Below are positions 1 to 64,000 of a stretch of 64,000 nucleotides of DNA, one piece after another. How positions within the stretch are numbered: position 1 is the first letter of the stretch; each line of letters begins with the position of its first letter. The position numbers and the translations under genes were made by a program. The notes under the pieces were generated by a model. That model was given only the letters and a program-made list of their open reading frames with translations. It was not told where the DNA came from and ran no database searches. The stretch lies in the NCBI RefSeq assembly GCF_963921235.1, contig NC_086097.1:12648001-12712000 (forward strand). Direction: 5' to 3'. Source of the DNA: Mobula hypostoma (Eukaryota).

Positions 1-217
1 CAAAGCAACACTCACAACATGCTGGAGGAACTCAGCAGGTCGGGCAGCATCCGTGGAAAGGATTGGTTGATGTTTTGGGCCGGAACCCTTTTTGATAGGG
101 CCTCTGCCCCTTCCCTCTACAGTCCTGATGAAGGGTTCTGGCCCGAAACGTCGACCGATCCTTTCCACAGATGCTGCCTGACTTGCTGAGTTCCTCCAGT
201 GTGTTGTGAGTGTTGCC
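1..217. mobile_element. Penelope-like element remnant: inverted pair of pseudo-LTR ends (cut by window start)
   Basis: 1-90 is the near reverse complement of 131-217; same family as 56679-57020; contains hammerhead core. Confidence 0.75.
120..157 (+). ncRNA. Minimal type I hammerhead ribozyme motif (intact core)
   Basis: cAGTC-CTGATGA(125-131)-A-GGGT tctg GCCC-GAAAC-GTC(150-152)-GACcg; stem I GTC/GAC, stem II GGGT/GCCC, palindromic ACGT stem III. Confidence 0.75.
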
Positions 218-639
218 AGGAGCACCTCACCCAGCCCTGTGCTGGAGTTCCTTTGTCCTGTCCAGCAGTCTCATGTCCAGTCCTGTAGTCTAGCCACATC
301 CAGTCCTCGCCTAGATCCAGGGTCCGAGCCCGAGTCAAGACCCAGGTTCCGGGTCCCTGTCCAGTTTCTGGCTTGGAGTCTCAAGGAGGGGGTCCTGGGT
401 TTGTGTGCTGTGTACAAGTCCTGGCCCTCCATCCTGCTCCTGAGGAGGGGTCCTTGTTCCTGGTTCCTCGTCTGGGTTCCTTGCTTCTAGCCCAGGCCCT
501 GAATCCTAGACTGGTCCCGGGCCTGTGTCAATGTCCAGCATCGTTCCTCCCCTTGCTTTCTTGACACACCAGTCCTGTTCCTAGTACTTCAGAGTCTGTG
601 TCTTGCATTTGGGTCCACTCCCAGTCCCTCCTTATGACA
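218..639 (+). mobile_element. Probable 3' part of an LTR-retrotransposon LTR
   Basis: Internally repetitive CCAGTCCT/GGGTCC units; ends ...GCATTTGGGTCC...ATGACA like fish Gypsy LTR ends; left end not seen. Confidence 0.35.
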
Positions 640-925
640 TAAATACACGTTTATATCTATTAAATAGTTAAATTAAAACAAGTAGTGCAAAATAACAGAA
701 ATAAAGTAGTGAGGTAGGGTAGTGCCTACAGGTTGAATGTCCATTTAGAAGTGGGATGGTGGAGGGGAAGAAGCTGTTCCTGAGTGTGTGTCTTCAGGCT
801 TCTGTACTTCCTTCCCAATGGTGACAGTGTGAAGAAGGCATATCCTGGGTGGTGGGGATTCTTAACGATGGTAGCTGCTTTCCTATGGCACCATTCCTTG
901 AAGATGTCTTTGATATTACAAAGGT
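640..925 (-). mobile_element. Rex1/Babar-type LINE 3' fragment
   Basis: Contains GGAGGGGAAGAAGCTGTTCCTG motif shared in reverse with 2390-2892. Confidence 0.5.
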
Positions 926-2144
926 TGCATGTATGTAGGTTGTCAGCGTGTGCTTAGATGTTTCAATATACTGTGCATGTGACAAATGAAGCTTATCCCT
1001 GAACTTCTGTTTAACACTATGGGTGGTGTATATCTGTAATGTGTTATCAGAGGAAGTGGTTAGGGCAGCGCAGGTATAATAACAACTTTTGAAATACAGA
1101 TAGAGAGGTACATGGATAAGAAACATTTAGAAATTTATTGACCAAATGTTGATAAGTGAGGCTAAGCTCGGATGGGGCATTGATCACCTTGGAGGCTTGT
1201 GGCTGTGGATTCGTTTTCCAGGGACTCTGCAGTTTGTTGTTTAGTGTCCTCAGCACTGATTGTGCTCCATGGCCATGGACTTACTTTCATGTTCCATTTG
1301 TTTTTGTTTACTCATTTTAATAATTTCCCCTGTTTTTTTGTGTATGCTCACATTGGGCATTTGTCAGTTTTTTTTTAAAAGTGTTCTTTTGGGTTTCTTT
1401 GTTTTGTGGCTATATGTAAAGCGAAGAAACTCGGTTGTATAATGTGTACATACATTGACAATAAATGTACTTTGAACTTTGACATCCTGGCTATCATGTA
1501 AAGTTTGGGCCAAAGGGCCTGTTTCCACATCGCATGACGCTAAGATTTTATTTCCACTGACTGAAGGACATAGCACAATCCTATTTATGTTTGTAACAAT
1601 CCACTAGTTTCATAGTCACCAGAGCAAATATTGATTTTTATTTAATGTTGTATTTATTTTTAATCAATTAACTAAGTTTTGATTCTCTTAGTGGAATTTG
1701 AATTCATGACCCAGATCAATTAGTCCAGGCCCCTGGATTGTTAGTGCAATTACAAAACCATTGTATTACTCTATTATTTTAATATATTTCCTATTTTAAT
1801 GTTACTCCCATGTTAATACACCAAAATGATTTATTCAAGATCCCTAGAAGCCAAGAAGGACTGAATAAACAGTGTTATATTTACCCTCAAGGATTACCTA
1901 GAATTGAAGAAATAGGACACTCATTTTTGTAACTTCTTCCACTGAAACACTGGAGTACTCTTCCAAATATCACCTTGCATTTCATTTTGATACTGAGATA
2001 TGTATCCATCTAAATATGAAACCACTACATGTGGCAGAGTTGATGGCTCTGCCCACAATGAATCTGAAGAATTTCAGATACAATATATAGAGAACAGAAA
2101 TGTCACATTAACATTAAGACCAGAAATCAAAGAAGTTTATCATT

Positions 2145-2385
2145 TTGTTTTTATTTAGAAATAGTGCGGCAACAGGCCTTTCTGGCCCAATAAGCCTGCG
2201 CTGCCCGATTATACCCATGTGACCGATTACCCTTCCGGCCTGTACGTCTTTGGAATGTGAGGGCAAACTGGAATACCTGGGGGAAACCCAGGCACTCATA
2301 GGGGGAATGTACAAGCTCTGTGCAGACCAGGCTCAATAGTGCTGTAATAGTGTTGTGCTGTCCATCATGCTACTGTGCCACCCTG
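2145..2385 (-). mobile_element. V-domain tRNA-derived SINE (HE1-like)
   Basis: Reverse V-domain (GGGTTTCCCCCAGGTATTCCAGTTTGCCCTCACATTCCAAAGACG) and GGGCCAGAAAGGCCTGTT tail. Confidence 0.6.
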
Positions 2386-2389
2386 AGGC

Positions 2390-2892
2390 CATTCTAAATG
2401 GCTACATCACCGACTGGCATAGAGGGCCTACTGCACAGGATTGAAATTAGCTGGAGAGAGCTGAAAACTTAGTCATCTCCATCAAGGGCACTAGTTTCCA
2501 TAGCATCCAGGACATCTTTCAAGGAGCGATGTTGCAAAAAGGTGGTGTCCATCATTAAAGACCTCCATCATTAAAGACCCCCATCACCCAGGACGTGCTC
2601 TGTTTTCATTGCTATCATCGGGAAGGAGGTACAGAAGCTTGAAGACACACACTCAACTATTTAGGAACAGCTTCTTCCCCTCTGCCATCTGACTTCAGAA
2701 TGGACATTGAACCCATGAATACTACCTCATGACCTTTTTATTTCTATTTTTGCACTACTTAATCTAACTATTTAATACAGATTTATTCTTACTGCAATTC
2801 ATGTTTTTTTTCTATTATGTATTGCATTATATTGCTGCTGAAAGGCAACAAATTTCACGACGTATGGCAGAGATATTAAACCTGATTCTGAG
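2390..2892 (+). mobile_element. Rex1/Babar-type LINE 3' fragment
   Basis: Degenerate ORF end (SIIKDPHHPG...FRNSFFPSAI) then 3' UTR ending ATTAAACCTGATTCTGA. Confidence 0.6.
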
Positions 2893-3741
2893 TTTTTAAA
2901 TTTTATCCTGATTTGCTTTCAATCCTTAAACAACAAATTAAGCATGGAGGTGACATGCTTACCTATTTTATAAATACAAGATAAAGGCTCTATTGAGTTA
3001 GTGCTCACAATTCTCATATGAAGCCACAATACAGAATCCTCTCAAGCATACCTTGTTCCCTTTCCCTTACCTCTTTGCTCCAAGTTCAGCATCACTGAAA
3101 TACATTACAATTTAAGTTCTGAGTGATAATAAACATGAATACAGTAACATATATTCTGAAGTTCCAAAAGTCATGTTATGTCTCTCAATCTCCCCCAACC
3201 ATTCTATCACTTGCTTCCCTTACTAGAATTGACTTTGAAGAAATATTCTTGCATTGTACATTCTTTACAGTCTAACTCTAAAAGATGTTTTAACTCATTG
3301 TCCATGTCCTTGCAAGATTTGAGGTGCTCAAGTTGACTGCCACCCCACAAGACACAGAAGAACAGAAGGACGTGAAGCTGAAGGCCTCTTTTCTGCACTG
3401 CATTCTATAAGTTTATGCGTGATCTTTTACCTCAGCTTCAATATCCAACACTAATGCTATATTATGTGGTTCTATCAACATCTCAGAAACATCTATCAAT
3501 CTTTTGAAATTATTCAGTGACTAAACCTCCACAAGCCATCAAAGTTGCAGATCAACAGCAATTATAAACTGCTAAGTGTAAAAATCCAAATGGATGTGTA
3601 ACTTAGCTTCTTAAATAATGATGGGAACATTAAGAGTGATAATAATCCACTTACAATATCGAGCCTGCTTCACCATTCAGATCACAATATGGTTCTCAAC
3701 CCCTGCTAGAATTCTTGCCACCACATCTCCAGTTCGTCCAA

Positions 3742-4276
3742 TTGGTCACTGAATTATAGGAAATATGTCAACAAAATTGAGAGAGTACAGAGAAGATTTA
3801 CTAGAATGTTACCAGGGTTTCATCTCCTAAGTTACTGAGAAAGGTTGAACAAGTTGGGCCTTTATTCTTTGGAACATAGAAGGTTGAGGGGGGATTTGAT
3901 AGAGGTATTTAAAATTATGAGGGGGATAGATAGAGTTGATGTGGATAGGCTTTTTCCATTGAGAGTGGGGGAGATTCAAACAAGAGGACATGAGTTGAGA
4001 GTTAAAGGGCAAAAGTTTAGGGGTGACTTGAGGGGGAACTTCTTTACTCAGAGTGGTGGCTGTGTGGAATGAGCTTCCAGCAGAAGTGGTTGAGGCAGGT
4101 TCGATGTTGTTGTTTAAAGTTAAATTGGATAGATATATGGACAGGAAAGGAATGGAGGGTTATGGGCTGAGTGCAGGTCGGTGGGACTAGGTGAGAGTAA
4201 GAGCTCGGCATGGACTAGAAGGGGCGAGATGGCCTGTTTCCGTGCTGTAATTGTTATATGGTTGTATGGTTATATA
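3742..4276 (+). mobile_element. CR1-clade LINE 3' fragment
   Basis: ORF 3845-4072 LGLYSLEHRRLRGDLIEVFKIM...TRGH; (TATATGGT)n tail. Confidence 0.9.
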
Positions 4277-4459
4277 GTTGCCATGCCTAACATGAATGTA
4301 ACAGTCCAAGACTTTAATGCTAGCATCGTAACATCATTTCTGAAGGGCAAGTTCTAGGCCGCCTTTCCAATATATGAGAATACTTCTGATTTTCCTTCCA
4401 AACAACCTCACCTTGCTTTTGATTCAACTTTCCAATAATCTCTGTTAATCCATCAATAA

Positions 4460-4710
4460 GGGTGCCGCAGTGGCATAGCAGTTAGTGCAAAACTATTACA
4501 GCATGGGGCACCTGAGTTCGGAGTACAAACCTGGCACTGGCTGCAACGAGTTTGTATGTCCTCCCAACGAATGTGTGGGTTTCCTCTGAGTGCTCCAGTC
4601 TCCTCCCACATTCTGAATACACACCAGTTAGTAGGTTGCTGGGCAGTACAGATCCTTGGACCAGAAGGGCCTGTTCCACACTTTAAGTAAGTAGATAGCT
4701 AGATAAGTAA
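4460..4710 (+). mobile_element. V-domain tRNA-derived SINE
   Basis: A-box-like TGGCATAGCAG, V-domain GTGTGGGTTTCCTCTGAGTGCTCCAGTCTCCTCCCAC, CCAGAAGGGCCTGTT tail. Confidence 0.65.
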
Positions 4711-4846
4711 ACAAAGTTCCAATTTATTGTCACTTTCATGAAGAAAATAGCCAATTTGAGTGTTTTAAAGTAGCTTAGACCAATTAGATTGTTGAAAGTT
4801 TTTTTTCCCCCCCCTCATTATTATTGGGATACAAGTGCAGCACACC

Positions 4847-5250
4847 TCTTTACTGCCCGTAACGCCACTGGTGTTTAGGGCAATGGAGGTCCCCCTCTGG
4901 CGACGTTCAGGGTTTCCTTCGTCATGTCAGTAACTCGGTTTTCATTACTGTTAGTCATGCAGGTCCCAGGTGGAGACTCAGGAATGCCACCACACTCACA
5001 TGTAGAAGGATTCTCCATTGCTGTTTCTAAAACAGTTTTGTTTCACCAGTCAGGTTTGTTAGCCTTGAGTTGAACTCCCGAACCTGGAGAACTGGTGGAC
5101 CACTCTTAGTCTGCTCTCTACCCTTTAACCTGTTTGCACAGGTCACCCTATCAAGAGCCAAAGCCTTGACTCCAGCCAGCATAGTTCTTTGGGTCACTGA
5201 GGCACACGAGCCTCCAAATCACAACAAGATTGTGGTCCGCTTGGAGGGTT
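4847..5250 (-). mobile_element. Non-autonomous RTE-like element, family A
   Basis: Homologous to five other copies in the window; flanked by TSD CAGCACACC (4838-4846, 5251-5259). Confidence 0.65.
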
Positions 5251-5879
5251 CAGCACACCACACACTGTAAATCAATATATCCTGACTCCTAATTCAGAGC
5301 CAACCTTCAGAATAAACCCTAGGGTGAATAAGTTGTAGGCAGGGCAAGAAATATGGGGTGAGGATAAACACTAAAAAAACCTCCACAGGAATTGAACCAG
5401 AGTGACAATTAAAATAAATGCACGTCATAAAAAATATTAAGTATGTAATGCAACAATAGCATCCTCATGAATACTGGTAATAACCAGAAATAACAGGAAG
5501 GTACATGCTGTACATGGATCCTGAAACAAAAGTACTGTAGGCAATTATGAAAGAATGCAAATAAGGATGTGAAATAGAATGGTGTTCTATACCAAAGGAT
5601 GCTCAGCGTTTTCTGCTTTTTCAAGAACAAATTTTGCTCTTTGTGGTTTTACAAGAGGGTTGGAAATCCCCATCCAGTCCCTGACCAGCTGCTGATTTCT
5701 GACCCTTGATAACAAAGTGTAGATTATCAGATAAGTCTTCAATTAGCACACCAACTGGGACATGAGGTAAAACCTGTTAGACTATTTACTTGGGCTCTGT
5801 GAAGTCCCGCACACCATGTGGAGGGAGTCAACATTCAACTCTCTCTGCATGGTATAGTATAGTAACAGAGGACACTACC

Positions 5880-6965
5880 ACAACAGTAGTGGATACAGTC
5901 CAGTCCATCATAGGAAAAGCCCTGCCTACCATTGAGTACATCTACAAGAACACTACCACAAGAAAGCAGCATCCATGATCAAGGACCCCCACCATCCAGG
6001 CCATGCTCTCTTCTCACTTCTGCCATCAGGAATGAGGTACAGGAGCCTTGGGTTCCACACCACCAGGTTCAGGAACAATTATTACTCTTCTACCATCCAG
6101 TTCTTGAACCAGCATGGATAACTTCACTTAGCTTAACAGTGAACTGATTCCACAAACTATGGTGTCACCTCCAAATACTCTACAGCTCATGTTCTCAGAA
6201 TTATTATTTATTATTATTATTATTTGTTTTTGTATTTGTGGTTCCCTAAGGTTGTTATAACTCGGGGTGGTAATGGGGATAAGCTCCCAGTGCCTATTAA
6301 ATCCTCCCAATTTCGTGCTTCTCAAATAGCCTCTGACAACCAAGTCCTGGCCTTTACCTACTAAGCCTGGCAGAACTGTTTCTGCTAACTGGAGAAAGGG
6401 CAAAGGCGGTTACTGGTGCCTTAAAACCAGTCACTTTGGGCAGATGGGGCTCGTTATTCATGATTGGCATCTCATCTAGGAAAAGGAAAATGCTGATCTC
6501 AAATCTCCACCGCCTTGCAGTCGTACCATCTCAGGGAGAAGCCTTTGGGAGTACTCCCTGCAGGGGGAAAAACGTAGAGCTGGAGTCGTATATTGAGTTC
6601 AACGCTGCTGGTGCCAAACTGTATTGGTGTCTGCCGTTCCTTTGGGTTCATCAGCTGCGAGGAGAGGGGGAGATAGTTACTTGGGCAACAGCTTGCTCTC
6701 CATATAGTACTGACCCGGCTTGTTACTGGCTTGCGTATCACATAGACAGCTGGGACACAACAGCCATGGTCAACCCTGACCTACGTAGGGGCCTCAATTC
6801 CACAGCTTGTCTTCTTTTGCATATTCATTGTTTGTCAGTCTTTGTGTGTAGTTTTTTGTTGATTCTATTGTATTTCTTTGTTCAACTGTGAATGCCTGCA
6901 AGAAAATGAATCTCAGGGTAGTATATGGTGAAATGCATGTACTTTATAATAAAATTACTTTGAGC
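5880..6965 (+). mobile_element. Rex1/Babar-type LINE 3' fragment, interrupted by an RTE-derived insert
   Basis: IKDPHHPGHALFSLLPSG-type ORF end; 3' UTR resumes near 6800 and ends AATAAAATTACTTTGA. Confidence 0.55.
6256..6797 (+). mobile_element. Non-autonomous RTE-like element, family B
   Basis: Reverse-homologous to 48330-48900; CATCTAGGAAAAGGAAAA motif recalled from RTE 5' regions. Confidence 0.55.
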
Positions 6966-7121
6966 TAGGAATGTCATGGCATTAAGGCAAAGTGAATTTC
7001 TCATGGCAGGCAGCATCTATCGACCTGTGTTTCACACTGTTTAGTCTATGTCAATGGGTTTTCAGTAGCTTTTAGGTGACAGGGTGGTGTCCATGGTGAC
7101 TGAAGAGAAAGTGTGTGTTAG

Positions 7122-7800
7122 ATTATGAGAACACTCAGTCCTCTTTTATTGTCATTTAGAAATGCATACATGCATTAAGAAATGATACAATGTTTCCCCA
7201 GAGTGATAGCACAGAAAACAGGACAAACCAAAGACTAACACTGACAGAACCACATAATTATAACATATAGTTACAGCAGTGCAAAGCAATACCATAATTT
7301 GATGAAGAACAAACCATTGGCACGGTAAATAACGTCTCAAAAGTCCCCGAGTCGATCGACTCCTGAGTCCCCGATAGCAGGCGGCAAAAAGGAGAAACTC
7401 CCTGCCATAAACCTCCAGGCACCGTCAACTTGCCGATGCCTTGGAAGCAGCCGACCACAGCCGACACTGAGTCCATCCGTTCAAAGACTTCGAGCTTCCG
7501 ACCAGCCTCTCCGATACAGCCTCCTGAGCGCCATGCCCTGCCAAGTGTCTTCGACCTCACTCCGGCCGCTGAAACAAGCAAAGCTGAGGATTTCGGGGCC
7601 TACTGCTCCGGAGAATCCGGTTACCACACAGTAGCAGCAGCAGTGAAGTGGGCATTTCAGAAGTTTTCCAAATGTTCCTCCATACTCTCTCATCCGTCTC
7701 CATCAAATCAGAATTGTGCACGGTCCCCCACTTGACAGATAACAGACATCACCACCGAAGTGGCCGCGTGCGCTGCTGTCGCGCCGCCATCTTCTCCTCC
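7122..7800 (-). mobile_element. Non-autonomous retroelement (~670 bp) with Rex1/L2-like ends
   Basis: Minus strand starts GGAGAAGATGGCGGCGCG and ends TGACAATAAAAGAGGACTG...CATAATCTAA; homologous to 9003-9775 and 28745-29386. Confidence 0.6.
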
Positions 7801-7964
7801 CCTGTATTGTTTGCATGTGGAGAGTGTACAGGAGAGGGCTAGCCTTAGGTCTATTAATTATTCTTCAGTTTATGCCCAATGCATGTTGAAATATATACCT
7901 TTAATATCTATTACCACATGGAGAAAAAGTGACAGAATAGGGCTATTATGTTGTGGTAATTTAT

Positions 7965-8320
7965 AAATTTTATTTAGAGATACACATGTAACAGGCCCTT
8001 CTGTCCTGTTGAGCCACACAGCCCCTCAACCCACTAGGCTAATTGTGCATTTCTTATGTGCTATGTCACTGGCCTAATCACAAGACAATTTACAATGAGC
8101 GATTACCCTACTAACCTACTTTAGACTTTCCTCCCACAATCCAAAGACGTACTAACTGGTACATCTTTGGATGGTGGGAGGAAACCAGAGCACCCATAGG
8201 AAACCCACGCGCTCACGAGGAGAACGTACCAACTCCTTACAAGGGACACTGCAATTGAACTCCAAACTCCAGGATGCCCCAAGTTGTAATGGTGCTGCGT
8301 TAACCACCATGTTACTTGGG
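7965..8320 (-). mobile_element. V-domain SINE with internal fold-back
   Basis: GGGAGGAAACCAGAGCACCCATAGGAAACCCACGC is a reverse V-domain. Confidence 0.65.
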
Positions 8321-9002
8321 CAGGTTGGTGTTATTTTATGAGCCAATTCCACAGAATATAGTAAAGGGAAGTGGTCTGATATTTTGCAGAATGTTCAATC
8401 ATTTTGCTTAAGATGCGATAGGTAGATCTGGGTGGGTTGGTTGGAGTTGGGGGGAAGGTGTGGCAGGGCAAAGAGAGTTGATGGGGGCTGAGAGCAAAAT
8501 AGAAAGGGTGAGATCTACAGACTCCATGTTCAGAATAAAATCATGGTGGTCAGCCACAGGATCCACACTAATTCAAGATTCAAGGTTATTTAATGTCATT
8601 TCCAATTCACAAGTGTAACAGAGAATGAAGCAATTGGTACTCCGGACCTGATGCAGCACAAAGACACCAATAAGATAAAGAACAATAACAAAAAAACACA
8701 ATAAATATAAATACATAAGATAGTTAATATGTATACATTGATTGCATGTCTATAAAGTGACACAAGGCACAGAAGTGTCTGTGCAGAAGGTGACTGACAG
8801 GAAATGATAAAGTAGTGGTGGTGGGGGATACGGAAGGGTGGGTTAGTGGGTGGAGGTGTTGATCAGCCTCACTGCTTGGACCGGGGATCTGTGTTTGAGA
8901 GCGGTGGTCGTGGCCTCCTCCCTGATGGGAGTGAGACAAACAGTCCATGAACAGGGTAGGTGGGTTTCTTCATGATGCTCCGCCACCTTTCCATATATAT
9001 GA

Positions 9003-9775
9003 TGATTATGAAGACACGTAGTCCTCTTTTATTGTCATTTAGTAATGCATGCGTTAAGAAATGATACTGTGGCGACCCACTTTTCAGCACACACGAACCG
9101 ACTCACGAAACAGCGCGCACCGGCAGAGAGGCCGGCCCCAAAAAGGGCGCCAGGCTATCTTCACCAGCAGGGGGAAAATCTCGTGCGCGGGAAGGGTCTG
9201 GGAATATGCATTCCCCACAGCAGTCCCGCCCAGGGAGGGCGGGAACAGGAAGGCTTTAAAGGAGGCCGCGAAGTTTGAATAAATCTCTTTTATTGCAACT
9301 CCAACTCACCGACTGTGTCGTTATTCTAGCGCTGTGTGTAGCACACCGCTACAATACATTATTTCCTCCAATGTGATATCACAAAACACAGCACAAACCA
9401 AGACCGAAAAGACTGACAAAACCACATAATTATAACATATAGTTACAAACAGTGTAACAATACCATAACTTGATGAAGAAGTCCATGAGCACAGTAAAGT
9501 TCGAAGTTTTTCAAATGTCCCACATCTCACGCAGACAGGAGAAGGAAGAAAAACTCTCCCTGCCACGCCGACCACAATCCGACTTTGAGTCATCCGAAAA
9601 CTTCGAGCTCTGATCAGCCCTCCGACACCGAGTACTGAGCGCCATCTCTGTCCCAACGATTCGACCTCCTTCTCGGTCGCCAAAAGCAGGCAAGGCCGGG
9701 GATTTTGAGGCCTACCCGCCGAAAGATTCCTGACCACACAGTAACGACAGCAGCGAACGGGCATTTCAGAAATGT
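9003..9775 (-). mobile_element. 5'-truncated copy of the 7122-7800/28745-29386 family
   Basis: Close reverse match to 28900-29386; interrupted by a solo LTR. Confidence 0.7.
9068..9353 (+). mobile_element. Solo LTR (Gypsy-like, 286 bp)
   Basis: TGTGGCG...CGCTACA termini, 4-bp TSD ATAC (9064-9067, 9354-9357), AATAAA near 9278. Confidence 0.85.
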
Positions 9776-10164
9776 TCTTGATAGCAGGTGGGCTTGTGCC
9801 AGTGATGTGTGGGTAGTTTTGACTACCTATTGTAGAGCCTTCCTGTCCCCCACAGTGCAGTTTCCGTACTAAATTAGGATGGACTTTACAGTGCATCTGC
9901 AGCATGGCACGACTCCGGTGTGCATCGTCCAGCTCTGAGCACCCTCCTGAGAAAGCAGAGGCGTTGGCAAGCTTTCTTGATTGTGTAGGATGTGTTCTGG
10001 GGCCATGAGACATTGTGCGAGACGTGCACTCCCAGAAGTATGAAACTGCTCACAGTTTCCATTGCTGTGCTACCAATGTAAAGAGAGGCCGATGTAAAGA
10101 GTGGTGTGAGTTTTCAATCCCCACCCTCCCCTCCCACCACCACCCCTCCACCATCACCTCACCA

Positions 10165-10335
10165 AACAGATTATCTGGTCATTAAGGCATTAAGGAACGT
10201 GGGAGGTTGCTTTGAACGTATCAGATGTTGCATTTTGGTTCATTACAACCATAGTTGGAAAAGTACTTCATCGTGTGCAGAGACCTTTGACAGGGAAGTA
10301 GAAGGTCAAAGTCAGTCCTTCCTCTATTGCACAAT
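10165..10335 (+). mobile_element. Degraded Deu-domain SINE (SacSINE1-like)
   Basis: AACAGATTATCTGGTCATT...CATTACAAC...AAAAGTACTTCAT motif string. Confidence 0.45.
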
Positions 10336-10977
10336 AAAAGTCATATCTGCTAATCTAGCATGAGTTAGCCATAAAAATTGAAAGGCGTGAGTCATGAGCT
10401 AGCTCTTTTAAAGAGGTGTTGTGGTGTTTTGCAGTACAGGTGTTAGATCATTGTTCATTTCCTCCCCCTCTGGCTAAGCAATCACTTTGAATGTGGTCGG
10501 TATGAGTAGGTCAGTGCTCAGCTGCTGCGTTGACCGCACAGTTTACAAAAGTGCAGCTTCAGGGCTATCTGCAAGCAAAGTGTGCTCCTTGACCAATCAG
10601 CGAGCACCCTGTGCTCAAAGAGGAGCGAAAGAAGCTGTAATCTAATCTTGATTTAACCACACACAATGAACTCTGGTGTTACAACAGGAGCAAATTAAAA
10701 ATGCCAGTCAGCAAAATCTGCAGCAGAGATGAAAGGTATAAGAGCTGCGAGTTGAATTCTGCTAAAATAAATCAAGATGAAAGGCAGATTTGGTATTGGA
10801 CAAATGGAGTTTTAAACTATACAGGACTTCAATCCATTCAAGTGGCTGCAAAGCGCAGAAAATTCATCGCTGTATATATCCTCTTCACTTTTGTCCAGCT
10901 CTAACTTGAATCCATTCATCTCCATTCACCAAGTGCTCTATACAATTGTTAACATGTATCTGATTGCCTTCAGCCTC

Positions 10978-11752
10978 AGTCATCAGGCCCTGATGGTATA
11001 CCTGGGAAGGCTCTGAAAACCAGTGCCAACCAACTGGCAGGTGTGTACAATGACATCTTCAATCTCTCACTGCTGCAGTCAGAGGTTCCCATCTGCTTCA
11101 GAAGGGTGACAAATCAAACCGGAGCGTAAGGACAGCAGCGTGAGCTGCCTCAATGACTATCACCCACTTGCTTTCACATCTAATGTGATGAACTGCTTTG
11201 AGAGGTTGTCATAACCAGAATTAACTCTTGCCTAAGCAGAGCCTGGACTCACTGCAGTTTGCCTATCACCACAATAGGTCCACAACTCAGCATTCAACAC
11301 AACTGTACCCTCAGTTCTAATCAACAAGCTCCAAAAATCTGGGCCTCTGTACCTCCCTCTGCAACTGGATCCTTGATTTCCTCACCAGGAAACCACAGTC
11401 TGTGTGGATTGGAAATAACATCTCCTCCTCACTAATAATCAACACTGGTGCATTTCAAGGCTGTGTGCTTAGCCCACAGCTCTACTCTCTCTGCACCCAT
11501 GATTGTGCGGCTAGGCACAGCACGAGCACCATCTATAAATTTGCCAAAACCACAACTGTTGTTGGCAGAATTTCAGATGGAGATGAAGAGGTGCACGTGA
11601 GTGAGATAGATCAGCTGGTAGAGTGGTGTTGCAACACAACATCAGTGAGACCAAGGAATCGATTGTAAACTTCAGGAAGGGGAAGTTGAAGTTGAACACA
11701 GCAGTTCTCAATAAGGGATCAGCAGTGGAAAGAGTGAGCAGTTTCAAGTCCC
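10978..11752 (+). pseudogene. Rex1/Babar LINE reverse transcriptase fragment (frameshifted)
   Basis: ANQLAGVYNDIFNLSLLQSEVP...[12 protein letters not shown]...[22 protein letters not shown]...[12 protein letters not shown]. Confidence 0.85.
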
Positions 11753-11769
11753 TGAAAGGAAAAGAAAGG

Positions 11770-11945
11770 GTCCCACCTTCTTATTCTGACTTCTTCCCCT
11801 TTCCTTTTCAGTCCTGAAGAAGGGTCTCAGCCTAAAACATCAACTGTTTGTTCCTTCCCATCGATGCTGCCTGACCTGTTGAGTTTCTCCACCATTTTCT
11901 GTGTGTTGCTCTTGATTTCCAGCATCCGCAGAATCTCTGGTGTCC
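11770..11945 (+). mobile_element. Penelope pseudo-LTR with degenerate hammerhead
   Basis: CAGTCCTGAAGAAGGGTCTCAGCCTAAAACATCAACTG then GATGCTGCCTGACCTG. Confidence 0.7.
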
Positions 11946-12307
11946 AAAGGGATAAGTTGGATAGTGATGAGAAACAAACGCTGTGATCAGGATGTGTCCA
12001 CATTTGTCAGACTTTGTGCATGAAGTTAGCACTTCTTCCCATTGTCATGGCTTTGGCAGATTAACAGTACTAATCACACTTTTTATTGCCATAGCAACTC
12101 ACCAAAGGGACCATTTTTATGACTACTTAGCTTTAGCTCGAGCTGGACAGAATGATTAAAGTCAGTCTGTACCTCTCAGCAGTGAGATCTGTGTATGGAA
12201 CTGCTGGGGCTAGGATGGCATTCATCTGGAATTCCAGAAGGTATATGACAAAATCCTTCAATGGATCTGAGAATGTTGAAGTTCATGGAATTGTCTCCTC
12301 ATAGTGT

Positions 12308-12565
12308 CATAGATTCATAGAACACTACAGTACAGAAAAAGGCCCTTCGGCCCTTCTAGACTGTGCTAATCTGTTATTCTGCTTAGACCCATCGACTGGC
12401 TCCGGGACCATAGCCCTCCATACCCCCTTCCATCCATGTACTTACCCAAACTTCTCATAAATGTTGCAATTACTTCTGCTGGCAGCTCATTCCCCAGTCA
12501 CAACACATTCACATCAGTTCCCCTTAAATACTTCACCTTTCACCCTTAATCTGTGATCTCTAAAC
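12308..12565 (-). mobile_element. CR1-clade LINE 3' end
   Basis: CATAGAACACTACAGTACAGAAAAAGGCCCTTCGGCCC tail. Confidence 0.6.
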
Positions 12566-12784
12566 CTCATTTCTTGCCAGTCTGCAAATTTCCTGGCTTG
12601 ATAAATAATTTGCCTTTCATTTCATGAGCTTCAACTTTCTGGTCTCTTATGAATGAATTTTATCAAATGCCTCCTGAATTCTGTACAAATGTCATCCATA
12701 AACATTCCCATCACTATTACTGTTATCTCCTCAAAATTTCTGTCAAGTTTGTCAGAGTTAATTTCAGCAGCAGTGATTGCATTG

Positions 12785-13797
12785 AACCATAGAACCATAA
12801 AAACTACAGCACAGAAACAGGCCTTTTGGCCCTTCTTGGCTGTGCCGAACCATTTTCTGCCTAGTCCCACTGACCTGCACACGGACCATATCCCTCCATA
12901 CACCTCCCATCCATGTATCTGTCCAATTTATCCTTAAATGTTAAAAAAGAACCCGCATTTACCACCTCGTCTGGCAGCTCATTCCATACTCCCACCACTC
13001 TCTGTGTGAAGAAGCCCCCCCAATGTTCCCTTTAAACTTTTCCCCCCTCACCCTTAACCCATGTCCTCTGGTTTTTTTCTCCCCTTGCCTCAGTGGAAAA
13101 AGCCTGCTTGCATTCACTCTATCTATACCCATCATAATTTTATATACTTCTATCAAATCTCCCCTCATTCTTCTACGCTTCAGGGAATAAAGTCCTAACC
13201 TATTCAACCTTTCTCTGTAACTGAGTTTCTCAAGTCCCGGCAACAACCTTGTAAACCTTCTCTGCACTCTTTCAACCTTATTTATATCCTTCCTGTAATT
13301 TGGTGACCAAAACTGAACACGATACACCAGATTCAGCCTCACCAATGCCTTATACAACCTCATCATAACATTCCAGCTCTTATACTCAATACTTCGATTA
13401 ATAAAGGCCAATGTACCAAAAGCTCTCTTTACGACCCTATCTACCTGTGACGCCACTTTTAGGGAATTTTGTATCTGTATTCCCAGATCCCCCTGTTCCA
13501 CTGCACTCCTCAGTGCCTTATCATTAACCCTGTATGTTCTACCTTGGTTTGTCCTTCCAATGTGCAATACCTCACACTTGTCTGTATTAAACTCCATCTG
13601 CCATTTTTCAGCCCATTTTTCCAGCTGGTCCAAGTCCCTCTGCAGGCTCTGAAAACCTTCCTCACTGTCGACAACACCTCCAATCTTTGTATCATCAGCA
13701 AATTTGCTGATCCAGTTTACCACATTATCATCCAGATCATTGATATAGATGACAAATAACAATGGATCCAGCACTGATCCCTGTGGCACACCACTAG
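12785..13797 (-). mobile_element. 5'-truncated CR1-clade LINE (copy A)
   Basis: SGVPQGSVL...ISKFADDTKIGG...RGDLIEVYKIM in ORF 12959-13882; (AACCATAG)n tail. Confidence 0.92.
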
Positions 13798-13806
13798 GAG
13801 AGGGTA

Positions 13807-15716
13807 CATAGAAACATAGAAAATAGGTGCAGGAGTAGGCCATTCGGCCCTTCGAGCCTGCACCGCCATTTATTATGATCATGGCTGATCATCCAACTCA
13901 GAACCCCGCCCCAGCCTTCCCTCCATACCCCCTGACCCCCGTAGGCACAAAGGCCATATCTAACTCCCTCTTAAATATAGCCAATGAACTGGCCTCAACT
14001 GTTTCCTGTGGCAGAGAATTCCACAGATTCACCACTCTCTGTGTGAAGAAGTTTTTCCTAATCTCGGTCCTAAAAGGCTTCCCCTCTATCCTCAAACTGT
14101 GACCCCTCGTTCTGGACTTCTCCAACATCGGGAACAATCTTCCTGCATCTAGCCTGTCCAATCCCTTTAGGATCTTATACGTTTCAATCAGATCCCCCCT
14201 CAATCTTCTAAATTCCAACGAGTACAAGCCCAATTCATCCAGTCTTTCTTCATATGAAAGTCCTGCCATCCCAGGAATCAATCTGGTGAACCTTCTTTGT
14301 ACTCCCTCTATGGCAAAGATGTCTTTCCTCAGATTAGGGGACCAAAACTGCACACAATACTCCAGGTGTGGTCTCACCAAGGCCTTGTACAACTGCAGTA
14401 ATACCTCCTTGCTCCTGTACTTGAATCCTCTCGCTATAAATGCCAGCATACCATTCACCTTTTTCACCGCCTGCTGTACCTGCATGCCCACTTTCAATGA
14501 CTGGTGTATAATGACACCCAGGTCTCGTTGCACCTCCCCTTTTCCTAATCGGCCACCATTCAGATAATAATCTGTTTTCCTATTTTTGCCACCAAAGTGG
14601 ATAACTTCACATTTATCCACATTAAATTGCAACTGCCATGAATTTGCCCACTCACCCAACCTATCCAAGTCACCCTGCATCCTCTTAACATCCTCCTCAC
14701 TGCTAACACTGCCACCCAGCTTCGTGTCATCCGCAAACTTGGAGATGCTGCATTTAATTCCCTCACCCAAGTCATTAATATATATTGTAAACAACAGGGG
14801 TCCCAGCACTGAGCCTTGCGGTACCCCACTAGTCACCGCCTGCCATTCTGAAAAGGTCCCGTTTATTCCCACTCTTTGCTTCCTGTCTGCTAACCAATTC
14901 TCCACCCACACCAATACCTTACACCCAATACCGTGTGCTTTAAGTTTGCACACTAATCTCCTGTGTGGGACCTTGTCAAAAGCCTTTTGAAAATCCAAAT
15001 ATACCACATCCACTGGTTCTCCCCTATCCACTCTACTAGTTACATCCTCAAAAAATTCTATGAGATTCGTCAGACATGATTTTCCTTTCACAAATCCATG
15101 CTGACTTTGTCCGATGATTTCACCGCTTTCCAAATGTGCTGTTATCACATTCTTGATAACTGACTCCAGCAGTTTCCCCACCACCGACGTTAGGCTAACC
15201 GGTCTATAATTCCCCAGTTTCTCTCTCCCTCCTTTTTTAAAAAGTGGGGTTACATTAGCCACCCTCCAATCCTCAGGAACTAGTCCAGAATCTAACGAAT
15301 TTTGAAAAATTATCACTAATGCATCCACTATTTCTTGGGCTACTTCTTTAAGCACTCTAGGATGCAGACCATCTGGCCCTGGGGATTTATCTGCCTTTAA
15401 TCCCTTCAATTTACCTAACACCACTTCCCTACTAACATGTATTTCGCTCAGTTCCTCCATCTCACTGGACCCTCTGTCCCTTAATATTTCTGGAAGATTA
15501 TTTATGTCCTCCTTAGTGAAGACAGAACCAAAGTAATTATTCAATTGGTCTGCCATGTCCTTGCTCCCCATAATCAATTCACCTGTTTCTCTCTGCAGGG
15601 GATCAATCCTTTAAGTGTCATTTGCCGGTCTATCTTAGCTAATTCACGTCTCATACCTTCAAAGTTACCCCTCTTTAAGTTCAGAACGTTTGTTTCTGAA
15701 TTAACTGAATTAACTA
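13807..15716 (-). mobile_element. 5'-truncated CR1-clade LINE (copy B, young, internal deletion near 15602)
   Basis: Uninterrupted RT ORF, (CATAGAAA)n tail; 15603-15706 encodes upstream linker LNLKRGNFEGMRRELAKID. Confidence 0.93.
13898..15577 (-). CDS. CR1 LINE ORF2 fragment: reverse transcriptase plus C-terminus, endonuclease absent
   Basis: 559 aa, no stops: KSPGPDG, NYRPVSLTSVVGKLLE, YLDFQKAFDKVPH, GVPQGSVLGP, FADD. Confidence 0.92.
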   Translation of the reverse strand: MIMGSKDMADQLNNYFGSVFTKEDINNLPEILRDRGSSEMEELSEIHVSREVVLGKLKGLKADKSPGPDGLHPRVLKEVAQEIVDALVIIFQNSLDSGLVPEDWRVANVTPLFKKGGREKLGNYRPVSLTSVVGKLLESVIKNVITAHLESGEIIGQSQHGFVKGKSCLTNLIEFFEDVTSRVDRGEPVDVVYLDFQKAFDKVPHRRLVCKLKAHGIGCKVLVWVENWLADRKQRVGINGTFSEWQAVTSGVPQGSVLGPLLFTIYINDLGEGIKCSISKFADDTKLGGSVSSEEDVKRMQGDLDRLGEWANSWQLQFNVDKCEVIHFGGKNRKTDYYLNGGRLGKGEVQRDLGVIIHQSLKVGMQVQQAVKKVNGMLAFIARGFKYRSKEVLLQLYKALVRPHLEYCVQFWSPNLRKDIFAIEGVQRRFTRLIPGMAGLSYEERLDELGLYSLEFRRLRGDLIETYKILKGLDRLDAGRLFPMLEKSRTRGHSLRIEGKPFRTEIRKNFFTQRVVNLWNSLPQETVEASSLAIFKRELDMAFVPTGVRGYGGKAGAGF

Positions 15717-16080
15717 GAATAGATTTTCTAAGACATTGCCTGGGCTGGAGTGTTTTTGCTATGAAGAGAGCCTGGATAGGCCGGCTTTGTTATCTCTAGA
15801 ACAGAGAAGGCTGAAGAGGACCTGACTGAGGCGTACAAACTTATAAGGAGCAGAAATAGTGTAGATAATAATGAACTTTTCCACAAAGATGTGCATAAGC
15901 AAATGACATAGGTTTAGGGGGTGAGAGGAAAATTCTTTTTATTCAAACAGCTATTGAAATCTGGTCAAGACAGGCTCAGTATTTGGTGAGCACTCTAAAT
16001 GCCACAGTATGGAGGGTAAGGGGCTCGGTACTGCAAAATAAAATCTATACAGGCAGATTCTTGAAGGACACAGGGAGTCT
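15717..16080 (+). mobile_element. Old CR1 3' fragment (host of copies A and B)
   Basis: Joins with 12773-12784 and 13798-13808 to read VIALERVQNRFSKTLPG; SLEQRRLK follows. Confidence 0.6.
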
Positions 16081-16609
16081 TCTCCATTCTCTATGAAGCT
16101 ATGGCTTAATGGCAGATGCTCAAAGAGGGTATGATCCAGGGAATGAGTTCCAGGGCCACGCACGCCTTTCCTCATTTACCTCCTTCACCTCCTTCTTACC
16201 CACCTCCTGTTCTGAATTACTGGTGAAGTGGCTGTGGCTGTCACCCGAAAAACACTGAAGGTGGTGATATAGAAGTCTTTATCCATCACAACAAGCAGGC
16301 ATTCTTCTGGAGATCCTCTCGGTACAGTCTCACAAAACTCATGAGTATATCACACTTTGATACACGTAAGATATAAGTTAACGGTAGGTGATTCAACACA
16401 ATTTCAAAAGTTACAATGACATTGTTTACTACAATGCTTTGGGTTGACAATGCTGCCTCTGAATTGCATATTGACAGTGAGAGACACCTCTGAATGTTTA
16501 AATAGCTTTGCTGGGACAAACTCATTGATGTGATAGTATCAGTCTGGTCTGCAAGCTTCCTTGAACTGTTTTACAGTGAAATCTTCCAGATGGCTCCCGA
16601 TCCAAAGGA

Positions 16610-17035
16610 TAGAAAAAGAAGGTTGAGTGTACTTGGCCTTTTCTCCTTGGAGCAACGGAGGATGAGAGGTGACCTGATAAAGGTGTATAAGATGATGAGG
16701 GGCATTGATCGTGTGGATAGTCAGAGGCTTTTTTCCCAAGGGCTGAAATGGCTAACATGAGGGGGGCGTAGTTGTAAGGTGCTTGGAAATAGGTACCGAG
16801 GGAATATCAGGGGTAAGCTTTTCACACAGAGAGCTGTGGGTGTATGGAATGCACTGCCAGCGGTGGTGGTGGAAGCAGATACAATAGGGTCTTTTAAGAA
16901 CCTCTTAGATAGGTACATGGAGCTTAGAAAAATAGAGGGCTAAGTGCTAGGGAAATTCTGTGCAGTCTCTCGAGTAGGTTACATGGTTGAAACAACATTG
17001 TGGGCCGAAGGGCCTGTAATGCGCCGTAAATTTCA
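16610..17035 (+). mobile_element. CR1-clade LINE 3' fragment
   Basis: LGLFSLEQRRMRGDLIKVYKMMRGIDRV; GGGCCGAAGGGCCTG tail. Confidence 0.85.
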
Positions 17036-17244
17036 ATGGATTAAAGAGCCACCCTCTCTGAGGAGCCGTTTTATGATTCTCTACCTCTCCGATCTAGTGT
17101 TGTGGCTCAGGATCGAGGGTCACAAGAGGTTTGAGCAAATGAAGGTCACTGTGACCCCCAGCCTGGATGCCAACATATTCCAATGGTTCCAAAGCTGCAT
17201 TTCATTCTGGGAGCAGTAAAGAATTCAAAGTATTCAGTCCTTGG

Positions 17245-17910
17245 AAGTGTAGCGGTTAGCGTGGTGCTGTCACAGCACCATCATTTTTTTTTACTGCCCT
17301 TTATGCTGCTGGTATTTAGGGCAGCAATGAAGGTCCTCCATATTCTGGGAGTGTTCAGAGCTTCCTTCATTGTGCCAGTAGATTCCTCTCGGTTTTCACT
17401 ACTGTCGGTCATGCAAGTCCCGGGTGGAGACTCGGGAACACCATTGCACTCAGATGTAGAAGGAATCTTCATTGCTGTTTCCCTAACAGTTTTTTTGACC
17501 CGTCAGGGTTGTTAGCCCTGAGCTGAATCTCCAAACCTGGAGGATTGGCGGACCATTCTTAGTCTGTCTGGCCTCTACCCTTTGAAGTGTTTGGCATGGG
17601 TGATCCTATCAAGAGCTAAAGCATACTGCCCTGACTCCAGCCAAGGTAGGTCTCTAGGTCATTGAGCCTCCAAACCCTAGGACAAGATTGTGGTCCTGTT
17701 GGAGGTTCAACACCACCAACTCAGGTTCAATTCCACCGCTGTCTATAAGGAGTGTATATGTCCTTTCCATGAACATGTTGGTTTCTTCCTAGTCTCCAAT
17801 TTATTCCCAAGACATACAAGTTAGCAGGTTAATTGGTCACATGGGTGCAATTGGGTGCTGTGGGCTGTGCTGTGTCTGTAAACAAGTAAATAAATAAATA
17901 AATACAAATA
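17245..17910 (+). mobile_element. V-domain SINE split by an RTE family A insertion
   Basis: tRNA-like head at 17245-17282, body resumes at 17708, (TAAA)n tail. Confidence 0.55.
17284..17706 (-). mobile_element. Non-autonomous RTE-like element, family A
   Basis: Homology to 4847-5250; degenerate TSD CAGCACCATCA/CAACACCACCA. Confidence 0.65.
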
Positions 17911-18509
17911 AGAATGTGGTGAATTTCACAGCATGTGAGTTCAGTCAATGGAAAACCCTGTCTTCAAAACTATTTTTCTTGCTGTCCAATCTCTCCCAAG
18001 ATTGAAGGAGGTGAATTCTGCTATACTGGAGATGGGGACTGTCTGTGACCTCACTGATAAAATGATAGGTCTGGAGCAGAAACTGATCCCAATCCAAACC
18101 TCTCCACCCACTGGCAACGGAATCTGGTTATCTTCTGCAGCACCTCTAGTGGCTGTTATAAGCAGTATACCTCTGCCAATATCTCCTTCTTAAAATAGTG
18201 TCCCATGTCTTGCTGCTTGATATTGTGTTCAGTGATGTATCTCCTGCTGAGGACCTTCTCCTTTCTGTCATTTGGTTGACTGCTCTGTGTGCCCTTGCCT
18301 CATTGTCCCCCTGTGTGACGTTGTGAGTCAAATTGATATGAGCAACGCTGTCAGGGAGTAATGATGCCCTATTCCTTCTTCAAAACTGAGCAACATAGAT
18401 CGTCAAAGTTGACACAGTGTCTGGAAAAATACTATCCTGGAACTCACTCCAGCCAGCACTTCATAGATCAATCACAAACAAACCTGGAACTAACTGATAG
18501 CCACAAGCC

Positions 18510-18985
18510 ATTCTGCAGATGTTGGAAATCCTGAGCGACACACACAAAATGCTGGACGATCTCAGCAAGTGAGGCAGCATCTGTGAAGAGGAATAGAGAA
18601 TCGAGACCCTTCATCAGGACTGGGAAGGGGGCAGAAACCAGAATCCAGTTTTGAAGGAGGAAGTGCACAGTATGCTTCATTGTACCCATTGCTCATGTTC
18701 ATTTCACTTGCAACGGCACATGTGGAGGAAGGGCCCACTGAGCATTCAACCAAATAACACAGCCAGGAGAGAGTCCTTTCACCACTGAACACAATTGCAA
18801 GCAGCATGGCATGACATAGCTTATATCAGTATATCTGGCTTTGGTCCTCTCCTTCCCATCCACTCACCTCCTTAATCTGCCTTCTCCCCCTTCCCCTTTA
18901 GTCTGAAACATTGAATACTTATTCCCCACCATGGATGCTGCCTGACCGGCTCAGTTCCTCCAGCATTTTGTGTGCATTGCTGGAA
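18510..18985. mobile_element. Two oppositely oriented Penelope pseudo-LTR fragments (18510-18650 -, 18830-18985 +)
   Basis: CTGCAGATGTTGG...GAGACCCTTCATCAGGACTGG and GATGCTGCCTGACC...CCTCCAGCATTTTGTGTG. Confidence 0.55.
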
Positions 18986-19502
18986 GTAATTAATGATTTC
19001 TAAAGCACAGGTGCAGTGGGAGAGGGCGGCTGGCTTCCAAACCACAGGTTACGGTGTGAACTGGAGCCAGAGCATTTGCTGCCTTATTGGGTTTAGTTTG
19101 TCAGCACTAGGATCAAGTCAGCATTGCGTGCTGACCATGAACACAGTGTTGACATGCATAGGGGCACTCACCGTCATCCTATGATTTCTTCACGCTTCAT
19201 CCTATGGATCAGTATGTTAGAGCTGACAGCAAATTGGCACACACAGTGCCAATGCAATGGGCGTAAAACTGAGAGAATCATAGGGTTGTTGCAGCAGGAG
19301 AAGGCGGCCATTCACAACAGACTCATTGCAACTACCATTGGGCTGGAGGAATAGAAGCATTAGGCCCTACACCCCCATGTTCAGGAACAGTTATTGCCCT
19401 TTACCCATTAGGCTCCTGAACCAGTGCGGATAACTTCAATCACCAGAATACTGAATCAATTCCACAACCTATAGACTGACATTCAAGGACTCTACAACTC
19501 GT

Positions 19503-19904
19503 ACTTACTGCATGTTATGCCGCTGGCGTTAAGGGCAGCAATGAAGGTCCGTCATCTCTAACACTTCAGGGCTTTCTTCATCACGTCAGTAGCTTCCTCT
19601 CGTTTTTCAGCACTGTCAGTCATGCCAGTCCCAGGCGGAGACACAGGAATAATATCACACTCAGACATAGAAGGATTCTTCATTGCTGTTTCCGTAACAA
19701 TTTTGTTTTACGAGTCAGAGTTGTTAGCCCTGAGCTGAACCAGTGGACCACTCTTAGTCTGGTCTGTACCCTTTGACCTATTAGGCAAGGGTGACCCTAC
19801 CTAGAGTCAAAGTATAAAGCCCTGACTCCAGCCAACATGGCTCTCTAGGTCATTCAGGCAGTCAAGCCTCCAAACCCTACAATAAGGTAGTTGTCCTCTT
19901 GGAG
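19503..19904 (-). mobile_element. Non-autonomous RTE-like element, family A, inside a Rex1 3' end (19365-20130 +)
   Basis: Homology; TSD TCTACAACTC(G/A)TA on both sides. Confidence 0.65.
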
Positions 19905-20240
19905 TCTACAACTCATATTCTCAGTATTATTTATTTACATTTTTTTATTATTTGCATGATTTGTTTTCCTTTGCATGTTGGTTATTTGTCAGTCTTTATT
20001 AAGTGTAGTTTATACATAAATTCTACTGTATTTCTTTACTTTTCTGTAAATGCCTGCAAAAAAATGGGTCTTAATGTAGTATATGGTGACCTATAGTCTA
20101 TGCACTTTGATAATAAATTTACTTTGAACTATGACGTTCTGTTACAGCAGACCCATTCCCTGGTTCTTCCTTACAAAATACTCCGATTTCAGAAGGTTTT
20201 GTTTGTATGAATAGAGTAGCCAGTGACCTGTCGAGGCAGA

Positions 20241-20245
20241 GCGCG

Positions 20246-20310
<65 letters not shown>
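20241..20310. repeat. (GC)n(AC)n compound microsatellite
   Basis: Seen directly. Confidence 0.97.
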
Positions 20311-20312
<2 letters not shown>

Positions 20313-21479
20313 GACCCTTTAGAAATGAAATGCATGACCATCACCAGTAATAATGGTACAAGATTCCATGTTGTGAGTACAGGGTTCCTTGGAGCCTAGG
20401 CATTCTGATGCAAACTCTGCAGTTTATAAGTATACAGGGGCTGATTTTCCAGCCAGCGATCTTTAAAACCCTTATTTTTTGATAAATGCTTTCAATTATG
20501 CTCCACATGGGAAATGAGGCAGCTTAATTTATGGCTGGCGATAATCAGTTTAACACTTTAGCAAGCGGGAACTTGACCTTTTGCTCCGTCTAAGACACCA
20601 GGCAAGCGATCCCCTCTGTGACCTGATTAGAAAATGTTGATCCAATGGTGCAGTAAATGAGGAGGCCTTGATTTTATTATGACAGTGATCACACCCCGCG
20701 AGGAGGATGAACAGTTGTGAAGGAGATGGTAACCGTTAGCATTCTCCCCACTTACTTGCATGCTCCTCAGGAAGTAGGCGCTCTGTGTGTGGAATGGGCC
20801 GACAATGCTCTAGGCAGCCAACACTCGCACTGAGCCCGGGGTGAAAGTCTATAGTCTGGTGCTCGTGTCAAAGCTGCAGCATTCTAAGGCCACCTCCCTC
20901 CCCAGGACACTGTCATAGCTCAGAATGAGCCGAAGTGAAAATTGCTGGTTACTCACTCTCCTGACTCTAATAATTGGTCAGTACTTCACACGTTTGCTCC
21001 ACACACAAGATGCGCATTTGTATCAGAGATGTTCCTGTGTGCAAAAATACAGATATTTATTCACTGCTATTACTGCCTGAGGTGGTGGACAGATGAGGCT
21101 GTCTGTCTCCCACGCTGGAACAGCTTGTCCTGGTCACAGATATCAGCTCTTCTGCCATCATGGGAAGGCATAAACTTGCACCTACTTTAACAGCAAATGT
21201 GATGAAATATAATTTACTCCTTTATTTTAAGTGCAGTTTGCAAATTTGCCACCCCATCACTTCAGCGTAAACAGCCCTGCGTTAGTATGCGATTGTACAG
21301 GGTCGGCAACTGTTGTCAGTGAGAGTTACAGAGCTGTCTCTGTCTCGCTCGCACCGTCTCACCATATGATGGATAATTAAGCTTTTTAAGATTCTCGCAA
21401 ATGCCCCACAAAACATGAATTTCAGTCTGCACCTAAATCTGATAAATCCTGTCAACAAGGAGCTGCTGTTCTGAAGAAA

Positions 21480-21720
21480 AGAAATATGAGTTTGCATTTA
21501 TGTAACATAGCTTGCATCCCTCTCAAGACTCTTTACCATGAAGTATTTAGTGAAGTGTAGTAGCACACAGCAAGCTCCTATGGACAGGAGTATAGCAAAA
21601 AACAGATTATCTGTTTTTTTTTCCTGTGATGTTGACTGAGGGGTAAGTATTTGCTACTAATGTACCATTCTTCAATATTGTGCCCAGGAATCTGTTAGCT
21701 CTCTCAGAGACCTGACTTTG
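21480..21720 (-). mobile_element. Degraded Deu-domain SINE
   Basis: TTGCATTTATGTAAC...ATGAAGTATT...GAAGTGTAGT...CACAGCAAG...TGATGTTGACTGAGGGGTAA. Confidence 0.5.
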
Positions 21721-21827
21721 AATTACTTACATCACATGTAGGCAGCAGAGAAAATTATGGTACAGTAACTAAACTACTCAGTTCCCTGTTATGTAGACAC
21801 CATGAACACGTGTGGATGTTTACCTCA

Positions 21828-21990
21828 TAAACACCAGAGATTCTGCAAATGCTGGAATTCCAGAGTAACACACAGAAAATGCTGGAGGAACATAGCAGGT
21901 CAGGCAGCATCTATGGAATTGAACAAAATAGTTGACGTTTCAGGCCAAGACCCTTCTTCAGGACTGGAAAGGAAAGGGGAAGAACTGGCA
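21828..21990 (-). mobile_element. Penelope pseudo-LTR
   Basis: Same family motifs as 1-217. Confidence 0.7.
21930..21966 (-). ncRNA. Minimal hammerhead motif (core intact, stem I mismatch)
   Basis: Minus strand CAGTC-CTGAAGA-A-GGG tcttgg CCT-GAAAC-GTC-AACT. Confidence 0.6.
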
Positions 21991-22369
21991 AGAACACTTG
22001 TTTTCCAGCCGAAATGTTAGATCAACTATCTTCATATCTTCCCTGACCTCTCTCCAAACATCTGAATTATCTGTGACTCCATGACCTTGCCTCTGTCTGT
22101 AGAAATGAATGTTGCACCTTCTTTGATATTTAATGGTGAATATAGGTGCTGAGGGAAACTGTCTTGAACTGTTTCTACTTTTCATCCTCTGTGTCTCTTT
22201 CAGAAGTTGGGTGTTGTGTGATATTATCGCTCCATCAGAGTTTTCTGAGTATAATTGCAGTGCAAAGTAATCACAGCGTTGCTACAGTGAGGTACTATTT
22301 AGAATTGTACAGGTTGGTTCAAGAACTGAATGGTTGAAGGGAAGGTGTCGTTTCTGAATCTGATCGTGT

Positions 22370-22805
22370 AATATCGGACAGCGAGCTGCAAGGTCTCCAG
22401 CTCTCATCGTTGCTGGAGCTCTCTGTCTCTCTGTCTCTCTGTCTCTCTCTCGTTGGTGAGAGAGAGCCTGTCTAAGATACCGAAGTGCTAGGTTATGGAT
22501 TGTAGTTTTAGATGGACTCCAGGTCAAGGTCTCTTTGGGGACTTTTGCTATTGCTTGCATGGTGTGGAGAGGAGGGTGCGTCACTGCAAATGCATCAGCT
22601 GTTGCAAGTGGTGGGGCAGGGGAGTGCAAGAGTCGATGTTTCTGCTATTGGTTGTGCATAAGAGAGGGAGAGTGGGCTTTGGGGTTCTGATGCCTCTGTC
22701 ATTCATTCTCTGGGGTCTTCTGTTTCACGGTTGTCTGTGAAGAATAAGAATTTCAGGTTATATGCTGTATATGTTCTCCAATATTAAATTGAACCATTGA
22801 ACCAT
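22370..22805 (+). mobile_element. Non-autonomous LINE-derived element with Rex/L2-like 3' end
   Basis: GAATTTCAGGTTATATG...ATTAAATTGAACCATTGAACCATT tail. Confidence 0.4.
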
Positions 22806-23299
22806 TTATTTGGAAATACAATCTTGAATGTAGTGTCACAATGCACACAGAAAGCTGGAGGAACTCGGCAGCTCAGGCAGCACCTATGGAAAGGAATAAA
22901 CAGTCGACGATTCAGGCTGAGACCCTTCTTCACAGCTGAGTCCCTCCAGCATTTTGTAGGTGGGGATTTGCCTCATGTATTTAATCAGTGAGCTTCACTT
23001 CACTTCCTCCTTTCCTGATTAGGACCATTCGGAACATATTGCTGTCTAAGTTCTAAAACTGATCTTCGCTAACACTCTCATCCAAATTCAGGAAACATAG
23101 TACCACTGGAGGCCAATTATAGATAATTTTATCCTTTGCCAACAACAATCATTTATAGAGCTACTGCTGTGCTAGTAAATTCAAAGCAAAATTCTGTTTT
23201 AGGGCATTCATTTATAGCATTTTCTGTCAAATAAAAACTTCACTTATGACCCATTTACAACTTATATTATTGTAGATATGACATAGCACCTTCTTCACA

Positions 23300-23760
23300 T
23301 TTATTTTATTTTGAGAAACAGTGTAGAACAGGTCTTTCTGGTTCAACGAGCCACACCTCCCAGCAACCCACCTATTTAATCCTAGCCTTATCACAGGACA
23401 ATTTACAATGACCAATTGACCGACTAACTGATACGTCTTTGGACCAGGGGTTCCCAACTTGGGGTCCATGGACCACAAAGTTCAAAGTACATTTATAATC
23501 AAGTATGTATACATTATACAACCTTGAGATTTGTCTCCTAACAACCAACAACAACCCCTTCCTTAATGGTATTGGTCCGTGGCATTAAAAAAGGATGTGA
23601 ACCCCCCCTTTGAAAGGTGTGAGGATTCCAGAGGACCCAGAGGAAACCCACGTGATTCAAGTGGAGGATGTACATACCGCTTACAGGCGTCGCTGGAACT
23701 GAACTCTGATCTTCGATGCCCTGAGTTTTAACAGCATTGTGCTAATCATTGTGCCCCACT
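23300..23760 (-). mobile_element. V-domain SINE containing a hAT MITE
   Basis: Reverse V-domain near 23615-23655; tail at 23300-23350. Confidence 0.55.
23445..23607. mobile_element. hAT-type MITE, itself interrupted by a LINE 3' fragment (~23477-23553)
   Basis: TIR CAGGGGTTCCCA...GTGAACCCCCC; 8-bp TSD CTTTGGAC/CTTTGAAA; similar to 57428-57505. Confidence 0.55.
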
Positions 23761-24899
23761 TAAGAAGTTGTAAAATTCAGTACATCCAATGAATGTTTGT
23801 GAAAGGGATGGAGGATATTCAGTAGCTAGGTTGTGTATAGCACGCTGTGACAATTAGCAAAAGAAGTGGGTGGATTTGGATAAACACACCATTTCAGATA
23901 CCCTCCCCCAGCTCACCAAGTGGGAGTTTTGGTTCAAGTTTCTCCGTAACTTGTTTTTCACCTTAGTGTTAGTTTTTAGACTATCACAGTGACAAATCTC
24001 TGTGAGACCATGATTTAGAAACAGGGTACATTGTGATGTGCTTGCAGTGGTGACCAATTCTTGATGCCTGGCTCACTTGAAGCCTTTCCCTCAGTGTAAA
24101 AGATGAGATTGAGAGGAGTGAAATTGCTGATTCACCAACTGATATTTCTCTTTTGCAAATCGGAACTCTTTAGAGCAGAGGACGTCCCAAGTTCATTTTA
24201 AAGGCTCCATTTGCACACTGAGCCCTAGCTGATACTTTTCGTTGCATATTTCTTCTCCCTACTGAACATGCCAAAGAAACTTCCTTTAAGTAAATGTAAT
24301 TATCAATCAGGACCTTTATTTTTAATCATTGTCAAAAATATATGTACGTTTAACATTCACTCACTACCTATAAACATCTTATGACCCTTAGAGTGGAAAT
24401 CCAGTGACCTATTTTTTTTCTCTTTTGCCTTCTTTTGAGATTAAATCACCTTTTACGCATAATGTATCCTGTAACTGATCCGGAACGTTTCTCTGCAGAG
24501 AGCTGGAGGAGCAGACAGTCTGCGTAGATCAAGTATCAGTTTCCCTCACTCGGTCAGAATAACTAGTAAATCATTTAATGCCAGATTGAGTTGATAGCAA
24601 GTGGATCAGAGCTCCCCGTATTCAATCCTTTCAACCTCGAGACTGGGACTCTGACAATTGCAGTCTTTCGAACCAGGGGCCTTGATACGCCATGTGGTCC
24701 GGGAGCCTTTACCTCTCATTTAACAGTGCAGTGAGTCTCGTGTAGAAGGTGTGTTTTTGTTAAAGATGAACCTTGGTTTATTTATGTTGTTAACGTAAAG
24801 TGAGCCAAACTGGAACGTCAAACAGGTCGACATGCCAAGTTGTCACTGTGTTGTTTGCTGGGCCATCCTTTGGGAGTCATTTTACTTATTTTGATGGCA

Positions 24900-25245
24900 T
24901 TTACCAAGTTCAAGAACAGTTACTATCCCTCAACCATCAGACTCTTGAACAAAAGGGGATAACTGCACTCACTCGCCCATCCATTGAGTCATTCCCACAA
25001 CCAGTAACCTTACTTTAAGGACTCTTGATCTTGCTACCTCATATTCTTGTTATTGATTGCTACATATTTATATTTGCATTTGCAGAGTTTGTTTCCTTCT
25101 GCATGCTGGTCGATCTTTCACTGATCCTGTTATAACTACTATTCTGTAGATTTGCTCACTAGGTCTGCAGAAAAAGAATCTCAGGGTTGTATGTGGTGAC
25201 ATAAACGTACTCTGATAATAAAATATGCTTTGAACTTGAACTTTG
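24900..25245 (+). mobile_element. Rex1/Babar-type 3' end
   Basis: AAGTTCAAGAACAGTTACTATCCC...GAATCTCAGGGTTG...(TTGAAC)n tail. Confidence 0.55.
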
Positions 25246-25789
25246 ATAACACAGGCAGGGTGGGGTGTGCATTGCCACATTTTTGCTTCATTAGACAGTG
25301 ACACTTTATGCCAGTGACCAGAATTAAAATAATCTTCAGTTTTAATGGCTGATTTCCTTATCTGCTCAATGATATGTGTGAACTTACAATGCCATAGCTT
25401 CTGTCCCCGTGTTCTGCTTCTGTTTCCTGTAGCGCAGTGTGATTTACAAGATCATATTGTTCCTGTAACTAAGTTTTCGTCAAGTGTTTAATACGGAACA
25501 AATTTCCTGAAAATCTTCCAAATTTTAAACTTTTTTCATGAACACCCTACATACTGTGGAGATTAGCAACTCTGTGACACATAAATTGACTCTAAATGTA
25601 CATGGAAAATGCATATTGCTGATTGGAAACATGAGAAAATCAGCAGATGCTGGAAATCTAAGCGACACACACAAAATGCTGGAGGAACTCAGCAGGCGAA
25701 GGGTCTCGGAACAAAATATCAACTGTTTACTCTTTTCCACAGATGCTGCCGGGATTGCTGAGTTCCCTCAGCATTCTATGAGTGGTAGA

Positions 25790-27580
25790 CCATAAGACCA
25801 TAAGATGTAGGGGCAGAATTAAGCCATTTGGTCCATTGAGTCTGTTCCATCATTTTATCATGGCTGATCAATTTTCCCCTCAGCCCCAGTCTCCAGCCTT
25901 CTCCCTTTAGCCCTTCATGCCCTGACTAATCAATAATCTATCAACCATTGCCTTAAATATACCCAATGACTGGGCACAGCTCCCTGTGACAATAAATTCC
26001 ATAGATTACCATTCTCTGGCTAAAGAAATTCCTCCTCATCTCCATTCTAAAAGGATGTCCCTCTTTTGAGGCTGTGTCCTCTGGTCTTAGACTCTCCCAC
26101 CATAGGAAACATCCTGTCCACATCCACTCTATCAAGGCCTTTCACCATCTGATAGGTTTCAATGAGGTCACTCTTCATTATTCTGAATTCCAGTGAATAC
26201 AGGCTCAGAGCCATCGGACGCTCTTCCTATGACAAGCCATTCAATCTTGGAATCATTTTCATGAACCTCCTTTGAACCCTCTCCAATTTCAGCACATCCT
26301 TTCTACGATAAGTGGACCAAAACTGCTCACAATACTCCAAGCGAGGCCTTACCAGTGCTTTATAGAGTCTCAACATTATATTCTTGCTTTTACATTCTAG
26401 TCCTCTTGAAATGAATGCTAACATCGCATTTACCTTCCTCAACCCAGACTCGACCTGCAAATTAATCTTTAGGGAATCCTGTACAGGCACTTTCTCTCCA
26501 TTTGAGAATAGTCAGTCCTTTTATTCCTCCTATCAAAAAGCATGACCATACACTTGCTGACACTGTATTCCATCTGCCACTTCTTTGTCCATTCTCCTAA
26601 TCTGTCTAAGTCCTTCTGTAGCCTCTCCACTTCCTCAGAACTATCTGCCCCTCCACCTATCTTCATATTGCCTGCAAACTTTGCAACAAAGCTATCAATT
26701 CCATCATCCAAATCATTGACATATGACGTAAAAAGAATCGGTCCCAACACAAATCCTTGTGAAACATCACTAGTCACTGGCAGCCAACCAGAAGAGGCTT
26801 CCTTTACTGCCACTCTTTGTCTTCTGCCCGTCAGTCACTGCTTTATTCATGCTAGAATCTTCCTTGTAATACCAAGGGCTCATAGCCTGGTAAGCATCCT
26901 CATGTGTGGCACCTTGTCAAAGGCCTTCTGAAAATCCAAATAAACAACATAATCCAATTCTCCTTTGTCCATCCTGCTTGTTATTTCTTCAAAGAATTCC
27001 AACAGGCTTGTCAGGCAAGATTTTCCCTTGAGGAAACCATGCCGCCTACAGCCTGTTTCATGATGTGCCTCCGAGTACCCTGAAACCTTATCCTTAATAA
27101 ATGACTCCAACATCTTCCCAACAACTGAGATCAGACTAACTGGCCTATAATTTCCTTTCTTCTGCCTCACTCCATTCTTGAAGAGTGGAGTGATATTTGC
27201 AAATTTCCAGTCTTCCGGGACCATTTCAGAATCTAGTGATTCTTGAAAGATCATTACTAATGCCACCACAATCTCTTCAGTCACCTCTTTCAGAACCTTA
27301 GGTGTACACCATCTGGTCCAGGTGACTTATCTACGTTCAGACCTTTCAGTTTTCCTAGAACCTTCTCCCTAATAATGGTAATTTCAACAACTTCATGACA
27401 CCTGTCACCTGGACCTTCCACCATACTGCTAGTATCTTCCACAGTGAAGACTGAAGCAAAATACTTTTTCAGTTCAACCACCATTTCCTTGTTCCCCCAT
27501 TACTATCTTTCCAGCATCCTTTTCCAGTGGTCAGATATCCACTCTTGCCTCTTTTTTTACACTTTATGTATCTAAAGAAA
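25790..27580 (-). pseudogene. Frameshifted CR1 LINE RT and 3' end
   Basis: Consecutive ORFs 27290-27484, 26880-27284, 26469-26813, 26227-26490 with RT motifs; (CCATAAGA)n tail. Confidence 0.9.
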
Positions 27581-27654
27581 GCTGATATACTGTATAGCTG
27601 AGTTATAGGTAAAGGTCTTTGGCTGATTGTTGGGTATTAAATGTACCCCCTTGT

Positions 27655-27870
27655 GAGGCATGGTAGTGTAGGGACCCAGGTTCAATTCCTGCTGCTGTCT
27701 GTAAGGAGCTTATACTTTCTCCTTTTACTATATGAGCATCCTCTGGGTAGTACAGTTCCTTCCACGTTCCAAAGATTTATGGTTTAGTAGGTTAATTGGT
27801 CACATGGGTGTACATGGGTAACATGGGCTTGTTGGGCCGGAATGGCCTGTTACTGTGGTGTATTTCTAAA
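27655..27870 (+). mobile_element. Degraded V-domain SINE
   Basis: B-box GGTTCAATTCC, TAGTAGGTTAATTGGTCACATGGG, GGGCCGGAATGGCCTGTT tail. Confidence 0.55.
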
Positions 27871-28354
27871 CACAGAAAGATTAACATTCCCAAAAGGCTG
27901 TCTTTTGTGTGCATTTTTTGAACTGGAGGTGGTTTGGAGAATGGACAATTTTAATCTACAAAACATTGGCCATAAAGCTCAACTCTATCTTGATCACCAT
28001 TGAATTGAACAGAAGAGAGCATTGAGCAGGTTTTAAAACAGGTGTTGGCAGTGCAAGAAAGAGCAATCAAGTGAGCGTAGCTTAGATCACCCACTCCATA
28101 CCTCCCAGTGGAGTAGTAATCAAGTACAGAACCTGCGGTGCATTTGAGAAAATTGATCCAATAACGTAGCAGTTAGCTAAGGATTGCTTTTTTGAAATGT
28201 TTCATGTGATTTAAGCAAGTTGCACTGATAAGTTTGAGAGTGGTATTGGTTGTACTGTTGGAAACTCGTGCCTTTGAACAATTGTGAAATAAAAAGCTGG
28301 ATAACCTCTTATACTTTTATTGACATTGGTTGAGGGATAAATGTTAGCTGAGAT

Positions 28355-28616
28355 GTTACACGTAAAAATCCCAGGAGTTCTGCAGTTTCTGAGACACACA
28401 AACCATCTCATCCAGCACCAACAATTGTTCCACGATCGAAGTCCATTTAGATTACATTTCTTTGCCATTCTGAGGTTTGGTCTGAGCAACAACTGATCCT
28501 CTTGACCATGTCTGCAATGCTTTTATGCATTGAGTTGCTGCCATATAATTGGTTGATTAGATATTTGCCTTAATGAACAGGTATGCATCTGTATCTAATA
28601 AAGTGGCCACTGAGTA
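28355..28616 (-). mobile_element. Tc1/mariner transposon left end with start of transposase
   Basis: TIR CTCAGTGGCCACTTTATTAGATACA next to TA; degenerate MAKKCNLN.. N-terminus; same TIR at 52743-52782. Confidence 0.65.
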
Positions 28617-28744
28617 CAGGTTTTTAAGAAGTTCTAATTCCAATGGTCATTCACTGTCTCCCTCTCCTAAAACTGAATGCGCACTTTGAAAGGCTGTGCA
28701 TTTGCATTTTTGCTCTGGTTGAGATATCCTATTGCTCAATGTAG

Positions 28745-29386
28745 TAATGGTGGCCGATGATGTAGGAGGATGAGATAGCAGCGCGCCGTGTGCACAAAGC
28801 CTTCCAGTGAGAAATGATATTGTATCCATTAAATAGGGGCCGTGGACAATTCTGATTTGATGGAGACAGACGTGAAAGCACAGAGGAACATCTGGAGAAA
28901 TTTCTGAAACGCCAGTTCACTGCCGTTGTTACTGTGCAATCGAGAAATCTTCCGGAGGGGAGTCCCCAAAATCCCCGGCTTTGTCTGCTGCTGGCGACTG
29001 AGATTGAGGTCGAATCGTTCGGACAGAGATGGCGCTCAGTACTTGGTGTCGGAGGGCTGATCGGAGGCTCGAAGTTTTCAGATGACTCAGAGTCGGACTG
29101 TGGTCGGGCATGGCAGGGAGAGTTTTCTTCCTTCTCCCGTCTGCGTGAGCTGTGGGACATTTGAGAGAATTTGAACTTTTTACTGTGCCATGGACTGTTC
29201 TTCATCAAGTTATGGTATTGTTGCACTGTTGTAACTATATGTTATAATTATGTGGTTTTGTTAGTTTTTTTCAGTCTTGGTTTGTGCTGTGTTTTGTGAT
29301 ATCACACCGAAGGAAGTAATGCATCATTTCTTAATGCATGCATTACTAAATGACAATAAAAGAAGACTGCATGTCTTCATAATCTA
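28745..29386 (+). mobile_element. Non-autonomous retroelement (~640 bp), same family as 7122-7800
   Basis: Shared ACAATTCTGATTTGATGGAGAC and TGACAATAAAAGAAGACTG...CATAATCTAA end. Confidence 0.7.
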
Positions 29387-29389
29387 ATT

Positions 29390-29585
29390 AGTTAGAGGTA
29401 TCAACATTGGACTTCAAGGCCAGTGGACCATTCCTGGGGTCAAATTCAGCCAGCTCCTTGCACGCTTTCCAAGCATGCTAGGTTGAGCATTGAGCTACCA
29501 GCTCGGCCCCATATAAACAGTCAAATGCCATGGAAATGGCAAAATGCTGCCATTGTGCCACAAAGTGTGAAAAAGGAACAACAAT
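29390..29585 (+). mobile_element. Degraded tRNA-derived SINE related to 53645-53907
   Basis: CAGCCAGCTCCTTGCACGCTTTCCA shared. Confidence 0.45.
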
Positions 29586-29714
29586 GTATTAATATATAAC
29601 TTTTTCCCATCAATTTCCTCAGTACATTTTTGAGAAACCTCCTGACTGTTCAATTTTTTTTTGGATGTGATTACAGGTCTAATGGAAATAAATATGACTA
29701 TTAGTTACCATTAT

Positions 29715-30035
29715 GCTACTTGTGTTGGGGGCAGCAGTGAAGGTCCTCCATTCCTACCTATCCTTGGCCACTCAGATGTCGAAGAATTCTCCATCGCTGT
29801 TTCCATAACAATTTTGTTTTACCAGGCAGGGATGTTACCCTGAGTTGAACCCCCGAGCCTGGAGGACCAGTGGACCACCTTTAATCCAAGCTCTACCCTT
29901 TGGCCTGTTTGGTATGGGTGACCCTACTAAGAGCCAAAGCGAACAAACCCTAACCCCAGCTAACACAGCTTTTTTGGGTCATTGAGGCAAACAAGCCTCC
30001 AAACCCCACAAGAAGGTTGTTGTCTTCTTGGAGGC
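29715..30035 (-). mobile_element. Non-autonomous RTE-like element, family A (internal deletion)
   Basis: Homology to 4847-5250. Confidence 0.6.
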
Positions 30036-31984
30036 TTAGCTACCCTGGAGATTGATTGAGAAGACTGGAGATCATATGCTGTTTCTTTTGGTGGTATACA
30101 TTTGTATGGTTGAACGACTGTAAACTAGAATTTGAAATTGAGCCATCAGGTTATCCCTCAAGGGTTCAATGCAGCACGACCATAAGACGACAAAACATTG
30201 GAGCTGAATGAGGACTTTTGGCCCATTGAGTCTGCTCCACCATTCAATCATGGCAGAATCATTTTTCACAGCTCACTAATTTAATAGAAAAATAATTGCC
30301 TGATGTAAAATTAACATTAAAATTAAATACAATTTATATCTTTCTCTTCATTTTCAGGTTCTGGGCACCCATGGCAAGTTTAGGATTTATCACCAATCCT
30401 TAATTGTCCTTTTGAGATGTAGTGAGTATCCTTCAAGAGCAGCTTCAATCCTTCTGGTGAAGGGACTCCCATATGCTGTTGGGTCAGGAGTTCCAGCACC
30501 TACACCCATCTGCAGCGTGTCTCCAAGTCAGCATAATGCGGGACCTGAGAGGGGAAGCTGCACTATCTGCTGTCCTTGTCCCGTTCAGTAGTTAAGGTCT
30601 CCAGTCCCATCAGAGAGTTGTCCTCAGATTAGTCCAGGTAAGGAAGTGGACTGAATTTTGCTTTTTAAATTTTCATTACATAGGTTTTGACATTCTTACT
30701 GTTTGAACTTGTTCCAATGCGGATTTCAAAAATATTTATACTACCTTAAGCCAACAGTCCATTTTACAATTTGGCAAGTAATTTCAACATTCTACCAACT
30801 AAAAGTCATAAGTACCTCACTTGATTTTTTGGCAGATGGAGGGAGGAAATTCAATGATTGCAAACAGCAGAAAAAAATATCTTTTTACTTTCCATATTTC
30901 AACAGATTATTCAGTATTTGGAAGATGTACAAAGGAACTCTACACATTTATATAATCACACAATAAGTTTATAGAACTTAGGCCCGTAATTGGCCCTTTG
31001 AGATCTACTTTTGCTTGTGAACCCTCCTTTCTGAGATGAAGAAAAAAAGAGACTCACAATCTCAAGACATCCAAAGAACATTATGCAGGGTAGGTTTTTA
31101 AATTGTAGTCAAAGGTGGAATGAGGAAATGTTGAGGTAGATTGTGACATTGGCTCTTAAACCATTAAAATTATCTTCAAAAATGCTTCATACCATCCATA
31201 AGGCCATAATGTATCGACACAGAATTAGGCCATTTAGCCCATTGAGTCTGCTCTGCCATAACACCAAGAGACTTTTCCAAGTCTCTTCTCCTGCCATCTC
31301 TCACAACCCTTAACATCCTTATCAATCAAGACCCTTAAATCTCTGCCTTAAGTACATTTAACGGCTTTGTCTATAATGCTGTAGGGTTCTCTCCCTCAAG
31401 AACCTATGTTATTTCCTTCTAAGATTAATTATAAGGATCTAATTTTCTCCATGCTTTCAGATCCAGATAACTGTTCCTGAAGTCCTGAGGGAAAATATTT
31501 CTCCTCTTCTCTCCTGTTGAAGAGTAACAAAGAGAGGTGCTTTAATATGGGGAAAATGCTTTACAGGCTAGAAACTGAACAAACTGGGAAATCTTTCATT
31601 ACGTAAGCTGGGGTATAACTAACAAATGGAGCAATAATTACTGGATAAAGGTGTCAAAAGCAAAATAAAACTAAGGGAGGTCAACTTGGTTTAAGTATTT
31701 TATCAAGCAAGACCTTACATAACAAATTATTTAAAATTAATTATTAGTTATCTTTTCTTATGATCGTTCAAAAGAACATTGTTTTGATTTCCCCAAACCA
31801 AGTCTACCCATTTTAGGTTATTTTGGAAATCATCCTCTCATGGTACTATGCGTAAATCAAGAGAAATAATTTGTAATCCGCACTTGACACAAAATTAGTG
31901 TGATTACTCAAGCTGAGTATGCTGTTTCTCTTTCTACAGATGTTACTTGTCCTATTATACAATTTTTTTGTTTTTGAGATCCTT

Positions 31985-32158
31985 GTATGTGTGTATGTAT
32001 GTTTGAGCATGTGTATATGTGTTTGTGAAAGTGTGTGTGTGTGTTTGTGAGTGTGTATATGTGTTTGTGAATGAGTGTGTGTGTGTTTGTGAATGAGTGT
32101 GTGCGTGTATGTTTGAGGGTGTGTACATATGTTTGTGAATGTGTGTGTGTTTGTATGT
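31985..32158. repeat. Imperfect (TG)n microsatellite
   Basis: Seen directly. Confidence 0.9.
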
Positions 32159-32969
32159 ACCTGCTCTTGGTCATAATGATTAAGAGAAGCTGTGTGTACA
32201 GTGAGCCCAGTTCAGTACATCTACTGTTAGGTTTGTTCAGATACACATTGCTCTTATTTTCCCAAAATCAAACCTATTCAACTTTGGTTATTTTGGAAGT
32301 CATCCCTTTCACGCACACATGCACATGTTAAGAAGAAACGACTCACTATGCAGTAAAATCCACGCATGTGTTCACCTGATTCTGACAACTTCTCCCCACC
32401 CCATGAGGACACAGCTGAATATATATCAGTCTCTGGAGTCCCAATGCATGAGTGTGAGCTTTCAGAGACTAAAACATTTCTTTAAATGCTCACTCATTTG
32501 TGCAGTTATCGCCCGCACAGTCGCAATTTGTTGTTTAATGCGGTAAACCGTTCGGCAATCTTCCAACCCCACCAGGCCCTCGGGAGCAGGAAATTCAAGA
32601 AGATAAGTTTGCACCAGGCTAGCAATTGAATCAAAATTCTAAGATTTGAATACACTTAGATTTGGATCATTGCTCACTGTGAATGGGAGATGTTGCTGTT
32701 TCAGTGAATTATAATTGAATACAGAATGCAAGAGTTTTTCTTAAACTAAGGTGACACTGAAATGTTGTCATCGTGATTTTTTTTTATTTATTCACTTTTC
32801 AAGACACTGGTGTTTATTGTTCACTTTTATTACATCTCAGCCATTAGGCTCTTGAACCAGACAGGATAACTTCATTCAGCTTCACTTACCCAACACTATA
32901 GCCTATAACCTATAACCTATAAACTATGGACTCACTTTTAAGGACTCCTGATCTCATGTTCTCAATAAT

Positions 32970-33322
32970 CACTTACTTAATGCCCACTATGCCACCGGCA
33001 TTTAGGGATGCAGTGCAAGACCTCTATCTCTGGTGGTGTTCAGGGCTTCCTTCATCGTGTCAGTAACCTCCTCTTGGTTTTCACTACTGTCAGTCATGCC
33101 AGTCCCAGATGGAGACTCAGGAATATCGTCACACTCACATGTCGGAGGAATTTTCATTGCTATTTTCATAATAATTTAGTTTTACTAGTCAGGGTTGATA
33201 GCCATGAGCTGAACCCACAAATCTGAAGGACCAGTGGACCCCTCTTATTCTGGCCTCTACCCTTTGACCTGTTTGGCATGGGTGACCCTACCAGAGCATA
33301 AGCCCAGACTCCAGCCAACATA
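32970..33322 (-). mobile_element. Non-autonomous RTE-like element, family A (5'-truncated)
   Basis: Homology; (ACTT)n end on plus strand. Confidence 0.6.
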
Positions 33323-33675
33323 TTATTTATTCACTTTTCAGAATATTGGGCACTACTGACAAGGTCAGTATACAGTATATTATCAATTTTTATTACCACT
33401 CAACCATCGGGTTCTTGAATCAGAGGGGACAACTTCACTCACCCCAACACCGAACTGTTCCCACAACGTATGGGCTCATTTTCAAGGACACTACAACTCA
33501 TGTTCTCCATAATTATTGCTTTATTATTATTATATTTTTCATTCTGTATTTGCACAGTTTGTTGCTTTTGCACATTGGTTGTTCACATCTTTGCTGTGTA
33601 CAGTTTTTTATTAATTCTATTGTGTTTCTTTTTAATCACTGTGAATTCACATAAGAAAATGAATCTCAGGGTAGT

Positions 33676-34470
33676 AAATGTCACTCCACTCTTCAAAAAA
33701 GGGAGAAAAACATAAGAGAGGAAATTATAGGCCAGTTAGCCTAACCTCAGTGGTTGGGAAAGTGTTGGAGTCCATTAGCAAGGATGAGGTTTCAGGTTAC
33801 TCGGACAATAATGATAAAATAAGTCAAAGTCAGCATGGTTTCTGTAAGGGGAATCCTGCCTGACAAATCTGTTAGAGTTCTTTGAGGAAGTAACAAGCAG
33901 GGTGGACAGAGAGGCAGTGGATGTGGTTTACTTGGATTTTATAGAAGGCATTTAATAAGATGCCACACACGAGGCTGCTTAACAAGATAAAATCCTCTGG
34001 CGTTACAGGAAAGATACTGGCATGGATAGAAAAATGCTGACAGGCAGGAGGTGGTCGAGTGGGAATAAATGGGGTCTTTTCTGGTTGGCTGCCAGTGACT
34101 AGTGGTGTTCCTCAGGGGTCAGTATTCAGACTGCTACTTTTCACATTGTTTGTCAATGATTTAGAAAGTGGAATTGATGGTTTTGTGGCAAAGTTTGCGG
34201 ATGATATGAAGATAGGGGGAAGGGCAGGTAGTATTGAGGAAGCAATGTGATAAATAAATTGGAAGATAAATAAATAGATAAATTGGAAGATTGGGCAAAA
34301 ACGTGGCAGATGTGATACAGTGTTGAGAAATGTATGAGAATGCATTTTGGTAAAAGGAGCAATAGTGCAGACTATTATCTAAATGTGGAGAAAATTCAAA
34401 CAGTGACTTAGGAGTCCTTGTGCAAGACTCCCAGAAAGTTAATTCACAGGTTGAGCCTGTGGTAATGAAG
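33676..34470 (+). pseudogene. CR1 LINE RT fragment (frameshifted)
   Basis: GNYRPVSLTSVVGKVLE, VTSGVPQGSV, AKFADD. Confidence 0.88.
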
Positions 34471-34479
34471 TTTTGTAAG

Positions 34480-35040
34480 TGCTCCTCTGTGTCCCTTGAC
34501 TATACCTTCTTGATCCTCAACTTTGGTGCCGTGGTCTTTGGTCTCTGCCTATATGCTGGGAGTGGAAGTAGAGGGAGGTGATTGGACTTTCCAAAGTGTG
34601 GGCGTGGGATAGTACGGAAAGAACTCTTGATGCTGGTATAACTGTGTTCAATTGTGTCAGCTCCTCTCGTTCCACAGGTGATATGTTGGTAGTAGTTGTT
34701 CAGAGACTTTTTCAAACTGGCCTTGTTGATATCCCCAATGATAGGGAAAGCATCAGGGTGCGCAGTTTCGTGCCGGCTGATTATATTGCTCAGCTCCTCT
34801 GTAGCCTTCCTGACATTGGCCTGAGGTAGAATATACACTGCTACCAGGATTATGGTGGGAAACTCTCTCGGCAGATAAAATGGATGATATTTAACCACTG
34901 GATGTTCCGGGTCGGGTGAGCAGGACTGCCGCATTTGTGCACCGCGATGAGTTAATTAGAAATTACACTCCACCTCCCTGCCTTTAGAAGACTGAGCTTC
35001 CCTGTCTTTGCGGGAAATGGTGAAGCTGCAGCACTAAATC
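34480..35040 (-). pseudogene. Rex1/Babar LINE AP-endonuclease fragment
   Basis: ORF 34500-34934 CSPDPEH...PFYLPREF...VAVYILPQAN...IIGDIN...FGKSNH. Confidence 0.8.
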
Positions 35041-35169
35041 TGAAATGGCGGGTGTGATCCTTTTAATCATACTTAACTGGGGAAGTGGAGAGTATTCCCT
35101 CGCATGCCTAATTTGAGCATTTTAGATAGTAGAAAGGCATTAGAGGAATAATGTAGGATACAGAGGAGT

Positions 35170-35610
35170 CAGAATCAAAATCAAGCTTTTAATACCACCG
35201 CGATATGTCATAAAATTTATTTTGTGACAGCAGTGCGGTGTAATACATAGTGTTTAAAAAAACTATAAATTCCAAAGAGAAATTTAAAACACTATGATTA
35301 AATATGTAGTGCAAAAAGAGAGCAAAAAACAAGGAAAAAGAAACTTTGAGTTAGTGTACATGGGTTCATTGTCCATTCAGAAATCTGATGGTGGAGGGGA
35401 AGAAGCTGTTCCTAAAACATTGACTGTGTGGCTTCAGGCTCCTGCACCTCCTTCTTGATGATCGCTATGAGAAGAGGGTATGTCCTGCGTGATAGGAGTT
35501 CTTATTGATGGATGCCACCTTCTTGGCATTGCCCTTTGAAGTGTCCTTGATGTTGGGGAGGTTAGATGGAGGTGACTGTGCTTACCAGTTACTGCAGCTC
35601 TTTCTGATCC
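35170..35610 (-). mobile_element. Rex1/Babar-type 3' fragment
   Basis: TCAGAATCAAAATCA tail and GGAGGGGAAGAAGCTGTTCCT motif. Confidence 0.55.
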
Positions 35611-36217
35611 TGCTCATGTCCCACAGATCTCCATGCAAGGAAGGACAGCCCATCACCTCCAGCAGAAGGCAAGGTCACTTGAGCCAATTTCAATACACTG
35701 TAAAATGGAGCAGTTGTATAGAGTGGCCAGTCCATGCGTGTTTTCTACTTCTTTGAAGTTATTATGTTCCTTTACTGAGCTGAGAGTGTAAGAGTAGCAG
35801 TTGCTATAAATAGCAGCTACTTATTTCATAATTAAACTGAAACATTTTCGAAAGGGTGGTAATGTCACTGCAGGACAGAAAATGATTGCTTTGACAATAA
35901 GAATGCTTTTGCCACGATTTCCACTGGTCTCCTATTTTGTTAAAAGGTTTGTCACAGCAGGGATGGACTTATTTATGTCAAATTTCTGAGCAACATTTTA
36001 ACAATTCCTATCACACTTTAGTGCTGGCCAATCAGTATGTCCAATATATCGCACAAACAGATCATTCCTCCATATGGAGGTTGGATATGCACGTATTAGC
36101 TGCCATGTCATCACAGTGACAATATCTCAAAGCTGCCACATTGGTTGTGTCCAAACTTCTTCTACCAAAAGCTCACTTTGAGAAAGCGCTATAGGGCTAT
36201 TAAAATGAAAACTTCAT

Positions 36218-36596
36218 GCCATCTGGGTAGCCTCCAATCTGATGGCATGAACATCAATATTTCTAACTTCCAGTAATTTCTTCCCCTCCCACTTCCCTCT
36301 CTTTCCTTTCTCTATTCTGTCTTCCTCTTACCTAGTCTCTTCTCCTCACCTGCCTATCACCACTTCCTGACGCCCCTCCTCCTTCCCTTTCTCCCATAGT
36401 CCACTCTCCTCTCCTGTCAGATTCCTTCTTCTCCAGTGCTCTAACGTTTCCACCAGCTTCTCACTTCATCCGCCCTCCCCCAGCCACCTGGCTTCACCCA
36501 TCTCCATCTGGCTTGTACTCCTCGCTCCACCAACACCCCCACACACACTCTTATTCTGGCTTCTTCCCTTTCCTTCCCAGTCCTGATGAAGGGTTT
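36218..36596 (+). mobile_element. Penelope ORF end plus pseudo-LTR, truncated within the hammerhead
   Basis: HLGSLQSDGMNINISNFQ-stop, pyrimidine-rich UTR, CAGTCCTGATGAAGGG. Confidence 0.7.
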
Positions 36597-37387
36597 ATTA
36601 GTTTCACTTCACTTAGTAGTTTCTTTCCCCTGGCAGTTAATCTGATCAACCATTCTAGTTAGCCCCCACCAACCACCCCCTCTATCTACAAACTCAATAA
36701 CTGCACTGCACTGTAAACATTTTAAAACATTTTCCTGATTAGTCAGGAGGTCAAAGGTTATGGGGAGAATAAATCAGCCTTGATAGAATAATGAAGCAGA
36801 CCCAATGGGACAAATGGCCTAATTTTGCTCCTACATCTTATGATTTTATGGTCTAAACCACTTTTTATCATTGTAATACGTGCTGGTATTTACATATTTA
36901 TGCACATTTTATTCTGTATCCATACTTTAACTTCTAACTTATTTTTATATATTTCTTTACTTTGTGTAACTGATGGAGTGCACCACCACACCACACCAAA
37001 TTCCTAATACATGTAAATGTATATGGTGAATAAAGTTGATCCTAAAACATTTCATTGTCACCGGAAACTATGAACGATGTCACGAAGATTCATGATTTAA
37101 GCTTGTTTAATGTAATTTCCTGTGCATAAGTGCAAAGGAGAACGAAATAATTGTTACTCCAGATCTGATGCAGCCCAAAAACAAACTCAATAAGATAAAG
37201 AAACAATAATAAAAAAGCACAATAAATATAAATACACAAGATAGATTATACATTGTACATAGATTAATTGTATATCCGTAATGTGATGCTAGGTCCAGGA
37301 GTGTCTGTACAGCAAGTCTTCCATTTCCTGCATTCTGCTTTCATCCCCTCGGAGTTAACTTGAAAGCCGCTTTCTCCCAGAGACCAT

Positions 37388-37697
37388 ACATAGAAACATA
37401 GAAAATAGGTGCAGGAGTAGGCCATTCGGCCCTTCGAGCCTGCACCGCCATTTATTATGATCATGGCTGATCATCCAACTCAGAACCCTGCCACAGCCTT
37501 CCCTCCATACCCCCTGACCCCCGTAGCCACAAGGGCCATATCTAACTCCCTCTTAAACATAGCCAATGAACTGGCCTCAACAGTTTGCTGTGGCAGAGAA
37601 TTCCACAGATTCACCACTCTCTGTGTGAAGAAGTTTTTCCTAATCTCGATCCTAAAAGGCTTCCCCTCTATCCTCAAACTGTGACCCCTCGTTCTCG
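37388..37697 (-). mobile_element. Short 3' copy of the young CR1 family (copy B type)
   Basis: Nearly identical to 13806-14115. Confidence 0.92.
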
Positions 37698-37969
37698 TAC
37701 CTTGCACAGCACTCTACAACCAGGAATGGTTGGCAAAAAGACAGTCTTCATCAGTGACTTCTTATAACAGAGCAGATTTTTTGCCTACTGATGTGAAAGA
37801 GAAAGAGGTTTCAGACTGAAAGTCTGGGGAAACCACTGCCCAGTTTTGACTCAAGTATTCTGTTGAAAGTAATCCTGTGTATCATTGAAACGAATGAAAA
37901 TTAATGGACAGCCACTGCACAAAGTTAACATCCTCATTATAATGGAAAGGTGGAATAAGTGCAGAGAAT

Positions 37970-38800
37970 ACTAAAGATTCTGGAAATGCTGGAAATAGAG
38001 AGTAATATGTATAAAATGCTGGAAGAACTCAGCAAGTAAGCGGTGTCTCTGGAAAGGAATAAACAGATGATATTTCAGTCCAAATCCCTTCATCAGGACT
38101 GGAAAGCAAGGAGGAAAAAAAAACAGAATAAGAAGGTGGAGGAAGGGAAAGGAGTACAATCTAGGAAGTTTTAGGTGAAAAGTAAAGGGCAGGAGAAGAA
38201 GGAATCTGAAAGGAGATAAGAGTGGACCAAAAGATAAAGGGAGGGAGGAGGGGCACCAGGGCAGGTGAGGAAAAGAGACTAGGTAAAGATAGAGACGGAG
38301 TGGGGACTGGAAAATGAGGGAAGATGGAGGGGGAGAAAATACCACAAGTTGGAGAAGGTACAAGAACCTCAGGACTTGCACCATCAGATTCAAAAACAGT
38401 TCCTACCCCTCAACCATTAGGCACTTGAATAAAAGGAGATAACTACAGTCACTTGCCCCATCACTGACATGTTCGAACAGCCAATGAACTCACTGTAAGG
38501 ACTCTTTAACTCATGTTCTCGTTATTTATTACTATTTATTTATATTTATATTTACATTTGCACAGTTTGTTGTCTTCTGCACTCCAGTTAATCTTCCATT
38601 GATCTTGTTACAGTTAACATTCTATAGATTTGCCCACAAAAAAATGAATCTCAGGGTTGTACATGGTGACATATATGTATCTTGGTAATAAAACTTACTT
38701 TGAACTTTGAACATTGAAATTGGTGTTCATGCCATCGGGTTGGAGACTACCCAGACGGAATATCCTCCAACCTGAGAGTGGCCTCATTGTGGCAAGAGAG
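37970..38800 (-). mobile_element. Penelope pseudo-LTR and ORF end, split by a Rex1 3' end (38355-38712 +)
   Basis: CCCTTCATCAGGACTGG near 38085-38102; GTTCATGCCATCGGGTTGGAGACTACCCAGACGG near 38725. Confidence 0.65.
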
Positions 38801-39289
38801 GGAGGAGGAAATAAAAGAATGTTTTTGTCCTGTTTGGACAAAACTGTTGAAGCCATATGTAATTACTAAGGATTATGAATCCAAGATTGGGAGTAGTTCT
38901 AGTTACCACCACACTATGAAGAACGGACTGTAAAGGCTTTGGGGACGGTGCATTAGAAGATGTTGCCTCAATTGAAATATACAAACAGAGATTGAATAAA
39001 CTTGGTTTGCCAGCTTTGAGGCATCAGAAGCTGTGGATAGAAGATAGCCAAAACCCTTTTCCCAGGATGGATGTGTTACATGCTAGAAGCCATAGGTTGA
39101 AACTGAGAGGCGGAAAATTTAGAGGAGATTTCATTGGTAATTATACACATTGACTGGTAGGTGCTTGGAATGAGCTGACAGGAGGTCAGAGAAGCAGATA
39201 TGGTAACAATGTTTTCTCATAGTTTGGCCAAAGTAATATTTGCTGTAATCCTGCATTGGTTTTTGTAGACCACATTGGTCTTGATTAAT

Positions 39290-39775
39290 AACTATCCACA
39301 AGGATCCATGAACATTAGTTGGCTGTCAAGCGGCATGACCAACTCTCCCTAGTCTCTACCCATGAAGATCGAGAGGGACACAAATTTGTGGGCACTTGTG
39401 AAAGTCATGGTGCAAGCAAACACATGACGTGCAAGAGAATTCCCAGAAGTGTGGTTTTCCGTGAACAATTCTGTAAACAAACATGTAGACCATGAACCTA
39501 TTTGTTAGCCAATGCGGGCAAAATTCTAGACCACAACGCACAAAGTTCACCACACAGCCAACCAGCGATGAGATTTCCTCCCCACTTCACAATTGACTTT
39601 CTAAAATAATGTTGAATCTGCTGATTGATAAATATATAAAGACAAAGGCATTCCGAAGACATCACAATCAACGGCTCGCTGATGATGTCTCCTCGCAAAG
39701 TGATAAAGTGTTTGCAAGTAAATTGCCAAGGTCGGATGACAAAACCGAGCAATCAACGACCCAGACTACGCATCT
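39290..39775 (+). pseudogene. Second Penelope-like family: GIY-YIG C-terminal remnant and 3' region
   Basis: From 39301: RIHEH*LAVKRHDQLSLVSTHEDREGHKF/WALVKVMVQANT*RAREFPEVWFSVNNSVNKHVD; hammerhead-like CTGATGATGTC at 39679. Confidence 0.7.
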
Positions 39776-40021
39776 TCTGAATTACTTCCAGATAGATAGA
39801 TAAATAAATAAACAATTCTGAGAATGTGAGTTGCAGAGTCCTTGAAAGTGAGTCCGTGGGTAGGTAGATGGAACCGCTTCAACTGGCATCAAACAGAATA
39901 GACTGAAAGATTTGTTCAAGTGCTGAACCTTTCTGTGTTCTAAGTCATCGAGTGTGTAGAAGGAGCTGAGATATGGACAACCCTTCATCTAACCGACTAT
40001 GGAGTAGGGACAAAACATCAA

Positions 40022-41155
40022 CTCCCACATGGGAGGCTGATCAGAAAGGTTCAGTCGCTTGGCATACAGGTTGAGGTAATAAATTGGATTAGGCATTGGC
40101 TTTGTGGGAGAAACCAGAGTGGTTGTAGAAGATTACCTCTCTGACTGGAGGCCTGTGACTAGTGGTGTGCCACAGGGATCAGTGTTAAACCTTTTGCTGT
40201 TTGCCAACTATATCAATGATCTGGACGATAATGTGGTAACTGGATCAGCAAATGACGTCAAGATTGTGGGTGTAGTGGACAGTGAGGATGGCTATCATGG
40301 CTTGCAGAGGGATTTGCCTCAGCTGGAAAAATAGGTTGAAAAATGGCAGATGGAATTTAATTCAGATAAGTGGGAGGCTTTGCACTTCGGTAGGACCAAC
40401 CAGGCAGGTCTTACACAGTGAACGGTAGGGCACTGAGGAGTGTGGTAGAAAGAAGGGATCTGGGAATACAGGTCCATAATTCGTTGAAAGTGACATCACA
40501 GGTAGACAGGGTCGTAAAGAAAACTTTTGGCATATTGGCCTTTATAAATCAATATATTGAGTCCAGAAGATGGGATGTTATATTGAGACTGTATAGGACA
40601 TTGGTGAGGCCTAATTTGGAGTATTGTGTGCAGTTTTGGTCACCTACCTACAGGAAAGATGTAAACAAGGTTGAAAGAGTGCACAGAAAATTTACAAGGA
40701 TGTTGCCAGCACTGGAGGACCTGAGTTATAAGGAAAGATTGAATAGATTAGGATTGTATTCTTTAGAACATAGAGATTGAGAGGAGATTTGATAGATGTA
40801 TACAAAATGATGAGGGGTACGGATAGGGTTAATGCAAGCAGGCTTTTTCCACTGAGGTTTTGTGGGACTACAATCAGAAGTCATGGCTTAAGGGTGAAAG
40901 ATGAGAAGTTTAAGGGGAACATGAGAGGAAACTTCTCCATTCAGAGGGTCATGAGAGTGTGGAATGAGCTGCCAGCACAAGTGAGTCATGCGAGTTCGAT
41001 TTCAATGTGTAAAAGAAGTTTGGCTAAGTAAATGGATAGTAAGGATATGGATGCCTATGGTCCTGGTGAAGGTCGGTGTGAATAGGCAGTTTAAATTTTT
41101 TCAGTATCGACTAGATGGGCCAAAGGGCCTGTTTCTGTGCTGTACTTCTCTATGA
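40022..41155 (+). pseudogene. Frameshifted CR1 LINE RT and 3' end
   Basis: ORFs 40104-40334, 40418-40780, 40777-41031. Confidence 0.9.
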
Positions 41156-42119
41156 ATGTGACTCTATTCTTGACCTTCTGCAAAGCAAAGTTTAGTATGG
41201 GGCAGAAACATGTTCTTGCCTACTCGTGATGAACATATGCTCCTTCTGAAACCCATCTCCCTTGGCTTCAACTGAACCAAGTTTCAAAAGCAGAGCAGAG
41301 CATTCACTATCATAACCAGTGTTCAGCACAACTATCCGAAGATGAATACCTACACTGACGTAAATGCATGCTGACTTCTCCTTCACAGAATGTGACCATC
41401 ACTGGTATAGCTAGGATTTCTTTGCTCATCGTTCACTGTTTTTTCAATATACTGTATGCCTTGCTTGGCCATTTCATAGAGTCAGATATTATTATGTATT
41501 GCATTGTACTGCTGCCACAAAGGCAAAACTTTTCACGACATATGTCGGTGATATTAAAACTAATTCTGATCTCCTGCTTGTATCTTCCACCAAAATCACC
41601 AAGGGTATTAATGAACCAGTTAAGCTTTTACCGTAATCCAGTAATACTAATGTTGTCTTTTTTTATTTCAAATTATTTAATTTAAACTGTTTAACTGCTT
41701 GCGTGGAAAATAAACTCCAATCTCTAGATCATTAGTTCACCCTCTGGATTACTGGTCCAGTAACATAAATATTATGCTTCTGTATCTATTGCATAAATCT
41801 AAGTTTCATGCATTTAATTTTATTTTGAGCCTAATGTTTTCTGTGTAGTTTCAGATGTGAAAAAAAAATTAATTACAACTCTATTGATGGGTAGATAGGA
41901 GTAACAATTATCATTATCGAAGATCTGAATTAAATGCAAGCTAATGGCAGATTTTCTGCCTTAAGCTCATATTTTTCCCAATACCCAGATGCTCTGATTT
42001 GCCTGGGTTTTAAAAATCTTTCAGATATAAACATTCTCATCAGACACGTCTGCCTACCATGTCCATGCCAACCATTAAATATCTATCTATACTAATCCTA
42101 TTTACCAACTCAATTGTTC

Positions 42120-42800
42120 GATATAATTCATGTTGTATGACATGGGTAACAATGGTCTTCTCATGACCGTGATTTCTCACTTACTGTCCGTTATGCCTGC
42201 TGGCGTTTAGGGCAGCAATGAAGGTCCTTCATCTCTGTCTGTCCTGAGCCACACAGATGTAGAAGGATCCTTCATTGCTGTTACCATAACAATTTTGTTT
42301 TTACCAGTCAGGTTCGTTAGCCCTGAGCTAAACCTCTGAATTAGGAGTATCGGTGAACCACTCTGAGTCTGACCTCTGCACCTTGACCTGCTTGACCAAG
42401 AGCTGAAGCATAAAGCCCTCGCTCCAGCCAGCATACCTCTCCAGTTCATTGAGGCACAAAAGCCTCCAAACCTCAACAAGGTTGTGCTTCTCTTGAAGGA
42501 TGACCATGATTGTTCATGGCAAATTTTTCTATAGAAGTAGTTTCCCATTTGCCTTCTTCCGAGCAGTGTGCTTACAAGATGGGTGACTCCAGCCATTATC
42601 AATACTTTTCAGGGATTGTCTGCCTGGCGTCAGTGGTCACATAACCAAGATTTGTGATACAACCATCCACCATGGCTTTACATGACCATGATCGGGAGGT
42701 TAAGCAGGTGTTACACCTTGCCCAAGGGGGTTCAGCAGGCTAGCAGAGGGAAGGAATGCATTACACCCCCCTTGGTAGAGACATATCTCTACCCTACCAC
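42120..42800 (-). mobile_element. RTE-related non-autonomous element, family C, split by a family A copy
   Basis: Minus strand GAAGAAGGCAAATGGGAAACTACTTC resembles the RTE/Bov-A core; 5' hairpin GGTAGAGA-TATG-TCTCTACC. Confidence 0.5.
42178..42499 (-). mobile_element. Non-autonomous RTE-like element, family A
   Basis: Homology; TSD ATGACC(G/A)TGATT. Confidence 0.65.
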
Positions 42801-43369
42801 TAATTTACCAATGGAAGGAGATATTGTGTATACGAAAGAGATTAGTTTAGTTGGCCATTTGATTATAATTTAATTGGTTCAGCACAACTTTGTGGGCCGA
42901 AGGGCCTGTTCCTGTGCTGTACTGTTCTATGTTCTATATTCTGAAGTTATTTCTACCCATTCACGCTTATACAGCCATGGGAATTAACCACTTAGCATCT
43001 ACCTTATTAAATCCTTTCGGCATCCTTTATATTTCAATGAGATTGCCTCTCACTCTTCCAAGCTCCAGGACTGGAAACCCATTCTGCTAAATATTTTTCC
43101 CACTGGACAACCCTTTAATCTCTGGAATCAATCAAGAAAATCTCTGTTGAACTGCCTCCAAGGCGAGTATATCTTTACTGCTATAAGTAGACAAAAAAAC
43201 AATATATGAACCTCCAGCTGAGAATTGTGTGAAAACCAACAGAGGAAAAGAATGAAAGACATTGGTGCAAAGAGAAACCCTGCTGAATTGTTAAAAAAAA
43301 AAGTGTAGGATATAGGGACAAAGGGAAGGTGAAAAGGTTGAGGTCCTGGAAAGCATTAAGAGAAAGGTC

Positions 43370-43990
43370 CAATACATACAGAATGCTGGAGGACGTCACC
43401 AGGTTCGGCAGCATTTATAGAGGGAAACAAACTGTTGATATTTTGGGCAAAACCCTCAATCGGTTCTGGAAAGGAAGGGAGCTGAAGCTAGGATAAAAAG
43501 CGGGGGGTGGGGAGGAGTATAAGATGGCAGGCAATAAGGTGAGAGGGAAGTAGGTGGCATGAAAGGGAATGGTGTGATAAGCCAGGAAGTGATAGGTGGG
43601 AGAGGTAAAGGGCCTAAGACTAAATCTGGCAGGAGAGAACAGTACACCATGGAATAAAGAGAAGGAGGTGAGGAAACAGAAGAAGGTGATGGACAGATCA
43701 TGAGGGCAGGGCAGCTGGAGAGGTGAGAGTGCCATCAGAATGAGGGAGAACAAATTGCGCGGGGGCAGAAGGGAGTGGTTACTAGAAGTTAAAGAAATTG
43801 ATGCCCATGCCACCAAGTTAGAGACTATCCAGATGGAGTATGAGGTGTAGATCCTTCAGCCCGTGTCTGGCCTCATTGTGGCAGTAGAGGAGGGCATGGA
43901 CAGACATATTGGTGTGGGAATGGGAAATGGAATTGAAATGGTTGGCCACTGGGAGATCCTGTCTGCTGGGATGGAAGGTGCTCGACAAGG
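43370..43990 (-). mobile_element. Degraded Penelope 3' end
   Basis: Purine-rich pseudo-LTR and GIY-YIG-end motifs as in 61235-62295. Confidence 0.6.
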
Positions 43991-44177
43991 ACAGTCAATA
44001 TAGAGAGCTAGACATGCAAGAGACTGCAGACGGTGGAACCAGGACTCACAAACAATTTGCTGGTCAATGTTTAGGGTGAAAACCCAACATCGGGACTAGA
44101 AGTTTGTTTTTTCATATACTGGCATAAGCAATTGGGCAAGTAATCTGTTGATTCCACAGCCTCCTTTTAATGAATAT

Positions 44178-44570
44178 AAAATGCTGGAGGAATTCAGCAG
44201 GTCACATCACATCTGTGGAAAGGAATAAAGTGTCGACATTTCGAGACCCTTCATCAGGATTGGAAAGAAGGTAAGATTTAAACTTCTTCAAATAATTCTC
44301 TCATTGACGAGAGTTCAGTGAGACCTTTTTTCGCTACTCTCCTCTGTTATCTCTTTGACCATGTGCTCACCTATCACTTTCTAACTTGCATTCCTTCCCC
44401 CTCCACCACCTTCTCATTCTGCCTTCTTCCCACTTCCTTTTCAGTCCTGATGAAGGGTGTCGACATGTTGAGTCTTTACTCCTTTCTGTTGATGCTGCCT
44501 GACAAAGCTGAGTTCCACATGCATTGTACGTATTTTACTCTGGGTTTTCACCATCTGCTGAATCTCTTAT
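44178..44570. mobile_element. Inverted pair of Penelope pseudo-LTR ends
   Basis: CCCTTCATCAGGA near 44247 (-) and CAGTCCTGATGAAGGG near 44442 (+). Confidence 0.6.
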
Positions 44571-45034
44571 ATTATGTCATTGTTAGTAGTATGAACAGTG
44601 GATATCCTTTCAGTGTCACATTATTGAGTTTGCTTAATTAGTCAGATGAAACAAAGCAATAAAGCTGATAATACCTTAGACTTCAAAGGAATCTATGATC
44701 CTCCGCAAGAAAAATCCTTTAGTAACAGGACTGCTCTGAAAATAGGCTGGTTCATTAATAAATTACCAGGTCTATATGGAAGACCCATGCATTTTAATAT
44801 CGATTTTTATCAGTAATGAGGAGCTACACAAAAATAAATTAATTCATGAAAATTTCGTTTAAATGAAGTAAGCAACTACTTTTTCATTTATATAAGGAAA
44901 ATCTTCAGTAATGTTGCATGTGGCTTAAGTGGTCACATAATATTCAAGAAATTATTTTCTATAATGTTTTTCTAAGACTCGAGTTGTGTAACAGTCAAAT
45001 GAAAATAAATAGCTGAGCAATCAGTGGTTTACAT

Positions 45035-46100
45035 TACGTCACCAGAGGCTCTTGCAAATTTCTACAGATGTGCTGTGGAGAGTATTATGACTGGTTGCAT
45101 CACCATTAGGTATGGAGGGGATTGAAAAAAGCTGCAGAAACTTGCAAAGTCAGCCAGTTCCAACATGGGCACTATCCTCCCAAACGTCAAGGACATCTTC
45201 AAAGGGTGATGTCTCAAGAAGGTGACATCAATAACGACCCCCCATCACCCAGGACATGCCCTTTTCTCAATACTACCATCAAGGTGAAAGTACAGGAGCA
45301 AGAAGACAGAGATTCAAAGTTTTGGAAGCAGCTTGTTCACCTCCACCATCAGATTTCTGAATGGACAATGAACCCATGTATACTATCTCGCTATTCATTT
45401 CCCCCCTCTCTTTTACACTACATATTTAATTTATGTATGTATATATATATATGCTGGTTGTCATGTCTGAAGATGACAGGAAACCTATAGTGGAGAGTTT
45501 TTAAAGTGGAAAAGCCATTGCGATAGGATAGTTCCACTCTCTCAGTCTCGAACGTCTGGGTCCAGTGGTACGAACAAAGGCCACAAACTGGGGTCTTCCT
45601 TGGTTGCAGTGGATGACTATGAGGTCTTCTGTGCCATGTCGTGCCCTTCGCTCTCCATAGAGCACCGTCGATCTCATCCGTCCAGTCTGCTGGAGCTGAC
45701 TTTACATGCCAGGGCAGGCATGTCCCCTATCTCGCCAGTGGACGAGGCTGCCAGCTACACTCTCCTGGTTTAGCCTGCTTGTCGAAGCGGTGTACCAGGG
45801 TGTGGCCGCTGTCATGAAAACAACTGCTTGGAGCCATATGTGAGAGCTGAGTGTCCAGTGGGGACCAAAGATGAGTGAACTGCCCTGGAATGGTCATGAC
45901 AAGGCCCTTCGCCAGAGCTGCTAGCCCTCCCCGGACGCACCATACACCCCATATATACTCTACACTGTAATTTGATATATAACTATATTATAATATATGT
46001 CTTGTTATAATTTGTAGAGTTTATTATTATACATTGCAATGTACTACTGCTGACAAATTTCACGATATATGCCAATGATACTAAACATGATTCGGATTCC
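45035..46100 (+). mobile_element. Rex1/Babar 3' part, interrupted
   Basis: LANFYRCAVESIMTGCIT at ~45050; tail ends near 46100. Confidence 0.6.
45450..45951 (-). mobile_element. RTE-related non-autonomous element, family D, inserted in a (TA)n tract
   Basis: GC-richer block flanked by ATATATA on both sides; RTE-like CATCCACTGCAACCAAGGAAGAC on minus strand. Confidence 0.4.
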
Positions 46101-46859
46101 AACATGATGCAGTGTCATAGATCAGATCTGATTGTTACGGTTATTGCAGCATGAACATAGGCACCTCAGTGAGTCAAATCCACACTAACTTTCCATTGAA
46201 TTGACGCTGGGTCACCAGATCCAGATCCATGACATAGCAGCTCTCCCGGCTGCACCACTGTGTTACCCCGTGGTAATACTACAGGAACTGCTTAGAAACT
46301 TGAGTAGGAGATCCAGGGTGAAGTTGGTACTTCACCAAGGAAATTTTTATTGCCACTGTTTGGATCATATGTTAGATCAAGGTTTTCTAAAGTGGATATT
46401 AACGGACGATGTTCTGATCAGTGATTACTTCTCAACCATCGTACTAAAATTGATTAGCACTAATATGGATGAGCTAGCATTAACTGAATTTCTGTTTACT
46501 GAATTTCCAACGTCACGAAAGTAAGTACATCTCAGCAAGTACTTTAATATATGGAAGGCTCTTTGGGATGAGGTCAAGAAAATCACAATGTGAATAAAAT
46601 TCTTCTCTCTTCTTTAAGACATGAGTTTCAATGTAACTGATGCAAATTACATATCAATAAAAGTCTGAGCTGCAGTAATGACCAGTCAGACTTTTTAGTG
46701 TCACTACTGATCATTTCAGATTGCATCAGCTACATTTGCATTATATTCCTGAAATGGATGTTTCTTCTTGGTTTTTTGACTGATTATTGGTTTTGTAATT
46801 ATAGAAGTTGAATAGTTTATAAAATTAGATCTAGTGGATAGCCTAAGACTTTTTTCGTG

Positions 46860-47765
46860 GGTGGAAAGGGCTGGCACAGCCTCAGAATGGAGGGACGCCA
46901 TTTTAGAATGGATATGAGGAGGAATTTCTTTACACCACAGAATGGTGAATCTGTGGAATTTGTTGGCACAGGCGGCTGTGGCAACAAATTGGTATGTTTA
47001 AGGTGGTGGTTGATGGATTCTTGATTAGTTAGGGCATGAAGGGATACAGAGAGATGGCAGGAGACTGGGGCTGAGAGGAAAAATGGATCAGCCATGATGA
47101 AATGGCGGAGCAGACTCAATGGGCCAAATGGCCTAATTCTACTCCCATATCTTATGTTCTTATGGTCTTATTGATATGAGAGGACATAATTTTAAGGTAT
47201 GGGGTTGATGTTGGAGTTAATTTCTTCATACAGAGACTGGTGGATGAGTGGAATGCCCTGCCAAGGATGGTGGTAGAGGTGATTACATTAGGGACATTTA
47301 AGAAACTCCCAGGCACATCGATGATAGAAAATGGGAGGACAGTGTAAGAGGGAAGGGCTAGATTGATCACAGAATAGATTGAAAGGTCAGTGCAACATTA
47401 TTGGCCAAAGAACCTGACATGACAGAAGTTTATAAAATTATGAGGGGGCATAGATAGACAACCAGTATCTTTTTCCCATGGATGAAATATCTAATATTAG
47501 AGGGCATGTATTTCTGGTGAGAGGGGGGAAAATTCAGAGATACACATGACAGCTTGTTTTCTCACACAGAGTGGTGGGTGCTTGGAATGTACTGCCAGGG
47601 TGATGGTGGGGCAGGTAAAATAGGGGTATTTAAAGGCAAATGGATATACAGAGAATGAAGATATATGGACCATATGCTGGCAGAAGAGATTAAGTGTCAT
47701 TAGCTTATTATTTGGTGTAACTTCACAGGCCGAAATGCCTGTTCCTGTGCAGTACTGTTCCATAT
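46860..47765 (+). mobile_element. Three tandem CR1 3' fragments
   Basis: Repeated R(G)H.L....F...NFF.QRVV..WN motifs, each with a GGCC.AA.GGCCT-type tail. Confidence 0.65.
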
Positions 47766-48329
47766 GTGTTATCTTAAATCAGGAATTAGTTCCGAGTCAG
47801 AATGATGTAAAAAGGGGTCGACTATAGTGTTGTCGAGGAACAGTTGTCTGGAATCTTCATTTTCTCCAGCACATGGTGAGTAAGAATGAAGAAACTTTTA
47901 TGCTTTCTTCATTCTCATTGCACTTTAAAATTTTTGCCTGCTGCAATTCCTTTTTTAAAACAGCTGTGTTAAATTTTATTGGCTCCGGTCTCCATTGTGC
48001 AGGAAGCATTTTCACAATATTGGCGTTTGACCATCTGGAACGTGGAAAATTCATTAGGTGATTCAATACTCTGAGTAAAAACGTTAGTTTTTTGCTAAAT
48101 AAATATTCCTATACTTCCCCTTTAATTCCTACACACCTTTTCTGACAAATACCAGGAGGCCCGTAAAAGGCTTTGTGAGTGCTAGAATTCCAATGAGTTT
48201 ATAAATTCTGGAATCTTTTTCCATTTCTCCTTGAATGTTAAACTTTTCCCAAAATACTAGTTAATGCCAGCAAGTTTCCAAAGGCAGAAGTTTGTGCTGT
48301 GATCCTCCTATTCACAGAGTGATAGAGTG

Positions 48330-48900
48330 ATGTTAGGCCTCTGTCACTCGAGGTCGACCAAGATGCTATATCCCAGCTGTCTAGATATGCAAGCCTGGGC
48401 AGTACAATATGGAGAGAAAGCTCTTTCCCATGTAGCAATTACCACCTCTCCACGCATCTAATGAACTCAAAGGAATGGCAGAGACCGATACAGTTGGCAC
48501 CAGCAGCGTTGCAGGAGTTGCCAGTCAGCACTGAACTCAAGGTAGGACTACCTGAAAAACACCAGCTCGGGATTTTTCCCTTGAGGTTTACTCCTGAAGT
48601 ATTCCCCATGAGTTGCTATTGCCACAAAGCAGCATAGGTTTGAGATCAGAGTTTTCTCCTCTTAGATAAACTGCCAAGCATGGTTGACAAGTCCCATCTG
48701 CCCGATGCAGTTGGTTTTAAGGCTGCCTTTGCCCCTTCTCCTATCAGTAGAAACAGTTCTGCTGGGCTTAGTAGCTAAGCCATGCATGAAGGCAAGGAGC
48801 TGGACTTAGCTGTCAGAGCCTATTTGAGGCACAAACCATTGGGCGCATTTAATAGGTAGTTGAAGCTTATCCCCATTACCAACCCCGGCTGCAACAATCT
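48330..48900 (-). mobile_element. Non-autonomous RTE-like element, family B
   Basis: Reverse homology to 6256-6797. Confidence 0.6.
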
Positions 48901-49073
48901 TAATAAACACATTCATAGAGTGATACAGCTTGGTAAGAAAATACATTGGGCCCAAACATTTCACTCAATCATCTACACCAGCCCTATACTAATCCCATTT
49001 GCTTTGAAATTCTCCCTACATTTTTATCAAACCTTTCAGAGTTTATTACTCACAAACACACTGTGGTAAACCA

Positions 49074-49302
49074 TGTATATAGGTTGTAACTGGGTTACCT
49101 GTCTGGACGTGCCTGGACATGCCCCTCTGCTGACTGCTCCTGTGGCTCCTCCCACGGACCCCTGAATAAAGGCCATTGTGTCACTGCCCCTCCCTCAGTC
49201 CAGGACAGATACTCAGCATGGACGTTGGTCCATTTACTGTTAATAAAAGCCTTTCAGTATTTACTCTACTTCCAGTCTTTTGGAGTAATTGATAGTGCAT
49301 CA
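49074..49302 (+). mobile_element. Probable solo LTR
   Basis: TG start, AATAAA signals, ends AATTGATAGTGCATCA; TSD unclear. Confidence 0.5.
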
Positions 49303-52300
49303 CACCCTAATGTAATTATTTATTGTGTTCAGTTAAACTACAGACCCTGTGCCTTTCAAATGTGGGAGGCAATTGGAGTGCCTGGAAGAAACCTATGCAT
49401 TCATATAGGGAACATGGAATTTCCACACATATTGTTGAAGGTCGAAATTGAACATGACTCATGGGTACACCCCATGAAAGGTGCTGGAAAGAAAAGCATG
49501 TTGTCAAATGTCGGATTCAGAATCAGATTTAATATAAATACCATATGTTGTGAAGTTTGTTATTTTGAAGCAGCAGTACATTGCAATATATAATAGTAGT
49601 AAACTATCAACTATAATAAGAACTATATATTGGGAAACAATTAATCAAATAAGTAATGCAAAAAGAGCAAAAATAAGAAAAAAAAACTGAGGTAGTGTAT
49701 ATGGTAGTGTTCATTGTCCATTCAGAAAACTGATGGTGGAGGAAAAAATTTCAATGCACTGATCAGTATGAACAGTAATACTAGATAAGCTTTTCATTAT
49801 TCCTCGGTACAAGTGACAATAACAAACTAATTCCAGTTCTTTACTGAGAATCTATCATCTGTTTTCACGCAAAATTACCAGAAGTTCTGGTTCTCACTTC
49901 TGGTTCCCGATCTACTATATTTTGCTTTTGTGTGCTTTGGGAGCTTTTTGCCATTACTTCACCTAGCCTAACGAAAATAACAATACATATGGCTCAATGA
50001 ATTACATAGGACTGCTGAGGATCAAAGGTGCAAAAACAGGCCAGTTTTTGTATATAAATCTCTGTACCCTTTCACCCTATCTGCTTCACCAGGCTCCCAT
50101 AAAAGTGTCTTTAGCATTAACATTATCTACCCTGGCAGAGCAAGATCTTCATTTGGACCACTCTGGGTAAAGAAGGTTCTTCTTAGTTCCTGATGAGATT
50201 TCTTCCCGCTTCAGGAACTTTACATAGTGATAGTTTCCAGTTACACAGTTCACCATCAATGGAAATACTCACTTCAGATCCATTCTTACAAACCTTCAGC
50301 ATCTCCATCATCATTATTATGTGTCATGAAGTATGATGTGGGCAGTCATGGTCTTCCATCTGTCTTCCATCTAATCTTAGAATTTCTAATAAGCTCTTCA
50401 AAACTGGTGAATGGTCTTGGCCTGAAACGTCAACTCTTTATTTTTTTCCCATAGATGCTGCATGGCCTGCTGATTTCCTCCAGCACTGTGTGTGTGTTAC
50501 TCTTCAAAACCTGCCTGTCCATCATCTTAAAGCCCTTAAATAGCTAATCAAAGTCCAAACTACATTAATTATCAAATATGTATGCCTAAAACAACCCTGA
50601 GATTCATCCACAGCCACAAAACAGGAAATTATGGAACTCAATCAAAAAAAAAATCAAAACCCCAACATTGCAAAGAAGAAATTGCACAAATGCAACAAAA
50701 AATGAGCAAGAAACACAGAATAAATAACATCAACCTGCAAGTCATCAAAGCAGTCCAGCAATATTCAGTTCAGCTCAGTCCATTTCAATCCAATGCCACA
50801 TTGTTCTACCTATAGAGAGAACTACACTGGGGTCAATAGTTGGATAACTGCTTTGACAGAGGACGGTGGCCCTAAAGATGTCCTGCTGTCTTAAATGAAG
50901 TGCAGAGAAGCAGCAATGTTCCCTCATAACAGCATTTTAGTTTCTTATTTCCAACATTGCTTTTCATGCCTATTAACCAATGGCGTTCTGTCACTTGGAT
51001 GGACTTTCAAACTGTTTGGACTGAGCAATGGTTGCATGAAGCTGAAGTGAATCAGACCAAACAACTGTGTGCCAAAACCAGATTGACTCCCATAATGCGG
51101 AGCAATTCTGTCATTTATGTAGATAACTAGCACACTTGGGCTAACCCCTGATTACATCCCGCAAATTATTCTTGCAGAACAATATTTAAGGACTTACTAA
51201 GGAATTGTGACAGAGGTTTATTGCTGCTCATTGGTTACTTCTGAAACTATTGATTAAGTAAAGTTAAGCATGCAATATGTGGTTTCTGTGATAATTTGGG
51301 ATTATTTCATATTGGTACAGTAAAACAAAAAAATCCATAATATCATTAAGACTGACCAACATTTAAAGCCACATGGTTGATTTCATTGCCCAGAATGTGA
51401 TTGGGCTTCTTTTAGGATGGGGAATTCTAACACTGCTGGTGGTTTTCAATCTAGAATTCAAAACAGTTATTTAAGTTTTGAGGTAGGACTTCGCAGAGAA
51501 GCAGCTCAACTGCTACTGTACTCTGTGGTCATGGAAACACAAAATTTAATGACGCAAAATGAAACAATTTGTTCCATCATGTCCATGTGCAATGTTCCCT
51601 CTATTTTTCTTTTACAGCTGCATGGACCAACCATTGCTCTGAGCAGGAAATGTTTACATGACCCGAAAACTGTGTAGCATTTTACATGTTTGATGTTCAT
51701 AGTACAAAAAAAACACAAAACTACAGCTCACAACCTAAGTAAAAGATGTCAGGCAATCAAAACAACTGCCAGGCACAATGGCAAAAGTAAAATGTTTTGA
51801 CTAGATGGCATTGGCATTCAGTGGGCTGGTGATTTATTAACAATGAGTTACCGACTTCCATTCTGTGTTTATTGTTACAATTTGATACAGAGTTGTAACT
51901 TGAAACATTGGCAACGTAAGTTACAGTGTTGTTCACAAATACATTAATATAGATTTCAAAATTAGATTACCATATTTTCAAAACTATATTTACATTATAC
52001 AGTTAAAAATTCAGTTCATTTAAGTTACTGCATGGCCACACACCCATGTGGTTTAGAGTGAACAGTGTCCATCTGAATCAATGAATTAGGGCAGGAGTGT
52101 GGTAGGTTGGAGAGATGTCTATAAAATTACTATAAAAGGTGTTGGAGAGAAACATTGATATGGATTAAATGATCTGTTGCCTCAAGTCTTATCTCTGCAG
52201 GTCTTCAAGTGGTGAATTCATTCTGGATCTTGCAGGAGACAGCTGGGCCAAGTCGATAAGTACGCCTGAGCAAGCCTACTGCCAAATCCTGGCAGCATTT

Positions 52301-52742
52301 CAGTTACTTTGAATAAACTTAAGGTGGGTAAGAAGTATGTTTCACTCTGTTTTGTCCTGAGGGTGAAATGATATAAGAAAATGATCAATTTTACAATAAC
52401 AGAATCTTTTCTGAGCGCCTGTGGATTTCAACTCTTTAGGACAATATTCTGCATCATGTGCTCAGAAGGTAAAGTTAATTTTCCTCACCAATGTAATTAT
52501 TAGGAACAACTTGATTTTCTTACATACAAGCTTTCATTTTTGTTGAAATAAGAACTAGGGTAAACAGTTTACATAAGAACATAAGAAATCACAGCAGAAG
52601 GTCAGAGGGCCTTTCGAGCCTGCTCCACGATTCAATAAGACCACGGTTGAATTGACCATAGACTCAGCTCCACCTACCTACCTTTTCCCCATACCTTTAA
52701 TTCCCATGCTAGGCAAAAATCTATCTGTGTCTCAAACATACA

Positions 52743-52782
52743 CTCAGTGGCCACTTTAATAGATATACCAGTACACCTGCTT
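52743..52782 (+). mobile_element. Isolated Tc1-like TIR
   Basis: CTCAGTGGCCACTTTAATAGATATACC matches reverse of 28575-28614. Confidence 0.55.
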
Positions 52783-53644
52783 GTGATGGTATTGGGTTTG
52801 CTTACCGCAAAGTTTTAAACTCAAGCAAAGACCTTAAACCCCGTTGGAAGTAAATAGTCATGAATACTTTCACTAAAGGGAGATTATACCCAAGCTTCAA
52901 AGACTAGTTCACTTCCCTGTTTATTCACCACAGTGAGTTTAGTTGCAAATACCCACCACTTGAGCAGTGGGTACCCACCCCCACAAAGGAGAAGATAATT
53001 CAGCTAACAAAGTAGTTGAAACACAGTTCATTTATTTTCAGTGATACACATTTAAATCCAAACAACACTCTTAAAACACATTTAAATCTCCCAGAGGAAT
53101 TCGATCTAAAACACTTCCAAATTACAAACAATTTCTAAAACACAAAACATTTCCACCACAGGTACAATTCCTACAAAGTGAAACGATATACCAGCGATGC
53201 AGACAAACGAATCGTCTGTTGTAGAGATTGAAGCCAGAGGAATGAATGCTAGATCACCCCATGTTTCTTCCATTTTTTTTGATGTTCTTTTACCCCATTC
53301 CAATTAAACATGAAATTCTGTTCTCATTTCCTTTCTCTTTGACTTGGGTGGCTTCACATGTATGTGATATTTCCCCAGATATCCCTTTTATACAGTCAGA
53401 AAGCTTCTTGAAGACAAAAACCTCTGCTACTGTTGTAAAGCTAACTTCTGAGCACATGACCTTTCCAACCATAAACACATCAGTTATTTGACATGTTAAG
53501 TGACATTATCCATCTGGTCTACAAGCTTCTTTGAATTAAGCAATTTAGTCAGCACTGTCTGTTTTGAAACAAGCCAAATAAATAACCTATTGTCTTATAC
53601 AGCATCTCTCAAGCAGCAATAAACCAGGTACAGTTACTTTATTG

Positions 53645-53907
53645 ATCCGGCTGGTGGCGTAGTGGCATCAGCATCGGACTTCGGGACAAAAGGTCCCAGG
53701 TTCGAATCCAGCCAGCCGGCTCCCAGCACGCTTTCCATCCGTGCTGGGTTACAAGCTGGTGATCTCTTTGGAAATTCACCCGGCAGCAGGCAATGACAAA
53801 CCACTGCTGTAACTTGCCTCGTACGCAATTCCCCACTACGTCAGAGAGGCATGGAGGGAAATGATCTGCTAACCGGAGAAACTCCGGATGCGATGTACCT
53901 ACCTATC
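53645..53907 (+). mobile_element. Full-length tRNA-derived SINE with RTE-like core
   Basis: A box 53655-53665, B box GGTTCGAATCC 53699-53709, (TACC)n tail, TSD TACAGTTA(C/T)TTT. Confidence 0.75.
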
Positions 53908-56678
53908 TACAGTTATTTTCTACGGACAGAGTACCTGCTACATGCAGAGTTTATTTGCAAAGCTTCTCTACTGTCTGTACTTTAGACAAAAATCTCCTAC
54001 AGTACCCATAATGACCACATACTTCATCTTTACCCTTCACCTTTACCTTTATGCTGCTTCACCTTTACTCTTCAAGGAGAGGTCTGATACAACTTCTTAT
54101 TAATATATGATGTATTCAATTTGCAGCATTAATTAAATGCTTCATGTGAGTAAGAATTAACATGTTAACATGTTTCAACAGGGTAGAAATGCACGTTACA
54201 TCCTTAGTAAAGAATTAAGCCTTTGATCCCTAATAATAAATGTATGTACTTCTATCAGTCACTGGTTAATATTCTACTCCACTGTAGAAAATAGACTCGA
54301 AATACGTAGTTGCGTTTTACAAGTGAACAATGCACTCATGTATTTCACACTAAAAAAAAACAAACATTAATCTCTTTGCTTTGATTTCAAACAGTTTATT
54401 TTTAGAAGGTGCTTACATTATTAAACTTCACCCCCGCCCCCCTCCAAAGTGTTAGGAGGAAAAATTTGAAACCAGGTCAGGCTGATCAGAAGTTTGCATT
54501 CAATCCAGGCAGGCAGGATGGCTGTGTACCCAGGTTCCAGCTCAAGATATATTGAATAGAATAGAATAAAATAGATCTTCATTGTCTTTGCTCAAGAGAA
54601 TGAGATTGTGGTGATTTTACATTCCGTGTAAAATATATATTCACCATGCATACATAATTATAAATTATAAGAAAATATTAATTATAAATTGAAGGATTCT
54701 TTGATCATCTATAGAGGCTTCCTAACATGTACAATGAGGACTTGTATCTGGCTTTGCCAGAACCCAATGTGTAGAAGATCTGTGGCCATAGGTAGTGCTA
54801 AAATCTGAAACACAACTCACCCCTCCTTCAACCATGTGTTTTAAAATGAACCAAGTTGTTTAGAGCTCACCGGAACTCCCCAAATCAGCTTCTCAGCTTG
54901 CAGCTTCATGAATATCTCAGAATGACAACAAGCCTAAAGCCTTGGTTGCATCTTGAGTCTCTTTGCTATTGTTTGGATCCTTCCAATTTCTTGAATGAAG
55001 CATAACTAATGGAAAGACGAAAGGAAGATAACTAGACATTGTCCATTGTGCTGCAATGCAAATGGACCACTTTTCACTTTTGTTAATCCCTGGCAATTGA
55101 CAATGCATACATATAGACATTGAAACCTCAAACAAAGACAATATGAAGTAAAATATATATTAAATATATCTTGTATTATAAATGCAAGAGATTCTACAGA
55201 TGCTGGAAATCCAGAATCACACACAAAAAGTGCTAAAGGAATTCAGCAGGTGAGGCAGCATGAATGGAGAGGAATAGTCGACTTTTTGGGTGAGGCACTT
55301 CATCATGTTGTATTCCATCATTGTGGAAATAGAAATAGAAAACGCTCAAGAAGAGAATGGAAGAACTACTTTGAGAACAATTGTTTATTGATTTAATACT
55401 TAAAACATAGCCATATCATTCAGAAGCATAAAATCATTAAGGTAAAATATAAATTATAGTCAATGTACATTTAGCTATTCCTATCTTTCCTAATAGCGTA
55501 GAATGCCATTCGATCCATTGAGTCTGTGCCAGTTCTCGAAGCAGAGTATCAATCCCAGTATTCCTCTTAATTCCTTGCGACTTAGTCTCTCTCATGAGCC
55601 CATCAATTCCACCCTGATTTTCCCACCACACATAACTAATTAACTTAACGTCCTGCATATCTTTCGAGTGTGGGAGAAAAACCAGATCACCCAGATGAAA
55701 CCCAGGTGGTCACATGGAAAATGTGCAAATTCCACACAGGCAGTATCAATGGTCAGGATGAGAGTTGCTTGAGCTGGAAGGCAAACATACTACTGACTGC
55801 ATCAGTATATTCTCAATTACTGAAACCCTTAAATACCCAACTATTTCAGTAACTGGAGTCTTAAAGGAGAGTTTCCATGCAATGCAGAGTAATAGTCATA
55901 AAGCACTGCACCACAGATCAGACCCTTTGGCCAATCTAATCCATGCTGAATTATTATTCTGCCTAGTCCCATCGATGCACACTCGGACCACAGCCCTCCA
56001 TAACCCTCCATCCATATATGTATCCAAATTTCTGTGAAAGTAAAAGAATTGAAAGATGGGTGGAGATAAAAGATTAATGCTTACTGTTCTGTAGAACTCT
56101 GCTGGTAGTCAAATCTCTTCTCTCCAAAATCTCCTGTAGTGAAGCAGAATAATTTTTTGGGTTAAAAATTGAAAGCTGGCATAACACTGATGAGATTAAT
56201 TTGGTGTTGCAGTCTTCCAAATGGTTCCCCATCCCATTTACTACATTCAGAGCCACAACAAAACATTTCCATGAAATGGAGCTGAACATCTCAGAGAGAA
56301 ATTTGACAACCACGCTGGGTTCTTTTTCCCTACTAGTGCCTGTGATTTTCAGAAAGCAGAGCATATTTTTAAAAGATCATTCTTAAAGCAGGCAGCTTGC
56401 CTTAGGAGTCAAATCCCCCATGGTAGCTGTTCAGGCAATTAAATAGTCAAATAAATTGATTAGGTTTCTGCTATTTCTTTATTAGTAGAGTATAAGTCAA
56501 CATAATTAAAGACTCCATCCACCTCGGATATTCTCTTTTCTCCTTCTTCCCATCAGACAGGAGATTTAAAAGCCCGAAAGCATGTACTACCAGGCTAAAG
56601 GACAACTTCTATAACATTTCAATAAAACTATTGAATGGTACCGTTTTACAATGGGATGGACTCTTGACCTTGCAGTCA

Positions 56679-57020
56679 TAAACACAAAATAATCTGCAGA
56701 TGCTGGGGTCAAAGCAACACTCACAACACGCTGGAGGAACTCAGCAGGTCAGGCAACATCCGTGGAAAAGATTGGTCGAAGTTTCTGGCCGGAACCCTTC
56801 GTCAGGACTGTAGAGAGAAGGGACAGAGGCCCTATAAAGAAGGTTGGGGGAGGGTGGGAAGGAGAAGGCTGGTAGGTTCCAGGTGAAAAACCTACCAACC
56901 TTCTCCTTCCCACCTTCCCCCCACCTTCTTTATAGGGTCTCTGCCCTTCCCTCTACAGTCCTGACGAAGGGTTCCAGCCCGAAACGTCGACCGATCTTTT
57001 CCACGGATGCTGCCTGACCT
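56679..57020. mobile_element. Compact inverted Penelope pseudo-LTR pair inside a Rex1-type 3' end
   Basis: ~56745-56885 and ~56890-57020 are reverse complements; 14-bp direct repeat TGACCTTGCAGTCA at 56665-56678 and 57015-57028. Confidence 0.8.
56956..56993 (+). ncRNA. Minimal type I hammerhead ribozyme motif (intact core)
   Basis: cAGTC-CTGACGA(56961-56967)-A-GGGT tcca GCCC-GAAAC-GTC(56986-56988)-GACcg. Confidence 0.75.
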
Positions 57021-57427
57021 TGCAGTCAACTTTGTTATGGAATCACACGTATGGTTTGCATGCACTGCATTTTCTGTAACTGCAACACCATGTTCTGCAT
57101 TCTGTTATTGCTTTTCGCTTGTACTTTCATAAGGTATTATGTGATGAAATAGATCTGTATGGCATGCAAAACAAAACTCTTCACTATAGCTCAGTGATAA
57201 TAATAAACCAATTTATCATTGCAATGAATTCAAAGAAGCAAAAAGAGCCCTATGTAATGCATATGGAACTGTGTGGCATCACAACTAGGAACTGGGCAAT
57301 GAACTTCAGATGGCTAAACGACCTCATTTATTGGCAAGCACTGATAATCTATTGGGAAATGATATGAAGTTATTCGAAGTATTAGTGCACATGGGAAATG
57401 GGGTCTTCTAATGCACTAGATCTACAG

Positions 57428-57505
57428 CAGGGGGCCCCAATCTAGTGTCCGTGGACCCCTCAGTTAATGACAGGGGAACATGACATAAAATTTTGGGAAA
57501 CCCTG
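57428..57505. mobile_element. hAT-type MITE (78 bp)
   Basis: CAGGGGGCCCCAA...TTGGGAAACCCTG; 8-bp TSD ATCTACAG/ATCTATGG. Confidence 0.6.
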
Positions 57506-57524
57506 ATCTATGGATATTAACCCA

Positions 57525-58390
57525 TCATAAGAGCAGAATTAGGCCATTTGGCCCATCGAGTCTACTCCAACATTTCATCATGGCTTATCCATTTTCCCTC
57601 TCAGCCGCAATCTCCTTCCTTCTCCCTGTATCCCTTCATGCTCTGACCAATCAAGAATCTATCAATCTCTGCCTTAAATGACTTGGCCTTCATTGTGACA
57701 ATGAATTCCAACAATTCGCCATTCTCTGGCTAAAGAAATTCCCTCCATCTCCATTCCAAATGGACATCCCTCCATTCTGAGGTTGTGCAGTCATTTCCAC
57801 CTGGAAAAAAATTTCTACCTCTGGTCTTAGACTCCCCCACCAAAGGAAGCATCCTTTCCACATCCACACTACTGAGGCCTTTCAACATTCAATAGGTTTC
57901 AATGAGGTCCCCTCTCATTCAACTGAATTCCAGTGAGTGGAGGCCCAGACCCATGAAACACTCTTCAAAGGACAGGTCTTTCAATCACAGAATCAATTTC
58001 GTGAGCCTCCTTTGAAACTTTTCCAATGTCAACATATTCTTTTTTAGATAAAGGACCAAAAAGTGCTCAGAATACACCAAATGAGGCCTCTCCACTGTTT
58101 TATAAAGCCTCAACATTACATCCTTGCTTTTATATTCTAGTCCTCTGGAAGTGAATGCTAACATCACATTTGCCTTCCCCACAACCAACTCAACCTGCAT
58201 ATGAACTTTTAGGGAATCCTACGAGGACTCCCAAGTCCCTTTGCACCTCAGAATTTTGAATTTTTTCTCCATTTAGAAAATAGTCTGTGCTTTTGTTTTT
58301 ACCGAAGTGCATGACCATACACTTCCCAACACTGTATTCCATCAACCTCTTCTTTGCCCGTTCTCCTAATCTGTCTAAGTTCTTCTACAG
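57525..58390 (-). mobile_element. CR1 LINE 3' fragment
   Basis: ORF 57985-58200 KANVMLAFTSRGLEYKSKDVMLRLYK; related to 25790-26620. Confidence 0.85.
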
Positions 58391-58799
58391 GAAAGCTTTT
58401 AATGGTGTACATTTTTGCTATTACAATGGCTTAAGCAAAATACCTTTCAAGAGTGGGTAGCAAGCCGGATTATAAACTAGCTGACTGAGAGAAAACAGCT
58501 ATGGGGAGTTACTCAACATTCAGTCCTGGATCATTTCAAAGGTTTGGATACAGGCCAAGAAAAGGTGGTGTTTCATTCTGTAAATGCAGCAAAATGCACT
58601 GTGTAGTTCTTTCAAGAACCAAAGGAATTGACGAAGGGATGAAATGGAGATATGGTTGAGAGAAGGCAGACAGAATATATTCACAGCAAGTGTGAGGCCA
58701 TGTAGTGCGGTGAGAAAAGAATAACATTCTGAATGAAACCGCAGCTAGTTTGGTGGGAGAGCAGAGGAACTTGGAGACCCAGATTAACAGGACATTAAA

Positions 58800-58859
58800 G
58801 TGTATGTATATATGTGTGTGTGTGTGTTTCTGTGTGTCTATATATATATATACACACAT

Positions 58860-58906
<47 letters not shown>
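58800..58906. repeat. (TG)n-(TA)n-(CA)n inverted compound microsatellite
   Basis: Seen directly. Confidence 0.9.
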
Positions 58907-58907
<1 letters not shown>

Positions 58908-58984
58908 CAGGTCAGAAATCAGGATATAGACAATGGATTCCAGTTAATTTGCCTGTTGTTTAATCGAGGCAGCTGCTTGTTTGG

Positions 58985-60070
58985 ATCCAGAACTGGCTTG
59001 CCCACAGAAGGCAAAGAGTGGTTGTAGACGGGTCATATTCTGCATGGAAGCCGGTGACTGGTGGTATGCCTCAGGGATCTGTTCTGGCACCCCTACTCTT
59101 TGTGATTTTTATAAATGACCTGGATGAGGAAGTGGAGGGATGGGTTAGTAAATTTGCTGATGACAGAAAAGTTGAGGGTGTTGTGGATAGTGTGGAGGGC
59201 TGTCAGAGGTTACAACAGGACATCGATAGGATGCAAAATTGGGCTGAGAAGTGGCAGATGGAGTTCAACCCAGATAAGTGTTAGGTGATTCATTTTGGTA
59301 GGTCAAATATGATGGCAGAATATAGTATTAATGGTAAGACTCTTGGCAGTGTGGAGGATCAGAGGGATCTTGGGGTCCGAGTCCACAAGACACTCAAAGC
59401 TGCTACGCAGGTTGACTCTGTGGTTAAGAAGGCACGTGGTACCTTGGTCTTCATCAATCGTGGGACTGAGTTTAGGAGCCAAGAGGTAATGTAGCAGCTA
59501 TATAGGACCCTGGTCAGACCCCACTTGGAGTACTGTGCTCAGTTCTGGTCGCCTCAGTACAAGAAGGACGTGGAAACCATAGAAAGGGTGCGGAGGAGAT
59601 TTACAAGGATGTTGCCTGGATTGGGGAGCATGCCTTATGAGAATAGGTTGAGCGAACCTGGCCTTTTCTCCTTGGAGTGATGGAGGATGAGAGGTGACCT
59701 GATAGAGGTGTACAAGATAATGAGAGGCATTGATCATGTGGATAGTCAGAGGCTTTTCCCCAGGGCTAAAATGGCTGGTACGAGGGGGCGTAGTTTTAAG
59801 TTGCTTGGAAGTAGGTACAGAGGAGATATCAGGGATAAGTTTTTTTACGCAGAGAGTAGTGAGTGCGTGGAATGGGCTGATGGCAGCGGTGGTGGAGACA
59901 GAAACGTTAGGGTCTTTTAAGAGACTCCTGGATGGCTACATGGAGCTTAGGAAAATAGAGGGCTATGGGTAAAATCTAGGTAGTTCTAAGTTAGGGACAT
60001 GTTCAGCACAGCCTTGTGGGCCGAAGAGCCTGTATTGTGCTGTATGTTTTCTATGTTTCTAATTTCTAAC
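58985..60070 (+). pseudogene. CR1 LINE RT and 3' end with premature stops
   Basis: GMPQGSVLAP...SKFADD...RGDLIEVYKIM; (TTTCTATG)n tail. Confidence 0.9.
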
Positions 60071-60249
60071 TAACATCAGTCGTATGCACTAGTGTGGTCA
60101 TTAGACACTACACTGTGTTTAGAGTGAAAACATTTTAAATAGTGTCAGTTGCATGTGTTTTTGTCAAAAAGCGGAGATCTTTTAACAGTGATAGTTGGTG
60201 AAAAATAAGCAATGAGGCAGTTCGGAACTGTTTTGCTCACTGTGTTTTC

Positions 60250-61193
60250 TTCTTTTTGTAATTTATTTTTTATTGAATTTCATCATCAAACAAATATTTC
60301 CATAAGATGTATTTCAGATACTGTACATATATATCATATCATCATATTTGTCACAAATCACCACATAATATTTATCTGAGATATACACTTAGAAAGGAGA
60401 GAAAAGAAAGAACAATCGAAAGAAGAAAACTATGTACAGAGTAGGGAGTGATCTTTTTTTTTGCAACATATTCATTGATTGTGAGAATAAAATCAGGCCT
60501 ATGAGGTGTTATGTAGTTAAACCATTTTTTTCCAGTATGAATAAAATTGTTCCAACTTATGATTAACAGATGCTGTTATCTTCTCCATTTTGTAAATGTC
60601 CATTATAATTTCCATCCATACAATTAAAGTTGGGCTCTCCTGAGATAACCATTTCCTGGTAAGGGTCTTTTTACCAGCCACCAGCAGTACATTCATTAAA
60701 TATTTATCTCTTTTCAACCATGCTTGAGGTATATACCCAAAATATATGGTCTTACTCTCTAAGGATATTTCACATTTAAAGATATCTTGTAGGGCATTAT
60801 GTATCCCACTCCAATAGTCTTTGATAACGGGGCATTCCCAGTAAATATGATAATGGTTTGCATTTAGATTTTCGCAATTTCTCCAGCAAGCAGGGGAGTT
60901 AATAGTATAATGGGATTTCTGAAAGGGTGTAATAAAATGTCTTATCAAGTTTTTCCACCCGAACCCCCTCCATTTCTGTGAACTGGTACACTTCCATTGA
61001 TACCTCCATATTATTGTCCAGTCTTCCTCAGATATTATTATCCCTCCTTCCTTCTCCCATTTTGTTTTAATGTATGAAGTCGAATGTGTTTTAAGATTTG
61101 ACAAACCCTTACACACGCTTGAAATTATTCTACTACCGTTGTCTGAATTATATGCTTTTCTAAATAGCTCTACTTGACATGTACTTGCCTTGG
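60250..61193 (-). mobile_element. 5'-truncated L1/Tx1-clade LINE with perfect 17-bp TSD
   Basis: TSD TTGCTCACTGTGTTTTC at 60233-60249 and 61194-61210; AATAAA plus A-rich tail. Confidence 0.88.
60517..61116 (-). CDS. L1-clade ORF2 C-terminal CCHC zinc-finger fragment
   Basis: CWRNC...HYHIYWECPVIKDYW, 199 aa open; part of a truncated element. Confidence 0.75.
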   Translation of the reverse strand: MCKGLSNLKTHSTSYIKTKWEKEGGIIISEEDWTIIWRYQWKCTSSQKWRGFGWKNLIRHFITPFQKSHYTINSPACWRNCENLNANHYHIYWECPVIKDYWSGIHNALQDIFKCEISLESKTIYFGYIPQAWLKRDKYLMNVLLVAGKKTLTRKWLSQESPTLIVWMEIIMDIYKMEKITASVNHKLEQFYSYWKKMV

Positions 61194-61234
61194 TTGCTCA
61201 CTGTGTTTTCAGGCATTCAGGCTTAGAGATATCA

Positions 61235-62295
61235 GACCACAAGAAAATCTGCAGATGCTGGAAATCTGAAACAACACACACAAAATGCTGGAGGAACTCA
61301 ACAGGCCAGGCAGCATCAATTGAAAAGTGTTTCACGCTGAGACCCTTCATTGGGACTGAAAAGGAAGGGAAGAAGTCAGGGTAAGGAATTTGGGGGGTAG
61401 GAGAAGAAGTAGTACAAGATGGCAGGTGATAGGTGAAAGTGCAAGAGGGGGAGAAGGTGAAATAAAGAGCTAGGAAGTCGATCAGTGGAAGAGATAATTG
61501 GGCTTGAGAAGAGGGAATCTAATAGGACAGGACTGAAGACCATGGAAGAAAGGGAAGGGGACAGAGCACCAGAAAGAGGTGATGGCAGGTAAAGAGGCAA
61601 TTTACTGCAAACACGAGAAACTGATGTTCACACCATCAGGTTGGAGGCCATCCTGACGGAATACAAGGTGTTCTCCTCCAACCTGAGTGTGGCCTCATCC
61701 CAGAGGAGGCCACGGACTGACATGTCAGAATGGTAATGGGAAGTAGAATTGAAATGGTGGCCAGTGAGAAATCCTGCTTTTTGTGGCGGATGGAGTGAAG
61801 GTACTTGACATACAGGAGGCAACGCCACAAGCACCGGATACAGTAAATGACCACCAACAGAATCGCAGGTGAGGTATCGCCTCACTTGAAAGCACTGTTT
61901 GGGGCCCTGAATGGTAGTGAGGGAGGTGGTGGAGGGGGCAGGTGTGGCACTCATTCCACTTGCAAGGGTAAGTATCAGATGGGAGATCAGTTGGGTTGGA
62001 TGAGTGGACAAGGGATTCATGTACGGTGCGATGTCTGTGGAAAGTGGAAAGTGGAAAGTGGGGGATCGGGAAAGGTGTGTTTGGTGGTGGGATCCCGTTG
62101 GAGATGGCATAGGTTGCAAAGAGTTACTGGCTGGATGTGAAGGCTGGTGGGGTGGTTGGTGAGGACATGATAAATCCTGTCCCTGATTTGGTAGCGGTTG
62201 GATGCAGTGAGGGTAGATTTGCACGAAAGAAGAGATGCAGGTGAGCGCAGTGTTGCTGGTGGAGGAAGGGAAGCCCTTTTCTTTGAAGAAGGAAG
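61235..62295 (-). pseudogene. Penelope element 3' half: RT-thumb/linker, GIY-YIG endonuclease remnant and pseudo-LTR
   Basis: SFFKEKGFPSST; TTIQGPKQCFQVRRYLTCDS; VIYCIRC...HSIRHK; HHFNSTSHYHSDMSV...EATLRLEE. Confidence 0.8.
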
Positions 62296-62299
62296 TTTT

Positions 62300-63420
62300 T
62301 CATTCCATAATCAATTCCTCTGTCTTTGTTGTATCTGCTCTCAGGACGAAGCTTTTCATTCCAGAACGGAAATAGTCTATCTCCCGATATCTTTTGAACC
62401 CACCGACTCCCACAGCTATGAGGGCTATACTCTTCTCAACCTGTCGCTTGTAAAAATACCGTTCCCTTCTCAAACACGAGGAAATCTGCAGATGCTGGAA
62501 ATTCAAGCAACACACATAAAAGTTGCTGGTGAACGCAGCAGGCCAGGCAGCATCTCTAGGAAGAGGTACTGTCGACGTTTTGGGCCGAGACCCTTCGTCA
62601 GGACTAACTGAAAGAAGAGCTAGTAAGAGATTTGAAAGTGGGAGTGGGAGGGAGAGATCCAAAATAATAGGAGAAGACAGGAGGGGGAGGGATGGAGCCA
62701 AGAGCTGGACAGGTGATTGGCAAAAGGGATATGAGAGGATCATGAGACAGGAGGCCTAGGGAGAAAGAAAAGGTGGGGGGAGGGGAAGCCCAGAGGATAG
62801 GCAAGGGGTATAGTGAGAGGGACAGAGGGAGAAAAAGGGGAGAGAGAAAAAGAATGTGTGTATATAAATAAATAACAGATGGGGTAGCCTTCAACCTGAT
62901 GGCATGAACATTGACTTCTCAAACTTCCGCTAATGCCCCACCTCCCCCTCGTACCCCATCCGTTATTTATTTCTAAATACACATTCTTTTTCTCTCAGTC
63001 CTTTTTCTCCTTCTGTCGCTCTCACTATACCCCTTGCCCATCCTCTGGGTTTTCCCCCCCTCCCCCTTTTCTTTCTCCCTGGGCCTCCTGTCCCATGATC
63101 CTCTCATATCCCTTTTGCCAATCACCTGTTCAGCTCTTGGCTCCATCCCTCCCCCTCATGTCCTCTCCTATCATTTTGGATCTCCCCCTCCCCCTCCCAC
63201 TTTCAAATCTTTTACTAGCTCTTCTTTCAGTTAGTCCTGGCGAAGGGTCTTGGCCGGCAACGTTGACTGTACCTCTTCCTAGAGATGCTGCCCGGCCTGC
63301 TGCGTTCACCAGCAACTTTTATGTGTGTTGCTTACCATTCCCTTTTCTCACTTCCTCATTCTCTGCCGCATCTGCTTTCAGGATGCTGCTTTTCATTCCA
63401 GAACTAATGAGATGTCCTCC
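62300..63420 (+). pseudogene. Inverted, duplicated Penelope RT-thumb fragments (62300-62471 and 63334-63420) flanking an insertion
   Basis: QFLCLCCICSQDEAFHSRT, EPTDSHSY, and IPFSHFLILCRICFQDAAFHSRTNEMSS. Confidence 0.65.
62472..63333. mobile_element. Penelope insertion: inverted pseudo-LTR, ORF tail, pseudo-LTR
   Basis: ~62503-62885 is the reverse complement of ~62952-63333; spacer encodes SLQPDGMNIDFSNFR-stop. Confidence 0.85.
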
Positions 63421-63441
63421 TGACGTAGATTTGAAGATCAA

Positions 63442-64000
63442 CAAACACGAGAAAATCTACCGATGCTGGAAGTCAAAACAATGCACACAAAATTCTGGAG
63501 GAGCTTAGCAGGCCAGGCAGCATCTTTTGAAAAGAGTAAACAGTTGACATTTTGGACCTGTACTTTTCATCAGGACTGGAAATAAAAGATGAGAAGTCAG
63601 AACAAAAAGGTGGGGATAAGGGGAAGAAGTTTTATAAGTTAGTAGGTGATAGGAGAAACTGGGAGAGAGGGAGGATTGAAGTAAAGAGCTGGGAAGTCAA
63701 TTGGTGAAAGAGATAAAGGCTGGAGAAGGCGGGAATCTAATAGGACAGGATAGAAGACCATGAAAGAAACGGAAGAGGGAGGAGTGCCAGAGGGAGGTGA
63801 TAGGCAGGTAAGGAGATAAGTGAGAGAGAGAAATGGGAATAGGGAATGGTGAAGGAGAGGATGGGGCAATTAACTGAAGTTTGAGATATTGATGTTTATG
63901 CCATCAAGTTGGAGTCTATCCAGATGGAATACCTTCATTCTGTCTGCCATAAAAAACGAGATTTCTCAGTGGCCACCAATTTCAATTCTACTTCCTATTC
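63442..64000 (-). mobile_element. Penelope pseudo-LTR and ORF end (last ~60 bp inverted)
   Basis: TTCATCAGGACTGG near 63566-63579; GATGTTTATGCCATCAAGTTGGAG near 63890. Confidence 0.7.

What the first reader, a model, noticed from the sequence alone, without database searches (positions are those of the whole stretch)
120..157. Dispersed family of minimal hammerhead ribozyme motifs on both strands
Seen: the motif CAGTC-CTGANGA-A-GGG-loop-CCC-GAAAC-GTC-GAC recurs across the window. The core is intact at 120-157 (+), 56956-56993 (+) and 21930-21966 (-). It is degenerate or truncated near 11809 (+), 18603 (-), 22900 (-), 36578 (+), 38066 (-), 44232 (-), 44442 (+), 56775 (-), 61330 (-), 62570 (-), 63232 (+) and 63541 (-). 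Stem III is only the loopless palindrome ACGT, which cannot fold within one motif. Known: Penelope-like retroelements carry minimal type I hammerheads in their pseudo-LTRs, thought to cleave as dimers. Inference: over a dozen remnants per 64 kb implies a very large genome-wide load, and intact copies inside a host transcript could pair through ACGU and cleave after GUC (152, 56988).
Basis: partly seen in the sequence, partly recalled or inferred. Interest (0 to 1): 0.72.

Follow-up and report, generated by a model that had tools for sequence, protein, structure and literature searches.

The report
Penelope hammerhead leftovers, copied uncut
The scattered motifs are real but are the end pieces of a very abundant Penelope-type jumping gene carrying an already described kind of tiny self-cutting RNA motif; the copies decay like neutral DNA and their left ends pile up at the motif's first bases rather than at its cut site, so they were likely copied from uncut RNA and likely do nothing to host transcripts.

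Summary
Observation confirmed. All 15 listed sites belong to one repeat (22 copies in the window). Only 120-157 and 56956-56993 pass a minimal-hammerhead descriptor (0 in 20 shuffles); 21930 has a broken pair at the cut site. The motif lies in the pseudo-LTR of a Penelope-like retroelement (RT plus GIY-YIG, Neptune-like linker). Copies with open frames and a motif in both pLTRs exist elsewhere in the genome. Load: 59,673 exact-core motifs, about 640,000 remnants. This is the known PLE minimal hammerhead. The host-cleavage inference is not supported: no host gene was found, both intact copies are predicted to be buried in hairpins with their own inverted arms, and the core decays no slower than its flanks (6.4% vs 5.2%, p=0.31). 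Extra result: copy 5' ends peak 31 nt before the cut site, at the start of stem I (2,200 of 72,069; repeated in a second lineage), about ten times the rate at the cut site, and 3' ends fall at two tail sites. Short copies were therefore likely made from uncut RNA that begins at the motif. This scan reported the same family and the same 5'-end pattern before in other shark or ray genomes.

The parts
120..157 (+). Minimal type I hammerhead motif, complete core, G10.1-C11.1, weakened stem I (GACCG); predicted cut after 152; lineage B
1..228 (.). Single Penelope insertion: inverted arm (2-91, -, continues 31 nt left of the window) plus forward arm (about 104-215, +); right copy of a 13-nt target-site duplication at 216-228
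56956..56993 (+). Minimal hammerhead motif, complete core, weakened stem I; predicted cut after 56988; lineage B
56665..57028 (.). Single Penelope insertion: inverted arm with the damaged motif near 56775 (-) and tail, forward arm with the 56956 motif; 14-nt exact target-site duplication (56665-56678, 57015-57028)
21860..21979 (-). pLTR remnant; motif 21966-21929 has core letters but a C-A mismatch beside the cut site (not intact); older lineage D
61238..62329 (-). Broken 3' part of a Penelope-like ORF (RT thumb, Cys linker, GIY-YIG region) followed by its pLTR with the degenerate motif near 61330
   Evidence: tblastn E 2e-21
62471..63334 (.). Inverted pair of lineage A pLTRs (motif near 62570 on -, near 63232 on +), both motifs damaged; ORF end at 62877-62930 (+)
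63442..64000 (-). ORF end plus pLTR with degenerate motif near 63541
43369..43964 (-).
   Evidence: E 3e-16
36200..36595 (+). ORF end plus pLTR cut off inside the motif (36578)
38002..38106 (-). pLTR remnant, degenerate motif (38066)
11796..11912 (+). pLTR remnant, degenerate motif (11809)
18530..18625 (-). pLTR remnant, motif with internal deletion (18603)
22838..22933 (-). pLTR remnant starting at the motif's 5' edge (22900)
25657..25787 (.).
44174..44270 (-). pLTR remnant, degenerate motif (44232)
44431..44538 (+). pLTR remnant, degenerate motif (44442)

Best explanation
The motifs are the minimal type I hammerhead in the pseudo-LTR of an abundant Penelope-like retroelement, and the window's copies are truncated, neutrally decaying insertions that were likely reverse-transcribed from RNA not cut by the ribozyme and are likely inert. 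Steps: (shown) the motif sits about 280 nt behind the stop codon of an RT/GIY-YIG frame and in both pLTRs of full-length elements; (shown) copies end at one of two tail sites, about 68 and 103 nt after the cut site, and many begin at or near the G 31 nt before it; (inferred) reverse transcription starts at a tail site and, when it uses the tail near the RNA's 5' end, runs off at the start of stem I, giving 100-140-nt inserts, often with a fold-back inverted arm; (inferred) the ribozyme, if active, cuts only in the parent element's RNA as a dimer or with the element's protein, and cutting is not needed for insertion.
For: Window ORF remnants lead into the motif on the same strand. Of 7 long-frame loci fetched, 5 have 1043-1064-codon open frames, and L125, L126, L127 carry the motif in both direct pLTRs, 3.5 kb apart; Pfam RVT_1 and GIY-YIG hits, both under cut-off; closest named relatives are from rays and sharks. 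Inverted arms, target-site duplications and two 3'-end clusters (+60..+76 and +95..+111) match the PLE tail signature (PMC8557442, PMC11167929). 5' ends: 23 of 58 sample copies with a mapped end lie in -41..-21, 1.1 per nt against 0.02-0.23 in the other multi-nucleotide bins; genome-wide 10,090 of 72,069 lose the upstream sequence in -41..-27 and 2,200 exactly at -31, against 1,739 of 101,693 in -9..0 and 1,893 in +1..+10; about 16 of the first 100 listed sit at the cut site (hand count). In lineage B, 25 of the first 100 listed of 786 are at -31, the modal position (hand count). Of 30 loci at -31, 14 are solo inserts of 99-137 nt, 16 have an inverted arm, 0 have other element sequence joined in direct orientation, 22 have a duplication candidate of 11 nt or more. 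Copy-level decay: core 46/718 vs linker and free sites 68/1297, p=0.31; vs 3' flank 191/3115, p=0.80. Between lineages A, B and D the core differs at 0 of 12 sites while linker and upstream differ at about 40-50%. The anole Poseidon hammerhead needs protein to cut and is dispensable for insertion in vitro (PMC11167929).
Against: No cleavage, transcription start or RNA end was measured; only assembled contigs were available. What makes the -31 end is not shown: about 30% of lineage A -31 junctions share a 3-nt microhomology with the inverted arm (hand count). The between-lineage comparison undid CpG decay only in the motif, the polypyrimidine flank is indel-prone, and the 3' flank is also fairly conserved (1-11 of 45-47), so core conservation need not mean catalysis. 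No two-sided stem change was seen. Of the 5 full-frame loci, 3 reach 250-520 nt upstream of the motif and 2 begin inside or after it; none begins at -31. In 2 of 16 inverted loci the inverted arm stops exactly at the cut site (L251, L252), so some cut templates are possible.
Confidence: 0.85

Rival explanations
1. Intact dispersed copies inside host transcripts dimerise through ACGU and cut the host RNA.
For: About 60,000 motifs keep a complete core; element sequence is present in three runs guessed to be RNA; contigs of one such run cover unique sequence at 51855-55005, 2 kb from the 56956 copy. Dimeric and trimeric constructs of a Schistosoma minimal hammerhead show low activity (PMC4209133).
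Against: Both intact window copies are predicted buried in fold-back hairpins and have weakened stem I; the isolated monomer's best fold pairs core bases 5-8 with CGUC, and the GUCGAC palindrome across the cut site gives a competing duplex; no copy-level selection; no host exon found.
Confidence: 0.04
2. Hammerhead cleavage at both pLTRs, and possibly circularisation, makes the normal template, as proposed for PLEs and retrozymes.
For: Full elements carry two motifs in tandem orientation; the model is proposed in PMC4209133; a few junctions lie at the cut site.
Against: Junctions at the cut site are about 0.3% of copies against 3.1% at -31 and are no commoner than at -3. A religated circle would restore the motif and predicts no 5'-end peak at -31. 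No head-to-tail motif array among the window's 21 hits.
Confidence: 0.07
3. The motif is no longer a working ribozyme even in the parent element and is kept for another role, such as promoter, splice-acceptor or protein-binding sequence at the RNA's 5' end.
For: The lineage with open frames has G10.1-U11.1 in place of the conserved G-C (46,382 vs 13,291 exact copies); an older lineage carried A6C (727 exact copies; 6 of 11), a change reported to lower activity (PMC3088659); a polypyrimidine tract ending in YAG abuts stem I in all four lineages. Naiad PLEs proliferate without canonical hammerheads (PMC8557442).
Against: All 12 core sites are the same in lineages A, B and D; both variants are ones expected to leave some activity (A6C by PMC3088659; G-U by my own knowledge); protein-assisted cutting is shown for the anole element (PMC11167929). 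Not exclusive of the best explanation.
Confidence: 0.25
4. The -31 peak is not the RNA's 5' end but a block to reverse transcription or a junction artefact, for example proteins bound at the splice-acceptor-like polypyrimidine-AG, or microhomology with the inverted arm.
For: The peak coincides with the AG of the acceptor-like site; about 30 of 100 listed lineage A junctions at -31 have a GTC microhomology (hand count); in D. virilis Penelope the intron ends at helix I and the start site is 46+75 nt further up (PMC4209133, PMC2377424).
Against: 14 of 30 loci are solo inserts with no inverted arm; lineage B peaks at -31 without that fold-back class; no shared upstream exon; no GT..AG joint among the joints shown (202 not shown, inconclusive).
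Confidence: 0.3

Closest known systems
Minimal hammerheads (min-HHR) in pLTRs of metazoan Penelope-like elements (Cervera and De la Pena 2014, PMC4209133; parts 1-2 of 4 of the text read)
   Same: Type I, no helix III, palindromic 15.2-16.2, one unpaired base between 9 and 10.1, 4-5 bp helix I, in both pLTRs, mostly dispersed single copies and inverted pairs 100-700 bp apart.
   Different: About 60,000 exact-core motifs against about 4,000 (coelacanth) and 9,000 (Xenopus), by different descriptors; helix II is 4 bp; the youngest lineage has G10.1-U11.1; low diversity (one family); sharks and rays are not named in the parts read.
Anole Poseidon element PAc (Frangieh et al. 2024, PMC11167929; parts 1-2 of 4 read)
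   Same: Hammerhead at the pLTR-ORF junction; two reverse-transcription start sites that define a 30-40-nt tail; uncut RNA is the main substrate.
   Different: Here the frame's first ATG lies 140 nt after the cut site, not inside the motif, and the protein has the CX4CX2C linker that Poseidon lacks. The pile-up of 5' ends at stem I is not described in the parts read.
Neptune clade of EN+ PLEs (Craig et al. 2021, PMC8557442; passages read)
   Same: RT, then CX2-5CxxC linker, then C-terminal GIY-YIG with Cys/His motif; partial tandems, inverted 5'-truncated copies, tail.
   Different: Clade not fixed by a tree; Nematis also has the linker.
Non-LTR retrozymes (Li et al., bioRxiv 10.64898/2026.07.22.740005; part 1 of 5 and passages read)
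   Same: Non-coding PLE-derived sequence with a type I hammerhead; one chondrichthyan sampled and positive.
   Different: Defined as tandem arrays with at least two consecutive motif-bearing units; the window's copies are dispersed solo or inverted inserts.

Membership tests
PLE minimal hammerhead (min-HHR) | Core CUGANGA, GAAA, UH with helices I and II | tested here: met
   2 window copies and 20 in 1.4 Mb pass the descriptor; controls 0 and 1
PLE minimal hammerhead (min-HHR) | Unpaired base between 9 and 10.1; palindromic 15.2-16.2, no loop 3 | tested here: met
   A insertion and ACGU in the motif
PLE minimal hammerhead (min-HHR) | G10.1-C11.1 pair | tested here: inconclusive
   Met at 120 and 56956 and in 13,291 exact copies; G-U in 46,382 and in the open-frame lineage
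PLE minimal hammerhead (min-HHR) | Located in the pLTRs flanking an RT-endonuclease ORF | tested here: met
   L125, L126, L127; window remnants
PLE minimal hammerhead (min-HHR) | Compensatory changes in the stems | tested here: not met
   0 of 9 pairs with a two-sided change in 21 aligned copies; lineages are close, so power is low; the source paper gives covariation as support across families, not as a requirement for one family
PLE minimal hammerhead (min-HHR) | Self-cleavage as a dimer or with protein | not testable with these tools
   Secondary-structure energies disfavour the fold but omit core tertiary contacts and protein
Rfam hammerhead families | Score at a family's gathering threshold | tested here: not met
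   0 matches in the window; none at E<=10 for 95-200
Penelope-like element, EN+ | Single ORF with RT and C-terminal GIY-YIG | tested here: met
   RVT_1 E 6e-05 and GIY-YIG E 6e-04, both under curated cut-offs; relatives carry PF00078, PF01541, PF26215, PF28514
Penelope-like element, EN+ | Partial-tandem pLTR, adjacent inverted truncated copy, 30-40-nt tail | tested here: met
Neptune clade | CX2-5CxxC linker between RT and EN | tested here: met
   CX4CX2C before the endonuclease
Neptune clade | RT phylogeny with reference Neptune elements | not tested
   No labelled reference elements were on hand
Non-LTR retrozyme | Tandem array with two or more consecutive motif-bearing units | tested here: not met
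   None among the 21 window hits; not searched genome-wide

The most novel reading that the evidence does not exclude
The element's RNA begins at the first bases of the hammerhead (the G matching window 122), and internal reverse-transcription starts 68 or 103 nt past the cut site run off at that end, mass-producing 100-140-nt hammerhead mini-inserts from uncut RNA. That explains why minimal hammerheads litter animal genomes as single copies, and, with proliferating lineages that carry G10.1-U11.1 or A6C, it is a genomic record that cleavage is not needed for Penelope transposition in vivo.
Probability: 0.5. Interest if true: 0.5.

Novelty: new member of a known kind. Interest (0 to 1): 0.3.

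Why it matters
The motif class and its link to Penelope elements have been in print since 2014, so the finding as written is ordinary. What a specialist could use is the scale: tens of thousands of young copies allow the ends of past insertions to be mapped to the base. They show two 3' start sites and a 5' peak at the motif's first bases, with no clear peak at the cut site. This bears on the open question of what PLE hammerheads do, agrees with the one in vitro study, and predicts where the RNA's 5' end should be found.

Tried and rejected
Rfam: nothing at gathering score, one chance miRNA match at E 5.9. Pfam on broken ORF pieces: no family for the two window frames or L005 and L009, one weak unrelated hit for L012; only full-length frames hit. 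Host gene: 149 of 192 unique frames of 62 aa or more (68 of 69 in the window, 81 of 123 in the neighbouring 130 kb) scanned with Pfam gave only two retroelement hits in L137; short exons would be missed. Sequencing runs: no RNA holder listed on record; contigs of runs guessed to be RNA cannot show ends, strand or level. Splicing onto the AG before stem I: no GT..AG joint among 15 shown, 202 not shown, and no shared upstream exon in 30 loci; unresolved. First conservation test had a faulty anchor filter for the old lineages and was redone (237 flank-detected copies, 61 unassigned and 98 lacking the upstream anchor dropped, 78 used). Cap copying: G precedes the -31 G in 32 of 100 and 14 of 25, hand counts, a hint confounded by microhomology. 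Retrozyme reading rejected for the window (no tandem units). Luense et al. on dimer cleavage is not held; I saw only its citation in PMC6765202. No protein fold, complex or tree was run. No paper's supplements were read; those of PMC4209133 list further species and might include a shark or ray.

Full report
Observation. The motif is in the sequence as described at 120-157 (+) and 56956-56993 (+), with the predicted cuts after 152 and 56988. A descriptor for a minimal type I hammerhead (CUGANGA, optional extra base, helix II of 3 bp or more, GAA, palindromic A..U, H, helix I of 3 bp or more) finds these two and nothing else in the window, and nothing in 20 shuffles. Both have GACCG after the cut, so helix I is 3 bp, a mismatch and 1 bp. 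The third 'intact' copy, 21966-21929 (-), has a C-A mismatch next to the cut and fails. Rfam has no match.

Identity. Upstream of several remnants, on the same strand, the window translates to the end of a Penelope-type protein; tblastn with a full-length relative hits 62329-61614, 43964-43785, 62877-62930 and 38859-38713. A protein search of the own genome returned 143 scored matches of 221,000 candidates, several in frames of 1043-1064 codons. Of 7 such loci fetched, 5 have these long frames; L125, L126 and L127 have the motif in both direct repeats, 3.5 kb apart, L123 and L124 have a 5' repeat cut inside or after the motif, and L123 and L125 have long inverted arms. Pfam gives RVT_1 and GIY-YIG, both below cut-off. 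The linker is CX4CX2C, the mark of Neptune and Nematis in PMC8557442 (passages read). The closest named relatives are from rays and sharks at 68-95% identity. The two intact window motifs are each one arm of a single inverted insertion with a 13-nt and a 14-nt target-site duplication.

Load. Exact 34-letter patterns match 13,291 times with G10.1-C11.1 and 46,382 times with G10.1-U11.1, reversed controls 0. In 140 evenly spaced 10-kb samples there are 257 remnants (about 638,000 genome-wide) and 20 descriptor-passing motifs (about 50,000; 30,000-77,000), controls 0 and 1. The window (21 in 64 kb) is somewhat denser than the average.

Selection. Copies were detected by the flank 3' of the motif only, sorted into four lineages by flank text, and kept if the upstream pyrimidine tract was present (78 of 237). 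At non-CpG, non-diagnostic sites the core differs from its lineage majority at 46 of 718 cells, linker and free sites at 68 of 1297 (p=0.31), the 3' flank at 191 of 3115 (p=0.80); CpG sites decay at 12-29% by class. So inserted copies are not under selection for the core. Between lineages A, B and D the 12 core sites are identical, the rest of the motif differs at 3-4 of 26, and linker and upstream at about 40-50%, which suggests constraint in the copying lineages; caveats are that CpG decay was undone only in the motif and that the 3' flank is fairly conserved too. No pair shows a two-sided change. Two lineage-level departures exist: G10.1-U11.1 in the lineage with open frames and A6C in part of an older one (6 of 11; 727 exact copies). 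PMC3088659 (passages read) reports low activity for A6C.

Folding. For isolated motifs the best monomer fold is a long hairpin in which core bases 5-8 pair with CGUC; the hammerhead dimer fold is -10.5 kcal/mol for both window copies against -23.9 and -27.7 for the best dimers, and -19.9 against -33.9 for an undamaged copy. In their context both window motifs are predicted 80% and 92% paired outside the motif, helix II probability 0.0. These energies omit tertiary contacts and proteins. No host exon was found (weak test). Contigs of a run guessed to be RNA from a related organism cover 51855-55005; strand and nature are unknown.

Ends of copies (0 = first base after the cut). 3' ends of young copies fall in two clusters, +60..+76 and +95..+111, the tail that PMC11167929 (parts 1-2 read) ties to two reverse-transcription start sites. 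5' ends in the unselected sample (1.59 Mb): of 68 alignments, 5 ran past the reference and 5 touched a sample edge; 23 of the other 58 lie in -41..-21 (1.1 per nt), 4 in -20..-1, 1 at 0, 8 in +1..+35, 22 further upstream. Genome-wide I asked for an exact element word preceded, beyond a gap, by three non-element letters: 10,090 of 72,069 for junctions in -41..-27, 1,739 of 101,693 for -9..0, 1,893 for +1..+10 (denominator not measured). All are undercounts by a similar factor and include some small deletions. By hand, the first 100 peak at -31 (28), then -32 (14) and -33 (11); the exact count at -31 is 2,200. In one search about 16 of 100 are at 0 and about 24 at -3, so the cut site is not singled out: about 0.3% of copies against 3.1%. 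Lineage B, to which the two intact window copies belong, also peaks at -31 (25 of 100 listed). Thirty -31 loci are 14 solo inserts of 99-137 nt and 16 inverted pairs; none has a shared upstream exon.

Mechanism. Shown: location in the pLTR, neutral decay, the positions of the ends. Inferred: templates were uncut; the RNA likely begins at or near -31; reverse transcription from the tail near that end yields mini-inserts, and fold-back yields inverted pairs. The cause of the -31 end is open. A start site is the simplest reading, but a pyrimidine tract ending in AG abuts it in all four lineages, like the intron end at helix I in D. virilis Penelope (PMC4209133; PMC2377424, passages read), so a protein block or processing is a live rival, and about 30% of lineage A junctions have a microhomology. 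Whether the ribozyme cuts in the parent RNA is untested; the literature points to low dimer activity (PMC4209133; review PMC6765202, passages read) or protein-assisted cutting that is dispensable for insertion (PMC11167929).

Novelty. The motif class is known. Six literature searches showed no paper on this family in sharks or rays or on the 5'-end peak; the library lacks most subscription papers and one key paper was not held, PMC6155905 (passages read) adds nothing on it, and a 2026 preprint reports retrozymes in one chondrichthyan. This scan's own notes report the same family, and the same 5'-end pattern, in other shark or ray genomes; I saw them after my counts for lineage A were done, and they are not independent support. 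Verdict: new member of a known kind, interest 0.3.

Noticed in passing
window 103-122 (+) and the same place in all lineages: A pyrimidine tract ending in CAG or TAG, with a branch-point-like word about 15-25 nt upstream, abuts stem I: it looks like a 3' splice site. No spliced form was seen.
   Followed up: partly
window 12959-15610 (-); also 26469-27326 (-), 40394-40780 (+), 59498-59935 (+): Reverse-transcriptase remnants of a LINE; RVT_1 E 7e-34 and 1e-11 for the first two frames. CR1-like by my recall, not by a call.
   Followed up: partly
window 60517-61197 (-): 226-codon frame with a weak zf-RVT hit (E 0.02), probably the end of another LINE family.
   Followed up: partly
window 34500-34955 (-): 151-codon frame resembling a LINE endonuclease region by recall; no Pfam hit.
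   Followed up: partly
window 51855-55005: Mostly unique sequence covered by five contigs (depth 9-35) of run X9, guessed RNA of a related organism, and at 52014-52355 by low-depth contigs of X19 and X21. Possible transcript; no coding hit.
   Followed up: no
G000, 727 exact matches: An older lineage with A6C in the catalytic core.
   Followed up: partly
L127 3560-3685: The stretch after the cut site folds into three hairpins; the two 3'-end clusters fall at the end of the second and inside the third. Candidate reverse-transcription start structure.
   Followed up: partly
L128 2936-9123: Two long arms of the element head to head, 2.9 kb at 98.7% identity, with open frames of 974 and 850 codons.
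   Followed up: no
L251, L252: Two separate loci with the same junction, where the inverted arm stops exactly at the predicted cut site.
   Followed up: no
L137 822-1497 (-): RT and RNase H-like pieces of an LTR-type retroelement about 11 kb right of the window.
   Followed up: no
P0015, P0029: Database proteins named as host-gene isoforms that are largely this element's ORF (77% and 87% identity): annotation artefact or exonisation.
   Followed up: no
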